Under the pieces are notes generated by a model. The model worked only from the letters and a program-made list of their open reading frames with translations, was not told the origin of the DNA and made no database searches. From contig JAFWMA010000004.1 in NCBI GenBank assembly GCA_017510825.1, positions 40,987-104,986 on the forward strand: a stretch of 64,000 nucleotides of DNA, in the 5' to 3' direction. Below are positions 1 to 64,000 of this stretch, piece by piece. Position 1 is the stretch's first letter; each line of letters begins with the position of its first letter. This DNA comes from Clostridia bacterium. Lineage in GTDB: Bacteria; Bacillota; Clostridia; TANB77; CAG-508. The translations under genes were made by a program, and so were the position numbers.

Positions 1-134
1 TACAATAAAAGTTTTTGTAGAAAAGCCTTGTGCTTTTTCTTTTTTTTTTATATAATGTTGCAGAAGGACATATAGCTAAAAGGAACTTAATCTTTTTGAT
101 ATGTACTGATTAAAAAAATGGAAAGGAAAAATTT

Positions 135-1145
135 ATGGAATTTATTGATAAACTAATTAATCAAGCAAAAAATGATATTAAAACAATAGTATTACCTGAA
201 GCAGAAGATGTTAGAATTTTAAAAGCAACAGAGGAAATATTAAAAAAAGGTTTTGCTAAAATAATTTTATTAGGTGATGAAGATGAAATAAAAAGTTTAG
301 CAAAAGATAATAACATAGACTTGGCTAATGCAATAATAATAAATCCCAAAAAATCGGAAAAGACAGAAGAATACATCCAAGAACTATTCAAATTAAGAGA
401 AAAAAAAGGAATGACAATAGAAACAGCAAGAACACTAGTAACGGAAAATTCAAGATACTATGCTACAATGATGGTTAAGATGGATGATGCAGATGGACTA
501 GTGTCTGGAGCGTGTCATTCAACTTTAGATACATTAAGGCCAGTGTTACAAATAATTAAAGGAGCTCCTGGAATTAATACAGTTTCTGCATTTTTTATAA
601 TGTGCTTAAAAGATAAAGAATTTGGAGATGACGGAGTAATGATATTTTCAGATTGTGGTATGAATGCAAATCCAAATGCTGAAGAACTAGCAGAAATAGC
701 CGAATGTTCTGCAAAATCATTCAATGAATTAGTTAATGAAAGCGAAGAAGCTAAAATTGCGATGTTATCATATTCAACAAAAGGAAGTGCTCATTCAGAA
801 TTAGTTGATAAAGTTCAAAATGCAACGAAGATTGCACAAGAGAAAAGACCAGATTTACTAATTGATGGAGAAATGCAATTAGATGCTGCAATTATACCAG
901 AAGTAGCTAAGAGCAAAGCACCAGACAGTGAAGTTGCAGGAAAAGCAAATGTTTTAATCTTTCCAGATTTAAATGCAGGGAATATAGGATATAAATTAGT
1001 TCAAAGATTTGGACATGCTGTTGCATATGGTCCAATATGCCAGGGTGTTGATAAACCAGCAAATGACCTTTCAAGAGGTTGTTCAGCTGAAGATGTTGTT
1101 GGTGTAGTTGCTATTACTTGTATTCAAGCGCAAAATAAAAAATAA
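135..1145 (+). CDS. pta: phosphate acetyltransferase
   Basis: 336-aa ORF of short Firmicutes Pta type (MEFIDKLINQAK...IVLPEAED..., C-terminal ...AYGPICQG...). It lies directly upstream of acetate kinase, the classic pta-ackA pair. Confidence 0.9.
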   Translation: MEFIDKLINQAKNDIKTIVLPEAEDVRILKATEEILKKGFAKIILLGDEDEIKSLAKDNNIDLANAIIINPKKSEKTEEYIQELFKLREKKGMTIETARTLVTENSRYYATMMVKMDDADGLVSGACHSTLDTLRPVLQIIKGAPGINTVSAFFIMCLKDKEFGDDGVMIFSDCGMNANPNAEELAEIAECSAKSFNELVNESEEAKIAMLSYSTKGSAHSELVDKVQNATKIAQEKRPDLLIDGEMQLDAAIIPEVAKSKAPDSEVAGKANVLIFPDLNAGNIGYKLVQRFGHAVAYGPICQGVDKPANDLSRGCSAEDVVGVVAITCIQAQNKK

Positions 1146-1174
1146 AATTTGATATAGAGAAAGGAATTATTAAT

Positions 1175-2365
1175 ATGAAAATTTTAGTTGTAAATTGTGG
1201 AAGCTCTTCATTAAAGTATCAATTAATTGATATGAATGGAGAAAAGCTAATTGCAAAGGGAACTTATGAAAGAATAGGAGAGGAATCGTTCTTAACTCAC
1301 AAAATAAACGGAGAAAGTTATAAACTTAAAAATCCAGTTACTAATCATAAAGACGCATTAGACTTTTCGATAGAGCAATTATTGAATAAAGAGCATCCAG
1401 CAATAAATGACTTAAGTGAAATTGAAGCTGTAGGACATAGAATAGTTCAAGGTGCAGAATATTTTTCAGATTCTGCATTAATTGATGAAGATGTAATTAG
1501 AAAAATAGAAGATTGTGCAAAACTAGCACCTCTACATAATCCTGCAGCAGTTATTGGAATAAGAGCATGTCAAGAACTTTTACCAGGAGTACCAATGGTT
1601 GCAGTATTTGACACAGCATTCCATCAAACCATACCAGAAAATAGATATACATATCCAATTCCATATGAATATTATAAAAAATATAAAGTTAGAAAATACG
1701 GTGCTCATGGAACATCTCACTACTATGTTGCAAATAGAGTTGCAGAATTAATGGGAAAAGATGTGAAAGACTTAAAAATAGTAAATTGTCACCTAGGTCA
1801 AGGAGCAAGTATCTGTGCAATACAAGGAGGAAAGTCAGTAGAAACATCAATGGGGCTTACACCTCTTGGTGGAATTCCAATGTGTGCAAGAGCTGGTGAT
1901 TTAGATCCATCAATTGTAACATTCATTATGAAAAATGAAAACCTAACTCCAGATGAAATGGAAAAAATACTAAACAATGAATCTGGAATGTGGGGAATTT
2001 GCGGGGTTGCAAAGGATGTTAGAGATATAGAATCAGCAGTAAATGATGGAAATAAAATGGCCACTAGAGCACTAGATTATTTTAAATATAGAGTTGCACA
2101 ATTTATAGCTAAATATGCGGTTTCGATGCAGGGAATTGATGTAATAACATTTACTGCAGGAATTGGAGAGAATCAAATAAGAGTCAGAAAAGGAATAATA
2201 GATTATCTAAAATATATGGGTGTAAAAATAGATGATGACAGAAATAATGTTAGATCTGAAGAAAAGCTCATTTCATCAGATGATTCAACAATTTCAGTAT
2301 GGATAGTTCCAACAAATGAAGAATTAGTAATTGCAAGAGATACATTAAGATTATCTTCAAAATAA
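1175..2365 (+). CDS. ackA: acetate kinase
   Basis: 396 aa, N-terminal MKILVVNCGSSSLKYQLIDM, the hallmark acetate/propionate kinase start. RBS GAAAGGA lies upstream. Confidence 0.9.
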   Translation: MKILVVNCGSSSLKYQLIDMNGEKLIAKGTYERIGEESFLTHKINGESYKLKNPVTNHKDALDFSIEQLLNKEHPAINDLSEIEAVGHRIVQGAEYFSDSALIDEDVIRKIEDCAKLAPLHNPAAVIGIRACQELLPGVPMVAVFDTAFHQTIPENRYTYPIPYEYYKKYKVRKYGAHGTSHYYVANRVAELMGKDVKDLKIVNCHLGQGASICAIQGGKSVETSMGLTPLGGIPMCARAGDLDPSIVTFIMKNENLTPDEMEKILNNESGMWGICGVAKDVRDIESAVNDGNKMATRALDYFKYRVAQFIAKYAVSMQGIDVITFTAGIGENQIRVRKGIIDYLKYMGVKIDDDRNNVRSEEKLISSDDSTISVWIVPTNEELVIARDTLRLSSK

Positions 2366-2385
2366 TTTTAAAAGGATCAAATAAA

Positions 2386-3015
2386 ATGAATTGGAAAGAA
2401 ATATATAACAAATGTAACCACAAAAAATACAGTATTATTACAAATATAGAGCAACCAGTAATGATAAAATCAAATATTAGTAATTTTTTAGATAAATATA
2501 AATGGTATTTACTTATAGGAACAATAATTATAATTACTGCACTTCTAATAACCTTAAAGTTTAATATTAAATTAATAATTGGATGCTTAGGAATTGCAGT
2601 ATTTTTACTTATTAGCTTAATTTATTATAATACATTTAAGCTAATAATAAAAGATGATAAACTTAAAATAAATATTATGTTTAAAGAAATAACATTAAAA
2701 AAAGATGATTTACTAACAGTATATATCGAAAGACAAAAAAGTCGAATTTTACTATTTATACCTTTCTATTTTTACTCGATAAACATATTATATAATGATA
2801 AAGGATCAGTTGCTGGATACTCATTATCAACAATAATGTTAAAAAAGAAAGATGTATTAAATTTTTTTAAACACTTCGAATTTAATATTTTAAAAGAACA
2901 GAAGGAAGAAGATAAAAAAGAACAAACATACAATAATGTTATAAGAATCTTCACTGCCTTAGCGTTTATTATTTTAATAATAGCATTTTTAATTTTTGCA
3001 TATTTTAGTCACTAA
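2386..3015 (+). CDS. hypothetical membrane protein
   Basis: 209-aa ORF with several hydrophobic segments and no recognisable motif. Confidence 0.35.
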   Translation: MNWKEIYNKCNHKKYSIITNIEQPVMIKSNISNFLDKYKWYLLIGTIIIITALLITLKFNIKLIIGCLGIAVFLLISLIYYNTFKLIIKDDKLKINIMFKEITLKKDDLLTVYIERQKSRILLFIPFYFYSINILYNDKGSVAGYSLSTIMLKKKDVLNFFKHFEFNILKEQKEEDKKEQTYNNVIRIFTALAFIILIIAFLIFAYFSH

Positions 3016-3114
3016 GTTGTAAAGTTTTTCATACTTTAATCATAAAATAAAATAGGAGTAATAGATTTATAATTAAATTTATTATATATATTAATAACCA
3101 AGAGGTTTTTTTAA

Positions 3115-4284
3115 ATGAATATAAATGTGTTAAAATTTGGAGGAAGTTCAGTTGCAAATAACACAAATCTAAATATTGTTGCAAAAAAAATTATTGATTT
3201 CAAAAACAAAGAAAAAGATATAGTCGTAATTGTTTCAGCACAAGGAAATATGACAGATAATTTAATCAAAGAAGCAAATGAATTAAGTGCTACTCCAGAT
3301 GAAAGAGAATTAGATGCATTAATTAATGTAGGAGAACAAATAACTGCTTCTAAATTATCAATCTTACTAAATAGACTTGGACATAAAGCAATATCTTTAA
3401 ACGGATGGCAAGCAGGAATAAAAACTAATAATAACTTTCAAAAAGCAAAAATAATTGATATAGATACAACAAAAATTATTACAGAATTAGAAAAAAAGAA
3501 AATAGTTATAATCACAGGATTTCAAGGAATTGACAATAAAGGTAATATAACAACACTAGGAAGAGGAGGATCAGATACTTCAGCTGTAGCAATCGCATCA
3601 GTGTTAAACGCTGAACACTGTTATATTTTCTCAGATGTTGACGGTGTATATACAAGTGATCCAAGTAAAGTAAATAATGCCGAAAAATTAAAAAGTATCT
3701 CTTTCAAAGAAATGCAACTTGCATCAAATGAAGGAGCAAAAGTATTACACGATAGATGCGTTGAATTAGCAGAAAAATATAATACAAAAATTGTTGCATC
3801 ATCTACTTTTAATAAACATAAAGGAACATTAATTGAAAGTGGAAACAACAATATAGAAGAAAATAAAATCAAAAGCATAGTTAAAAATGATGATATATTA
3901 TTAGTTAAGATAGTATTAGATAATGAAGAAAAAACATATTCATTTTTAAAAAGTATAGCAAAATCAAAAATTAAAATAGGATACTATAAAATTAATAAAA
4001 ACATAATAAATTTATCAATACTTAATAAAGATAGATTTACTTTAATAAAATTAATAGACAAAACTAATAACAAAATAAGTGTAGCTGAAAGTTCCAAGGT
4101 ATCAATCATTGGAACAGGTATTTCTAATAATTTTGAATTAATTGAAAAAATAATAAATGTATTAAATATTGTAAAAAAAGAAATATTATTTATTGACATT
4201 AGTGCATACAAATTATCAATACAATTCACAAAAAAAATTAATGATGAGTTTTTGCAAGAATTGCACACTAAAATAATTAAATAG
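3115..4284 (+). CDS. aspartate kinase (amino-acid kinase family with C-terminal ACT-like region)
   Basis: N-terminal VLKFGGSSVAN...VVIVSAQGNMTD...GGSDTSAVAIA pattern of aspartokinases, 389 aa. A terminator-like hairpin follows at 4290-4325. Confidence 0.65.
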   Translation: MNINVLKFGGSSVANNTNLNIVAKKIIDFKNKEKDIVVIVSAQGNMTDNLIKEANELSATPDERELDALINVGEQITASKLSILLNRLGHKAISLNGWQAGIKTNNNFQKAKIIDIDTTKIITELEKKKIVIITGFQGIDNKGNITTLGRGGSDTSAVAIASVLNAEHCYIFSDVDGVYTSDPSKVNNAEKLKSISFKEMQLASNEGAKVLHDRCVELAEKYNTKIVASSTFNKHKGTLIESGNNNIEENKIKSIVKNDDILLVKIVLDNEEKTYSFLKSIAKSKIKIGYYKINKNIINLSILNKDRFTLIKLIDKTNNKISVAESSKVSIIGTGISNNFELIEKIINVLNIVKKEILFIDISAYKLSIQFTKKINDEFLQELHTKIIK

Positions 4285-4333
4285 TACTCATAATCTTTTT
4301 TATCCTGAATATAATTTATTGAAAGGATAAATT

Positions 4334-4630
4334 ATGATTAATGAACAATATTCTAATAAACAAATAGAAACAATACAAAATATAATCTTAGAAAATAGAA
4401 GTAAGCTGTCTATTTCAGGTGTTAAAGATGTCTTTAGCTTTGATGATCAAATAGTTATTTTAGAAACCAATTTAGGAATGTTAACAATAAAAGGAGAAAA
4501 TCTAAGAATTAACAAACTGAGTCTAGATACAACTGAAGTAATAATAGAAGGAACTATATCAACAATAAGCTATAGCGAAAAAAACAATAAGAAAGCATCT
4601 GAAAGTATATTAAATAAAATATTTAGATAG
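4334..4630 (+). CDS. yabP: sporulation protein YabP
   Basis: 98 aa. The LSISGVKDVFSFDDQIVILETNLGMLTIKGENLRINKL pattern matches the YabP family, and the gene order yabP-yabQ-divIC is conserved as in Bacillus. Confidence 0.6.
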   Translation: MINEQYSNKQIETIQNIILENRSKLSISGVKDVFSFDDQIVILETNLGMLTIKGENLRINKLSLDTTEVIIEGTISTISYSEKNNKKASESILNKIFR

Positions 4631-4636
4631 GCTCTT

Positions 4637-5044
4637 ATGATTTATTATCAATTTACTTCATTTATAGCTTACACTATATTAGGAATTATATCATGTATTG
4701 TTTTTGATTTATTTCGATCTATAAGAAAAAACATAAAAACACCAAATCACATTACCTATGTAGAAGACTTAATTTTTTGGCTTATTATAAGTTTATTATT
4801 ATTATATGTAATAAAATTTCAAAATAATGGAGAATTCAGAATATATTATATATTTGCTCTATTGCTAGGTACAATATTTTATTACTTAACAATAAGTAAA
4901 TATATATTTACATTATTAGCAAAAACTATAAAATATTTAAAAACTTCCGTTCTAAAAATAACAAAAAGCTTCAAAATAATAAAAAAAGCATTTAATCTAA
5001 TTATAAAAAATGACAAAAATAGTAAAAATAAAAAGGATTTATAA
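4637..5044 (+). CDS. yabQ: spore cortex biosynthesis protein YabQ-like membrane protein
   Basis: 135-aa polytopic small membrane protein immediately after yabP. Confidence 0.5.
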   Translation: MIYYQFTSFIAYTILGIISCIVFDLFRSIRKNIKTPNHITYVEDLIFWLIISLLLLYVIKFQNNGEFRIYYIFALLLGTIFYYLTISKYIFTLLAKTIKYLKTSVLKITKSFKIIKKAFNLIIKNDKNSKNKKDL

Positions 5045-5109
5045 AACTTTTGTAGAATAATAATATTAGAGATTTAAAAGGAGATAAGATATTATATCTT
5101 AACAAAAAA

Positions 5110-5376
5110 ATGAATAAAATAATAAAAAGATTAATATTTTTGGGATTAATAATTTATGCAATATACATTTTTATTGCACAGCAAAAAATGCTAAATTCAT
5201 ATGCAGTTGAAAAAAATGAATATACAAATCAAATAATAAATGCTGAAGAAGAAAAAGCAGAACTAAGTAATTCTTTACAAGGAATTAACTCTACAGATTA
5301 TATAGAAGATGCAGCTAGAAACAAATTAGATATGTACCTACCAAATGAAAGAGTTTATATAGATATAACTAAATAA
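5110..5376 (+). CDS. divIC: septum formation initiator (DivIC/FtsB family)
   Basis: 88 aa, N-terminal TM helix then a coiled coil (NQIINAEEEKAELSNSLQ...), C-terminal ...PNERVYIDI typical of FtsB/DivIC. Confidence 0.6.
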   Translation: MNKIIKRLIFLGLIIYAIYIFIAQQKMLNSYAVEKNEYTNQIINAEEEKAELSNSLQGINSTDYIEDAARNKLDMYLPNERVYIDITK

Positions 5377-5529
5377 TAGTTATATCTTTTTTTATTCTAT
5401 TTTTTTCCAAAATATTGATTTAAATAAAAAAATATGGTATAGTATTATGTATAAAATATTTATTTCTAAAAATCTAAACTATAAAATCCCCATTAAAAAA
5501 AAATTAAATAATAAGAAAGGAAATTAATT

Positions 5530-6861
5530 ATGGATTTTGAAAACTACACACTAGTAGAATTAAGACAAATAGCAAAGGAGAAAGGAATAAAAAATGTTAC
5601 AAAATATAAAAGACAAGAGTTATGTGATTTAATTAATGAGACACTAGCTAATAACTCAAGCAATAAAAATACGCTACCATCAAATATAAAAGAGGAAATA
5701 GAAGAGGAATCCAGAGTAGTAGAAGGCTATACTTTAAGTAGCTCAAATGATACAATAGCAGAAGGTATATTAGAAATATTACCAGATGGATATGGATTTT
5801 TAAGAGGTAAAAATTATCTTTCAACACCTAATGATATATATATATCACCGGTACAAATAAGAAGATTCAGATTAGACAATGGAGATAAAATTAAAGGAGT
5901 AGCAAGGAAACCTCAAGAAGGAGAAAAGTTTCCAGCACTAATATATGTTGGAGAAGTAAATGGGCAACCTCCAGAACAAGCTTATAGAAGAGTTAAATTT
6001 GATGATTTAACACCAATATATCCAAATGAAAAAATAAAATTAGAAACAAATCCAAAAGAATATTCAACTAGAATTATTGATTTACTATGTCCAATAGGAA
6101 AAGGACAAAGAGGAATGATTGTTGCACCGCCTAAAGTTGGAAAAACAACATTAATAAAAAAGATTGCAAATGCAATATCAACTAACAATCCCGAGATAGA
6201 GCTAATAGTATTGTTGATTGATGAGAGGCCGGAAGAAGTTACAGATATGTGTCGTTCAATAAAGGGAGAAGTTATTTATTCAACATTTGATGAACTTCCA
6301 GAACATCATGTTAAAGTTGCAGAAATGGTTTTAGAAAGAGCAAAAAGATTAATTGAACAACAAAAGGATGTAGTAATACTTTTAGATAGTATTACTAGAT
6401 TAGCAAGAGCATATAACCTTACTGTACCAGCTTCAGGAAGAACATTATCAGGAGGCTTAGATCCAGCAGCGTTGCACAAACCAAAGAAATTTTTTGGTGC
6501 AGCAAGAAATATAGAAAATGGAGGAAGTCTTACAATCTTAGCATCTGCTTTAGTAGAAACAGGAAGCAGAATGGATGATGTAATATTTGAAGAGTTTAAA
6601 GGAACTGGAAATATGGAAGTTGTTTTAGATAGAACACTATCAGAAAAAAGAATATTCCCTGCAATAGATATATATAAATCTGGAACAAGAAGAGAAGATT
6701 TACTTCAATCAAAAGAAGAATTAAAAACTGTAAATTCAATAAGAAAGTCTATGCTATCAATGCAACAAAGCGATAAAACAGAAGAACTAATATCACAAAT
6801 CATTACAACAAATACAAATAAAGAATTAATAGAAAAAATAAATAAAATTTTTAAAAAATAG
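5530..6861 (+). CDS. rho: transcription termination factor Rho
   Basis: 443 aa. N-terminal Rho_N ([13 protein letters not shown]), cold-shock-like RNA-binding region, Walker [19 protein letters not shown], and the C-terminal ATPase. Confidence 0.9.
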
Positions 6862-6949
6862 AAAAATATATTTACAAAAAACTACAAAAAATATATAATT
6901 AATATAAATTTGTTAATAATAAATTTATAATTAAATAAAAGGGAAAAAT

Positions 6950-9688
6950 ATGAAAAAAGTATATCTAATCATTATAATAATAACAATAGCTGTAAGCACA
7001 TATTCATGTGCATATGCCAGCACAATTGACAAAATTGAAAAAATTGAATTTTCAGATGCCTACAAACAATATATGAACTTAACAGAAGAAGAGAAAAAAC
7101 AATATTCTGCTATTCCATTACCTTATGATGTTCCAGAATCAACACACATAAGCAAAAATCCATTAAAAATAATGTCAAAAGTTGGGGATAGCTATGAAAC
7201 AAATTTTTCGCTAAAAAGTTCAAACTATTTGCCAAATATGAAAATTTATAATCAAAATCCATCAGCTATATGCTGGGCATTTAGCACACTTTCATCTTTA
7301 GAAACCAATCTTGATTTACAAGAAATTTCATCAGGTAGAAATCCTAAATACTATGATTTTTCAAGAAGTCATATGGATTATGGAACTGTTAGGAACTTTC
7401 TAAACAATGAAAAAAATAAATATGGACTACTAAGAGCTCCTGGAAGTTCAGCAACATGGTATACACCAATTGCATATTTAACAAATGGTTTGGGTGCAAT
7501 TAATGATAGCGACATGAAATTTGAAGATTATAAAAACAAAGAGGATGTATCATCACCTTATCCAATCAATTTATCAGAAATTCAGAACAAACAAGTAAAA
7601 ACAGAAGTATTTGATATTAACTTATATGCATCTTCATTGTCAGATCCAAGCAATAGAGAACAAGCAAAGAGCCTTGTAAAATCAAATATAAAAAATAATG
7701 GATCAATGGCCGTACAAATATTAGGAGGAGATGTTTCGAGTGCATCTATAAGATTTTCAGATTATTACAATAGCGAAACAGCAGCATTATATTCAGATAT
7801 AAATTTTGTAAACCATGCTGTATCTTTAATTGGATGGGATGATAATTATTCTGTTAATAATTTTAAATCTACAAAGAGACCATCGCAGAACGGTGCCTGG
7901 ATTGCAAGAAATTCATATGGAACTTCATATGGTGATAATGGTCTAATATATATATCATATGAAGACTACAATGTATATTCATATATGCTAAATATAACAA
8001 ATGCATTAGCTTACACAACATATGATAATATATATCAATATGATGAACAAGGAAGCATTCTAAATACTATATTTAGGCAAAATGAACAAACACTTTATAT
8101 AGGTAATATATTTGATAAAAAAACTACTAAAAATGAGTATATAACACATGTTGGCATTTTTGCACCCGAACAATATAACTGTAAAGTATATGTTAATCCA
8201 AACGGAAGTAATATGTCAAAAACAGAATTACAAAGAGTAACTTTAAAGCAAGGAGATGGTTCTAGTGAAGAAATACCAGTAGGATATCATACACTAGAAT
8301 TCAATGAACCAGTAAAAATTAATTCAAATGAATATGCAGTTGTAGTCGAAGTTACTAGTAAAAGAGATAACAATGATGTATACTATGCAGCAGAAGCCCA
8401 ATACAATGAAACCGACTCAAGTTCAGTATATTATGAATACAGAGATATAGATATATCAAATAGTAAATGCTTCATTGCATCACAATCAGATTTTAATAAT
8501 AATAATTGGACTGACTTAACAAAAATTAATTCCTTAAAACCTGAAATTCCTAATGCAGACTCAACTATAAAAGCGTTTACAATAAATCAATCAATAGATC
8601 CATCACTAGATAGAATTACAGTAACCAATGAACCGTCAAAAAAAGAATATATTGAAGGAGAAAATTTTGATAAGACAGGAATGGAAATTACAGCATTCTT
8701 TAATGATAATACATCAAAAGTACTACAAGATTCAGAATACAGCATTTCAAACGCTACAAATTTACAAATTAGCCAAACAAATATTACAATTACCTATCAA
8801 GATAAGACAACAAACCAACCAATAACAGTAACCCCAAGGGTAACTCCAACAGTAACACCAACAGTTACTCCTACAGTGACGCCTACTGTAACACCAACGG
8901 TTACTCCTACAGTAACACCAACAGTTACTCCTACAGTGACACCTACTGTAACTCCAACAGTAACACCAACGGTTACTCCTACAGTGACACCTACTGTAAC
9001 TCCAACAGTAACACCAACGGTTACTCCTACAGTGACACCTACTGTAACTCCAACAGTAACACCAACAGTTACTCCTACAGTGACACCTACTGTAACTCCA
9101 ACAGTAACACCAACGGTTACTCCTACAGTAACTCCAACTCCAAAGCCATTAAACCCACAAAATTCAAACTTAAATAACATATCGTTATCTATAAATTCAG
9201 TTGATAGTAATAAAATAAATATAACAATAAATAATTTCAATCAAAACAAAAATAACGAAAAAATGGAGTACTACTATTATATATCAGATTCAAAAAATTC
9301 TGATATAACAAAAGTTGACTTTATAAATATATTAAATCCAAAAACAGTTGGAAACACACTTCAATTTGAAATTAATAAAAACGATATTGCTAATTTTAGT
9401 AAACTAGAATCATCAGACAAGATATATCTATTTTTAAGAGAAGTTGCTAAAATAGGAAGTAATCAGAGTATAGCAACGTCAAAGGCTTTAGAAATGGAAA
9501 TAAGCAATTCATCGTCTATTCCAATTGATGTTGATAGAAAATCAACTATTTACGACGATACAGTTGCTAAGGATCCAATTCCACAAACTGGTATTTCACC
9601 ACTAATAATAGTTATTATAACAATTATTTCTATAACAGGGATTACATTATTTATAAAATACCAGAAAATAAAAAATAATTTAAAATAG
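6950..9688 (+). CDS. cell-wall-anchored papain-family (C1) cysteine peptidase with (TPTV)n linker and sortase signal
   Basis: Signal peptide, then the C1 active-site context NQNPSAICWAFSTLSSLETN. It then carries roughly 26 tandem VTPT repeats and C-terminal IPQTG, a hydrophobic helix and a KYQKIKNNLK tail, which together form a sortase sorting signal. Confidence 0.7.
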   Translation: MKKVYLIIIIITIAVSTYSCAYASTIDKIEKIEFSDAYKQYMNLTEEEKKQYSAIPLPYDVPESTHISKNPLKIMSKVGDSYETNFSLKSSNYLPNMKIYNQNPSAICWAFSTLSSLETNLDLQEISSGRNPKYYDFSRSHMDYGTVRNFLNNEKNKYGLLRAPGSSATWYTPIAYLTNGLGAINDSDMKFEDYKNKEDVSSPYPINLSEIQNKQVKTEVFDINLYASSLSDPSNREQAKSLVKSNIKNNGSMAVQILGGDVSSASIRFSDYYNSETAALYSDINFVNHAVSLIGWDDNYSVNNFKSTKRPSQNGAWIARNSYGTSYGDNGLIYISYEDYNVYSYMLNITNALAYTTYDNIYQYDEQGSILNTIFRQNEQTLYIGNIFDKKTTKNEYITHVGIFAPEQYNCKVYVNPNGSNMSKTELQRVTLKQGDGSSEEIPVGYHTLEFNEPVKINSNEYAVVVEVTSKRDNNDVYYAAEAQYNETDSSSVYYEYRDIDISNSKCFIASQSDFNNNNWTDLTKINSLKPEIPNADSTIKAFTINQSIDPSLDRITVTNEPSKKEYIEGENFDKTGMEITAFFNDNTSKVLQDSEYSISNATNLQISQTNITITYQDKTTNQPITVTPRVTPTVTPTVTPTVTPTVTPTVTPTVTPTVTPTVTPTVTPTVTPTVTPTVTPTVTPTVTPTVTPTVTPTVTPTVTPTVTPTVTPTVTPTVTPTVTPTVTPTPKPLNPQNSNLNNISLSINSVDSNKINITINNFNQNKNNEKMEYYYYISDSKNSDITKVDFINILNPKTVGNTLQFEINKNDIANFSKLESSDKIYLFLREVAKIGSNQSIATSKALEMEISNSSSIPIDVDRKSTIYDDTVAKDPIPQTGISPLIIVIITIISITGITLFIKYQKIKNNLK
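8821..9142 (+). repeat. tandem 12-bp (VTPT-coding) repeat array, roughly 26 units with a 48-bp higher-order periodicity
   Basis: gtaac(a/t)cc(a/t)ac(a/g)gt(t/g)act... is repeated directly. The reverse-strand GVTV ORF 8797..9240 is its mirror artefact. Confidence 0.9.
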
Positions 9689-9821
9689 ATTATAATAATA
9701 AAGATGTGGCACTTGTTATATATATTGCAAGTGCTACATTAACGGACTCTAAAATATCTAAACCAACAAATTGTAATTTTATAAATAATAAGAATAACTA
9801 ATAGTAGAAAGGATAAAAAAA

Positions 9822-12059
9822 ATGGAGTTTAAACAATGGAATGATTTTAAAAAAGGAATATGGAACAAGGAAGTAGATGTGAGAGATTTTATACAAAAAA
9901 ACTATACACCTTATGAAGGCAATGACTCATTTTTATCTAAGGCAAGTGATAGCACAAAAGAATTATGGAATATAGTAACTGAATTATACAAAAAAGAAAG
10001 AGAAAATGGTGGTGTTTTAGATGTTGCAACAGATATTCCATCAAACATTAATTCATTTGAAGCAGGTTATATTAATAAAAAACTTGAAAAAATTGTTGGA
10101 CTTCAAACAGATAAACCACTAAAAAGAGCCATTATGCCAGAAGGAGGTATACGAATAGTCGAAAAATCTTGTGAAGCATATGGTTTTAAGGTATCAGAAA
10201 AAATAAAAAACATCTATCATAATTACAGAAAAACACATAATGATGGAGTGTTTTCTGCATATACACCAGAAATCAGGTCTGCTAGATCAAGTAAGTTATT
10301 AACAGGCTTACCAGATGGATATAGCAGAGGAAGAATAATAGGTGATTACAGAAGAATTGCACTATATGGAGTAGATTATTTAATAGAACAAAAAAAAGAC
10401 GATTATGAAAATGCAAAATCTAGTTGGATGTGTGATGAAATTATTAGAGAAAGAGAAGAAATAACTGAACAAATAAAGGCGTTAGAAGAACTAAAAAAAA
10501 TGGCAGAAAGATATGGTTTTGATATATCACAACCTGCTTCAAATGCAAAAGAAGCAGTTCAATGGTTATACTTTGGATATCTAGGAGCAGTAAAACAACA
10601 AAATGGAGCAGCAATGAGTATTGGAAGAATCTCTACTTTTTTAGACATATATTTTGAAAGAGATTTAAAAAAAGGAAAATTAAATGAATCACAGTGCCAA
10701 GAAATAATGGATCATTTTGTAATGAAACTAAGATTAATAAGGTTTTTAAGAACACCAGAATATGATGAACTATTTAGTGGAGATCCAGTTTGGATTACAG
10801 AAAGTATTGGAGGTATGGGAATAGATGGAAGAACACTAGTTACAAAAAATTCTTTTAGAATTATTCATACACTTGAAACTATGGGAACAGCTCCTGAGCC
10901 GAATTTAACTGTACTATGGTCAACAAATCTTCCAAAAAATTTCAAAAACTATTGTGCTAAAATGTCGATTAAAACAAGTGCAATTCAATACGAAAATGAT
11001 GATCAATTGAGACTATACTTAGATGATGACTATGGAATAGCATGTTGTGTTTCACCAATGAAAATAGGAAAACAAATGCAATTTTTTGGTGCACGTGCAA
11101 ACCTTGTAAAAACACTAACCTATGCGATAAATGGTGGTAGAGACGAAATAACTGGAAAACAAGTAACAAGTAAATTTGAACCTATTACATCAGATAAACC
11201 ACTAGAATTTAATGAAGTATGGCAAAAATATACACAAATGATGGACTATGTTGCTAAAATATATATAGATGCACTTAATATAATTCACTATATGCATGAT
11301 AAATATTCATATGAGAGCTTAGAAATGGCACTACATGATAAAGATATAATTAGAACGATGGCTTGCGGAATTGCAGGGCTATCAGTTGCTGCTGACTCAT
11401 TATCAGCAATAAAATATGCCAAAGTAACTCCAATAAGAGATAATACAGGTTTAGTAATAGACTACAAAATTGAAGGAGACTTTCCTAAGTTTGGAAATGA
11501 TGACGATCGAGTAGATAGTTTAGCTTGCCTTATACAAAAAACATTTATGGAAAAACTAAGTGAACAAATGACCTATAGAAATGCTAAACCAACTTTAAGT
11601 ATACTAACAATAACATCAAATGTTGTATATGGAAAGGCAACTGGGAATACACCAGATGGAAGAAGAGCAGGAGAGCCATTTGGACCAGGAGCAAATCCAC
11701 TACATGGTAGAGATACAAATGGAGCTATATCAGCACTTAATTCACTTGCAAAATTAAAATTTAAATATTCACAAGATGGAATATCATACACATTTGCAAT
11801 TACACCAGAAACACTTGGAAAAGAAAAAAGCACACAAATTAAAAATCTAATAGCTTTACTAGATGGTTATTTTGTTCAAATGAGTCACCATATAAACGTA
11901 AATGTATTTAATAGAGATTTATTAATAGATGCAATGAATCACCCAGAAAAATATCCTCAACTAACAATAAGAGTTTCTGGCTATGCAGTTAACTTTATAA
12001 AATTAACTAAAGAACAACAACTAGATGTAATAAATAGAACAATACATGAAAAGATTTAA
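9822..12059 (+). CDS. pflB: formate C-acetyltransferase (pyruvate formate-lyase)
   Basis: 745 aa with the glycyl-radical motif RVSGYAV near the C-terminus and a typical PFL N-terminus. Confidence 0.9.
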
Positions 12060-12160
12060 AAAAATAAGATTTTAAATATACTATTAAAAAAAACTTTCTT
12101 TTATCCTGGATGCACTAATATAGTAAATAAAAAGTTAATAAATGGAAGAGAGAAATAACA

Positions 12161-12887
12161 ATGTCAAATATAAAAGGTAGAGTTCACTCATTTGAATCAT
12201 TTGGAACACTAGATGGGCCACGGAATAAGATTTGTTGTATTTATGCAGGGGTGCATATTAAAATGTAAATATTGTCAAAATAGAGACACATGGAATAGAC
12301 AAGGTGGAAGAGAATACACAATTGATGAAATAATAAAAAAAATAAAAAGAGAAAAGTCATTTATTGATGCATCACAGGGAGGAGTAACAATATCAGGAGG
12401 AGAACCCTTGCTTCAGGCAAACTTTATACTAGAATTGTTCAAAGAATTAAAAAAACAAAATATAAGTACTGCCATAGATACATCAGGTGCAATTAAAATT
12501 AATAAAACAATAATTGATCTACTAAAATATACAGACCTAGTATTGTTAGACATAAAACATATAGATGAGGGGAAGAGTATTGAATTAACAGGTTTATCAA
12601 ACAAAAACGAACTAGAGTTTGCAAAATATTGTTCAGATAATAAAATCAATTTATGGATAAGACAAGTATTAATTCCAAAATATACAGATAATAAAGAAGA
12701 TCTTGAAAAAACATATAATTTTATAAAAACACTAAAAACTGTAAAAAAAGTTGAAATTTTACCATATCATAATTTAGGAAAATATAAATGGGAAAGATTA
12801 GGATTAAAATATCCATTTGAAGAAGTAAGTACACCAAGCATAGAAGATATAGAAAAAGCAAAAAAAATACTAAATATAAAAGAATAA
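12161..12887 (+). CDS. pflA: pyruvate formate-lyase activating enzyme, interrupted by an apparent 1-nt insertion
   Basis: The frame from ATG 12161 (RBS GGAAGAGAG) gives MSNIKGRVHSFESFGTLDGP and then stops. The next frame, from 12213, gives GIRFVVFMQGCILKCKYCQNRDTW, the radical-SAM CxxxCxxC motif. An extra c after ggg cca (about 12219-12221) breaks the conserved DGPGIRF. Confidence 0.7.
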
Positions 12888-12936
12888 ATATATTTAAATA
12901 ATAATATATAATAGTAAAAACAAAGAAGAGAGTAAG

Positions 12937-12962
12937 AAAGCTTTACTAAAAGCTTTCAATTT
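12937..12962 (+). terminator. hairpin GAAAGCTTT-ACTAAA-AGCTTTC after pflA
   Basis: Perfect inverted repeat directly downstream of the pflA stop codon. Confidence 0.5.
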
Positions 12963-13812
12963 GTTGTATTGAGAGTTGCGTGAAATGTAAGTTTTGCGCA
13001 AAAAGAGATAGGAGAAAAACATGTATATGTAAAAAGCTCCTATCTCGCTATGTTTTAGGCTTTTCAGTACTTTTAGACTAATATTTAAAACAACAACTTA
13101 TATTACTTTATTATTAAAATGTCTTATATTCGATCCTGGAGCTTCATTTATTTAAGCTTATTCCAGGATTTTAATTTTATCTTATATAATTTCATTTCAA
13201 AAAATTTTTATTATTATAATTTTATATCTATTATATGAAAAATTTTTCAAAAATCTCCAAATCCTTTATTTTCAACATTTTGCCGTTTTTTATAGACAAC
13301 AAACTATATGCCCTTTTTATAAAAACGCCTTAAAATCGATTCTCGTGCGTCGTTTTTTTGACCATTTTTCAGCAATTTTCAGAAAGTGTTAATTTACCAA
13401 TATTTATAGCTGATTAATATAAATTTTACTTTAAATCAAATATTTAGATTATAAATCTTAAACATGTAACTTGTTAGATTAAATATAAAAATGTCTTAAA
13501 ATCAATTTTAAAGCGTTTAATTTATAAAATAATATTAGTAGTTTAATAATTAAATCTGATTTGTAAATTTATAAAATTATCCATTATAATATGTTAAAAT
13601 TTCATTCATAACAAATGTTCGGTTTTTAATTTTATTGTTCGTAATTTTAATTTTTTATTTATAAATTTTATTTTTATGATTTTGCTTAAGTAAAATTTTT
13701 TTTGAAATACTTTTTGTAAGGTCTTAAGATTTAGTTTTGAAATTTTATTTATTTTTAAAATCTTCAATTTTTTAAAACTACCTCTCTCTCCTACTTTTAT
13801 ATTTTTACAGAA

Positions 13813-13848
13813 AAAAACTTTTGGATGGTAGGCTCCAAAAGTTTTTTT
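13813..13848. terminator. bidirectional terminator-like hairpin AAAAAACTTTTGGA...TCCAAAAGTTTTTTT
   Basis: An 8-bp stem flanked by an A-run and a T-run, immediately 3' of the reverse-strand 13851..14240 gene. Confidence 0.55.
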
Positions 13849-13850
13849 AT

Positions 13851-14240
13851 TTACAATCTAATTTTAACATTATAACCTGTAAAAATTTCTATTTTCTCTT
13901 TAATTGCCAATTCAGCATCTCTGCATGAATAACTCTCATCAAGACTAAAGTGGGCGTTTGCAACAATAAGAAGTTTTTTTGGTGAATCAGAAACGATTTC
14001 AATTTTATAAATATCATCCTGCGTCATTTGATCTTTCATAGTAGATAAAACCTCTTTTTTAGCATATTCAATCACTTCTTCTTCCGACAGATCTAATCTA
14101 AATGCTGCTTCAATGTCTTCATTTTCGAATAGAAGTTTAAGAACTCTTACTATAATATCATAAGATCTTAATAAACTATTATCTTCTTTTAATTTTGGAC
14201 CTATAACCCGAACTACATCTTCTAAAGTAATAGCTTCCAT
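13851..14240 (-). CDS. small protein, possibly Asp23/Gls24 (alkaline-shock) family
   Basis: ATG at 14240 preceded by AGGAGG. The ORF track extends it to a TTG at 14258. The C-terminal ...AELAIKEKIEIFTGYNVKIRL loosely resembles the Asp23 C-terminus. Confidence 0.35.
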   Translation of the reverse strand: MEAITLEDVVRVIGPKLKEDNSLLRSYDIIVRVLKLLFENEDIEAAFRLDLSEEEVIEYAKKEVLSTMKDQMTQDDIYKIEIVSDSPKKLLIVANAHFSLDESYSCRDAELAIKEKIEIFTGYNVKIRL

Positions 14241-14679
14241 AATATACCTCCTAAGCAATTGCTTAATTGATTTAGTACATGTCCTACCACATTACTAATT
14301 ACTTAATGAATTCTTGTTGATTATATCATTTTTTTGCATATATTGCAATTATTTAGGAGGTACTATTATCAAAGTTTTGCGCAATAAAGAATAGGAGTAA
14401 AATATATGGACGACCTACCCAGGTGTCCTACAACATATTGATATATCAATGCTTTTAGCGCTTTATAGCTTATTTTTTAGTTTTCTAAAACTCCCCCCTC
14501 TCTCCTACTCTTCTTCTTTTGGTAAAATCAGATTTTGTACTTTTTATTACTCCAATTACAAGTATTAAATCTATATTCAAAAAATATTACACTTCAGTGA
14601 TTTAATCAATAATTTATTGCATTTTAAATAATAATAATATATAATAAAATTATCAACTAATATAAAAGGAGTTTAATAT

Positions 14680-15675
14680 ATGATTAATATAGATGACAAC
14701 CCAGAATTTTTAAATACATTTTTAGAATACTCACTTGCTTATAAACACAAATCTCCAAATTCTGTTGATCAATATAATAGTGATTTAATAATGTTTTTAA
14801 GATATATGAAATATCATTTAAAATTAACTAAAGAAAAAGAATTTAGCAAAATAATTATAAAAGATTTTTCAATTTCACAATTGTCTATAATAACTCAAGA
14901 AGATATACATTCTTTTATATCATATTTATCAATAAATAGAAGGTGTGGTCCAGCTACTTGTGCCCGAAAGATTTCAACAATAAGAATTTTCTTCAAATAC
15001 TTAACTATTACAACACATGTATTATCAACAAATCCAGCCCAAAACTTAGAAACTCCAAAACTGAACAAACGACTACCAAAATATCTTACTTTAGAAGATA
15101 GCCAAAAGCTACTTAATGCAACACAAGCAGATGAAGATTCTAAAAATAGTGAAAGAGATTTTGCAATAATAACATTGTTTTTAAATTGTGGTTTACGTCT
15201 TTCAGAACTAGTATCTATAAACATATCTGACATTAAATTTGATGAATGTAAATTAACAGTTATAGGAAAAGGAAATAAAGAAAGAACTATTTATCTTAAT
15301 AAAGCTTGCATAAAAGCAATAAATAATTATTTAAAAATAAGACCAAATAATGCAAAAAAAGATTCTAAAAACTCAGATAAAGCATTATTTTTAAGTGCAT
15401 ATAGACAACGTATAAGTAAAAGAACTGTAGAAAATATAGTAACCAAAAAACTCCAAAAGGCTGGTCTAGATACATCAAAATACTCAACTCATAAATTAAG
15501 ACATACTGCAGCAACTTTAATGTATCAATATGGTCAAGTAGACATACGTGCACTACAAGAATTACTTGGACATGAAAGTATTGCAACTACTGAAATATAT
15601 ACACATGTTGACAATAATCAAGTACGTCTTGCAGTTGAGTCTAACCCATTATCTGATTTTGGAACAAAAAAATAA
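14680..15675 (+). CDS. tyrosine site-specific recombinase (XerD/XerC-like)
   Basis: 331 aa. N-terminal SAM-like domain, then C-terminal ...HKLRHTAATLMYQYGQVDIRALQELLGHESIATTEIYTHV containing the R-H-R-Y catalytic residues. The flanking genes are housekeeping genes, so a chromosomal Xer is more likely than a phage integrase. Confidence 0.75.
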   Translation: MINIDDNPEFLNTFLEYSLAYKHKSPNSVDQYNSDLIMFLRYMKYHLKLTKEKEFSKIIIKDFSISQLSIITQEDIHSFISYLSINRRCGPATCARKISTIRIFFKYLTITTHVLSTNPAQNLETPKLNKRLPKYLTLEDSQKLLNATQADEDSKNSERDFAIITLFLNCGLRLSELVSINISDIKFDECKLTVIGKGNKERTIYLNKACIKAINNYLKIRPNNAKKDSKNSDKALFLSAYRQRISKRTVENIVTKKLQKAGLDTSKYSTHKLRHTAATLMYQYGQVDIRALQELLGHESIATTEIYTHVDNNQVRLAVESNPLSDFGTKK

Positions 15676-15809
15676 CAAACTATATCACCTAAATCAATAA
15701 ATAATCATAAAATATAGTATAATTATGAAAACAAATTATGCTATATTTTTTTGGTTTATAGATTCCATAAAAATCTAAATAATAGTTCAAGGAGAAAGTT
15801 AATTAATAA

Positions 15810-16388
15810 ATGAGTTTACAAAAAATAAATATAGGCTTTGCTATAACTGGATCTTTTTGTACATTTTCTAAAACAATTATACAAATAAAGAAAATAATTA
15901 AAGAAGGAGCAAATGTTATTCCTATTATGTCATATAATTCATACAATCTTAATACAAAGTTTGGTAAAGCCCAAGATTATATTAAGGAAATTGAAGAAAT
16001 AACAAAAAATAAAATTATTCATTCGATTAAAGAAGCTGAACCTATTGGACCAAAAAAAATAACAGATATAATGATCGTTGCTCCAGCATCAGGAAACACA
16101 ATTGCAAAATTAGCTAATGGAATTAATGATACACCCATAACTATGGCAGTAAAATCACATTTAAGAAATAGCAAACCACTTGTTTTAGCAATTTCAACTA
16201 ATGATGCATTAAGTGGTAGTGCAGAAAATATTGGGAAGCTATTAAACAGAACGAACTACTATTTTGTACCATTTAGGCAAGATAATCCAATCACAAAACC
16301 TCGATCAATAGTTTTCGACCCAAATTATATAATTAAAACAATTAAATATGCAATGAATAATGAACAAATACAACCTATATTACTTTAA
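15810..16388 (+). CDS. flavoprotein of the dipicolinate synthase subunit B / CoaC-like family
   Basis: 192 aa. The family pattern is INIGFAITGSFCTF...VAPASGNTIAKLANGINDTP. No dpaA-like partner was seen. Confidence 0.5.
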   Translation: MSLQKINIGFAITGSFCTFSKTIIQIKKIIKEGANVIPIMSYNSYNLNTKFGKAQDYIKEIEEITKNKIIHSIKEAEPIGPKKITDIMIVAPASGNTIAKLANGINDTPITMAVKSHLRNSKPLVLAISTNDALSGSAENIGKLLNRTNYYFVPFRQDNPITKPRSIVFDPNYIIKTIKYAMNNEQIQPILL

Positions 16389-16451
16389 AATAACTAACTC
16401 CCAGTTGCTACACAATCTGGGAGTTTAATAATTATAATAGAATTAAAAAAA

Positions 16452-17348
16452 CTAATTACTATTTTTTGATCCACTCATAGTTTCATTCAAAAAATCTTTA
16501 TAAGTAGATTTTATTTTTATCTCTGGATTAGTAAAACTAATACTACCTTTATTATCTATCGAATAAGTATAAGTAGCATCAACTGGCGTATTCTGTGGAA
16601 TTGAATTTACTATACTTTTATCACTAGATGGTTTACCGTTATATGTAATAACTCCACCATTACTTTTTCTAGTTGCCTGAATAATAATAGAATTATCAAT
16701 AAACTCAACACTTTCAATAATCATTCCTTTATTTTTGCTATCTAGGTCATATAATTCTTCAATTTTACCATTTTTATCTACTATATATAAGCGAATATTA
16801 CGATAATCAACTGAATTATGATTAGTAAATACTAAATATTCTCCTACTTTATAAAAATTAAAAGTAAATGACGGATTAGCATCTGTCTTAAAATCACTAT
16901 TATATAAACCGTCCTTAATAGTTTCACTATTATTAATATTTATTTCAATACTATTACTATCAGAATCTGTAATCTTCAATTTAGCCTTATAATCACTATC
17001 CAATTGATATTCTTTCTCTCTTCCCTTTTCTTTAACAATCTTTATACTATAACATTTAATTTGCTGCTTAGCTGAAGAGAATTTAACATTAGAATCTAAA
17101 GTTGAAACATTATTTCCAATAATATTAATTACTCCTTCTGGTACAGAATTATAGTCGTAATCAACATCTTGTAAATTACTTTTCTCTGCATTATCCCTGA
17201 TTTTATTATTTTCTTCCCCTACTTTCTTAAATTGACTGAAAAAGTAAAAAGCAATAACTAGAACAATTATTACAAACATAATAATTGTAATTATAATTAT
17301 TATATTACTAATTGAGGTGTTTTTTTTATTTCCCATGTTTTCCTCCAA
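16452..17348 (-). CDS. hypothetical membrane-anchored protein
   Basis: 298 aa with an N-terminal TM helix (IIIIITIIMFVIIVLVIAFYFF) and then an extracytoplasmic domain. Confidence 0.4.
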   Translation of the reverse strand: MEENMGNKKNTSISNIIIIITIIMFVIIVLVIAFYFFSQFKKVGEENNKIRDNAEKSNLQDVDYDYNSVPEGVINIIGNNVSTLDSNVKFSSAKQQIKCYSIKIVKEKGREKEYQLDSDYKAKLKITDSDSNSIEININNSETIKDGLYNSDFKTDANPSFTFNFYKVGEYLVFTNHNSVDYRNIRLYIVDKNGKIEELYDLDSKNKGMIIESVEFIDNSIIIQATRKSNGGVITYNGKPSSDKSIVNSIPQNTPVDATYTYSIDNKGSISFTNPEIKIKSTYKDFLNETMSGSKNSN

Positions 17349-17400
17349 ATTTCATTTGATTATATAAGTATAATATCAAAACCTTTCTTTATTGTCAACA

Positions 17401-18510
17401 TTACTTTGACATAAATTTCAAGTATGCAAAAATAAATTCATTTAAATCTCCATCCATTACTTTTTGGACATTTCCTACTTCATAATTTGTTCTATGATCT
17501 TTAACCATTGTGTAAGGGCAAAATACATATGAACGTATTTGACTTCCCCATGCAATATCCATTTGTATTCCCTTTAAATCTTCAATTGTTTCTTTATTCT
17601 CTTTTTCTTTTAAATTAATTAATTTAGATTTTAGCATTTTCATAGCGGTATCTTTATTTTGAAATTGGCTCCTTTGAGTTTGACAAGATACTATAATTCC
17701 AGTTGGAATGTGTGTTAGTCTAACAGCAGATGATGTTTTATTAATATGTTGACCACCAGCACCAGAAGCTCTAAAAACATCCATTTTTATATCATCAGGA
17801 TTAATATAAACATCTTCATTATCATCTATTTCTGGTAATACTTCAATAGATGCAAAAGAAGTATGTCTCCTTCCCCCTGCATCAAATGGTGAAATTCTTA
17901 CAAGTCTATGAACTCCATGTTCAGATTTTAAATATCCATAAGCATAATCCCCCATTACAGAAAATGTTACACTTTTAACTCCAGCTTCGTCACCAGCTAG
18001 ATAGTCGAGTTCTTCTAGCTTAAAATCATTCGCTTCAGCCCATCTTACATACATTCTATACAGCATTTCAGCCCAATCCATTGCTTCAGTTCCTCCAGCA
18101 CCAGGATGTATAGTAATAATAGCATTATTTTTATCATATTTATCAGAAAACAAAGTTTGGATTTCAAGTTCCTCTAATTTCTTTGTAATTTTTTTTATAG
18201 AATTCTCAACTTCACTTTTTAAATCATAATCTTCATCATTTTCTTCTTTTAATAATTCTAGCATTTCTCCTACAGCTATTATTTCATTCTCAATCTTCTT
18301 ATATTTAGTTATTTTTTTCTTAATTTCTGCAATTCTACCAGATACTTTAGACGAGGTTTCAGGATTATTCCAAAAACCATATTTTGAAGTTTCTATCTCT
18401 AATTGTTTTAATTCATTTTCTAAATCATTTAGAGAAATAGAATTTTTCAGCTCTTTAATTTTTAGCAATTGACTCTGATTTTCTTTTAATAATCCATCAA
18501 TCTCAATCAT
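17401..18510 (-). CDS. prfB: peptide chain release factor 2
   Basis: 369 aa, with the SPF tripeptide (ISPFDAGGRR) and the GGQ motif (SGAGGQHINKT). The reading frame is continuous, with no programmed +1 frameshift site. Confidence 0.9.
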   Translation of the reverse strand: MIEIDGLLKENQSQLLKIKELKNSISLNDLENELKQLEIETSKYGFWNNPETSSKVSGRIAEIKKKITKYKKIENEIIAVGEMLELLKEENDEDYDLKSEVENSIKKITKKLEELEIQTLFSDKYDKNNAIITIHPGAGGTEAMDWAEMLYRMYVRWAEANDFKLEELDYLAGDEAGVKSVTFSVMGDYAYGYLKSEHGVHRLVRISPFDAGGRRHTSFASIEVLPEIDDNEDVYINPDDIKMDVFRASGAGGQHINKTSSAVRLTHIPTGIIVSCQTQRSQFQNKDTAMKMLKSKLINLKEKENKETIEDLKGIQMDIAWGSQIRSYVFCPYTMVKDHRTNYEVGNVQKVMDGDLNEFIFAYLKFMSK

Positions 18511-18529
18511 AAATCATTTTCTCCTTTTA

Positions 18530-19786
18530 TCAACAATAGTCTAACACATATGTAATTATACTTCTCTTATTAATTTTATCTCTAATTAATTGATTTTTAA
18601 TTTTAATATTCAAATCCTTTATTTTATTACTTTTATTTAAAATAGTAATATAAACCTTATCATTTTTTAAACCAACTACTTGTAACTCATCATTTCTATC
18701 ATATGTACTATTATATATTACTTTAGCTTTTCCTGCAATTCCAATATGTTTTAAATAATAAAAAATCGGAGTCTTAATAAAATCATTTTCTTTTTTATTT
18801 AAGATAATAGGACTTTTACAATAATTCCTTTTATGATTTGGCCCACCTTTATAATTTAAAAGCATATTCCAATCCAAGAAAACATTGAGTCCATTATTAA
18901 TTCCTTTTATTATTTCATTTAAATAGTTCTCTGCATCAATAATCCATTTTATTCGATTATATTTTGAAAAACCACAACACATTTCAGTTTCAAATAATAA
19001 CATATTAGGATAATTTTCTTTTAGCAGTTTTAGTTCATTATAAAATCCACCAGTATACCAATGAAATCCAATACCTACTATAGCACTATTTTTTTCATAA
19101 AGTTCATTAAAAACATTGTACAGATTTTCTTTATTATGATCCCATAGAATTAACTTCGTATAATTTAATTTTGGTATTAAAAATTTATAAATAAACTCTT
19201 TGTACTCTTGTATTTCAAAGTAGCAAGATTCCCATACCTGATTCGCCAAAGGCTCATTTTGAACAGATAAATAATTAATTATCACATCAGAAAAATTATA
19301 ATCTTTAATACAATTACATAAATAATTAGCATAATCATCATATTTGTTTCTTAATAATTTACCACCATAAAGTGAATTATTATCTTTGAACTTAGATGGT
19401 GGACTCCATGGAGTCGCAATTATTTCAATACTATATTTTGCAATAATTTGTTTTATTATCTTCACATTTTCACCAAAGCTAAATGTATAATCATCTTCAG
19501 ATTTCAGAGAAAAATCTGTAGAACCAACAGGAATTCTTAAATAACTGTAGTTTAGCTCATTAAAATAATTATGTAATAATGCATCTCTCTGTTCATTATT
19601 TAATTTATTAAAATTATAAACTGTTGAACCAGTTAAAGCTCCCCCAAGACCTAACCAGTCTTGACAAATTATTTCCGGATAAATATTTATAATGTTATTT
19701 TCTTCAATATAATCAATTGCCAAATCAACGCACAATTCTTTAAAAAACATTTTTTTTCTAATATCAGTTACAATTTTTTTTATCAT
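18530..19786 (-). CDS. glycoside hydrolase family 30-like protein (glucosylceramidase/xylanase fold)
   Basis: Motifs IATPWSPPSKFKDN, LSVQNEP (the acid/base Glu context) and GFHWY. No signal peptide. Confidence 0.6.
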   Translation of the reverse strand: MIKKIVTDIRKKMFFKELCVDLAIDYIEENNIINIYPEIICQDWLGLGGALTGSTVYNFNKLNNEQRDALLHNYFNELNYSYLRIPVGSTDFSLKSEDDYTFSFGENVKIIKQIIAKYSIEIIATPWSPPSKFKDNNSLYGGKLLRNKYDDYANYLCNCIKDYNFSDVIINYLSVQNEPLANQVWESCYFEIQEYKEFIYKFLIPKLNYTKLILWDHNKENLYNVFNELYEKNSAIVGIGFHWYTGGFYNELKLLKENYPNMLLFETEMCCGFSKYNRIKWIIDAENYLNEIIKGINNGLNVFLDWNMLLNYKGGPNHKRNYCKSPIILNKKENDFIKTPIFYYLKHIGIAGKAKVIYNSTYDRNDELQVVGLKNDKVYITILNKSNKIKDLNIKIKNQLIRDKINKRSIITYVLDYC

Positions 19787-19905
19787 ACCTATTCCTCATT
19801 ATACATATATTATATAATATGTTTATAAAAAATAAAAGATTATCCTATATAAAAAAGGATAATCTTTGCGTTTTAACCTAAATTATTATCAATATGGTTG
19901 TACTT

Positions 19906-21093
19906 TTATAATATTAAAAATCTCCGCTCAAATTGATGTTCTGCCCTTTTAGACATTCTTTTAGTTTTATTCCATATACTAGTCTTAGTATTTTCTTTAA
20001 ATCTCGTTCCAGTTTTATTTTTTCTGTTTTGACTTTTACTATCTATTTTATCAGCACTATCAATATGCTCCAAACTTTCATATACTTTTTCATCCTGTTT
20101 AACAATCATAGGATACAATTCAAATTTAATTTTAAATATTTTGAAATCCTCTAATTCATTCTTATCTAAACAATCCAAATAAACATCTAATTCATAAATA
20201 TTTCTACAAGCTGAAATAATTGCCGGATGCAAAAATCTTTTTCCAATCATTTCAGTAGCTAATACTATGCTGTCAAAAATACTATAACCTTCTCTTTCTT
20301 TAGCAAGTTTCATTGTTTCTTTATATCTACTAAGAAATTGAAAATTATAGTCTGAAAAATCTCTTACAAAGTTTTCATTAATTACTTCTTCTAAATCTTT
20401 GTATTTACTATTTTCATTATTATAAATCTGTTCAACTTCTTTTGCTGTATATGGTAAAAATACTTTGTTGAGCTTTTCTGATATTAATAAAGTATCATTA
20501 TTTTTCAATTCTTTTTCTCCTATTTTTTTATTTGATTGAAGATTTTCTGTAGAAATTTCTTTTTTTTCACTTGTATTTTCGACATTTGATATAAGTTTAT
20601 CATCATACTTATTACTTTTCTCAATTGTTTTTTCTAATACTAATGTTTTTTTCTCATTTGCTTTTTCATGTTTTAATGAAGACTCAGTAATCACACTCTT
20701 AATAAATAATACATTAGTATTATCCTCAGAAAGATAATAGTTTAAAAACTTATCTTTTATTTCTTCATATTTTTTATTGTATGAGTATATTTTTTTTCTT
20801 TCCAAATTCATTTTTTTAGATAGATTACATTTGCTAAGCATTTCATCTAATAAAGATATATTTTTATCAATTATTTGAATTTCCTTTTTAAAATTGGCAA
20901 GACTATTATTTAATTCTTGTTCACTTATTTTATTTCTATACTCAATATTAGAATCCTTATGATTTTTAATATAATTTAAATAAACGTGATATAAATTAAT
21001 CCTATTTTCATATAAATCTTTATACTTATTAAGTTCAATAATATCTTGATTAATTTGTTCTTTCCAAGAATTTTTTTTGTAATAAATTATCAT
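19906..21093 (-). CDS. hypothetical Lys/Glu-rich coiled-coil protein
   Basis: 395 aa. Its start overlaps the sipW-like stop in an ATGA arrangement, and it is followed by a rho-independent terminator at 19836-19870. Confidence 0.4.
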   Translation of the reverse strand: MIIYYKKNSWKEQINQDIIELNKYKDLYENRINLYHVYLNYIKNHKDSNIEYRNKISEQELNNSLANFKKEIQIIDKNISLLDEMLSKCNLSKKMNLERKKIYSYNKKYEEIKDKFLNYYLSEDNTNVLFIKSVITESSLKHEKANEKKTLVLEKTIEKSNKYDDKLISNVENTSEKKEISTENLQSNKKIGEKELKNNDTLLISEKLNKVFLPYTAKEVEQIYNNENSKYKDLEEVINENFVRDFSDYNFQFLSRYKETMKLAKEREGYSIFDSIVLATEMIGKRFLHPAIISACRNIYELDVYLDCLDKNELEDFKIFKIKFELYPMIVKQDEKVYESLEHIDSADKIDSKSQNRKNKTGTRFKENTKTSIWNKTKRMSKRAEHQFERRFLIL

Positions 21094-21710
21094 ATTATAT
21101 CTTCCTCTTCATATTTAGCAGTATTATAGTGCTTTCTAGCATCTTCTCTTGCAATCCTTCTCTCCTCTTTTCTACTTGATCTAAAATAAGAAACTATAAT
21201 TAGTAAACAAATAATAACAATACCTGTCCCAGTAAGCATATTAGTAAGAACAGATCCAAGTTTACTTATTTTAAAAACTAAAGTTCCTTGAATTTGATTA
21301 GGATGTACAAGTTCATTATCAACTGAATTGTTATTATCACCTTTAGTTTGATACAGTGTTTCTCCATTTTCAACTATAATATCAGAAATTCTATGAGTTA
21401 CTGTATCTTTTTTATTATCTAAAACATAATTAATAACGTCTCCTACTTTCAAGTCTTGAATAGAAGTCTCTCTTATAATAATTAAATCACCAATATTATA
21501 GTTTGGCTCCATACTCCCAGTCATAACCATATAAGCTCTATATCCTAATATATTGATATTTTCTTCATGTTTAACAAATTTCATATAACCCGCATATAGA
21601 ATTAATAAGAGAATTGCTGCAGTAAAAGGAAAAAATATAATTTTTAATACACTTCTTATTTTATTACTATTACTTTTCTTTTTTTTAATAATTTCTGTTG
21701 TATAAATCAT
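21090..21710 (-). CDS. sipW: signal peptidase I, archaeal/ER type (SipW-like)
   Basis: 206 aa. N-terminal TM, catalytic Ser box YMVMTGSMEPNYNIGDLIII, His box DTVTHRISD, box E TKGDNNNSVD, and a C-terminal TM. Confidence 0.75.
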   Translation of the reverse strand: MIYTTEIIKKKKSNSNKIRSVLKIIFFPFTAAILLLILYAGYMKFVKHEENINILGYRAYMVMTGSMEPNYNIGDLIIIRETSIQDLKVGDVINYVLDNKKDTVTHRISDIIVENGETLYQTKGDNNNSVDNELVHPNQIQGTLVFKISKLGSVLTNMLTGTGIVIICLLIIVSYFRSSRKEERRIAREDARKHYNTAKYEEEDII

Positions 21711-21731
21711 ATTTTCTCCTTTATCATTAAC

Positions 21732-23807
21732 CTATGGTTGTTCTAAATGTAATGTTTTATATTCAGTATTATTTATTGTTTCTGTTCCATTAACTTTTAC
21801 TAAATCTTGATCTTCATCATCAATATTTCCAGAAATAGCATCATTTATACCTTTTATTATTCCATCATAATAATTTAATGTACCAGCATTTAAAATTCCA
21901 TAATCGGCTCCAATAATAACTGGTACACTTGAAGGATCTCCATCTTTTTCACCTAATGTTAATGTTGCACTATTACCAATAGCTTGCTGACTTGATGCAA
22001 TAATTGTACCTCCTGTTATAAGCATTGTACCTCCATTCATATTCTGTACTGTTGCTCTTCCAATTGGATCCCCAGTACGTATACCATTAGGAGAAGCTTC
22101 CAAGTACGAATTATCTGTTATTTCAACATATCCTCCATTGTTATAAACAGCCTGCCTGTCAGTTGTAATAGTTACTCTAACTCCACTAATCTTCAAAGTT
22201 CCTGTAGGTTCATTATCAATAGCTCCATTATATACATTAGATTGAACATTTCCATTAATTATTTCTAATACACCTTCATTTTTAATAACTGCAAAATTGC
22301 CACCATAATTTGAAATTGTATTTCCATTTAAATCAAGTACAATATTTTTACCCTGAGGTATTGAAATTGCTTCACTTGTATTCTCAAGTATAGTCAAAAC
22401 AGTTTTAGTATTATTAGGAACTTGTTTTAATGCTTCCTTAACTGAAGGATAAACATTATTATTGTATTGTACAACATTTCTTGCAGTCCAATGTGCAAAA
22501 ATTGTTATGTCACTGCTTGGACTATAACTTGATGTTACCTCTTCTCCACCATTCTTAGCAGTAAACCATCCATTAAATATGTGACCAACACGAGTTGTTG
22601 TTGGTAAGGTTCCAATAGAATCTCCTACATATATCGTTCTTGTAGTTTCGCTAACATCTCCTCCATTTGCATTAAATGTTATATCTATAAAGTTGTCATC
22701 TAATATTGCTGATTTATATCCTTCAGCATCTGCACTAGTAAATATTACACCAGTGTGATCTTCTTTTGAAGTAATCTTAGCTAAATCATTAATTGGATTA
22801 GTTATTCCTTTAATTATACCATCATAAAAACTATATGATGTTGTACTAGTTACTCCATATTTCTTTCCTTTAATTTCTAAAGCATCACTGTTGTATGTTC
22901 CATCTTTTGTACCTATGGTTAGTACTCCTTTGTTTTCAATACCAGATTGTCCAGTAGAAACTATAGTTCCACCTGTTATTGTCATTTTTGATCCAACAGT
23001 ATTATTAGTTACAGCAGGTCTTTCTGTTGTCGTTGCACTTAAACTTGCATTTCCTGATATTTCTACTGTTCCACCATTATTATAAAGTGCTTGTCTACCA
23101 CCTGTTGATATTATACTTCCTCCTGTTATATACATCTTTGCACCAGCATTATTATTTACAGCACCATTTGTAGAAGCAGAAGATGATATTGTTCCATTTG
23201 AAATTCTCAATGTTCCTGAATTTGAGATTACATTTGTATTTCCATTATTTGAAACAGTAAAGTTTTGTAAATTTAAATATATGTTTTTTCCTTCTCCTAT
23301 TGTTAAAGTTTCACTAACATTTTTTAATAAAGTTACAGTCACTTCATTTTCACTTGCCTGCACACTATTTATGGCTTGCTGAAGTGTATCAAAATAAGTT
23401 CCATTTACTACTGCAGCTTTTTGTGTCCAAGTTGCATATAAATTAATTTCATTTCCAGTAATATATGATGTAAGATTCATTGATTGTTCATCTACGTAAC
23501 TAGTCCCCTGCCCATCTGCTTGAGTATTCCACCCAGCAAAATTATAATTAGAATTAGTAAAAGTATTTTTAGTTAGATTAGTAGGTACACCATAAGTTAT
23601 TGGAAGATTATTCATTTGTCCTGTTCCACCATTACTATGAAATATTACAGTATATGTCGACGACCTTGTTTCTTTAGCATCTCCAGCAACATAAGCAGTG
23701 ACGCTAGCATTATATCTCATAAAAGTCGGCAAAATTGTTGCAAAAACAATAAACAAACAAATTGAAATTAAAATATATTTAATTCTAATTTTTGTTATTT
23801 TCTTCAT
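21732..23807 (-). CDS. large secreted protein with Listeria-Bacteroides (Flg_new) repeats and pectate-lyase-like beta-helix repeats, with a SipW-cognate-type signal peptide
   Basis: 691 aa. There are two ...NGG...W-containing Flg_new-like segments (VIFHSNGGTGQM...YATW; ITFNANGGDVSE...FAHW) and many Gly/Asn-rich beta-helix rungs. The signal peptide ends ...LPTFMRYNASV, like those of the TasA-like neighbours. Confidence 0.55.
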   Translation of the reverse strand: MKKITKIRIKYILISICLFIVFATILPTFMRYNASVTAYVAGDAKETRSSTYTVIFHSNGGTGQMNNLPITYGVPTNLTKNTFTNSNYNFAGWNTQADGQGTSYVDEQSMNLTSYITGNEINLYATWTQKAAVVNGTYFDTLQQAINSVQASENEVTVTLLKNVSETLTIGEGKNIYLNLQNFTVSNNGNTNVISNSGTLRISNGTISSSASTNGAVNNNAGAKMYITGGSIISTGGRQALYNNGGTVEISGNASLSATTTERPAVTNNTVGSKMTITGGTIVSTGQSGIENKGVLTIGTKDGTYNSDALEIKGKKYGVTSTTSYSFYDGIIKGITNPINDLAKITSKEDHTGVIFTSADAEGYKSAILDDNFIDITFNANGGDVSETTRTIYVGDSIGTLPTTTRVGHIFNGWFTAKNGGEEVTSSYSPSSDITIFAHWTARNVVQYNNNVYPSVKEALKQVPNNTKTVLTILENTSEAISIPQGKNIVLDLNGNTISNYGGNFAVIKNEGVLEIINGNVQSNVYNGAIDNEPTGTLKISGVRVTITTDRQAVYNNGGYVEITDNSYLEASPNGIRTGDPIGRATVQNMNGGTMLITGGTIIASSQQAIGNSATLTLGEKDGDPSSVPVIIGADYGILNAGTLNYYDGIIKGINDAISGNIDDEDQDLVKVNGTETINNTEYKTLHLEQP

Positions 23808-23824
23808 TATTACTCCCTTATTAA

Positions 23825-24442
23825 TTAATTAACAATTAGTTGACTTACAGCTATATGTGGTTCAATAGAAAAACCATTTTCTTTTATAATATCTGCAGGA
23901 AAAGGTATTTTACAATATACCCTATACCTCCTAATCGAAGTATTATTTAGTGCAATATTCCCTTCAGGTAAAGATATATCTTCGCTTAATAAAACACGTG
24001 TTGTATCAGGATATTCTGTTTGACTTAATGTTTCATTCTCTCCAATATTAACATATTTTTCATATTTTTTTATTAATGTACCATTAGGCAAATTCGAATT
24101 AGTTAAATCAATATCAATTGAATAAGATATTGCAACCTCAGTTAAAACTGGATTTATTGTTATATCAAAATAGCAATCATCACCCGAATCAATAACAGTT
24201 AAATTATCACTCAAATTATATAAACTAATATCTGTACTTAAATCACTTGAAGTAGGCGTTAATTCTTCACCATTAATTTTTATAGACCATTTTGCAATAT
24301 TAATTAAATTTTCTCCAACTGCTCCATTTATATATCTTGAAATAGTACCAGAAAATAATATTAGTATTAGAAACAATAGTAACAATCTCAAATATGGTTT
24401 CATACTTTTTCTGTTATGATATTTATAGTGATATCTTAGCAT
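23825..24442 (-). CDS. TasA/camelysin-like secreted protein (SipW-cognate signal peptide)
   Basis: The start is probably ATG 24442 (AAGGAG 11 nt upstream) or 24393 (MKPYLRLLLLF...). The signal region ...SGTISRYINGAVGENLINIAKWSIKING is paralogous to the next gene. Confidence 0.5.
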   Translation of the reverse strand: MLRYHYKYHNRKSMKPYLRLLLLFLILILFSGTISRYINGAVGENLINIAKWSIKINGEELTPTSSDLSTDISLYNLSDNLTVIDSGDDCYFDITINPVLTEVAISYSIDIDLTNSNLPNGTLIKKYEKYVNIGENETLSQTEYPDTTRVLLSEDISLPEGNIALNNTSIRRYRVYCKIPFPADIIKENGFSIEPHIAVSQLIVN

Positions 24443-24549
24443 ATTAACACATACTCCTTTGTTCTTATTTTTTGTCCGCTCAAATCTACATATTAGTTTT
24501 CTAGTTATAATATGCACATTTGGGCGGAAAAAGTTTCCGCTCAAATAAA

Positions 24550-25170
24550 TTATATACTTTGTTTAGCTGTAATTGAAACACTTGCAGTTGGTGACACATC
24601 AGCCCATCCATTAGCTGTATCTGCTGCACTTCTATTATCACTGTCATTATCCCATGTTACTGTACCAACTACAGTAACAGTTTTTCCTGCTGTAACATCA
24701 GCTAAAGCTTCTGTAAATTCTACTGCAGTACCTCCAGGAGTAATAGTTTGAGCACTACCACCCTGAACAGTATATGTTACACTAGTTAATTCAAGCTTTG
24801 AACCACTATCAGTTAATCCTGTAATTGCACCAACCGATAATGAATAATCAATAGCAACTTCAGAACCACTTGGATCAATAACTAATGTAAATGTAGCCGA
24901 ACCACTTGGTGCAATTTTATTTGCACTAACTTTAGCATTAGCTACATACTCTAAAGGAACCGTTAAATCTCCAGTTATATCTTTCATGTCAGTGTTATTA
25001 ATTTTTACAGACCATTTTGCAATATCAATCGTTGCATTTCCACTTGCAGAATTTGTATATCTAGTATAAGTTCCTCCAATAATAGCAACTAGTAAAAATA
25101 AAATCAAAGCTAATATAGTCCATTTTTTTGCTGAAGTAGTTTTAGAATTATTTTTAGACATTTCTTTCAC
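24550..25170 (-). CDS. TasA/camelysin-like secreted protein (SipW-cognate signal peptide)
   Basis: 206 aa, ...IIGGTYTRYTNSASGNATIDIAKWSVKINN, a G-G-T-Y-x-x-Y-T signal-peptide class like TasA/CalY. Confidence 0.5.
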   Translation of the reverse strand: MKEMSKNNSKTTSAKKWTILALILFLLVAIIGGTYTRYTNSASGNATIDIAKWSVKINNTDMKDITGDLTVPLEYVANAKVSANKIAPSGSATFTLVIDPSGSEVAIDYSLSVGAITGLTDSGSKLELTSVTYTVQGGSAQTITPGGTAVEFTEALADVTAGKTVTVVGTVTWDNDSDNRSAADTANGWADVSPTASVSITAKQSI

Positions 25171-25275
25171 CTCCTTTTTAAAATATAAAATTAATATATA
25201 AATAGTCCCATAATGAAATTAGAAGACTAATTATAGCTAATTAAAACTAATATCTAATATAATGTTAAATGATTA

Positions 25276-25752
25276 TTATTCTTTCTCAATCATATTTGCA
25301 TCTTTAGCATCAATCTTTTTTGCAAAATAAATGCAAACTTCACCAATCAATAAAATAAAACAAGAAATTATAATAATCATAAATGGCTGGCAAATAACAT
25401 ATAATATTGAACCTAACTTTGGAATTTTAAATACAACAACTCCTTCAACCTTATCAAAATTTACATTTTTTGATGATATAGTAACTCTATCACTATCATT
25501 TCGATATGCAATAACACTATTTACTTTTAAACTATCTTTTATTTCATTAAACGTAATAACTAAATCCCCATATTCTAACGATTCATCCATACTGTCATCA
25601 AAAACAACAAACATTTTATATCCGAAAATATCAGGTATTTTTTCTGGTTCAAAAAACTTTTGATATACAATACGGATTGAAGCTATAGCAAGAGGAATAA
25701 ATACTAAAATAAATATTACATCTCCAATTGATTTTCTAAAATTATTTTTCAC
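25276..25752 (-). CDS. degenerate SipW-like signal peptidase paralog (Ser box altered, His box and box E absent)
   Basis: 158 aa, alignable to the 206-aa SipW (FGYKMFVVFDDSMDESLEYGDLVI vs LGYRAYMVMTGSMEPNYNIGDLII; VVVFKIPKLGSIL vs TLVFKISKLGSVL). THR is replaced by TIS and the GDNN segment is missing. Confidence 0.5.
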   Translation of the reverse strand: MKNNFRKSIGDVIFILVFIPLAIASIRIVYQKFFEPEKIPDIFGYKMFVVFDDSMDESLEYGDLVITFNEIKDSLKVNSVIAYRNDSDRVTISSKNVNFDKVEGVVVFKIPKLGSILYVICQPFMIIIISCFILLIGEVCIYFAKKIDAKDANMIEKE

Positions 25753-26003
25753 TTTTCCCTCTTAATACTTAATTAAAAATTACCTAACTTATAAGAATAT
25801 TTATACTACATAAATTTATCACTTTTACATTCATTTGTAAACCTGTAAAAAAGAACAAAAAAAGACTTAAAGCTAACTTATTCTAAGCATTAAGTCGTTA
25901 TTTTACAAAAATATTATTTTTTTTTTACTTTTTTTACAAAAATATTACAAATATAACAAAAAATCTTATAACAAAGCAGTAAAACTTATATTATAAGATT
26001 TTT

Positions 26004-26549
26004 CTAAACAATATGTTGGGTAATGATTACGTAAAAAGGCACTTTTATTTTTTCACTTAAAACAAAAGATTGATCTTCATCTGAAACATTATCTAACCAC
26101 TCTACTTCAAATGTAAAAACTAGTTTCCCATCTTCATTAGAAAACAACATATTATCTCCTAATGAAATTGTTTTAACTGTTCCAAGGGTATAATTAATAT
26201 CATTAATCTTTGATATAAACTTAAATGAATTACCAAACTTAGAAGTATCTGCATTTACTAAAATATCAACTGGTTCATTAAAGTCAATAATATTGATCTC
26301 AATTTCTGCAATAGCTTTTAATCCAGGTGCAAATTTACCTTTTTCTACATTCCCGTTATCCTGAACATTAAAAAATATCTCTTGTTCATTATATAGTTCT
26401 TTAGTATCTGACAGAATAGCTATTTTACAATTATCTTTCATATTATTAGATATATCAAAAAATTTAGCATAATTACTACTTGATAATAAAAAAAAGATAG
26501 TAAGTGTAAATAAAATAATAGCAATTCTTTTTGCTACATTTTCAAACAT
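26004..26549 (-). CDS. TasA-like secreted protein (third paralog)
   Basis: 181 aa. The signal peptide ends ...SSSNYAKFFDISNN (compare TasA ...WAAFNDIKS). Internal KFAPGLKAIAEIEINIIDFNEPVDILVN parallels KIAPSGSATFTLVIDPSGSEVAIDYSL of the 24550..25170 product. Confidence 0.45.
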   Translation of the reverse strand: MFENVAKRIAIILFTLTIFFLLSSSNYAKFFDISNNMKDNCKIAILSDTKELYNEQEIFFNVQDNGNVEKGKFAPGLKAIAEIEINIIDFNEPVDILVNADTSKFGNSFKFISKINDINYTLGTVKTISLGDNMLFSNEDGKLVFTFEVEWLDNVSDEDQSFVLSEKIKVPFYVIITQHIV

Positions 26550-26723
26550 TTAAATACCTCAACTATTATTATTACACTTACTATTATACCATTAAATAGT
26601 ACTTTATGTCAACTGTTTATGTTTTTCTGAAGGTGTTTTACAATTTCATCATTTTATATTTCCTTAAAAAATTAGTTCATATTAAGTTACAACCACTCTT
26701 CATTTCTTTTTATATAAACCTTT

Positions 26724-27121
26724 TTATACATTTGAATTAAAAATATATAACGATTTAGCCATACTACCAAAGTAAGTATGATTCTCTGTTGATAATACAA
26801 TAGCTTTGCTACTTCCACTTACAATATTGGTGCCCATAAATCCAATATTAGAAATGTCAGTTACTATTTCATATTCCTTTAGCTCTGCAAACTTTTCTAC
26901 AGGATTAGATTCTCCTGTAACCTTTTTAAAAAAGAATTATTATTTTTTAAATCTATTATATTCTTCCCATATTTTTCTAGTCTTTCATCTTCATCAACCA
27001 CACTTATTCCATTTAAAGATGTTTCATATTTTTTTAATAATTTATCTATCTTTAGTTTACTATTTTCTTTAATTAATTTTTCTACAACTTTGTAATTTTC
27101 GTTATTATTCACCTTTTTCAT
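26724..27121 (-). pseudogene. P-type cation-transporting ATPase (MgtA-like) N-terminal remnant
   Basis: A 74-aa ORF with intact RBS AGGAG and start encodes the Cation_ATPase_N region (LLKKYETSLNGISVVDEDERLEKYGKNI...FLKRLQENL). After a frame change it continues as ...TGESNPVEKFAELKEYEIVTDISNIGFMGTNIVSGSSKAIVLSTENHTYFGSMAKSL and then stops. The TM1-2 region and everything after the actuator domain are missing. Confidence 0.6.
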
Positions 27122-27209
27122 CCTAGTCTCCTAATGAGATAAAATGATAATTAATAGCAAAACTTAGCCATATATTAGTTTGAACAATTTAAATTGTTAA
27201 TTAATATTG

Positions 27210-27626
27210 CTAATTATCAGTTATCTCTTCAAATTTTTTATTTATTTCTGAATTGCATTTTTTCATATTTATAGGCTTTAATTCTTTATTAGTAAAACAA
27301 TGCTTTGTCCAAGCATTAATTACTTTTTTTCCTGTTTTACTATCAGTTACATCATAATCTACTTTCAATCGAACTCCATTATACTCAGTAATAATTGGCT
27401 TAATAATAATTGTATCTCCACTTGTCACAGGAAACTTGTACTGACAATTAACCTCCAATACAGGAATTGTATAACCAATCGACTCCAAACTCTCCATAGG
27501 AATTCCTATTTCTTCAAGCCATTTGCATCTTGCTTCTTCTAGAAATCTTATATAATTAGAGTGATGAACCACTCCCATTTTATCTGTTTCATAATAATTA
27601 ATTAACCTTTTATATTCAAATTTCAT
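27210..27626 (-). CDS. acyl-CoA thioesterase (4HBT/YbgC hotdog family)
   Basis: MKFEYKRLINYYETDKMGVVHHSNYIRFLEEAR.... The real start is MKFEYK (GGAGG RBS), not the upstream M given in the track. Confidence 0.7.
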   Translation of the reverse strand: MKFEYKRLINYYETDKMGVVHHSNYIRFLEEARCKWLEEIGIPMESLESIGYTIPVLEVNCQYKFPVTSGDTIIIKPIITEYNGVRLKVDYDVTDSKTGKKVINAWTKHCFTNKELKPINMKKCNSEINKKFEEITDN

Positions 27627-27784
27627 ATAGTATTCCTCCATTTTTTTAATTTAAACAATTATATAATAAAAAGCTGATAATTTCAATGAACTATCAGCCT
27701 AAAACTTTACTCATTCAAAATTTTAAAAACTTGTACTTAACCCTAAGCATTAAAAAAAAAATTTAGCTAAAATAACATTTTAAT

Positions 27785-28225
27785 TTAATTTTCATAATTC
27801 TCCTCTAATAACTCATATAGTATTTGATATAACATTTTTGCTTTATCAGGAGATAACTTAAGTTCTTTTATCATCTGGTTTGGTATATCTACCGCTTTTT
27901 TCCTTAATTCTTCACCTTTTTGGGTAATTGAAATAACTAAATGTCTCCCATCTTCAATGTTTTTTTCCTTTTTAATATAGCCTTTCGCCTCTAATTTTTT
28001 TAATAAAGGTGCTAAAGTGTTGGATTTCAGCAATAAACAATCCCCCAGTGTCTTTTCATTTACTTGGTTTTTTTCCCACAATACCATCATTGTTATATAT
28101 TGAGTATATGTAAGGTCTAATTCCTTAAGAAGTGGCTTATATGTTCTTATTATCTTGTTTGAAACAGCATATATAGGAAAACACAATTGATTTTTTAATT
28201 TTAACGACTCATAATTATTTTCCAT
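27785..28225 (-). CDS. ohrR: MarR-family organic hydroperoxide resistance regulator
   Basis: 146 aa, alignable along its length to B. subtilis OhrR, including the reactive-Cys context LKLKNQLCFPIYAVS and ...KAVDIP.... Confidence 0.75.
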   Translation of the reverse strand: MENNYESLKLKNQLCFPIYAVSNKIIRTYKPLLKELDLTYTQYITMMVLWEKNQVNEKTLGDCLLLKSNTLAPLLKKLEAKGYIKKEKNIEDGRHLVISITQKGEELRKKAVDIPNQMIKELKLSPDKAKMLYQILYELLEENYEN

Positions 28226-28248
28226 TTTAATTCCTCATTCTAATCATA

Positions 28249-28791
28249 TTATGATAGCAATTCTTTAATTTTATCCTCCATAGTTAGTGGTTCTTCAGTA
28301 GGAGAATAACGTCCAACAACATTTCCATCACGATCAACAATAAATTTAGTAAAATTCCATTTTATATCTCCTTGTTTTTTATAAGAAGCACTAATCTTTT
28401 CTATTGCTTTCATAGCTGCTTTATTTTTAAATCCGTTAATTATATCTTCTTTTTTACCATCTTTTAATATTGTATATAATGGTTCCTCATTCTCTCCATT
28501 AACTTCAATTTTCTTAAATTGGTCAAAAGACGTATTATATTTTGCTGTACAGAACTCATGTATTTCATCATCAGTACCAGGCGCTTGATGTCCAAATTGA
28601 TCACATGGAAAATCTAATATTTCTAATCCTTTTTCATGATACTGTTTATACAATTTTTCTAACCCATCATATTGTGGAGTAAATCCACACCCAGTTGCAG
28701 TATTTACAATCAATAATACTTTACCTTTATAATTACTTAATGGTACATCATTTCCTTTCCTATCTTTAACAGTACAATCATATATAGACAT
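28249..28791 (-). CDS. gpx: glutathione peroxidase
   Basis: 180 aa, VLLIVNTATGCGFTPQYDGLEKLYKQY...FPCDQFGHQAPG. Confidence 0.85.
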   Translation of the reverse strand: MSIYDCTVKDRKGNDVPLSNYKGKVLLIVNTATGCGFTPQYDGLEKLYKQYHEKGLEILDFPCDQFGHQAPGTDDEIHEFCTAKYNTSFDQFKKIEVNGENEEPLYTILKDGKKEDIINGFKNKAAMKAIEKISASYKKQGDIKWNFTKFIVDRDGNVVGRYSPTEEPLTMEDKIKELLS

Positions 28792-28823
28792 TTTAATACC
28801 TCCTTAAATTTAATCTTTATGTA

Positions 28824-28883
28824 TTATATCGTACGCGACTTTTTTTGTCAATATATTTGCGAATAAAATTTTTCATTCGCAAA
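28824..28883 (-). promoter_or_regulatory. sigma-A consensus promoter (TTGACA-17-TATAAT) with adjacent perfect palindrome TTTGCGAAT-N10-ATTCGCAAA upstream of gpx-ohrR
   Basis: On the minus strand: tttgcgaatgaaaaattttattcgcaaa tatat TTGACA aaaaaagtcgcgtacga TATAAT ... aaggagg ... ATG (gpx). Confidence 0.65.
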
Positions 28884-28897
28884 ATCATGTCTTATTT

Positions 28898-29629
28898 TTA
28901 CTTTTCGGATTTAAGTACTCCCTTTTTATAATCCTCATATATCGCTTCATATATTATATTTGCATATGCATCTATTCCATCCCCCATAACATGAATTCCA
29001 TCTCCATAAAAATATTCCGGATGATTTTTAGATTTTTCTTCCCATTCAACAATATGAATATTAGAATGATCACTAGCATATCCTCTAAATTTATTATTAA
29101 ACTCTGGATCATCTGCTAAAACAGCCGTAACCCAATATACTTGCCTATCTCCAAGTATATTCATTATTCTATCTATTCTCCATTCAAAATAATCACTATT
29201 ATTAGCTAATGCAAGTATTACGATGTTTCCTAGTTTTCCTTCATTTTTTAAATTAGTTAGAACTTCTTCTCCACCTATCATAGAACGTGAAACCTTTCCA
29301 TCAAAATATCCATTTGGAAATACTTTATAAAGCCCTTCAGCAGCAGCAAGAATTACAGAATCACCTACACCAACTACTGGTAATTGTTTCACCTTTTCTG
29401 CAATTTCAGATTCATCAATTGAATTCTCTACATTATCCTTGTTCTGTACTTGTCCATCTATACCAATATTGTCAATTTCTTCAGCTGTGTTTTCATCTGT
29501 TATTCTATTTTGATTGTTTCGTTCCTCCATATGCTTTGAATTTTCATTTAATATACCCTCTAATTCATTCATTTCAGAACTATAATCTTTCTCTGTTACA
29601 ACTATAAAACAACTTATTATTAAAATCAA
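28898..29629 (-). CDS. SGNH/GDSL hydrolase domain (C-terminal half of an OatA-like O-acetyltransferase)
   Basis: It opens with the TM segment LILIISCFIVV and then carries SGNH-like blocks (VVGVGDSVILAAA...; ...GDGIHV...). It overlaps the acyltransferase-3 ORF by 50 nt in the +1 frame, and the junction lies at a T6 run (29645-29650). Confidence 0.6.
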   Translation of the reverse strand: MILIISCFIVVTEKDYSSEMNELEGILNENSKHMEERNNQNRITDENTAEEIDNIGIDGQVQNKDNVENSIDESEIAEKVKQLPVVGVGDSVILAAAEGLYKVFPNGYFDGKVSRSMIGGEEVLTNLKNEGKLGNIVILALANNSDYFEWRIDRIMNILGDRQVYWVTAVLADDPEFNNKFRGYASDHSNIHIVEWEEKSKNHPEYFYGDGIHVMGDGIDAYANIIYEAIYEDYKKGVLKSEK

Positions 29630-30731
29630 TCCGAATAAAAATCTTTTTTATTGCATTAAGATATTTATTAGCAAAATGTTTATATACTAATGTATGTATT
29701 AGAAATGAAATGATGAAAGTAAAAACAATTATAAATAAAGTATTTATTACATTGCTATCAGATATACTTTGCATTAAAAAGATTATTGGATATTGAGCTA
29801 AGTAAATCTCATATGAAAACTTTGCAATAAACGAAACTACTTTATCTATAAAAGTAGACCTTCTTTTCTTTTTTTCAAAAAGTGAATATCTAATCAATCT
29901 AACACTTATTAAAGAAGTAATAATCATATAAATAGCATAATTATTTTCTTCGGCAGATACAAATATTCCTAATAAAAAAAGCACTAAACAATATATCATA
30001 AAAATTATTTTATTGTTTTTTACTAGTACCTTTGGCAATTTCATGTTGTACTTATGCAAAATTAGGGCTAAAAAAACTCCATAAAAAATAGAGAATACCC
30101 TTGTAAAGGTATTGTAATATACTTCCATGATGTTCTGTGTCTTACTCATATAAAAAAACATAATCGTTAAGATTATCGAACATAATCCAACTACAATCAC
30201 TGAAACATTATTTTTATATTTCTTTTCTATTTTTCTTAAAAACACAAATATAATTGGAAAAAATAAATCAAACTGGATTAAAATTGATATATACCATAAA
30301 TGCATAAAAGGTGAATCAATGTGTCTTGTAAAATAATCTAAATTGGCTTTTAACTGCCAAAAATTATTATAGCCAAATACAACAGATATAGTCTCTTGTT
30401 TTAAATTTATCCATCTTATATCATTAATACATTTAACAATAACTACTGAAAGAGCTACAGTGAATATTAATGGGATGTATAATTTTATAAATCTTTTTTT
30501 ATAATATGATTTTGCAGAAAAGTTTGAATTGTTTAAGGCAGATGTACAGCTTAGATAACCACTTATTACCAAGAATGTACATACAGCTAAGTAGCCTCCT
30601 TTAAGTATATTAAGATGATAAAAAAGTACCAAAACACATGATATAGCTCTTATCCATTCCAATCTTCTTAAATATCTTTTTTCACTAATTCTAAAACTAT
30701 TTTTCATTTTTTTATTCCTATTTTTTGACAC
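29580..30731 (-). CDS. acyltransferase family 3 membrane domain (N-terminal half of OatA-like O-acetyltransferase)
   Basis: 383 aa, polytopic, with an N-terminal RxxxLDxxR-like LRRLEWIRAISCVLVLFYHL typical of AT3. Confidence 0.7.
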   Translation of the reverse strand: MSKNRNKKMKNSFRISEKRYLRRLEWIRAISCVLVLFYHLNILKGGYLAVCTFLVISGYLSCTSALNNSNFSAKSYYKKRFIKLYIPLIFTVALSVVIVKCINDIRWINLKQETISVVFGYNNFWQLKANLDYFTRHIDSPFMHLWYISILIQFDLFFPIIFVFLRKIEKKYKNNVSVIVVGLCSIILTIMFFYMSKTQNIMEVYYNTFTRVFSIFYGVFLALILHKYNMKLPKVLVKNNKIIFMIYCLVLFLLGIFVSAEENNYAIYMIITSLISVRLIRYSLFEKKKRRSTFIDKVVSFIAKFSYEIYLAQYPIIFLMQSISDSNVINTLFIIVFTFIISFLIHTLVYKHFANKYLNAIKKIFIRIDFNNKLFYSCNRERL

Positions 30732-30770
30732 ACTTTATATAATCATCACTTCTCCATCTTCAGAGTGGAT

Positions 30771-31090
30771 TTATGCCAAGTTTTTGTTGTTTAAGAAAGT
30801 TATTTTGAAGCTCTCTATACTCGCATTGTCGCAAGGATATCTTTTTTACTGTATGACTGTTGTAGCTTTAATTCTTTCAAATATTTTTTAACTTTGTCTG
30901 ATGTGTACTGGCTTCCTAAGTCACTGTTAAAGATTGCATTTTCTTTGTTCTTAAGATCCTCCTTATCTTATAACAGATGAAACAGGTATAACATAGTGTT
31001 CTTCGTCTAAACTCACTAATTCATCAAACAAACATATTAGTCCGCCTTTACCAATTTTTTGTCTACGTTTTTTTAATTCCTTGCTTTATT
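30771..31090 (-). mobile_element. IS3-family transposase (OrfB DDE domain) remnant, frameshifted
   Basis: Reverse-strand frames give ...IFNSDLGSQYTSDKVKKYLKELKLQQSYSKKDIPCDNASIESF..., which matches the HSDRGSQYTS / GNPYDNA..ESFF blocks. Local GC is higher than the surroundings, and the frames are disrupted by stops. Confidence 0.55.
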
Positions 31091-31118
31091 TTTTGGAGTA
31101 GTGTTGTTTTATCAAAAT

Positions 31119-31970
31119 TTACACATTCGGTCCCTTTATAAATTCTCCTGTTCCCTGGTTTGTGTAAAATTCTCTTTCAACAGTATCATATAAGCCAATT
31201 GTTCCCTCTTGACATTGTTTGTTGTTAATATCTGTTACAGCAGTAGTAGAATAGCATGGAATATAATAATGTTCTAATTTTTCTTCTTCAAATATTTTTG
31301 CATAAAAAATTCTCTGTTTAGTACTTGTTATAGTCCCAAAGTTATTATGTCCCTTAAACAAATAAATTGATAACATTTTTTCTTTAAAATCTAATATATA
31401 ATTGTTATTAGATATATTGTCAATGCATTGTAATCCATTTGAAATATAATATTCATGATACTGTGTGTCAAATGGTATTGTTGCTCCTTTTCTTTGATCA
31501 TTACTTATATATGCAACTAAACAGTTATTTCCATAGCTTCCTAATGCAAACCATCCTTTATAACCTCCTAACACACTTCCACACCAATTTATTGATGATG
31601 GATCATTATCTGTCATGGTTGCTCCAACACTCATTGCGGTATCTATTGTTGGTATAATTTTAGTATCAATAAATTGTGTTCCTGTACTTTCAATGTATTC
31701 TACCCTTTGATATTCACTTGGTAAATTAATAGTTGTTTCATCAATTAATCTGATTGCTTCTTCCATTTGTATTGTTTCTTTTTTAGTGGCATTTGCCATT
31801 GAGTTTGATGCATAAGTTGCTTTTTCTATTACCCCATTGTTACTTAATGCCAAATTTAACGTCACCCCGGCTAGTATTAGTAATACTATTATTGTTACAA
31901 CTAAAGCTACTAGGGTCATTCCAGCTTGTTGACATTGTTGTTGATTTTTTTTGCATCTTTTTTTTTCCAT
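31119..31970 (-). CDS. pilin-like family protein P1 (conserved N-terminal helix, variable C-terminus)
   Basis: ...CQQAG|MTLVALVVTIIVLLILAGVTLNLALSNNGVIEKATYASNSMANATK.... It is paralogous over its whole length to the 35200..36165 product (RVEYIESTGTQ..., ...IPCY.TT.V.D...). Confidence 0.5.
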   Translation of the reverse strand: MEKKRCKKNQQQCQQAGMTLVALVVTIIVLLILAGVTLNLALSNNGVIEKATYASNSMANATKKETIQMEEAIRLIDETTINLPSEYQRVEYIESTGTQFIDTKIIPTIDTAMSVGATMTDNDPSSINWCGSVLGGYKGWFALGSYGNNCLVAYISNDQRKGATIPFDTQYHEYYISNGLQCIDNISNNNYILDFKEKMLSIYLFKGHNNFGTITSTKQRIFYAKIFEEEKLEHYYIPCYSTTAVTDINNKQCQEGTIGLYDTVEREFYTNQGTGEFIKGPNV

Positions 31971-32131
31971 TGTTTTACTTTTCTCCTCTATGTTTTTTAT
32001 CTTTTTTCTTTCAGTAGATTTGATATTTTTATTATATGCATAAATTTACTTAAATTGTCAACGTTTTTTGCTTTTACTGGATTATTACATATATTTTATA
32101 CAATTAATTAAATACTTTGAAATTATTAGTT

Positions 32132-33524
32132 TAAGTATAATGCTAATCTAAATCCTATATTTCTAGCATACATTCCAGTTATAGTTTTTCCATTTATTTT
32201 AATTGAACATGCAGCAAAATTATTAGCTCCTATCTTCCCTGGGTAACTAAACGCTCCTCCGTCTAAAGCTCTTATATGATGTTTCAACCCATTCTCCTAA
32301 ATTACCTGCTAAATCATATATGTTTTTTGCTTTTGTTTGTTCAAAAGAACCTGTGTTTATAATGCCTGTTGTTTCTGAAAATGTATCATCACTAAAATTT
32401 CCCCAAGTTTCACATTTACTCTTAATCTGATCTAGATTCTTATCACCAGATTGTACTATCCATCCCATAACTCTGTCCCATGCTGGTCCAGTTAATAATG
32501 AACTATTAAGTTCTGGATTGAATTCTTTAGCTTTTTCCAGCGCATTATCATAATAAATGTAATTCCATAACATATTATCAACTAATGCTACATTTGAAAC
32601 TGTCCTACTACTTGTTGAAGGTTTACTAGCAGGTTTATTATTCACATATATTACTTCATACCTTCCTACGTAGAAACCTCCATTTTGTTGTATTTTTTCT
32701 CTGTATGCATCATCTTCTGAATAGTAATTTAGATTCGTAGTGGTAGTTGGTTTATTCTCATAGGAATCTAGTGCATATAAGCTTCTTACTACTAGTGTCT
32801 TCTTAACAGTGTCACTTGCTGTATTTACTTCTACTTGGTAACCACCATTGTATGTTGGCTCTATATTATTGTTTTCATAAGACATTCCACTAGCGTTAGC
32901 TAGACTTATTTCTTCTCCAATTGGGTCAATTAGCTTTATTTCTGTAATATTCTCTTCGCTACTTACTTTTAATCTAATCTTTTGGTTTTTATCTACTGGC
33001 ACCCAAACAAATTCGTTCCCGTCTCCATCTTGTATTACATATCCTGTATCTTTTGTTCCTTCTATATGTGTAAATCCATTTGGTAATGGAATATTTTCTT
33101 CTTTAACTGTTGTTCCAACTATTGAAAACTCTTCTATTTTTATTTTGCTTTCTTCTGATGTTGTAGTTTCGTCATTTAGATTTATTATAGTCCTAATTCC
33201 TTCATAATTTACAATTAAGTTTTCTCCCTCTACTGTTACACTTGAATCATTCAGTTCTTCCTCTAGCTTCTCAGCTAATGTGTTTCTATCCCATCCTTCT
33301 TTTTCTCCGTCAATTGATACTGCCATCCAAGCCATTTGTACAGTCTCTTGTACTGTTTTTTTGAACGAAACATTTGATGCTTCTTTCACTTTTTGTATAA
33401 CTCCGTTATTATTTAGTGCTAAACTAATTGTTACTCCGGCTAGTATTAGTAATACTATTATTGTAACAACAAGTGCAACAAGGGTAATTCCCTTTTCCCT
33501 CAAACTTTGACTTTTGTATTTCAT
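32132..33524 (-). CDS. pilin-like family protein P2 with a C-terminal FGE-sulfatase (SUMF1)-like domain, frameshifted near the C-terminus
   Basis: MKYKSQSLREKG|ITLVALVVTIIVLLILAGVTISLALNNNGVIQK.... The C-terminal NIYDLAGNLGEWVETSY matches the NxYGLYDMxGNVWEW block. The track ORF stops at 32247, but the +1 frame continues ALDGGAFSYPG...ARNIGFRLALYLN* (an RGGSW / GFRCA-like end) to about 32132. Confidence 0.5.
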
Positions 33525-33701
33525 TTTTATTTTTTCTCCTTTTTTTATAGTACGTCACTCTTTTCTTGCTTTTGGCTGTATATTAAATATAATTTCGATT
33601 ATTACACTATTAGATATAAGTTTTCTGTTTTTGTTTTATTTATGTTAAGCCCTCCGGTTTGTGTTTCTTTTTAGCTTGTTTTCCTATTATGTATTAGATT
33701 A

Positions 33702-34979
33702 CTATACAATACTAGTTTTTGGAATAGCTACTAACGGTCTAAATCCACTGCCTGCACTATTATATGAATAATTCATTATCCAACTATATTGACCACTTAC
33801 AGCACAAACATAGTGTGCTTGGTATGCACTTGTTGGAGAAGCTATCCAATATCCTTCTGCTTGACTTCTTGTTTTTATATACCACATGCTTGTTTCAGTT
33901 CCAAAAAAACCATATTTAGTAGCGTCTAAATAATATCCACTTACGTTATAACCATTAAATTCTGGCATTCTTAAATGCTCACTTATAGCATTCCATGATA
34001 GTGAGAACATCTCAATCGTTGGACCTCCTATAGCATATGCTCCATCTATTCCATCTGCAAAGCTACTCCATTTATTTGTATCCATCATATAGGCAACAAC
34101 ACAAATATTCTTTCCTTTGCCTTTTGGATATTTTTTTACCCATTTTAGGTAATTTTCTGTTAAATAATTACTTCCTTCTGTTTCGTTAAATGCTGATGAG
34201 GCAGAACCATCTCTATAAATTGTTCCTTCTGTTAAGACTCCGTCATTGCCATCGCTAGTAAATCTAGCTTTATATTCTGAATTGCTTACTGGTATTAGAT
34301 CGGTTTCTCCATATGTGGTGTCTCCTATCGTTACTCCATTACATGGCAATTCAGTATTTGGCACATAATCACTTGCTATTATGTATATATTGTCTGTATC
34401 AGTATAAAAGAATTGCCATTTTATATTTGGATGCAGTGTTGATGTATAGTTTATATCTTCTCCATAATAATTTCCAGCTTCTGAATTCGTAAGATTTTTA
34501 ACATTTGACAATTCTAAAGGTCTTGATGTTGCTAGTTCTTCAGCTGTTTCTAGGTCTAATACTGTTTCTTTTCCACTTTCCGTTATTTTATAAAAAAAAC
34601 TATTTCCAACCGTTAAAACAATATATCTTTCTCCATTTTTCTTCATTATTTTTGTTGTTATTTTTCCTATTAAGTTCAATGCGTTACTATTATTTAAATA
34701 ATTGGCTATTTCATCATAATAATTTCCTGTTTTTGTTTGTCTATATGTTTCTGCATAACCTCTTGCTAGTTCTATTTCTTGTTCTATTGTCGCTTTTGTT
34801 TGTGTGTCAAATGCCACCTCCGCTCGGTTTATTGCTCCATTGTCCCCTAATACTAAGCTTATTGTTACTCCTGCTAGAACTAGTAGGACTATCACAGTTA
34901 CTACCAAAGCTACAAGTGTGATTCCCTTTTCTCTTATACTTCTTTTCTTATGATTTTTCATTATCTTTTCCTTTTCCAT
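33702..34979 (-). CDS. pilin-like family protein P3
   Basis: ...SIREKG|ITLVALVVTVIVLLVLAGVTISLVLGDNGAINRAEVAFD.... 425 aa, C-terminus ...SGFRPLVAIPKTSIV. Confidence 0.5.
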   Translation of the reverse strand: MEKEKIMKNHKKRSIREKGITLVALVVTVIVLLVLAGVTISLVLGDNGAINRAEVAFDTQTKATIEQEIELARGYAETYRQTKTGNYYDEIANYLNNSNALNLIGKITTKIMKKNGERYIVLTVGNSFFYKITESGKETVLDLETAEELATSRPLELSNVKNLTNSEAGNYYGEDINYTSTLHPNIKWQFFYTDTDNIYIIASDYVPNTELPCNGVTIGDTTYGETDLIPVSNSEYKARFTSDGNDGVLTEGTIYRDGSASSAFNETEGSNYLTENYLKWVKKYPKGKGKNICVVAYMMDTNKWSSFADGIDGAYAIGGPTIEMFSLSWNAISEHLRMPEFNGYNVSGYYLDATKYGFFGTETSMWYIKTRSQAEGYWIASPTSAYQAHYVCAVSGQYSWIMNYSYNSAGSGFRPLVAIPKTSIV

Positions 34980-35199
34980 CTTTTTTTGAGATATATTTTT
35001 TTTTGATTATGTTTAATTTATTTTTAGATAAAAATACTTTTTGACCTTTAAAATTGAAATGTGTATTTTTATTCCATTTCATTAATTCTTTAAGTTTTAT
35101 AAATTTATAATTTATATTTATTTTAACTATTTGTTTATTTTTGGAGCACTCAGGTAGTTCCTCTACGAATTTATCCACACTCCAAGGTGTCGCACTTCA

Positions 35200-36165
35200 T
35201 CACAAATCATTTCCTTTTAAAAATGTTCCTGTACCTTGATTTGTATAAAATTTTCCCTCAACTGTGTCGTACATCCCAATTGTATCTTTAGGGCACGCAT
35301 AACCATTTACGTCTGATACTGTTGTTGTAGTGTAGCATGGAATAAAGTTTTTAATTTTTTGATTATTGTCCCAAAATGTAGCCCTATAAAATCTAATGTT
35401 AAAGTATCTTCCTCCCTGATAATTTAATCCAAACAAATAAATTGTTTTATTAGTATTAAAGTTAAAAGAATTGTTTGATTTATTGAAATCATATAATAAT
35501 TCATTATTGCAATAAAATTTTTTATCAATAATGCTTATATTATATTTTACTTCCTTTTCCCAATTTCTTATTTTCGGATAATTTCCTGTTCCAAAGTATA
35601 ATTCAAATTGTTGTTGTCCTCCTGATTTATAAAAATTCATTCCCCAATAGTCAATATTTTGTCCATTAGTTGAACCAAATGGATATCCATAGTTCATGCA
35701 CATCAGATCAAGTTTTCCATTTAGTGTAGCCTTAGGGATTATTCCCATATCAATATATTGTGTTCCAGTACTTTCTATGTATTCTACTCTTTGATATTCG
35801 GATGGTAAATTAATTACTATTTCATCTATTAATCTACTGGCCTCTTCCATCTCTTCTCTTTCTGTTTTTGTTGCGTTTGCCCATGTGTTTGATGTATAAG
35901 TTGCTTTTTCCATTATTCCATTGTTGCTTAATGCTAAATTAAGTGTTACACCTGCTAGGATTAGTAAAATTATTATCGTTACAATTAGTGCTACTAATGT
36001 TATTCCTGTTTGTTGATATTTTTTTTGTATATTGTTCTTTTTATTATTAAAAATACAAGTTCTTGCATGAGTATCTGGTGTTATGCGAGCCTTCAATGCT
36101 TTTTGCGACTTGCTTTTTTCCATCATTTGACTTTTCCTTCCTTTTGTTCTTTCTAACTTTTTCAT
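35200..36165 (-). CDS. pilin-like family protein P4 (start uncertain; the leader is unusually long if ATG 36165 is used)
   Basis: ...KKYQQTG|ITLVALIVTIIILLILAGVTLNLALSNNGIMEKATYTSNTWANATK.... Paralog of P1. Confidence 0.5.
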   Translation of the reverse strand: MKKLERTKGRKSQMMEKSKSQKALKARITPDTHARTCIFNNKKNNIQKKYQQTGITLVALIVTIIILLILAGVTLNLALSNNGIMEKATYTSNTWANATKTEREEMEEASRLIDEIVINLPSEYQRVEYIESTGTQYIDMGIIPKATLNGKLDLMCMNYGYPFGSTNGQNIDYWGMNFYKSGGQQQFELYFGTGNYPKIRNWEKEVKYNISIIDKKFYCNNELLYDFNKSNNSFNFNTNKTIYLFGLNYQGGRYFNIRFYRATFWDNNQKIKNFIPCYTTTTVSDVNGYACPKDTIGMYDTVEGKFYTNQGTGTFLKGNDL

Positions 36166-36450
36166 TCAGTATTTTTGATATTTTTATTTTATATATAATC
36201 TTCTTATATGTCAATAGTTTTTTTGAACTATAATATGTATTAAAAAATAAAGAGAATTTCAAATCGCAAAATGTAAAATCTTACAATAAAATTCTCTTAA
36301 AATATAGTTTATGAAATTCAAAATGTACACGCCATTTGTTACAGGCTGACTATTTTATTCTATCTATTCAATTATTTACTATGTCAAATTTCTCCGTCAC
36401 CAGTGGCACTAATCGTGCAAATTAAAATTGCAATATTTAATCTAGCATAT

Positions 36451-36597
36451 TTAGTTTTCTAAATATCTTTTTGCATCTTCTTCTGATATTTCTTTCATTG
36501 TTTCATTACAGCATTTAATGCCACAATTATTGCAATTACAATCAATTAATACTTTAACCATTGCTCCACATTTTTCACATCTTACGAATTTTTCCAT
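36451..36597 (-). CDS. small desulforedoxin-like (rubredoxin-type Fe(Cys)4) protein, 48 aa, absent from the ORF track
   Basis: MEKFVRCEKCGAMVKVLIDCNCNNCGIKCCNETMKEISEEDAKRYLEN. Its Cys7/Cys10 and Cys29-Cys30 spacing matches that of desulforedoxin / the desulfoferrodoxin N-domain. RBS AAAGGAGG lies 7 nt upstream. Confidence 0.5.
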   Translation of the reverse strand: MEKFVRCEKCGAMVKVLIDCNCNNCGIKCCNETMKEISEEDAKRYLEN

Positions 36598-36674
36598 TTT
36601 CTAACCTCCTTTCATATAAATATTTTCTTTATATCCCTGTATTTGAAATGTTAAACAAATAGTATCATATTTTT

Positions 36675-39600
36675 CTATTCTACACTTTTTAAGGATTCAA
36701 TCATTTTTACTTTTTTTAGCATAAAATGAACACCTATACCTATAATCAAAGCATAAAGCATAATAAATCCAGCTGTTTTTATATAACTAACTATCTCTAT
36801 TTGTTTTACTAAGTATATTTGACTAAAATTAATATTTTTTATCAATATATTAGAATACAGGTCTCCTACAACTATTCCTAACAAGATACCTAAAATAACA
36901 ATATTTAATTGTTCTTTTAAAATATATTCATCTACATTGTTTTCAGAATATCCCAATACTTTTAAAGTTGCAATTTCTCTTTGTCTTTCACTTATTGTTA
37001 TATATGCTAAACTATACATTACTACAAATGACAGCAATGCAGAAAATACAACTAAAACGACAATAATACTATCAAATGCTCTTAACATAGTTTTAAAACT
37101 TTCCTTTAAATAGCTTACAGACATTGTTGTTAACACATGTTCATTTTCATTTAATTCTGTTATAATGTTTTCGGTATTTTCTAAATTATCAAACTTTATA
37201 AAAGCACAGTTTATAAAAAACTTATCAATACTGTCTGTATAGGATTGCCTATTCATATAAATATAATTATCTACATAGTTTTCTGTAATAGAAGAGATTT
37301 TAAATTTTTGTAAAACATTATTGCTATCAACAAATTCTATCTCATCTCCAACTTTTTTATTAAGATTTTCAGCTAAATTTGAAGTTATAATTGCTTCATT
37401 ATCTTTTAATTCTAATATTTCACCGGTTTTATAATCTTTTATATTAAAAACACTATTAAAAGCGTTAATATCATTAGGAATTATGAATGTTGCTCTATTG
37501 TCTTGGAATTCAACTAATGAAGTTTTTACATATACTATTTTTTCTATTTTTTCATAATTAAATACTTCATTTAGTTCATTTTCAGTTAAAGATCCATCTA
37601 GATTAACAATTTGATCATAATCACTGATTTCAGTAAATTGCTTGTCTATAATGTTTAACATTGAATCTTTTATCGCATATCCCGATATTAGAAGTGAAGT
37701 ACATCCAACAAATCCTAATAATGACATTATTACTCTCTTTTTGTATCTAAATATATTTCTTGCCATTATTCTATTATTAAAGCTTATTCTTTTCCACAAA
37801 AAATTTATTTTTTCTAATAATATCTTTTTTCCTATTGGTGGTGAAATTGGTCTAAGCAATATTGTTGCATCTTGCTTTAATAATTGGTTTGCTACCAGTA
37901 ATGTTGCCCCCACAATCGCTATAAGAGCACATACATTTCCAACTATAATTGCCCAAATATTTATAGTTGTTTCAAATACTGGTACCTGGTATATATCATT
38001 AAATATATTATAACATAAATACGACAATCCATAATTTCCAATTATTGCACCAAAAATTCCACCTATTAAAGTAGCAAGTAGTGCATATAAAATATATTTT
38101 AATCTTATTTCTTTATTAGTAAATCCTAAGGCTTTCAATGTACCTATCTCTGTTCTATTCTCAATAGCCATTCTTGCCATTAACAATAAACTAATAAAAA
38201 TTGTAACAAAAATGAATATTACAGGAAATGTTTTTGAAAGATTATCAAAGCTTTTACATAAACTCATATACGTACTATATTCATAATTATCATTTCTATC
38301 ACTAATATAAAAAGTAGCTTTTTCTATATTTTCAAGTTCTTTTCTTGCATCTTTTATTTTTTGTTCTGCATCACCTTTTTTGTTATTATATTCTTGTAAT
38401 CCTGCATTATATTCATTTAAACCTGTATCATAATTTTCCTGTCCTTCATTATATTGCTTTAAACCTGCATTGTATTTTTCTTTAGCTGCATTCAAATTTC
38501 TTTTTTGTCTTTCAAGCTCTTTTTTATTTTTATCATATTCTGCATAGCTTGAGTTGTACTTTTGCAATCCTTCATTATATTGTTCTAGCCCTGCTTCATA
38601 TGTTTCTTTGGCATTATTTAGAGTTTTCTTTTGATTTTCTAATTCTTTTTGACCATCTTCAATTTGAACATATCCATCTTCAATTTTCAAAATTCCATTA
38701 GCAACTTCTGTTATTTGATTGAGAATTGTTGCATCTACATTATATAATACTGCAAGTTTTGTTAATTCTTGTATTGCCTTTTCTTTAGTTCCATATGTAT
38801 TTATTGCATTATTTATATTATTTAAAGCATCTTGATAAGATATATTATATTGTCCAATTTCTGTATCAATCTTTGACTTTTGACTATCTAGTTCATTTTT
38901 TGAACTAATCAATTTTTGTTCATAGCTATTAAGTTCTTTCTCTGATTTATCTAAATCATTTTTTGAATTATCCAAAGTGTTTTTTGTATCATCTAATTTT
39001 TCTTTTCCAGCATCTAACTCTGTTTTTGCACTATTTAACTTTTTTTGATATTCCTTAATTTTTGTTTCAGCATTGTCAATTTCTTTTTTTGAAAAATCTA
39101 ATACATTTTTGGTATTATCTAATTCTTCTTTTGCTGAATCTAATTCTGATTTAGCATTATCAAGTTCATTTTTAGCATTTTGTATTTCACTATTAACCTT
39201 TGTTTCTTCTTCATTAATTTTATTATTTGCTTCATCTATGATTCTTTGATACTTTTCTTTTTCAAGTTCCTCTTTAACTGTGTTTAAAGCTTCTTTATCT
39301 TTTCTTAGTATATCTTTATATTCATCAGAATCAACTTTTAAATCTTTGATTTTTTCATCTACTATATAAGCTGTTGTATAGTGTTCAAAATCAAAATAAT
39401 CATTCAATGCAAATAAACAAAAACTAACTCTACCAGAACCTACATTAGATGTTCCTCTTGTATTAATCATTTTATTTTTGATAAGAAAATCTGTACTTAA
39501 TGCAGAACCTACAATTTTTATTAGTTCTTCGTCTATCTTTATAGTATCGCCAACATGGATGTTTTGTAAATCATTTATACCATATTCTATTAACATTTCA

Positions 39601-39984
39601 TTCTTGTTTTCTGGTTTTCTACCTTCTTTAATAACTAATTTATTGCAATCATCCCTAATTTCATTTATTCTAACTATACTATTACTATTATGATTTTGTA
39701 TTATTATATCCTTTGACTTTGCCCCATAAACTTTAAAAGTCCCATCTAATTGTCTTATTTTTTCTATATCATTATCATCTAGTCCGAAGTGATGATACAA
39801 TCTTTATATCATAGCTATTGTTATCCTTTAAGTATTTATTAACCGATACTTCGAATGATTTACTTGCTGAGCTTAATCCAACAAAAAAGGAGACTCCTAA
39901 ATAACTAAGAATTACTAAGGAAAAAAATCTTTTATAAGATTTTTTAATTTCTCTAAGACTTAAAGTTATAATTCTATTTTTCAT
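36675..39984 (-). CDS. MacB/FtsX-type ABC transporter permease with a roughly 600-aa coiled-coil extracytoplasmic domain, split by a frameshift at about 39775-39800
   Basis: The 69-aa N-terminal ORF (TM1, ...NNSYDIKIVSS) and the 1041-aa ORF are in adjacent frames. The intact paralog at 44268..47759 aligns across the junction (...ENNYPDIKILTNLEDIDK...). The C-terminal region carries duplicated FtsX 4-TM bundles. Confidence 0.7.
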
Positions 39985-41288
39985 ATTTCTATACTTCCAA
40001 TATTTTTTTTATCATCTTTTAATATTTGATCTATTATTTTTGCAATTCCCATACTTAATTTATCAATTGTTTCCTTTTTATATCGATTAGCCATATAATT
40101 AATAACCATATATATATTTCCAGTATTTCCAATATCGTGTAAATTAATTAGAATGTCATATATATATGTTCCCTTCATTGGAGCCCAATTTATTTTACAT
40201 TTTTTCTTATAATATAAATCTGTATTTCTCATAACTTGATAAGAAAAATAAATCTTTGCTGCAATAAAACTTTTAATTCCCTTCTTTTTCAAAAGCTTTG
40301 TAACCTTTGAAACAGGATATTTATAATGTAAAGAAGCTCTAAATAAATGATTACTTGTTTCTTTAATATATTGTCCAATTTCTATATCCTTGATTTTTGC
40401 AAAGAAATATGCTCCATCAAAGAAAGGACCAAATGTATTTTTTTCCTCATGATTTTTTCTGTTACTTGTAACCATTTGAATCGTAAATTCATCTGACTGT
40501 GAAACTTTTCCAACATACAAATTGAAAACACTAGTAAAGAAACTATATTCTGATATTTTGTTTTCTTTACAATATTTTTGAATCTTTTTTACATTTTTTT
40601 TATCTAGTTTATATGTAATTGTTGCTGATTTATTTTTTTCCCCATTTTTGTCATAAGGAATAATCCCAGCTTTTGGATTTTTTAGCTTTTCAGTTTCTTC
40701 TTCCCAAAAAGCTTTATCCTTCTTGTATCTATTGCTTGAGAAATATTTCTGTTCTAATTCTAAATGTTTGATATATGAACCTGGATTATAGTCATCCTCC
40801 CCATTTCTATATATATTTATAATATCTCTTAGCGCTAATTCCATAGAAAATCCATCAGAAATAATGTGATTAAAACAACACACTATACCACCCTTACCAT
40901 CTTTAAATCTAACTAATTCTACTTTAAATAATCTATCTTTCGTTAAATTAAATTTAAAATTAGAATATCTATTTTCTATTTTTCTAACAGCACTTTCATC
41001 TTCAATATCAATAACCCTTATATTAATTGGTTTAAAATCTTCTATATACTGTCTTGGGCCCAATAGTGTATTACATATATGTATTCTTGTAGCTTCATTT
41101 TTTTCTACATATATATTTATGGCCCTTTTTAATTTTATAAAATCTAATATTTCATCTATCACTACTGAACCACATGGATTTATTTGTGCAGGTGCTTTAA
41201 AAAATTTATTATATAAAAAAATTCCTAATTGAGATTCTGTTAATTTGTATTTGTTCATTTGTTTAATTCCCTTTCTTTTAATTACCAT
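39981..41288 (-). CDS. stand-alone condensation-domain protein (NRPS C-domain / CAT superfamily, HHxxxDG)
   Basis: Core motif CFNHIISDGFSM (HHxxxDG) and an N-terminal LTESQLGIFL (C1-like). The ATGA overlap with the permease start, and the start overlapping the ATPase stop, indicate translational coupling. Confidence 0.55.
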   Translation of the reverse strand: MVIKRKGIKQMNKYKLTESQLGIFLYNKFFKAPAQINPCGSVVIDEILDFIKLKRAINIYVEKNEATRIHICNTLLGPRQYIEDFKPINIRVIDIEDESAVRKIENRYSNFKFNLTKDRLFKVELVRFKDGKGGIVCCFNHIISDGFSMELALRDIINIYRNGEDDYNPGSYIKHLELEQKYFSSNRYKKDKAFWEEETEKLKNPKAGIIPYDKNGEKNKSATITYKLDKKNVKKIQKYCKENKISEYSFFTSVFNLYVGKVSQSDEFTIQMVTSNRKNHEEKNTFGPFFDGAYFFAKIKDIEIGQYIKETSNHLFRASLHYKYPVSKVTKLLKKKGIKSFIAAKIYFSYQVMRNTDLYYKKKCKINWAPMKGTYIYDILINLHDIGNTGNIYMVINYMANRYKKETIDKLSMGIAKIIDQILKDDKKNIGSIEI

Positions 41289-41983
41289 TCTATGTTTTTT
41301 ATGCTAATAGGATTATCATTAATACTTATGTCTTCAGTTCTACCATTTTTAAACTTTATTACTCTATCAGCCATAGGAGCTATTGCAACATTATGAGATA
41401 TTATAATAGTTGTAATTTTTTCTTTTCTACAAGTATCTTCTAATAATTCCAAAACCTGCTTTCCTGTTTGATAGTCTAATGCTCCAGTTGGTTCATCACA
41501 TAAAAGAATTTTAGGCCTTTTTGCAATTGCTCTTGCAATACTTACTCTTTGTTGTTGTCCTCCTGACATTTGTGACGGAAAATTGTGCATTCTATCCTCA
41601 AGTCCGACTTTTTTCAAAGCTTTTTTTGCATCTAATGGATTTTTGCATATTTGAGTTCCTAATTCAATATTTTCTATTGCTGTTAGATTTTGTACTAAAT
41701 TATAAAATTGAAAAACAAATCCTATATCATTTCTTCTAAAATTCGCTAATTCTTTTTCTTTTAATTTAGTTATATCTTTACCTTCTATTATAACATGACC
41801 AGCTGTAACCGAATCCATCCCACCTAGAATATTTAAACAAGTTGATTTCCCTGAACCAGATTGGCCAAGTATTACAACAAGTTCTCCTTTTTGTATTTCA
41901 AAAGTTGCTTTATTCAATGCCTTAAGTTCAATTTCTCCCATTGGATATATTTTATCTACTTCTTTAAATTCAATGTAATTCAT
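41282..41983 (-). CDS. ABC transporter ATP-binding protein (MacB/LolD-type)
   Basis: Walker A GQSGSGKST, signature LSGGQQQRV, Walker B ILLCDEPTGALD. The start is MNYIEF with AAGGAG. Confidence 0.85.
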   Translation of the reverse strand: MNYIEFKEVDKIYPMGEIELKALNKATFEIQKGELVVILGQSGSGKSTCLNILGGMDSVTAGHVIIEGKDITKLKEKELANFRRNDIGFVFQFYNLVQNLTAIENIELGTQICKNPLDAKKALKKVGLEDRMHNFPSQMSGGQQQRVSIARAIAKRPKILLCDEPTGALDYQTGKQVLELLEDTCRKEKITTIIISHNVAIAPMADRVIKFKNGRTEDISINDNPISIKNIEW

Positions 41984-51524: not shown

Positions 51525-51821
51525 TTATCCTCCAAAATAATTTCTATACTCATCGTCAGATTCTTTTCCTGTAAATCTTTTTCCATCAACAAAATTTAGA
51601 TTAGGAAAATTGTTTTTTAAACTTTTATATGTAGAATCAGCTGTATATTTTTCTGTAGGTTCAATCTTAAATAAATCTCCATTTATTGCCTTAGCAACTT
51701 TCTGTGCAACACCTTTTGTTACTCCAGTAGCTGAAAAAAAACTAATTAATACTTTACTCATGTTCCTTCCTCCCCATATTATAGATGGAATATTATTTAT
51801 ATAAATTCTTTCAGTTTTCAT
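51525..51821 (-). pseudogene. flavodoxin-like protein, internally deleted copy
   Basis: N-terminus MSKVLISFFSATGVTKGVAQKVAKAI joins directly to the C-terminal tail DSTYKSLKNNFPNLNFVDGKRFTGKESDDEYRNYF. The central PIWW/FLE/TSGSS blocks, which are present in the 56026..56295 copy, are missing. Confidence 0.45.
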
Positions 51822-51824
51822 AAT

Positions 51825-53108
51825 TTACCCTAATCTTTCAAATTTGAAAGGAGCAACAGTATCCATTCTTATTTTACCATAATCTTCAACTTGAACTTTA
51901 ATACCATTTTTTATAAAAGTACTCACTATTTCTTCTATTATTATTTTTGAATCATCGTTTTGGGTAATTACTAGTTTCCCAATATTATTAATCGTCATCA
52001 TAGTATAAAGAGTAGATAAAGTTGTATTAGACGTTGTACATTCAAAGTCCTTAATATAAGTTTTCATTTGTTTAGGAACACCAACAATGCCTAAATTACT
52101 TAACATGAATGTAGCTTCTGGCAATTTCATAATATCCTCTAATTCACAAGATAACTTCTCTACTTCTTTTTTTGTTCCTATAGGTTTACTTACAATATTT
52201 TCAAAAAACAATTCCGTTTCATATACATTACTTTTTAGATTCTTAATACTCAATTGTTCTTCTAAAGCCTTTTGTATATTATTCAATTGTTCCTTTAATG
52301 GTAAATTTATATATTCTTCTTTATACTCAAGTTTTATGCCAGTAAAAAAATTTGCTTGTGCTTTGCTTTGATAAAATGGTCGTAAATCCACCGGAATACT
52401 TACTAGAACTTTCTTCTTTTTCACATCATAATTTTTATATATTGCATTTCCTATAATAGTAGTAATCAATGTTACAGGAGTACAGCCCAATTGATGTATC
52501 AAATCAGAAAACTTTTCTGCGTTCCAACTTATAACAGTCTTTTTTTCATATTCAGTTTTATAGTATTGATAATTAACAGGCAACACATAAGGCTCTTCAT
52601 TGCCAAATTTTTCTCTTCTATCAAGCTCATTCAATTCTAGAGTATCTGTTTCGGTTTCATTAATCGGAGTTTCATTTGTTATTATCTCATCACTGAAGTC
52701 AATTTTTTTACCAATTATTTTTAAATATTCATATATCAGTGAACATCCAAATAATAATGTTCCTCTACCATCAGCAATTGCATGAGATACGCTAATATAT
52801 ATATTATTACCTTGAAAAGATATTCTAAATAGATATCCATTCACTTCTTTAGTTCCTAAAAAATGAACCTTATTATCAAATTCATAAACATTTAGATCAG
52901 CATTATTCTTAACAAAATCAATATTTCCATTTTTATTAATTACAGGTTTTAATTTAAAATAATGAAATCTATCAATAATGTTTTGCAAAGCTTTTGTTAA
53001 TTCATCACCTTTCACTTTTTCACTCAAGGTATACCTATTTTGAATTACAATAGACTTATTACCACAATTAAGATATAAATATGTCTTATTTAAAATACCA
53101 ATATCCAT
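51825..53108 (-). CDS. HxxxDG acyltransferase-like protein (condensation/CAT superfamily?)
   Basis: 427 aa, with a motif VSHAIADGRGTLLF. Similar in size to the 39981..41288 product but not obviously its paralog. Confidence 0.35.
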   Translation of the reverse strand: MDIGILNKTYLYLNCGNKSIVIQNRYTLSEKVKGDELTKALQNIIDRFHYFKLKPVINKNGNIDFVKNNADLNVYEFDNKVHFLGTKEVNGYLFRISFQGNNIYISVSHAIADGRGTLLFGCSLIYEYLKIIGKKIDFSDEIITNETPINETETDTLELNELDRREKFGNEEPYVLPVNYQYYKTEYEKKTVISWNAEKFSDLIHQLGCTPVTLITTIIGNAIYKNYDVKKKKVLVSIPVDLRPFYQSKAQANFFTGIKLEYKEEYINLPLKEQLNNIQKALEEQLSIKNLKSNVYETELFFENIVSKPIGTKKEVEKLSCELEDIMKLPEATFMLSNLGIVGVPKQMKTYIKDFECTTSNTTLSTLYTMMTINNIGKLVITQNDDSKIIIEEIVSTFIKNGIKVQVEDYGKIRMDTVAPFKFERLG

Positions 53109-53326
53109 GTAAGTTTACCTCTGTTTTTTAACTTATATTTATTCTATAATAAGATTTAAAAAATTACAACCACCTTTTAGGAAAAAGATACATTATATCA
53201 AACTAGCTGTAAGAACAATAGCGGGCATTAAAAAAATTGAAAAGGCAAATACGCTCTGCAAAGTCCTCATTTAATTATTTACTGTCGTTTGGCCTTTTTC
53301 ATTCATTACTTCTAAGCTTAATACTT

Positions 53327-53638
53327 TTAGATAATAATAATCTTGATAAAATGTAAATGAGGAATAATACTATCAAGTAATAGCAAAAATACAATTCCAA
53401 ATAAGAAGCCTACCGTTGCAGGAATCCACTCTATTACATTTTGTGTCTTTGCCATATCTATTGATGGAATTAGAAGTGACCATACTGATGCAGAAATCAT
53501 TACGCCAGAAGCAAATCCAAGTAATAGCTTTTCTAATTTCTTATTAATTTTATTCTTCATTAAGAAAACCATGCCAGCACCCAAAGTGGTTCCAAAAAAT
53601 GGAATAGCTAATCCCCAAAAAACTTCCATAATCATCAT
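53327..53638 (-). pseudogene. ZIP-family zinc transporter (ZupT-like) N-terminal fragment
   Basis: 103 aa, ...LLLGFASGVMISASVWSLLIPSID...IPATVGFLFGIVFLLLLDSIIPHLH, which matches ZupT TM1-3. The downstream HNxPEG half is absent. Confidence 0.5.
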
Positions 53639-53705
53639 TTCCTTATATATTTATTATTCTCTTCTTTTAGATTTTTTCAGACTTCTTAAAATTTAAAGAA
53701 AATTA

Positions 53706-54860
53706 CTACATAGCTTCTCTATATAGTCTAATAAAGTCTTCTTTCGTCACTTCTCTTGGATTCCCTGGTTTACATGGATCTTCCATAGCTTTTTCTGCAA
53801 GCATCTCTAAGTCTTCTTCTTTACATCCTGTATCTTTTACAGTAATAGTAACTCCACAATCTCTAGAAAGCTCCTGAATTTTCCATACAAAAGTATTTAT
53901 TACATCTTGATCATTTAAATCTTTTGCATCAGGTCTACCGATATGACACAAAATTTCTCTAAATCTATCAGCACATACCTCACCATTAAATCTCATTACA
54001 GTTGGAAGTAAAATTGCATTTGCTATTCCATGAGGAGTATCATAAACAGCACCTAGTTGATGAGCCATAGAATGAACTATTCCTAATCCAACATTTGAGA
54101 ATCCCATTCCTGCAATATATTGAGCCATAGCCATTTTTTCAATAGCAATCGGATCTTTCTCATTTACTGCTTTTGCTAAATTTTCAAATATTAATTCAAT
54201 AGCTCTCATATGAAACATATCTGACATAGTATTGTGTGCTTTTGTTATGTAGCCTTCAACTGCATGTGTCAGTGCATCTAATCCAGTTGCTGCAGCAGTC
54301 ATTTTTGGAAGAGATTCCATTAATTCCGAATCTACTATTGCTAAAATTGGAATATCATGTGGATCAACACATACCATCTTTATTTGCCTTTCCTCATCAG
54401 TTATAACATAATTTATAGTAACCTCAGCTGCAGTTCCGTGAGTGGTTGGAAGTGCAATTAGAGGTAAACCTTTATTTTTAGTATTAGAAAGTCCATTTAG
54501 TGATTTCACATCAGCCCTATCTGGATTAGTCATTAATATTGAGATTCCTTTTGCTGTATCTATAGCAGAACCTCCTCCAACAACTACTATTAAATCTGCA
54601 TTAATCTTCTTGCATATTTTATAACCATCCAATACATTTTTTATTGTTGGATTAGGTTTTACTTCAGAATATAAAGTATAGTCGATTTTGTTTTCATCAA
54701 GTAAGTCTAAAACTTTATTAATTAGCTTGCAATCAACAAGTCCCTTATCCGTTACTAAAAAAACTTTTTTAAATCCCCTCAACTTTATTTCCTCAGGTAA
54801 TTCTTTTCTGCACCCTCTTCCAAAAATGGAAGTTTCATTTAATACAAATCTTTCTGACAT
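53706..54860 (-). CDS. iron-containing alcohol dehydrogenase
   Basis: 384 aa with GGGSAIDTAKGI, the Fe-ADH His cluster (...HSMAHQLGAVYDTPHG...), and N-terminal MSERFVLNETSIFGRG. Confidence 0.85.
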   Translation of the reverse strand: MSERFVLNETSIFGRGCRKELPEEIKLRGFKKVFLVTDKGLVDCKLINKVLDLLDENKIDYTLYSEVKPNPTIKNVLDGYKICKKINADLIVVVGGGSAIDTAKGISILMTNPDRADVKSLNGLSNTKNKGLPLIALPTTHGTAAEVTINYVITDEERQIKMVCVDPHDIPILAIVDSELMESLPKMTAAATGLDALTHAVEGYITKAHNTMSDMFHMRAIELIFENLAKAVNEKDPIAIEKMAMAQYIAGMGFSNVGLGIVHSMAHQLGAVYDTPHGIANAILLPTVMRFNGEVCADRFREILCHIGRPDAKDLNDQDVINTFVWKIQELSRDCGVTITVKDTGCKEEDLEMLAEKAMEDPCKPGNPREVTKEDFIRLYREAM

Positions 54861-55695
54861 AAATCATTCCTCCTTAATTATTCTTTTATTTTATTATATA
54901 CTAATATTTTAAATTTTTAAATTATTTTTAAATTATTTTTTAAATTTTTCAATACATATTTATCACTAAAAGCATCATTAAAGTAACTGCATAGTAATAT
55001 ATCTTTTATTCTTTTATTTTTACACCTAACAAATATAATAAATCTAGTGATTGGAGTTGATTTATTATTGCGCCTTTTATATCTTCAATAGATACTGCTA
55101 TTTTCAAAAGATGTATTTGAAAAATTGCAATTTCTAAATTCTATATCCCTAAATTCATTATTTATAAGTTTTCCATTTGTAATTTCTGCATTATTTATTA
55201 CTGCTTTTTCAATTTCAAGATCTTTCCATTCTGCTCTATCTTTTCTATAATCTTCATATTGCAAAAATATTAAAAAATGCATTGTAGCCTTTAAAAATAG
55301 CTAAAGCAGTTAATCCTTGTATAATTCCAACAACAAATGTAACCCATCCCATCTTTATTGTAAAAGCTTTCATCTTTTTTTCATCAGATAGTTTTTCTAC
55401 AAATTTATTAGATAGTCCTGTAACTATACTAATACACCTATATTAAATTTTCTCAAAAAAATCCCTCCTTGATTTATTATATTTTATCAAGGAAGGATTA
55501 ATTTACATAACTTTTCCACGTTTTCATTTAAAGTTTATGTATTTGTTAATTACCCTTTCTAACTTGTATAAGTAACATAATCCTATTATATCAACAAAAT
55601 CATACAATTATATAATCCCTTATACTCAAGAAAGACAGAGTTTGAAACAAGCCACAAACTCTGCCTTTCTTCTTATTATTTAAATGTATCGTATT

Positions 55696-55932
55696 TTATC
55701 CATTGTGAATGGAATAACCTGTGTAGTTTCCATCGGAATCATAATAGTAATCCGCAGAAATGTGTCCTTTTTCAGAATCCACAGGTTCATTTATCTGAAC
55801 CCTACTTCCACCATCGTCCATTGATCGCTCAGTGATTAATCCTCCAGATTCAGTGAATGTTACATCGTCGTACTTGCCTGTTGCAATGTCTTTTATAGCA
55901 TTATCAATGCTATAATCCTGAGGGAATCCCAT
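55696..55932 (-). CDS. small hypothetical protein
   Basis: The start is more likely MGFPQDYSIDN, 8 nt after AAGGAGG. No motif was recognised. Confidence 0.3.
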   Translation of the reverse strand: MGFPQDYSIDNAIKDIATGKYDDVTFTESGGLITERSMDDGGSRVQINEPVDSEKGHISADYYYDSDGNYTGYSIHNG

Positions 55933-56025
55933 AATTATGCCTCCTTCAGCATGTATAAAATTATTAGTAACAATAAAATTATATATCAGTTCTTGGATTA
56001 TGTCAAGCACTTCTATACATTTTTA

Positions 56026-56295
56026 TTAACTTAACAGCCAGTTTCTATACTCTTCATCAGATTCTCTTCCTGTAAATCTTTTTCCATCGACAAAATTCAA
56101 ATTAGGAAAATTACTCTTTAAACTCTTATAAGTTGAATCTATTGAAGAAGAACCACTTGTTACAAATACATAAATATTTTTATTTAGCATATCATTTTCT
56201 TCTAAAAATTTATCAATTATTGTAGGCTCTTTATACCACCAAATTGGAAATGCTAAACAAATTGTATCATATTCATCTATTATCGTTCCAATATA
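56026..56295 (-). pseudogene. flavodoxin-like protein fragment lacking the N-terminus
   Basis: The open frame GENIYEYIGTIIDEYDTICLAFPIWWYKEPTIIDKFLEENDMLNKNIYVFVTSGSSSIDSTYKSLKSNFPNLNFVDGKRFTGRESDEEYRNWLLS* has no start codon. About 110 bp of DNA (56030-56150) is roughly 85% identical to 51521-51640. Confidence 0.5.
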
Positions 56296-56313
56296 TTCAT
56301 AAATATTTTCTCC

Positions 56314-57069
56314 TTATAAATTATTATATATTTCATCTTCTACTGGTTCTAACCACTCATTTGATGCATTCTCTCCTGGTATTTCTACTGCAATATGACT
56401 AAACCATGAATCTTTTTTAGCTCCATGCCAATGCTTTTTATTGCTTGGTATTACCACAATATCTCCTACTTTTAAGCTTTGTGCCTCTTCTCCTTCTTCT
56501 TGATACCAACCTTCTCCTTCAACACAAATTAGAACTTGGCCTCCACCTGATGTAGCGTGGTGTATATGCCAGTTATTTCTACAACCAGGCTCAAAAGTTA
56601 CATTTGCAAAACTTACTCCTGATTCTGTTTTATCTAACCTCTTTAAATAAGAATTACCAATAAAATACTTAGCATAATTCACATTAGGCTCTCCCATGCC
56701 AAAAGCTCCTCCATGCGTTGTTCCTTTATCTTCATTGTTATTTTGTATCTCATCTGCATATACTTCTCTAACTAAATTAAATACTGCCCAAGCATTTGGC
56801 CATCCAGCATAAAATGCAGCATGGGTAACGATCTCTGCCATCTCCGATAAAGTAATTCCATTCTTTTTTGCATTCATAATATGATATTTTAATGAACTAT
56901 CTACTAGCCCTTTTCCCATAAATACACAAATTGTTACTAAGCTTCTGTCTCTTAAAGATAGCTTATCCTCTCTTGACCATACTTCTCCAAATAGTACATC
57001 ATCATTTAATTCTGCAAATTTTCCTGCAAAATCTCCTAGTTTTTCTCTACCTGCTGTTTGTTTAACCAT
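56314..57069 (-). CDS. carboxymuconolactone decarboxylase-family (AhpD-like) domain fused to a cupin domain
   Basis: N-terminal ...LRDRSLVTICVFMGKG...HIMNAKKNGITLSEMAEIVTHAAFYAGWPNA, C-terminal cupin ...WHIHHATSGGGQVLICVEGEGWY.... Confidence 0.6.
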   Translation of the reverse strand: MVKQTAGREKLGDFAGKFAELNDDVLFGEVWSREDKLSLRDRSLVTICVFMGKGLVDSSLKYHIMNAKKNGITLSEMAEIVTHAAFYAGWPNAWAVFNLVREVYADEIQNNNEDKGTTHGGAFGMGEPNVNYAKYFIGNSYLKRLDKTESGVSFANVTFEPGCRNNWHIHHATSGGGQVLICVEGEGWYQEEGEEAQSLKVGDIVVIPSNKKHWHGAKKDSWFSHIAVEIPGENASNEWLEPVEDEIYNNL

Positions 57070-57088
57070 TTTTTATACCTCCTTATAA

Positions 57089-57415
57089 TTATTTTTTTAT
57101 ATATTTGTTATCTTTTTCATTATTATCTTCTAAAATATATCTTTCTACCTTCATATGTAAATCATATTTATTTCTTAATTCAATAATTTTATTCATAGTT
57201 TCAGACTTGTGATGTTCATCTAAGGTATCTTGATTTTCCCAACTGTCTATTAAAAGTATTGTTTCCCTATCATCAATTGGTGCAAAATATTCATATCTTA
57301 AATTACCTTTTTTATTTCTAATTTCTTGAACAATTCCTGAACTAACCATTTCTTCAGCAAAATTTCTTGCTGAGCCATTTGAACCTTTATAATAAATATT
57401 AATTGTAAATGACAT
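57089..57415 (-). CDS. antibiotic-biosynthesis-monooxygenase (ABM) family protein
   Basis: 108 aa of ABM fold size, with an ...IDSWENQDTLDEHHKSE... pattern. Confidence 0.5.
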   Translation of the reverse strand: MSFTINIYYKGSNGSARNFAEEMVSSGIVQEIRNKKGNLRYEYFAPIDDRETILLIDSWENQDTLDEHHKSETMNKIIELRNKYDLHMKVERYILEDNNEKDNKYIKK

Positions 57416-57510
57416 TGTTATCCCTCCAATATTATTTATATTCTACTAAATCTTCTACAGCTTTTCTTTTATTATGTAACGGATTATTTCTTTACTTAAA
57501 TTATACATTT

Positions 57511-57705
57511 TTACTTAATATTAAAATGTTTTTATTATTTTCGTATTTATATTCAACATTATCCATACTTTCCTTAACGATATATATACCAAGTCCACCT
57601 ATTTGCATATCCTGTATTTCAGTATCAGTATCAGGATCTTCTTTTTCTAATGGATTGAATTTTATTCCGTTATCTTCAAAAGATATTTTTACTTCTTGTT
57701 TTCCA
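57511..57705 (-). pseudogene. C-terminal fragment of an HATPase_c-type anti-sigma factor/Ser kinase (RsbW/SpoIIAB-like)
   Basis: The open frame YGKQEVKISFEDNGIKFNPLEKEDPDTDTEIQDMQIGGLGIYIVKESMDNVEYKYENNKNILILSKNV* has no start. The upstream part is replaced by the XRE gene. Confidence 0.4.
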
Positions 57706-57919
57706 TACTAATCATCTCCCCACTTAATAATTCATTTACACTTATTTTAAGCTCTTTACACAAATCTAGCATTATTGATGAATCAGGCATTGCTTTTCCA
57801 TTTTCCCATTTAGATATAGCTCTATCTGTAATGTTTAATTTTTCTGCAAGTTGCATTTGTGTTAAATTATTCTTTTTTCTACATTCAGCTATAAATTTTC
57901 CAATTTTAATCTGATTCAT
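57689..57919 (-). CDS. XRE-family helix-turn-helix transcriptional regulator
   Basis: 76 aa, ...NNLTQMQLAEKLNITDRAISKWENGKAMPD.... Confidence 0.8.
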   Translation of the reverse strand: MNQIKIGKFIAECRKKNNLTQMQLAEKLNITDRAISKWENGKAMPDSSIMLDLCKELKISVNELLSGEMISMENKK

Positions 57920-58056
57920 ATCTCTTTACCTCCTTCAAATTAAGTGTAAAATATTATCATTAAAAAGTACACATACCATTGGTTGAGTAGGGTATTTTTT
58001 ATATCAACTAATGGTTGAATAATTAAATTTTGCACTAGAAATCACTATTTTTCTAC

Positions 58057-59244
58057 CTATTTTTCAAGCCAATTTGCAATATCTTTTATTATAATTCCTT
58101 CATAAGTATAATCTTCATGTTTAGTTCTTGCTATTATTACTTTTGGATAAGCATCTTTAATCTTTAATAATGGTCTAACTTCTCTTTCTAAAGTTTTATC
58201 ATCATCAATATTATCAGAAACTTGGATATAAATTTTTTCGTCTCTTTTCATTGCTACAAAATCAACTTCACAATTATATAATTCTCCTACATATATTTCA
58301 TATCCACGTCTTAATAGTTCTATTGCAACAATATTTTCATAATTTCTTCCATAGTTCATATTTTTTCTTCCTAATTTAGCATACTTAAATGTTGGATCAA
58401 CTAAATAGTATTTGTCTTGTGATTCAAGATATCTTTTTCCTTGAATGTCATACCTTTTAACTTTATAAAATAAGAAGGCATTGCATAAATACTGAATATA
58501 TGAACCGATAGTTTTATGATTTAATGTGCCATCAGCCCTTTTTAGGGAATTAGTTATATTTCTTACAGAAGTTATATTTGAAATATTATCCATCATAAAA
58601 TTAGTTAAACTATCAAACAAATCTTCATTTCTTATTTTATATTTCTCATTTATATCTCTTAATATTAAAGTATTATATACTTCTAAAATATACTTATATT
58701 TATCCTTTTCATTATCATATAAATATGAACCAGACATTCCTCCCTCTAAAAGGTATTTCTTAAAAGCTTCATCTAAATCTGTATATTTATAGTATTTTAA
58801 AAATTCCTTAAAAGAGAATGGAAATAATTCAATTTCAAAAGTTCTACCAGTGAATAAAGTTGCCAAATCGCTGCTTAGTAAAAAAGCATTTGAGCCTGTT
58901 ACATATATATCATACTTTTCTGATGCATGTAAACTATTTATTGTTCTTTCAAACCCATCACACATCTGAACTTCATCAATTAATATGAAATTTTTCATTC
59001 CTTCAATATATTTCGATTCTATGTAATCATTTAATGCATGATATTCTTTTAATTTTTCAAATTTTAACAAGTTAAAATTTATTGAAATAATATTATAATC
59101 TTCCATATTCTTTTTTATATATTTTTGAAATTCTTCTAATAATTTAGATTTACCACTACGTCTAACTCCTGTTATTATTTTTATGTCAGGAGTTCCCATA
59201 ACATTTATTAACTCTTTTAAATAATCACGTTCAATTACTTTCAT
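58057..59244 (-). CDS. AAA-family ATPase (ATPase plus DUF4143-type)
   Basis: Walker A GVRRSGKS, Walker B ILIDEVQ. The start is MKVIERDY with GAGGTG. Confidence 0.6.
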   Translation of the reverse strand: MKVIERDYLKELINVMGTPDIKIITGVRRSGKSKLLEEFQKYIKKNMEDYNIISINFNLLKFEKLKEYHALNDYIESKYIEGMKNFILIDEVQMCDGFERTINSLHASEKYDIYVTGSNAFLLSSDLATLFTGRTFEIELFPFSFKEFLKYYKYTDLDEAFKKYLLEGGMSGSYLYDNEKDKYKYILEVYNTLILRDINEKYKIRNEDLFDSLTNFMMDNISNITSVRNITNSLKRADGTLNHKTIGSYIQYLCNAFLFYKVKRYDIQGKRYLESQDKYYLVDPTFKYAKLGRKNMNYGRNYENIVAIELLRRGYEIYVGELYNCEVDFVAMKRDEKIYIQVSDNIDDDKTLEREVRPLLKIKDAYPKVIIARTKHEDYTYEGIIIKDIANWLEK

Positions 59245-59686
59245 TTTTTTCACCTCTATAATTATTATACATTTTATATTTCCCAAAATCAAGTTTTTTT
59301 AAAAATTGGGAAATATTTTTTATGATTTAAAATGACAGTTTTCTTTATACATTTCTATGTATTTTATTTTTATTATTTCTAAAAAATAAAAGATTATCCC
59401 TTAATGATAAAGGATAATCTTATTATTCTCGTTTGTCAATTATAAATTACGTGGACAAATCGTGGACATGTAGACAAATTTGTCATCATTAATTATTTTT
59501 TGATAATTTTTCTATTTACTGACAAATTGTAAGTTTCTGTTCTAATACTTGTTTACAATACCAAAATCTTGTAAACATTATTCCATGTAAATTTTTTATC
59601 AGTTATAATCCATAAATGTCATTTGACAGTTTTGGATTATAGTGATATATTATTAAAAGATTTTTATTTGAAGTAAGGAGTTTCTT

Positions 59687-61075
59687 ATGAATTTTAGCGA
59701 GCAATTATCAGAATATATGAGATTACTAAATTTTAATACAAATGAACTTTGTGAAAAATCTGGATTATCTTATACACTTATAAATAGATATTTAAACAAT
59801 ATCAGAAAACCTAAAGAAGATAGTAAATATTTTAATAATGTAGTAGATGGTGTTTATCAAATCTCTTTAAATAGAAATTCGGATTTAACAAAAGAAAATA
59901 TATATAATATATTAAAAGAATCTTTAACGGCTGATATGTTTAAGATAGATTATAATTTATTCGTTGATAATTTTAATATTTTACAAGAAGAACTGAATCT
60001 AACAACTGTTGAAATTTCAAACGCTGTAGGCTATGATTCTTCTTTCATATCAAGAATGAAAAATAAAGAAAGAAAACCAGCAGATTTTGAAATCTTTATT
60101 GATAAATTAAGAAATTATATTATCTCTTTATGCCAAAATGAAAATATAAAATCTATTTTAGTACAAACATTAAATTGTTCAACTGAAGATATAAATAATA
60201 TAGAACTTTTTAAAGAAATTTTTGCAAAGTGGATATGCTCACATCATATAAATAGTAAGCCTGATGATGTATTAAACTTTCTTACTAAACTAGATACCTT
60301 TAACTTAAATGATTATATAAATACAGATTTTAGTAAAATAAAAGTTCCTACTGTTCCAGTATTATTCAAGAGCAGTAAAATGTATTTCGGCATTGAAGGT
60401 AGAAAACAAGCAGAAGGAGAATTTTTAAAAACAACTTTACTCTCAAAATCAAATGAGCCTATATTCTTTTATAGTGACTTACCTATAGCAGAAGCAGGAG
60501 AAGACGAAGAATTTAAAAAGAAATGGGTTTTTGCTATGAGTGTACTATTAAAAAGAGGACTACACTTAAATATGGTACATACCCTTAATAGACCAGTTAA
60601 TGAACTTTTATTAGGTTTAGAAAATTGGATACCTATATATATGACTGGATCTATTTCTCCATATTACTTTAAAAATCCTCCATCAAACTTTTTTAATGGT
60701 TCGCAGTGTACTTCTGGCTCTATTGCTCTAACTAGCGAATGTATAAAATATAATGAAAAGAAAAGCAAATTTTATTTAACAACAAAAAAAGATGAAGTAG
60801 CTTTTGAAAAAGAGAAATCTAAATATATGCTTTCAAAAGCCACCCCTTTAATGACAATATACAAAGAAAAAGATAAAAAAGAATTTAAAGAATTCATGAA
60901 ACAAAATGAAAAAGAAAATATCCAAAAAGTAAAAAAAGACAACTTCAAAAACATAGATTTCTGTATAAATGAAGATAAATGGATTATGATTAACAAAGAA
61001 AACGATCTAAAAATACATTTTGTTATATATCATGAAAAACTTATAAATGCTATAAAAACCTTCCTTTTATCATAA
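59687..61075 (+). CDS. hypothetical protein with an N-terminal helix-turn-helix
   Basis: 462 aa with an N-terminal HTH (...TNELCEKSGLSYTLINRYLNN...). Its upstream region carries multiple palindromes. Confidence 0.4.
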   Translation: MNFSEQLSEYMRLLNFNTNELCEKSGLSYTLINRYLNNIRKPKEDSKYFNNVVDGVYQISLNRNSDLTKENIYNILKESLTADMFKIDYNLFVDNFNILQEELNLTTVEISNAVGYDSSFISRMKNKERKPADFEIFIDKLRNYIISLCQNENIKSILVQTLNCSTEDINNIELFKEIFAKWICSHHINSKPDDVLNFLTKLDTFNLNDYINTDFSKIKVPTVPVLFKSSKMYFGIEGRKQAEGEFLKTTLLSKSNEPIFFYSDLPIAEAGEDEEFKKKWVFAMSVLLKRGLHLNMVHTLNRPVNELLLGLENWIPIYMTGSISPYYFKNPPSNFFNGSQCTSGSIALTSECIKYNEKKSKFYLTTKKDEVAFEKEKSKYMLSKATPLMTIYKEKDKKEFKEFMKQNEKENIQKVKKDNFKNIDFCINEDKWIMINKENDLKIHFVIYHEKLINAIKTFLLS

Positions 61076-61117
61076 AACTAAAAGACATAACAATTTTAAG
61101 TTGCTATGTCTTTCTTT

Positions 61118-61894
61118 TTATTCTGTTATCTTTTTAGCATGTAAAACTACCCTGTATTTGTTATTATCTGCACAAGTAGATAAAGTAAGTATATGATCTT
61201 CTGTGCTAACATCTACATTAAAATCTTTAATACTTCTTGATTTAATTGTATCAATAAATTTTTGAAATTCATTATCCGCTCCAAAATTAGTAGTAATATA
61301 ATAATATTCTTTTTCTATTTTATATACTGAAAATACTTGATATTCTGCCTTTTCATTTTCTGTAATAAATGGAATTATAAAGTTTTCTTCATTATTTTGC
61401 CATTCTTCAGTGAGTATATTCTTTAATGTTCCAAATAAACTGCCATCTCTACGATTATGAGCATAAATAACCATGTTGTTATCTGTGCCATCAAATTTAT
61501 TTTTATAGTCCATAAAAACCCAACCAGCACTATTGTAACTCTTATCAAAACTATGTGTCATATAAAAATCATTATTTGTAGTCTTAACAACTGGATATTC
61601 TATACTTGTACCATTAACTTTAAGCCAAGAAATAGTATCAGAATTTTTTTGTTTTAAACTGTCAAAATCCACGTTATATTTATCAACAGTATCTGTATTA
61701 TCATCAATAGAAATTGAGTCTTGTATATCTTCTATAATATCATTACTATCTTTATTTTCCTTTAACCAATTAAATATCTTTATGCCAGTAAAAATCATTA
61801 TAGAAATAAATATAAGAAGAAGTGTTGGAATAATTATATTTTTAGTCTTTCTTTTCTTCTTTTTTTTATTGTCATTATAATGTTTACCTTTCAT
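61118..61894 (-). CDS. srtB: class B sortase
   Basis: 258 aa with an N-terminal TM, the TLSTC active-site motif, and the conserved His context in VIYAHNRRDG. Confidence 0.75.
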   Translation of the reverse strand: MKGKHYNDNKKKKKRKTKNIIIPTLLLIFISIMIFTGIKIFNWLKENKDSNDIIEDIQDSISIDDNTDTVDKYNVDFDSLKQKNSDTISWLKVNGTSIEYPVVKTTNNDFYMTHSFDKSYNSAGWVFMDYKNKFDGTDNNMVIYAHNRRDGSLFGTLKNILTEEWQNNEENFIIPFITENEKAEYQVFSVYKIEKEYYYITTNFGADNEFQKFIDTIKSRSIKDFNVDVSTEDHILTLSTCADNNKYRVVLHAKKITE

Positions 61895-61956
61895 TAAACT
61901 TTCCTCTCTAAATTAATAAAAGGACTAACTTTTGCTAGCCCTTTATAGTATCTATT

Positions 61957-64000: not shown

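Follow-up and report, generated by a model that had tools for sequence, protein, structure and literature searches.

The largely non-coding interval between pflA and a Xer-family recombinase gene is probably a recombination site of the replication terminus, that is, a dif-like Xer site with tandem IMEX-like inserts, two units bearing copies of an element, X (Table 1). Throughout, the window denotes the whole 64-kb stretch of DNA that was analysed. An earlier note on this DNA had described two duplicated motifs, A and B, in the order A1 ... B1 [gene] A2 B2, and had read them either as a duplicated junction left by an excised or decayed element or as a pair of sRNAs or riboregulators. The order is correct, and the first of these readings was essentially right: the left arm and centre of the site occur twice, as A1 and A2, on either side of a 1.4-kb insert made up of a gene for a 129-aa protein and a 0.8-kb non-coding element. 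The main context had been missed, namely the terminus-like switch in GC skew and gene strand at this position, and the TTGCGCAA 'palindrome' that the note had pointed out is half of the dif-like site.

Terminus-like position, core site and neighbouring recombinase

Large ORFs lie exclusively on the plus strand from 1 to 12887 and nearly all on the minus strand from 16452 to 64000. GC skew is positive upstream of ~13 kb and negative downstream, with the cumulative skew maximum of the 64-kb window at ~13 kb. This switch is a terminus-like position at which replication forks meet, and the pflA terminator is the end of the plus-strand genes of the left replichore. The same switch was observed in related loci. 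Where both flanks were available (30 loci), the skew turned from plus to minus at the full site in 24 and in the reverse direction in none, and it did so equally in L196 and L197, which had been retrieved without the X motif. The genes flanking the site at the switch differ among these loci; such constancy of position is to be expected of a dif site and not of an ordinary attB.

Table 1. Coordinates of the features discussed in the text, in positions of the window
Feature	Position	Strand	Remarks
pflA gene	12213-12887	plus	
Intrinsic terminator hairpin of pflA	12936-12957	plus	9-bp stem, then T-rich tail
Full dif-like core site (motif A1)	12975-13002	minus	reads TTGCGCAAAA CTTACA TTTCACGCAA; includes TTGCGCAA
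Element X, copy 1 (~0.8 kb, conserved, non-coding)	13003-13800	minus	full-length homologues at 65-88% identity in dozens of contigs
Terminal hairpin of X	13005-13046	minus	GAGATAGGAG / CTCCTATCTC, then TTTTT on the minus strand; terminator-like
U unit 1	13090-13144	minus	degenerate AATCGATTTTAAG-type palindrome plus ATATAAGTTGTTGT
Conserved promoter-like site inside X	13230-13259	minus	TGGAGA-18-TATAAT
U unit 2 (most conserved block)	13296-13352	minus	ACGACGCACGAGAATCGATTTTAAGGCGTTTTTA...CATATAGTTTGTTGTCT on the minus strand
U unit 3	13460-13516	minus	near-palindrome TTAAAATTGATTTTAAG plus CTAACAAGTTACATG
Motif B1, purine-rich start of X	13774-13795	minus	AGTAGGAGAGAGAGGTAGTTTT on the minus strand
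Bidirectional terminator-like hairpin between X and the 129-aa gene	13803-13856		23-nt arms, 87% complementary; kept in L009, L010 and L021
Orphan gene (129 aa), cargo of the inserted cassette	13851-14240	minus	
Promoter-like site of the 129-aa gene	14320-14348	minus	TTGCAA-17-TATAAT, TG upstream; kept before the gene in L021 and L015
Hybrid half-site (motif A2)	14359-14384	minus	reads TTGCGCAAAA CTTTGA TAATAGTACC; left arm and centre retained, right arm substituted
Element X, copy 2 (A2-B2), internally deleted	14365-14520	minus	14365-14480 is the final 115 nt of X; 14487-14520 is the start of B'
Xer-family tyrosine recombinase (331 aa)	14680-15675	plus	sole tyrosine recombinase gene in the window

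A dif site has two inverted arms of ~11 bp around a centre of 6-8 bp and lies at the replication terminus, the shift point of GC skew. The core site is built and placed in this way. Its consensus, TTGCRCAAAA-CTTTGA-TTTTGYGCAA, consists of two 10-bp inverted arms and a 6-bp centre, and this 10-6-10 layout is kept in ~45 loci at the end of X, with perfectly inverted arms in most of them. The arms co-vary (TTGCRCAAAA with TTTTGYGCAA as against TTGCATGAAA with TTTCACGCAA), and the site of an independently retrieved relative reads TTGCATGAAA CTTTGA TTTCACGCAA. By our own count E. coli dif is identical to the core site at 18 of 28 positions, the two having TGCGCA-AA of the left arm in common. A literature search with the sequences of the site and the U units found no papers. 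The window holds one full site and one hybrid. Its full site mixes a type-1 left arm with a type-2 right arm, and has the centre CTTACA where CTTTGA is found elsewhere. Owing to this centre and to arms that match at just 8 of 10 positions, against 9-10 of 10 in most loci, the copy in the window may be impaired.

The neighbouring recombinase scored 237 bits on the XerC model (cut-off 335) and 217 bits on the XerD model (cut-off 330), both under the equivalog cut-offs, and 164 bits on the XerS model (cut-off 267). Its relatives fall into more than 120 clusters at at least 79% identity, under the NCBI name 'tyrosine recombinase XerC', and it is a widely conserved core gene beside prfA and no prophage gene. 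In at least 10 loci an orthologue is found at a distance of 1-3 kb from X, sometimes on the opposite strand. A search through an 82% orthologue of the recombinase, made without the X motif, again gave the order prfA-xer ... X-site-rho at a skew flip; no core site was found within 8 kb of the recombinase in L200-L202. The adjacent Xer-family recombinase probably serves the core site.

Elements joined at the site in other loci

The elements that are, as their junctions read, inserted at the central CTTTGA in other loci comprise filamentous and tailed prophages, an ICE-like element and small cassettes. Among 46 aligned loci, 11 have the L-c-TAAT... junction seen in A2. The junction TAATAGTA[C/A/G]CC is repeated in L015, L075, L153 and L158, close variants of this A2-type junction (TAATGGTACC, TAATAATAGC) occur in L021, L097 and L099, and junctions in which diverse arms are followed by CTTTGA-TTTTGTGCAATG were found in 19 viral contigs. 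A Zot-bearing prophage is present in L014 and missing from the otherwise identical L010; direct repeats of ~63 nt, starting at the centre, lie on its flanks, and by the pattern of the two loci the crossover falls at the distal end of this repeat, not in CTTTGA. No gene with a Phage_integrase domain was observed among the called genes of this prophage. In L183 a Zot-like ORF lies between two sites that are 9 kb apart, and in L075 X stands alone between 22-nt direct repeats (left arm and centre) with no gene in the unit. Fic, CAAX protease, ParA/T4CP and RadC, which are among the genes found beside X or in the arrays, are characteristic of mobile DNA. As in IMEX elements, direct dif-like flanks with one hybrid are found in the window and in L021, L075, L148, L156, L161 and L014, and the 1.4-kb unit of the window carries the 129-aa gene only, with no recombinase gene of its own.

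Tailed prophages at the site (L030, L032; integrase cluster v1) bring their own tyrosine integrase, encoded beside the junction, and U units also lie at the attP position of many temperate phages. Together with the scores of the recombinase below the Xer equivalog cut-offs, these observations would fit a site that is a mere attB for the integrases of mobile elements, with X as a pile-up of scars, a terminus position that results from the accumulation of mobile DNA, and the true dif elsewhere. Filamentous prophages without an integrase use the site all the same, and a B. subtilis-type dif, the canonical one of Firmicutes, has no match at up to 3 mismatches in the 64-kb terminus window. The site also follows the skew switch despite its differing flanking genes, its near-perfect inverted arms co-vary, and the recombinase next to it is a highly conserved core gene; we consider the attB explanation unlikely.

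Element X and the 129-aa gene

In gene orientation, X consists of B', an AT-rich stretch, three U units, a hairpin and the core site. Its full-length homologues come from gut and rumen contigs, and the spacing from U2 to the site is ~350 nt in 68 instances of X. X was seen to end at the core site in every homologue. Conversely, X preceded the core site throughout, an observation that is biased because most loci were retrieved through a motif inside X, L196 and L197 being the only independent ones. The U motif was found in 35 viral contigs and in at least 120 metagenome contigs, the repeated unit of X includes CTTAAAATCGATTTTAAG, and B'-like G-rich starts occur in L009, L010, L021, L162 and L197. 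The promoter-like sequence of X lies, in L015, upstream of a 48-aa ORF and a gene for a PEP-utilising enzyme. The U units were also considered as sigma-70, sigma-E or sigma-K promoters, as Ter sites and as iterons of a replication origin, all of which fit poorly in spacing and sequence.

The motifs described from the letters alone are real, some of the coordinates having been off by up to 16 nt. Motif A, placed at 12973 and 14373 with a length of about 90 nt, does occur twice, but its exact 13-mer AAGTTTTGCGCAA lies at 12989 and 14372 and the copies are alike over ~34 nt (82% identity); an indel separates them, so that the 27-nt pattern proposed for the motif went unmatched even when 3 mismatches were allowed. 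The perfect 10-bp inverted repeat was confirmed (GAGATAGGAG at 13005-13014, CTCCTATCTC at 13037-13046), with a spacer of 22 nt, not 21. Two copies of motif B are likewise present; they had been placed at 13772 and 14475, and the core CTCTCTCCTACT is at 13784 and 14498, with 2 matches against 0.15 expected (two were reached in 1 of 100 shuffles). The CTTAAAATCRATT repeat at 13495 was correctly placed and its partner is at 13329, not 13323. On its own this 13-mer is not above chance (2 found, 2.0 expected); it is part of a 33-55-nt unit with three copies, at 13112, 13318 and 13484. The hairpin claimed at 13130-13170 exists (ATCCTGGA...TCCAGGAT), and the absence of any ORF of 60 aa or more in 12960-13850 is true, the longest being 53 and 42 aa.

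Could X instead be one or more genes for non-coding RNA, transcribed towards the site, with motifs A and B as pairing ends or regulatory parts, and targeted by mobile elements in the way that tRNA and tmRNA genes are? Nucleotide identity is higher in X (77-87%) than in the recombinase gene next to it (~70%), X contains a conserved promoter-like site, and B' (GTAGGAG) is complementary to CTCCTAY at the X end. The hairpin at this end is retained in homologues with different stem sequences, its G-U pairs work on the minus strand only, a T-run follows, and the mean folding-energy z of the region is -1.98 (39 sequences). The sole hairpin that re-forms with different stems nevertheless looks like a terminator, and the remainder of X argues against an RNA: the best-conserved blocks are DNA palindromes (AAAATCGATTTT, TTTTGCGCAAAA), not covarying helices, and the AT-rich half is poorly conserved. 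An Rfam scan, as the earlier note had proposed, gave no match over the whole window at gathering score and nothing beyond chance level over 12800-14800 at E <=10. RNAalifold gave 0 pairs for the best-conserved last 400 nt (46 sequences) and, on both strands, for the last 80 nt, where MAFFT register shifts may mask the terminal hairpin, whose conservation was judged by eye and by z-scores. Neither an RNA gene, which we regard as quite improbable, nor the suggested pair of sRNAs or riboregulators is borne out by these searches. A leader peptide after the RBS-like ATAGGAG of motif A, which lies within the terminal hairpin, was also rejected because the mini-ORFs (MYM and MDDLPRCPTTY, each to a stop codon) are unconserved and on the strand opposite to the conserved hairpin.

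That X is decayed coding sequence or neutral filler, its repeats a functionless local tandem duplication, is hardly credible: base skews over 13050-13850 do resemble those of minus-strand genes, and at 15-25% GC many promoter-like matches arise by chance, but the conservation data, as aligned, already contradict it, since dozens of contigs whose neighbouring genes differ can be aligned over the whole of X, hardly any variation is seen across loci in blocks of 25-30 nt, and the two X copies of the window are not mutual closest relatives. A pseudogene was dismissed, no ORF exceeding 53 aa or having a recognisable product. An integron was dismissed as well; the recombinase scored 111 bits on the integron-integrase model (cut-off 265), and the junctions are double-stranded 10-6-10 sites with a 0.8-kb arm, not attC sites of ~60-140 nt.

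The 129-aa gene sits between the two X copies. The end of copy 2 is 94.8% identical to the X end in L175 and 88.5% to that in L162, and its B' shares 91% identity with the beginning of the L162 X; between the window and L175 the recombinase genes are only 69.8% identical. By these comparisons A2-B2 is an internally deleted, older X of another sub-lineage than the full X. The 129-aa protein has 15 relatives only, all metagenomic, and an AlphaFold model with a pLDDT of 90.9. No PDB or viral fold matched it at E <=0.001, and no Pfam or NCBIfam family did. When loci were searched for by protein, 2 genome loci were the only ones obtained, and viral and JGI contigs gave none. Nothing was found for the protein as a replication terminator (RTP-like) or as a Xer activator like XafT of TLC-phi. 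In L012, X is oriented opposite to the gene. A DNA inversion was considered for this orientation and set aside, X and the gene as separate modules being the simpler explanation.

Under the dif-like reading that we favour, a circular unit of the 129-aa gene, X and a site with only the left arm matching would recombine with the resident site at the central region. The outcome would be a hybrid site on one side and a regenerated full site on the other, as with IMEX elements at dif. The conserved neighbouring Xer homologue would catalyse the insertion and X would supply something needed in cis, its three palindrome units being putative binding sites for an accessory protein. The hairpin and T-run ahead of the core site may halt transcription entering the site. 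Unequal homologous exchange is another way in which tandem X copies could arise. A bolder and decidedly tentative proposal is that X is a new gene-less or one-gene integrative element: a 0.65-0.9-kb module with a half-matching dif-like site and three putative protein-binding units shared with phage attP, inserted by the host Xer at the terminus and serving as a common 'mobility arm' for cargo cassettes in gut and rumen Clostridia. Such an arm would have a role similar to that of attC, with X ten times longer and working at dif.

Comparison with known Xer systems and implications

Two single-recombinase Xer modules are the closest models for the site: XerS/difSL of streptococci and lactococci, which, like the present site, came to light when sequences around the skew shift were compared (PMC1914069), and XerH/difH of Helicobacter (PMC5357621, PMC5241119). 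They share with the present locus a non-canonical dif-like site, the inverted arms, a 6-8-bp centre, the GC-skew shift and a Xer gene nearby. In contrast to them, the models that give the present recombinase its highest scores are XerC and XerD, not XerS; its gene is 1-3 kb off, sometimes on the other strand, and not immediately adjacent; and the arms are almost perfectly symmetrical, with an activity that is predicted. A conserved 0.8-kb non-coding element precedes the site here, and those systems are not known to have a counterpart.

The inserts resemble IMEX elements, among them CTX-phi, TLC-phi and VGJ-phi of Vibrio, the gonococcal island and LME-1 of Legionella (PMC9226527; bioRxiv 10.1101/2021.09.12.459815). 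Common to both are elements, including integrase-less filamentous phages, at a dif-like site, with one full and one hybrid flank, tandem arrays, and attachment sites that match one arm only, as in TLC-phi. Here, unlike in IMEX, small units combine at most one cargo gene with X as a long, conserved non-coding arm, the users of the site include tailed phages that encode their own integrases, and Xer dependence is deduced. Small cargo between Xer-type boundary sites in varied contexts is described for the pdif modules of Acinetobacter plasmids (PMC12907356). The present units are alike in being small cargo modules between Xer-type sites in varied contexts. Boundary sites of pdif modules are inverted (XerC/D versus XerD/C) and plasmid-borne, whereas here the sites are directly repeated, lie at the terminus of the chromosome, and come with an X in every module. 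Plasmid Xer sites (cer, psi) and phage lambda attP have ~180-240 bp of accessory non-coding DNA on one side of the core. Both they and X place beside the core a non-coding stretch with several repeats that look like protein-binding sites; X differs in its length of ~800 bp and in its three units, 165-250 nt apart.

If the dif-like reading is true, the site that resolves chromosome dimers, together with a likely recombinase, would be identified for a large group of uncultured gut and rumen Clostridia in which a Bacillus-type dif was not found. The site would be a frequent target for insertion by filamentous and tailed phages, by conjugative elements and by tiny cassettes, and would have a conserved 0.8-kb non-coding companion that is not known from described Xer systems. 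X might act as an accessory region governing which way recombination proceeds; alternatively, it could itself be a minimal mobile element. The sequence of the site could mark the terminus in metagenome-assembled genomes and reveal dif-integrated elements.

The conserved element X and its two copies

With a GC content of about 27%, the window is rich in AT, and exact protein matches place it in an uncultured 'Clostridia bacterium' MAG from rumen and gut samples. The motifs described in an earlier note were all found here, with small coordinate errors. Motif A occurs twice as claimed (12989 and 14372), over a similarity of about 34 nt rather than about 90 nt; motif B likewise has two copies (13784 and 14498), and the arms of the 10-bp inverted repeat lie at 13005-13014 and 13037-13046. 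A unit of 33-55 nt is present three times (13112, 13318 and 13484).

Features of the recombinase locus, the conserved non-coding element X and the core-site classes
Feature	Position in window or occurrence	Strand	Description
pflB	9822-12059	+	gene
pflA	12213-12887	+	gene; terminator after it at 12936-12957
Gene-free stretch	12960-13850
Window full site	12975-13002	-	TTGCGCAAAA CTTACA TTTCACGCAA
X1	13003-13800	-	copy of X
Bidirectional hairpin	13803-13856
Orphan gene	13851-14240	-	129 aa
Further non-coding DNA	between 129-aa gene and recombinase gene
Window class II hybrid	14359-14384	-	TTGCGCAAAA CTTTGA TAATAGTACC
X2	14365-14520	-	A2-B2
Recombinase	14680-15675	+	Xer-family tyrosine recombinase
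X part 1 (B')		-	purine-rich start
X part 2		-	AT-rich stretch, weakly conserved
X part 3		-	three U units, each a AAAATCGATTTT-type palindrome, then ATATAGTTTGTTGTC about 30 nt on
X part 4		-	hairpin
X part 5		-	TTTTGCGCAAAA (motif A, opposite-strand reading)
Class I site			full: left arm, centre, right arm
Class II site	11/46 aligned loci		left arm and centre, then unrelated DNA, mostly beginning TAAT
Class III site	19 viral contigs		varied left arms, then CTTTGA-TTTTGTGCAATG

In comparison contigs L009/L014 and L010 the 129-aa gene, together with roughly 1 kb on its 3' side that holds no genes, aligns to window 14307->12983 with 70-80% identity; the encoded relative is 81% identical and the adjoining genes are unlike those of the window. 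In L021 the non-coding element lies on either side of the 129-aa gene. From a multi-locus alignment we describe this element, X, on the window minus strand, the orientation of the 129-aa gene. A search with the U-unit pattern AATCGATTTTAAGRCRTTTT gave matches in 35 contigs of viral origin and in at least 120 from metagenomes, and BLAST with the window found full-length X homologues (65-88% identity) in dozens of these loci. The spacing from U2 to motif A is constant at about 350 nt in 68 instances.

A2-B2 is a copy of X with an internal deletion, comprising 14365-14480 and a B' start at 14487-14520. Window 14365-14480 shares 94.8% identity with the final 115 nt of the X in contig L175. X1 matches the L175 X at only 76.8%, and the recombinase genes of the window and L175 at 69.8%. 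The earlier note had remarked that the motif order looks like a duplicated junction. The two X copies are evidently no local duplication, and successive insertions fit better than a tandem duplication, because X2 is far closer to the L175 X than X1 is and the hairpin stems of X1 and X2 are unrelated.

The 129-aa protein has 15 relatives only, all metagenomic, and no match in Pfam, NCBIfam, PDB or viral structures. Its AlphaFold model (pLDDT 90.9) has a helical N-terminal half, an alpha/beta C-terminal half and a conserved SYSCRD motif. In L015 the gene is found without X, adjoining a histidine phosphatase gene.

A dif-like core site at a terminus-like position

At almost all loci X terminates in TTGCRCAAAA-CTTTGA-TTTTGYGCAA(TG), that is, 10-bp arms in perfect or near-perfect inverted repeat around a 6-bp centre. 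Judged from its sequence, motif A is half of this putative recombinase core site. E. coli dif (GGTGCGCATAA TGTATA TTATGTTAAAT) shares 18 of 28 positions with it by our own count.

All large ORFs up to 12887 are on the plus strand and almost all in 16452-64000 on the minus strand. GC skew passes from positive to negative, left to right, with a cumulative maximum at about 13 kb. Since Firmicutes leading strands are G-rich and gene-rich, two forks should converge there. Among 30 loci that extend 1 kb or more to both sides of the site, skew was positive upstream and negative downstream of the full site in 24 and the reverse in none; class II hybrids account for two of the other six. The genes around the site are mostly convergent on it and differ between loci, with rho, divIC, yabQ and yabP downstream in many.

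The window recombinase, the sole tyrosine recombinase within the 64 kb, had its best scores against XerC (237 bits) and XerD (217 bits), both below the equivalog cut-offs. More than 120 clusters reach at least 79% identity, and its NCBI name is XerC; it behaves as a core gene and not as a prophage integrase. Orthologues lie a few kb from X in at least ten loci, and more distant paralogues form tandem pairs adjoining X. As an independent test, contigs were retrieved by an 82% recombinase orthologue, with no X motif used. The order in L196/L197 is prfA, xer, DUF308, a MatE gene, a 1.2-kb gap and the core site, followed on the opposite strand by rho, divIC, yabQ and yabP; the gap holds a B'-like start, U3, U2 and an X-like body, and the skew flips inside it. 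Their core site (TTGCATGAAA CTTTGA TTTCACGCAA) is changed jointly in both arms, as expected where a dimer binds.

In the window, dpaB (dipicolinate synthase subunit B; 15810-16388) and prfA (17401-18510) flank the recombinase; prfA-xer adjacency is kept in relatives L196-L199, and gene order near the recombinase is rearranged in L200-L202.

Mobile elements at the core site

Arrays of X with a class II site followed by X with a class I site were found in the window, L021, L075, L148, L156, L161, L131 and L098, and the class II sequence TAATAGTA[C/A/G]CC or a close variant (TAATGGTACC, TAATAATAGC) recurs before different cargo. The genes within or next to the arrays are of the usual accessory kind (Fic/DOC, CAAX protease, ParA with a T4SS coupling protein, RadC). 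L075 carries gene-less X alone (about 650 nt) between 22-nt direct repeats of left arm and centre, with a protein-coding gene on the outer side instead of another X. L014 matches L010 except for an extra segment of about 5.6 kb, which carries a Zot-like gene and lies between direct repeats (about 63 nt) starting at CTTTGA; L183 has a Zot-like ORF between two sites 9 kb apart, and prophage contigs of 28-43 kb terminate in class III junctions. In these junctions mobile elements are joined at the core-site centre. The window full site combines a type-1 left arm with a type-2 right arm, as expected if X had brought along a left arm of its own and undergone recombination, at the centre, with a resident type-2 chromosomal site.

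The L014 segment (L014:1950-7500, compared with L010:1620-1790) is an inovirus-like prophage with a Zot-like ATPase, two 40-aa coat-like ORFs and DUF2726, placed between the core site and ftsH and missing from the otherwise identical L010; it may represent a filamentous phage of uncultured Clostridia using the dif-like site. Some strains of one species (L198/L199:9800-16500, compared with L196/L197) have about 6.7 kb of inserted DNA separating DUF308 from the MatE-family gene. This insertion carries UPF0236, AAA_33, HAD hydrolases and an HD-domain protein, and the terminus site is a few kb away. An 18-nt inverted repeat, 89% complementary, lies at window 14245-14262 and 14345-14362; within it are the 129-aa gene's RBS (CTTAGGAGGTA) and, on the opposite strand, a further AGGAGG without a start codon downstream, and the second copy of the repeat overlaps the foreign arm TAATAGTACCTCC of the hybrid site.

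Among known systems, the nearest are two Xer modules with a single recombinase, XerS/difSL and XerH/difH, which came to light through the same kind of comparison (PMC1914069). Also close are pdif modules and the IMEX elements found at dif. The core site has the architecture and position of dif, and, as in IMEX, full and hybrid sites flank elements with no recombinase of their own. We infer that the inserts depend on Xer, and regard the dif/IMEX interpretation as fairly secure. An integron reading failed its test. A search for the core-site and U-unit sequences in the papers of one literature collection gave no match.

Possible roles of X

The suggestion that the motifs are sRNAs or riboregulators gained no support from Rfam or RNAalifold: Rfam gave no match in the whole window at gathering score and, in 12800-14800 at E up to 10, nothing beyond chance level. 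RNAalifold gave no consensus structure for a large structured RNA either. The hairpin before the core site re-forms with varied stems (GGACCAT/ATGGTTC, GGCAT/ATGCC, GACTAT/ATAGTC; GAGATAGGAG/CTCCTATCTC in the window), has G-U pairs workable on the minus strand only, is followed by a T-run, and lies in a region more stable than shuffled sequence (mean z -1.98). We read it as a putative terminator, which would stop transcription from a conserved promoter-like site in X (13259-13230) ahead of the core site.

In phage contigs the U units are placed after the integrase/repressor genes on one side and the lysis-gene end on the other, as in many temperate-phage contigs among viral loci L023-L057 (for example L029, L036, L043 and L046). 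The attP of temperate Firmicutes phages occupies this position. The U motif in temperate-phage contigs is often about 40 nt from TGTCGAA direct repeats, and may be an attP accessory or core motif that they share. The U units are candidate binding sites for an accessory protein, in which case X would serve the core site as a long arm or as an accessory region. The proposed role is comparable to that of cer/psi accessory sequences and attP arms, although X is much longer.

The purine-rich X start carries G-rich runs (GAGAGAGGGG, GAGAGGGAGTAGGGGGAG; window 13774-13795 and 14488-14520, L197:11861-11895) on the leading strand, directed at the core site, and these resemble the SpoIIIE/FtsK guiding motifs (GAGAAGGG, GGGNAGGG). 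A piece of X in L015:3380-3640 (B', the second half of U2 and the internal promoter) is immediately 5' of a PqqD-like 48-aa ORF and a PEP-utilising enzyme gene, so a portion of X can presumably serve as a portable promoter region. L012, a 2.8-kb rumen contig, has a promoter and 5'-leader of about 130 nt at 1-130 and 1138-1270, before two different small-gene operons, and an X fragment in opposite orientation. What X may do, and whether it moves, is of more interest than the dif/IMEX part of this locus.

Follow-up and report, generated by a model that had tools for sequence, protein, structure and literature searches.

A SipW-type signal peptidase operon from a gut-type Firmicute that probably builds a surface fibre bearing a large adhesin

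SipW/TasA-type fibres are a main protein scaffold of Gram-positive and archaeal biofilms, and recent work has made clear that the diversity of the TasA superfamily goes well beyond the annotated Peptidase_M73 family. In the tapA-sipW-tasA operon of Bacillus subtilis, a dedicated ER/archaeal-type signal peptidase is encoded beside its substrates (PDB 8AUR; PMC9674648, PMC10151520), as it is in the locus described here. The sipW-bsaA-bsaB-bsaC operon of Clostridium perfringens includes a large accessory protein, BsaC (PMC11580942), and the AbpX and Tafi loci encode predicted tip proteins (10.64898/2026.01.04.697558); there is thus precedent for operons of this kind having a large accessory or tip protein.

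The window, that is, the whole 64,000-nucleotide stretch that was analysed (Clostridia bacterium, GCA_017510825.1 JAFWMA010000004.1:40987-104986), carries seven tightly packed, co-directional open reading frames on the minus strand within 19906-26549. Both this seven-gene locus and the four N-terminal strings quoted from it in the original prediction were found as given there. The prediction had called the locus SipW/TasA-like: it does hold a SipW-type peptidase cassette, three paralogous secreted proteins and a leader-matched large protein, but there is no match to the TasA family. Our preferred reading, which we hold with somewhat better than even confidence, is that these genes form a self-contained operon on the chromosome and serve a SipW-dependent surface fibre and its adhesin, with a layout like that of the TasA superfamily, an unannotated subunit family and the mechanism proposed below. 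In short, the operon, which comes from an uncultured Firmicute of the low-GC gut type, probably makes a surface fibre that bears a large adhesin.

A sigma-70-type consensus promoter (26583..26612, minus strand; TTGACA-18-TATAAT with TG, 12/12 matches) lies ~34 nt upstream of the gene for a 181-aa protein. Directly after the stop of that gene is a hairpin (25958..26004, minus strand; dG -17.4 kcal/mol, z -4.87) whose 3' arm ends in U6 and whose stability was reached by 0/200 shuffles; it is possibly a terminator or attenuator that splits the 181-aa gene from the remaining genes. A terminator-like hairpin with a 12-bp stem and a U-run follows the last gene (19825..19867, minus strand) and is the end of the operon. 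Rfam finds no riboswitch or other RNA in the locus. The SinR/SinI-like regulator that had been suggested as a check does not adjoin the locus; the nearest regulator is a MarR-type protein beside a glutathione peroxidase. There is no sortase gene among the neighbours scanned (roughly 15.8-30.7 kb), and LPXTG is absent from every secreted protein of the locus, which excludes sortase-assembled Gram-positive pili. Type IV pilin-like leaders were likewise excluded, as the leader sequences contain no G/F-x-x-x-E motif. In Pfam and NCBIfam scans of all seven proteins, only Flg_new and the peptidase are recognised. The gene order pseudoSipW-A-(C)-B-big-SipW-395-like is kept in relatives, each with two or three subunit paralogues, and a SipW-type gene is present in the window operon and in the related loci.

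Three of the genes, all on the minus strand, encode paralogous acidic proteins of about 17-19 kDa that are predicted to be beta-sandwiches. The A-type subunit (203 aa, 24550..25161) starts at ATG 25161 behind a strong AGGAGG ribosome-binding site and has the leader GGTYT-RY and an AKW motif; its AF2 model (pLDDT 78.5) is an acidic beta-sandwich in which residues 33-55 appear as low-confidence coil. The B-type paralogue (205 aa, 23825..24442), with its start at ATG 24442 as called in a related locus (L017) and the leader SGTIS-RY, matches A at BLASTP E=1e-11 and the A1 subunit profile at E=4.8e-22. The C-type paralogue is the 181-aa protein (26004..26549; mature pI 4.4), to which the A1 profile aligns end to end (E=1.3e-5; next ORF 0.48). 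Together they belong to a family of 3,979 clusters (E<=1e-3, clustered at 50% identity) that lies outside all Pfam and NCBIfam models, and whose labelled relatives are uncultured Bacillota MAGs, several of them rumen-derived. Some relatives carry a complete subunit domain fused straight to Flg_new.

The original prediction described the small proteins as TasA-like and proposed HMM searches for Peptidase_M73/TasA and the SipW-cognate signal; as a statement of family membership, this did not survive those searches. PF12389 (Peptidase_M73) matches none of the three small window proteins at E<=0.1 and none of the relatives, either in a set of 36 or in a set of 84 representatives with 24-42% identity. 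NF046066 likewise gives no window match at E<=0.1 and one of the 84 relatives at E=0.0075, below threshold. No window protein matches TIGR04088, the SipW-cognate signal model (relatives 2/36, best E=0.0053, and 1/84), or TIGR04090, the BsaA model (relatives 1/36 and 1/84, sub-threshold). Sporadic sub-threshold matches of this sort, to the TIGR04088, TIGR04090, TapA and TasA models, count in favour of the fibre reading. PDB sequence and profile searches with A and A1 returned noise only. Using hhalign, A1 against a single TasA sequence gives P=0.014, and the family alignment against the TasA alignment with leaders included gives P=4.5e-4 (3.2e-4 on re-run), pairing GGTY-RY with TasA GGTWAAF and APG…DPTGSEV with KPGD…NNGS. 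The mature regions alone, however, score P=0.041, like the reversed control at 0.048 (shuffled controls 0.07-0.9); we therefore do not take the P=4.5e-4 signal as evidence that the mature domains are homologous to TasA. The fold likeness of the small proteins to TasA, cannulae and DUF1102 fibres is weak and comes from models: the three top TM-scores of the A model in Foldseek are donor-strand fibres, namely the cannulae 9h8b and Hyper2/DUF1102 9bab (each TMq 0.36, TMt 0.46) and the TasA fibre 8aur (TMq 0.36, prob 0.96). The best-covering matches are the CanX and DUF1102 fibres, and the others are generic beta-sandwiches, including lectin-like and CBM domains.

The strings GGTYTRYTNSA, SGTISRYINGA, LPTFMRYNASV and SSNYAKFFDIS each follow a single N-terminal hydrophobic segment, and the prediction had placed all four in one signal class. 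A, B and the 691-aa protein do share T-x-x-R-Y, but the leader of the 181-aa protein (SNYA|KFFD) is an ordinary one of A-x-A-like type: Y-A-K-F-F-D is not conserved, and its orthologues, which lie between A and B in other cassettes, read V/A-Y-A-K-N, ending VYA-KN. A [TS]xx[RK]Y motif after a hydrophobic stretch occurs in only 4 of the 191 six-frame ORFs of the window, three being the adjacent locus genes and one an antisense ORF; the clustering of these leaders in the A, B and 691-aa genes is not chance. Among the 84 representatives, T34, Y35 and Y38 at the leader end are among the most conserved positions, a pattern unlike that of ordinary signal peptides; the AKW segment is conserved as well, and no Lys is conserved at 90% or more. 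In four lineages the leader of the big protein carries the motif of its local subunit, a pairing that is the best of 24 permutations. With a profile of the subunit N-terminus, the 691-aa protein is not detected (E=0.55), so that the shared leader comes down to the short motif and the four lineages (p about 0.04). An AK(W/E) donor strand common to the subunits and the 691-aa protein was considered too; it is without statistical support, that profile having missed the 691-aa protein, and can only be inferred. The residue at -1 of the putative cleavage site of the 691-aa protein is Met, which is atypical.

The large secreted protein (691 aa, 70 kDa; 21732..23807, minus strand) has the leader PTFM-RY, a stretch at residues 27-47 that is disordered in the AF2 model (pLDDT 89.2), and two Flg_new modules alternating with beta-helix-like ones; it is an internal duplication whose halves are 37% identical (E=4e-41). 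The Flg_new part of the earlier description was borne out in two domains (PF09479, 81.5 bits, cut-off 27) and by structure prediction, the model resembling the InlB B-repeat 2y5p (TMt 0.82, prob 1.0). The beta-helix part is fainter: the AF2 model is a run of short strands, the Foldseek matches other than Flg_new are all beta-helices (pertactin, tailspikes, PL6 lyases) at E 0.03-0.9 with low TM, and residues about 130-370 and 445-690 have no Pfam match to the right-handed parallel beta-helix (PF13229 and relatives). In a simpler related locus (L019), an orthologue sits in a Peptidase_M73-like–SipW–big-protein operon, where subunit and big protein alike have the canonical AYFTD leader; none of ten orthologues with AYF(T/S) leaders matches TIGR04088. 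Comparative data tie the 691-aa protein to SipW systems: the L019 operon, the leader agreement in four lineages, the conserved gene order and the fusions of a subunit domain to Flg_new in relatives. The disorder of residues 27-47 counts towards the same link.

The alternative that survives best is that the cassette is for secretion by a dedicated peptidase and makes no fibre, the small proteins and the 691-aa protein being independent secreted or surface proteins (e.g. glycan-binding) that have only a common leader, recognised by the co-encoded SipW. The insignificant similarity of the mature domains to TasA, the lectin-like and CBM domains among the fold matches, and the failure of the N-terminal profile to connect the 691-aa protein to the subunits all suit such a cassette. 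We nevertheless regard it as unlikely, though deserving of serious weight, because each cassette has two or three subunit paralogues, the leader-proximal residues and the AKW segment are conserved, subunit-payload fusions are known in relatives, the best-covering structural matches are donor-strand fibres, and the gene content parallels that of TasA-superfamily loci (10.64898/2026.01.04.697558).

The 206-aa protein (21090..21710, minus strand) is an apparently active SipW-type (archaeal/ER-type) signal peptidase I: it passes TIGR02228 (archaeal-type signal peptidase I; 95.7 bits, cut-off 51.85) while lying under the Bacillus SipW equivalog cut-off (86.9 bits vs 190), and it keeps the Ser in GSMEP, the His in THR and the KGDNN box, with S/H/D retained in 17/17 orthologues. 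It has two TM segments, and its basic cytoplasmic tail is conserved. The prediction of two archaeal-type signal peptidases holds for this protein and fails for the 158-aa one, a conserved pseudo-peptidase below the cut-offs; judged by its residues, the 206-aa protein is the sole intact peptidase of the locus. The next gene (19906..21093, minus strand) encodes a conserved 395-aa protein with no hydrophobic segment, whose start overlaps the SipW stop (ATGA), as the starts of 395-like genes do in several lineages. It belongs to no recognised family and carries no recognised domain, and PDB searches with its relatives gave noise only; its C-terminal domain of ~135 aa is conserved, 44 columns being invariant in 6 sequences. 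The conserved SipW tail is seen only where a 395-like gene is present, and we count this co-occurrence and the gene overlap in favour of a proposed partnership between the peptidase tail and the 395-aa protein.

The 158-aa pseudo-SipW (25276..25752, minus strand) is a paralogue of the active copy (E=1e-13) that keeps both TM segments. A deletion of ~25 aa has removed its His and GDN box and spared the Ser, and the protein falls under every family cut-off (SipW 25.6 bits vs 190; TIGR02228 16 bits vs 51.85). Of the 31 copies of its family from MAG and metagenome loci, 29 have another residue in place of the nucleophile Ser and 30 are without the GDN Asp. We take the protein, from this residue pattern, to be a member of a conserved, catalytically dead pseudo-peptidase family; the window copy itself, with its deletion relative to its own family, could be decaying. 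One may go further and suppose that the 158-aa gene is a functionless decaying duplicate and the 395-aa gene an unrelated passenger, the working system being SipW and its substrates only. This would accommodate the shortness of the window copy, the lack of a recognised domain in either protein, and the simpler relatives without both genes (L019, L004 and L016). It is quite improbable against the conservation of both: the pseudo-SipW ORFs are intact and hold the same position, as first gene of the cassette, in 31 copies, with both TM segments retained and 19 invariant columns in a six-sequence alignment, and the 395-like proteins have the invariant columns, gene overlap and tail co-occurrence given above.

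The weakest alternative, a literal expanded tapA-sipW-tasA operon in which both SipW copies are active, the three small proteins are of the TasA/camelysin family and all four substrates fall in one signal class, can claim the adjacent active SipW-type peptidase, the hhalign pairing of GGTY-RY with TasA GGTWAAF and the large-protein orthologue in a Peptidase_M73 operon, but is highly improbable, being already contradicted on three defining points: PF12389, NF046066 and TIGR04088 match no window protein, the 158-aa protein is without the His and GDN segments in a family without the nucleophile, and the 181-aa leader is different and ordinary.

Returning to the fibre operon, we infer cleavage and polymerisation as follows. 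The four pre-proteins would enter the membrane via Sec, and the active SipW would cut three of them, A, B and the 691-aa protein, in or close to T-x-x-(R/K)-Y; aligned to TasA GTWA|AF, the putative site has T/S at -3 and, in most cases, a small residue at -1. The A subunit would then polymerise through N-terminal donor-strand complementation, to which B and the 181-aa protein would contribute as minor or capping paralogues; the sole indirect signs of this are the low-confidence coil at residues 33-55 of the A model and the disordered residues 27-47 of the 691-aa model. Since the 691-aa protein combines the leader with a short N-terminal segment of strand-like character and lacks a subunit domain, it would join the fibre at the one end that presents an open acceptor groove; its simplest role would be that of a tip adhesin. 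The pseudo-SipW may bind leaders without catalysis, in partnership with the peptidase or the assembly site, and the 395-aa protein may bind the conserved cytoplasmic tail of the peptidase. A bolder version, speculative and on balance doubtful, is that the pseudo-SipW is a non-catalytic leader receptor paired with the active SipW, choosing which leader-bearing proteins are cleaved and which are tethered. It would thereby order and anchor a chaperone-free donor-strand fibre with the 691-aa protein (strand, no groove) at one end; the other might be held by the C-type subunit (with a groove and an ordinary leader). The 395-aa cytoplasmic protein would couple the complex to the conserved tail of the peptidase. 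If this were true, the pair would be a bacterial counterpart of the multi-subunit signal peptidase complex, or of pseudoprotease/protease pairs.

The locus reveals a subunit family of about 4,000 clusters outside the Pfam and NCBIfam models. The leader motifs of payload proteins track those of the local subunit and could serve to predict fibre-displayed adhesins from sequence. The pseudo-SipW and the candidate cytoplasmic partner, both conserved and so far unstudied, make the ordering and anchoring of chaperone-free fibres at the membrane directly testable. Staphylococcus aureus SpsA/SpsB also pair, as this locus does, a catalytically dead paralogue with an active type I signal peptidase in adjacent genes; those are P-type (Ser-Lys) general peptidases with no dedicated substrate operon, whereas the pair here is ER/archaeal-type and belongs to a fibre cassette.

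Compared with B. subtilis, the leader end reads GGTY(A/T/S)-RY here and GGTWA|AFND in TasA. TapA is an accessory protein with the leader class of the major subunit and an N-terminal strand, to which the leader of our large protein may be compared. The present locus differs in having no Peptidase_M73 match, a TM-score to 8AUR of 0.36 and no TapA homologue; its subunit comes in three paralogues, and it adds a payload protein of 70 kDa and a pseudo-peptidase. The C. perfringens Bsa operon shares with it a SipW-type peptidase, paralogous small matrix/fibre proteins (two there), a ~70 kDa accessory secreted protein, a Clostridia-class host, subunits very divergent from TasA and a main subunit without LPXTG (PMC11580942). 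Its large protein is vWA, whereas ours is Flg_new/beta-helix-like; the subunits here have no TIGR04090 match and no conserved N-E-K isopeptide triad evident in sequence, and there are an extra pseudo-SipW, a cytoplasmic protein and the leader T-x-x-R-Y. The subunit family is not named among the clusters in the text of 10.64898/2026.01.04.697558. The layout of the TasA-superfamily loci (AbpX, AbpA, Tafi and the cannulae CanA/CanX) is like that described here, with acidic major and minor subunits, a structurally variable predicted tip protein, an SPase I and an SPase-associated accessory protein (10.64898/2026.01.04.697558, PMC9245690). In those loci the accessory protein is DUF5305 and the peptidase has ten TM segments, whereas here the accessory places are taken by an inactive SipW paralogue and a soluble cytoplasmic protein, and the peptidase has two.

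All seven ORFs at 19906-26549 lie on the minus strand; in order of transcription, they encode a 181-aa protein (26549-26004), a 158-aa protein (25752-25276), a 206-aa ORF (subunit A; 25170-24550), a 239-aa ORF (subunit B; 24544-23825), a 691-aa protein (23807-21732), a 206-aa protein (21710-21090) and a 395-aa protein (21093-19906). Gene calls on identical metagenome contigs place the start of A at the ATG at 25161, giving 203 aa and consistent with an AGGAGG ribosome-binding site, and that of B at 24442, giving 205 aa. A perfect sequence match to a TTGACA-18-TATAAT promoter with a TG extension is found at 26612-26583; a stable hairpin (dG -17.4 kcal/mol, z -4.9) lies 3' of the first-gene stop, and a 12-bp hairpin with a U-run lies 3' of the last gene. 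From the second gene to the seventh, the gaps are 106, 6, 18 and 22 nt, followed by a 4-nt overlap of the last pair. Thus, promoter, hairpins and tight gaps make the locus one or two discrete transcription units. Here the 181-aa gene has been relocated ahead of the cassette, between a consensus promoter of its own and a downstream hairpin.

Housekeeping genes flank the locus: one side encodes RF2 and a GH30 enzyme, and the other a thioesterase, a MarR-type regulator and a glutathione peroxidase; farther out lie pta-ackA, rho and pyruvate formate-lyase. The overall GC content is ~27%, and relatives of the locus are labelled as Clostridia or Bacilli MAGs, several of them rumen-derived. Just upstream of the operon promoter, a 74-aa ORF (26897-27121, minus strand) matches cation-transporting P-type ATPases in their N-terminal domain only and is probably the remnant of a truncated gene. 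At 14000-16500, gene orientation switches from plus (135-16388) to minus (16452-59292) and the GC-skew sign flips, a pattern that fits a replication terminus, where the forks converge; a gene for a Xer-type tyrosine recombinase is located at 14680-15675. Unconnected to the operon are a 912-aa protein with papain-like Peptidase_C1 and Big_3 domains (6950-9688, plus strand) and very large FtsX/MacB-type permeases of 1,041 and 1,181 aa (36675-39800 and 44268-47813, both minus strand).

Two signal peptidases had been claimed for this locus, and one of them has to be withdrawn. The 206-aa protein encoded at 21710-21090 scores above the cut-off of TIGR02228, the model for archaeal-type signal peptidase I (95.7 bits vs 51.85), lies under the Bacillus SipW equivalog cut-off (86.9 bits vs 190), and has GSMEP, THR and KGDNN as well as two TM segments. 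The 158-aa protein, its homologue (E=1e-13), scores under all family cut-offs in the model scan and is missing ~25 residues with the His and the GDN box. Relatives of the latter were gathered from MAG loci, and their alignment then served as the seed of a metagenome scan, giving 31 copies in all. The nucleophile Ser is substituted by D, K, N, Y or F in 29 of them, the GDN Asp is gone in 30 and the His is retained in 28. Both TM segments are retained, and S, H and D are all present in 17/17 active orthologues from the same loci. The window copy is one of only two that still have the Ser, and the only one without the ~25-aa His-bearing segment. Judged by its sequence, the 158-aa protein is a conserved pseudo-peptidase (pseudo-SipW), and its gene nearly always opens the cassette, immediately upstream of A.

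The three small proteins had been described as TasA-like. That they are three paralogues with a weak fold likeness to TasA stands: A and B are homologous (E=1e-11), and the A-family profile picks up B (E=4.8e-22) and aligns with the 181-aa protein over its full length (E=1.3e-5; next window ORF 0.48). The family assignment does not stand. None of the three matches a Pfam or NCBIfam family, including the HMMs for Peptidase_M73/TasA and the SipW-cognate signal class that the original prediction had named as its check; PF12389 matches 0/36 and 0/84 relatives, and TIGR04088, TIGR04090 and the TapA and TasA models each produce one or two sub-threshold hits among the relatives. A word-based search returned 40 relatives, none annotated, and the full profile search 3,979 clusters at E<=1e-3 (1,768 at E<=1e-10). 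Among 84 representatives (24-42% identity), T34, Y35 and Y38 at the leader end, A51 and W53 just after it, and A87-P88, E104-V105, W173 and Q204 are conserved. The mature small proteins are acidic (pI 4.3-4.4), with no LPXTG.

Compared by hhalign with an alignment built from a TasA sequence checked against PDB 8AUR, the subunit family with leaders gives P=4.5e-4, pairing GGTY-RY with GGTWAAF and KIAPG…DPTGSEV with NLKPGD…NNGS. Without leaders, P is 0.041, no better than the reversed control (0.048), so TasA similarity is demonstrable for the leader but not for the mature domain. With no PF12389 match either, membership of the TasA family is not supported. In its AF2 model (pLDDT 78.5), A folds as a beta-sandwich, and the TM helix is followed by a coil of low confidence; the model's top three Foldseek TM-scores belong to a cannula, the Hyper2 tube and the TasA fibre 8AUR, all weak matches (TMq 0.36, prob 0.96-1.0) and all donor-strand fibres of the TasA superfamily (10.64898/2026.01.04.697558). 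From the predicted fold, membership of that superfamily is probable but unproven.

Among protein relatives of A, P0164, P0165, P0170, P0171 and P0282 have a full subunit domain with a C-terminal fusion, to Flg_new repeats or, in P0282, to DUF4874+DUF4832 instead; a fibre subunit can therefore bear payload domains directly. The Y-A-K-F-F-D leader of the 181-aa protein had been grouped with the other leaders, and this grouping fails. In other cassettes its orthologues have …(V/A)YA-KN(S/N)… there, which is an ordinary A-x-A-like site for cleavage and contains no T-x-x-RY, so this paralogue has a different leader.

The 691-aa protein contains two Flg_new domains, and its halves are 37% identical across 277 residues. 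AF2 models it with confidence (pLDDT 89.2), placing a TM helix at 3-29 and leaving 27-47 disordered; Foldseek confirms the InlB B-repeat (TMt 0.82), and the remaining matches are weak ones to beta-helix proteins only. It has no LPXTG and >480 homologues, the fullest annotation being 'InlB B-repeat-containing protein'.

The proposed tie of this protein to SipW and the subunits is supported by synteny, by matched leaders in four lineages and by the subunit fusions to Flg_new in relatives, and not by the subunit N-terminus profile, which fails to retrieve it (E=0.55). Both MAG and metagenome loci repeat the order pseudo-SipW, A, (181-aa type), B, big protein, SipW, 395-like; L003/L007 and L008 have a four-gene core of pseudo-SipW, A, SipW and 395-like without B or the big protein. 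Forty orthologue N-termini fall into the classes PTFM-RY, canonical …AYF(T/S)D… and TFS-KY, and every class agrees with the adjacent subunit leader: both are T-x-x-RY in the window, L001 and L015, TFARY in L034 and FSKY in L020. Subunit and big protein read (Y/F)AIYR and FSIYR in L004 and L016, and MLAYFTDTD and IYAYFTDFV in L019, where the subunit is a weak Peptidase_M73 match and an S26/SipW gene lies between the two. With one representative for each of four lineages and a short motif, the true pairing has the highest identity of 24 permutations.

Distant versions of the system, L004 (10001-18865) and L016 (5538-14517), encode a 2,000-2,053-aa Flg_new protein with a Y_phosphatase3 domain, whose GSFSIYRE leader matches the local subunit, and a PASTA-domain protein of 388-397 aa between subunit and SipW. 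In L015 (1-19956), the whole cassette sits amid a Mob_Pre relaxase, two toxin-antitoxin pairs, TnpV and serine recombinases, which suggests that it can travel on a mobile element. In L020 (7461-10082), the 691-aa orthologue and a 169-aa subunit stand alone, with no peptidase gene within ~8 kb on either side, so the peptidase is encoded elsewhere or a general one is used.

The 395-aa protein has no hydrophobic segments and no match in family-model and PDB searches. Its N-terminal part is variable, followed by a ~135-aa C-terminal domain with 44 invariant columns in six sequences, and the 395-like start overlaps the SipW stop in the window, L001, L003, L008 and L015. The active SipW ends in a conserved, basic cytoplasmic tail, R-I-A-R-E-x-A-R-K-x-Y-N-x-x-K-Y (21090-21170, minus strand), also present in the orthologues of L001, L003, L006, L008 and L015. 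This tail occurs only in cassettes encoding a 395-like protein; where that gene is absent, so is the tail. From this co-occurrence we infer that the two proteins may interact. SipW of B. subtilis is reportedly bifunctional. Its second function resides in the C-terminal part.

We propose the following. Sec would insert the four pre-proteins into the membrane, and T-x-x-(R/K)-Y would be the site, exact or approximate, at which the active peptidase cuts A, B and the 691-aa protein; alignment to TasA (GTWA↓AF) would give the subunits T/S at -3 and A/S/T/G at -1, and the 691-aa class Met at -1. Pseudo-SipW may bind leaders without cutting. A would then polymerise through donor-strand complementation, and B and the 181-aa type would serve as minor or capping subunits. 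The leading alternative, a cassette for secretion only in which nothing polymerises, is judged less likely than a fibre. In the fibre model, the 691-aa protein, which has a leader and a short alternating-hydrophobic segment (V36, A38, V40) and no subunit domain, would be restricted to the fibre end with an open groove. An assembly polarity has been proposed for BsaA, and if it applies here by analogy, that end would be the distal tip (PMC11580942).

The closest precedents are sipW-bsaA-bsaB-bsaC of C. perfringens, with a peptidase, two divergent subunits and a 70-kDa vWA protein (PMC11580942), tapA-sipW-tasA of B. subtilis (PMC9674648, PMC10151520), and AbpX/Tafi-type loci, which combine SPase I and a DUF5305 accessory protein with minor subunits and variable tip proteins (10.64898/2026.01.04.697558). 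Given the bsaC-type and tip-protein precedents, passage of a large protein through a TasA-type system is not a novelty. The literature search found no paper joining SipW with Flg_new, and none on an inactive SipW paralogue. What is new relative to these systems is a subunit family that is large, lacks annotation and has a leader motif of its own, Flg_new/beta-helix payloads with leaders matched to the subunits, a conserved pseudo-SipW and, as a prediction, a conserved cytoplasmic partner, the 395-aa protein.
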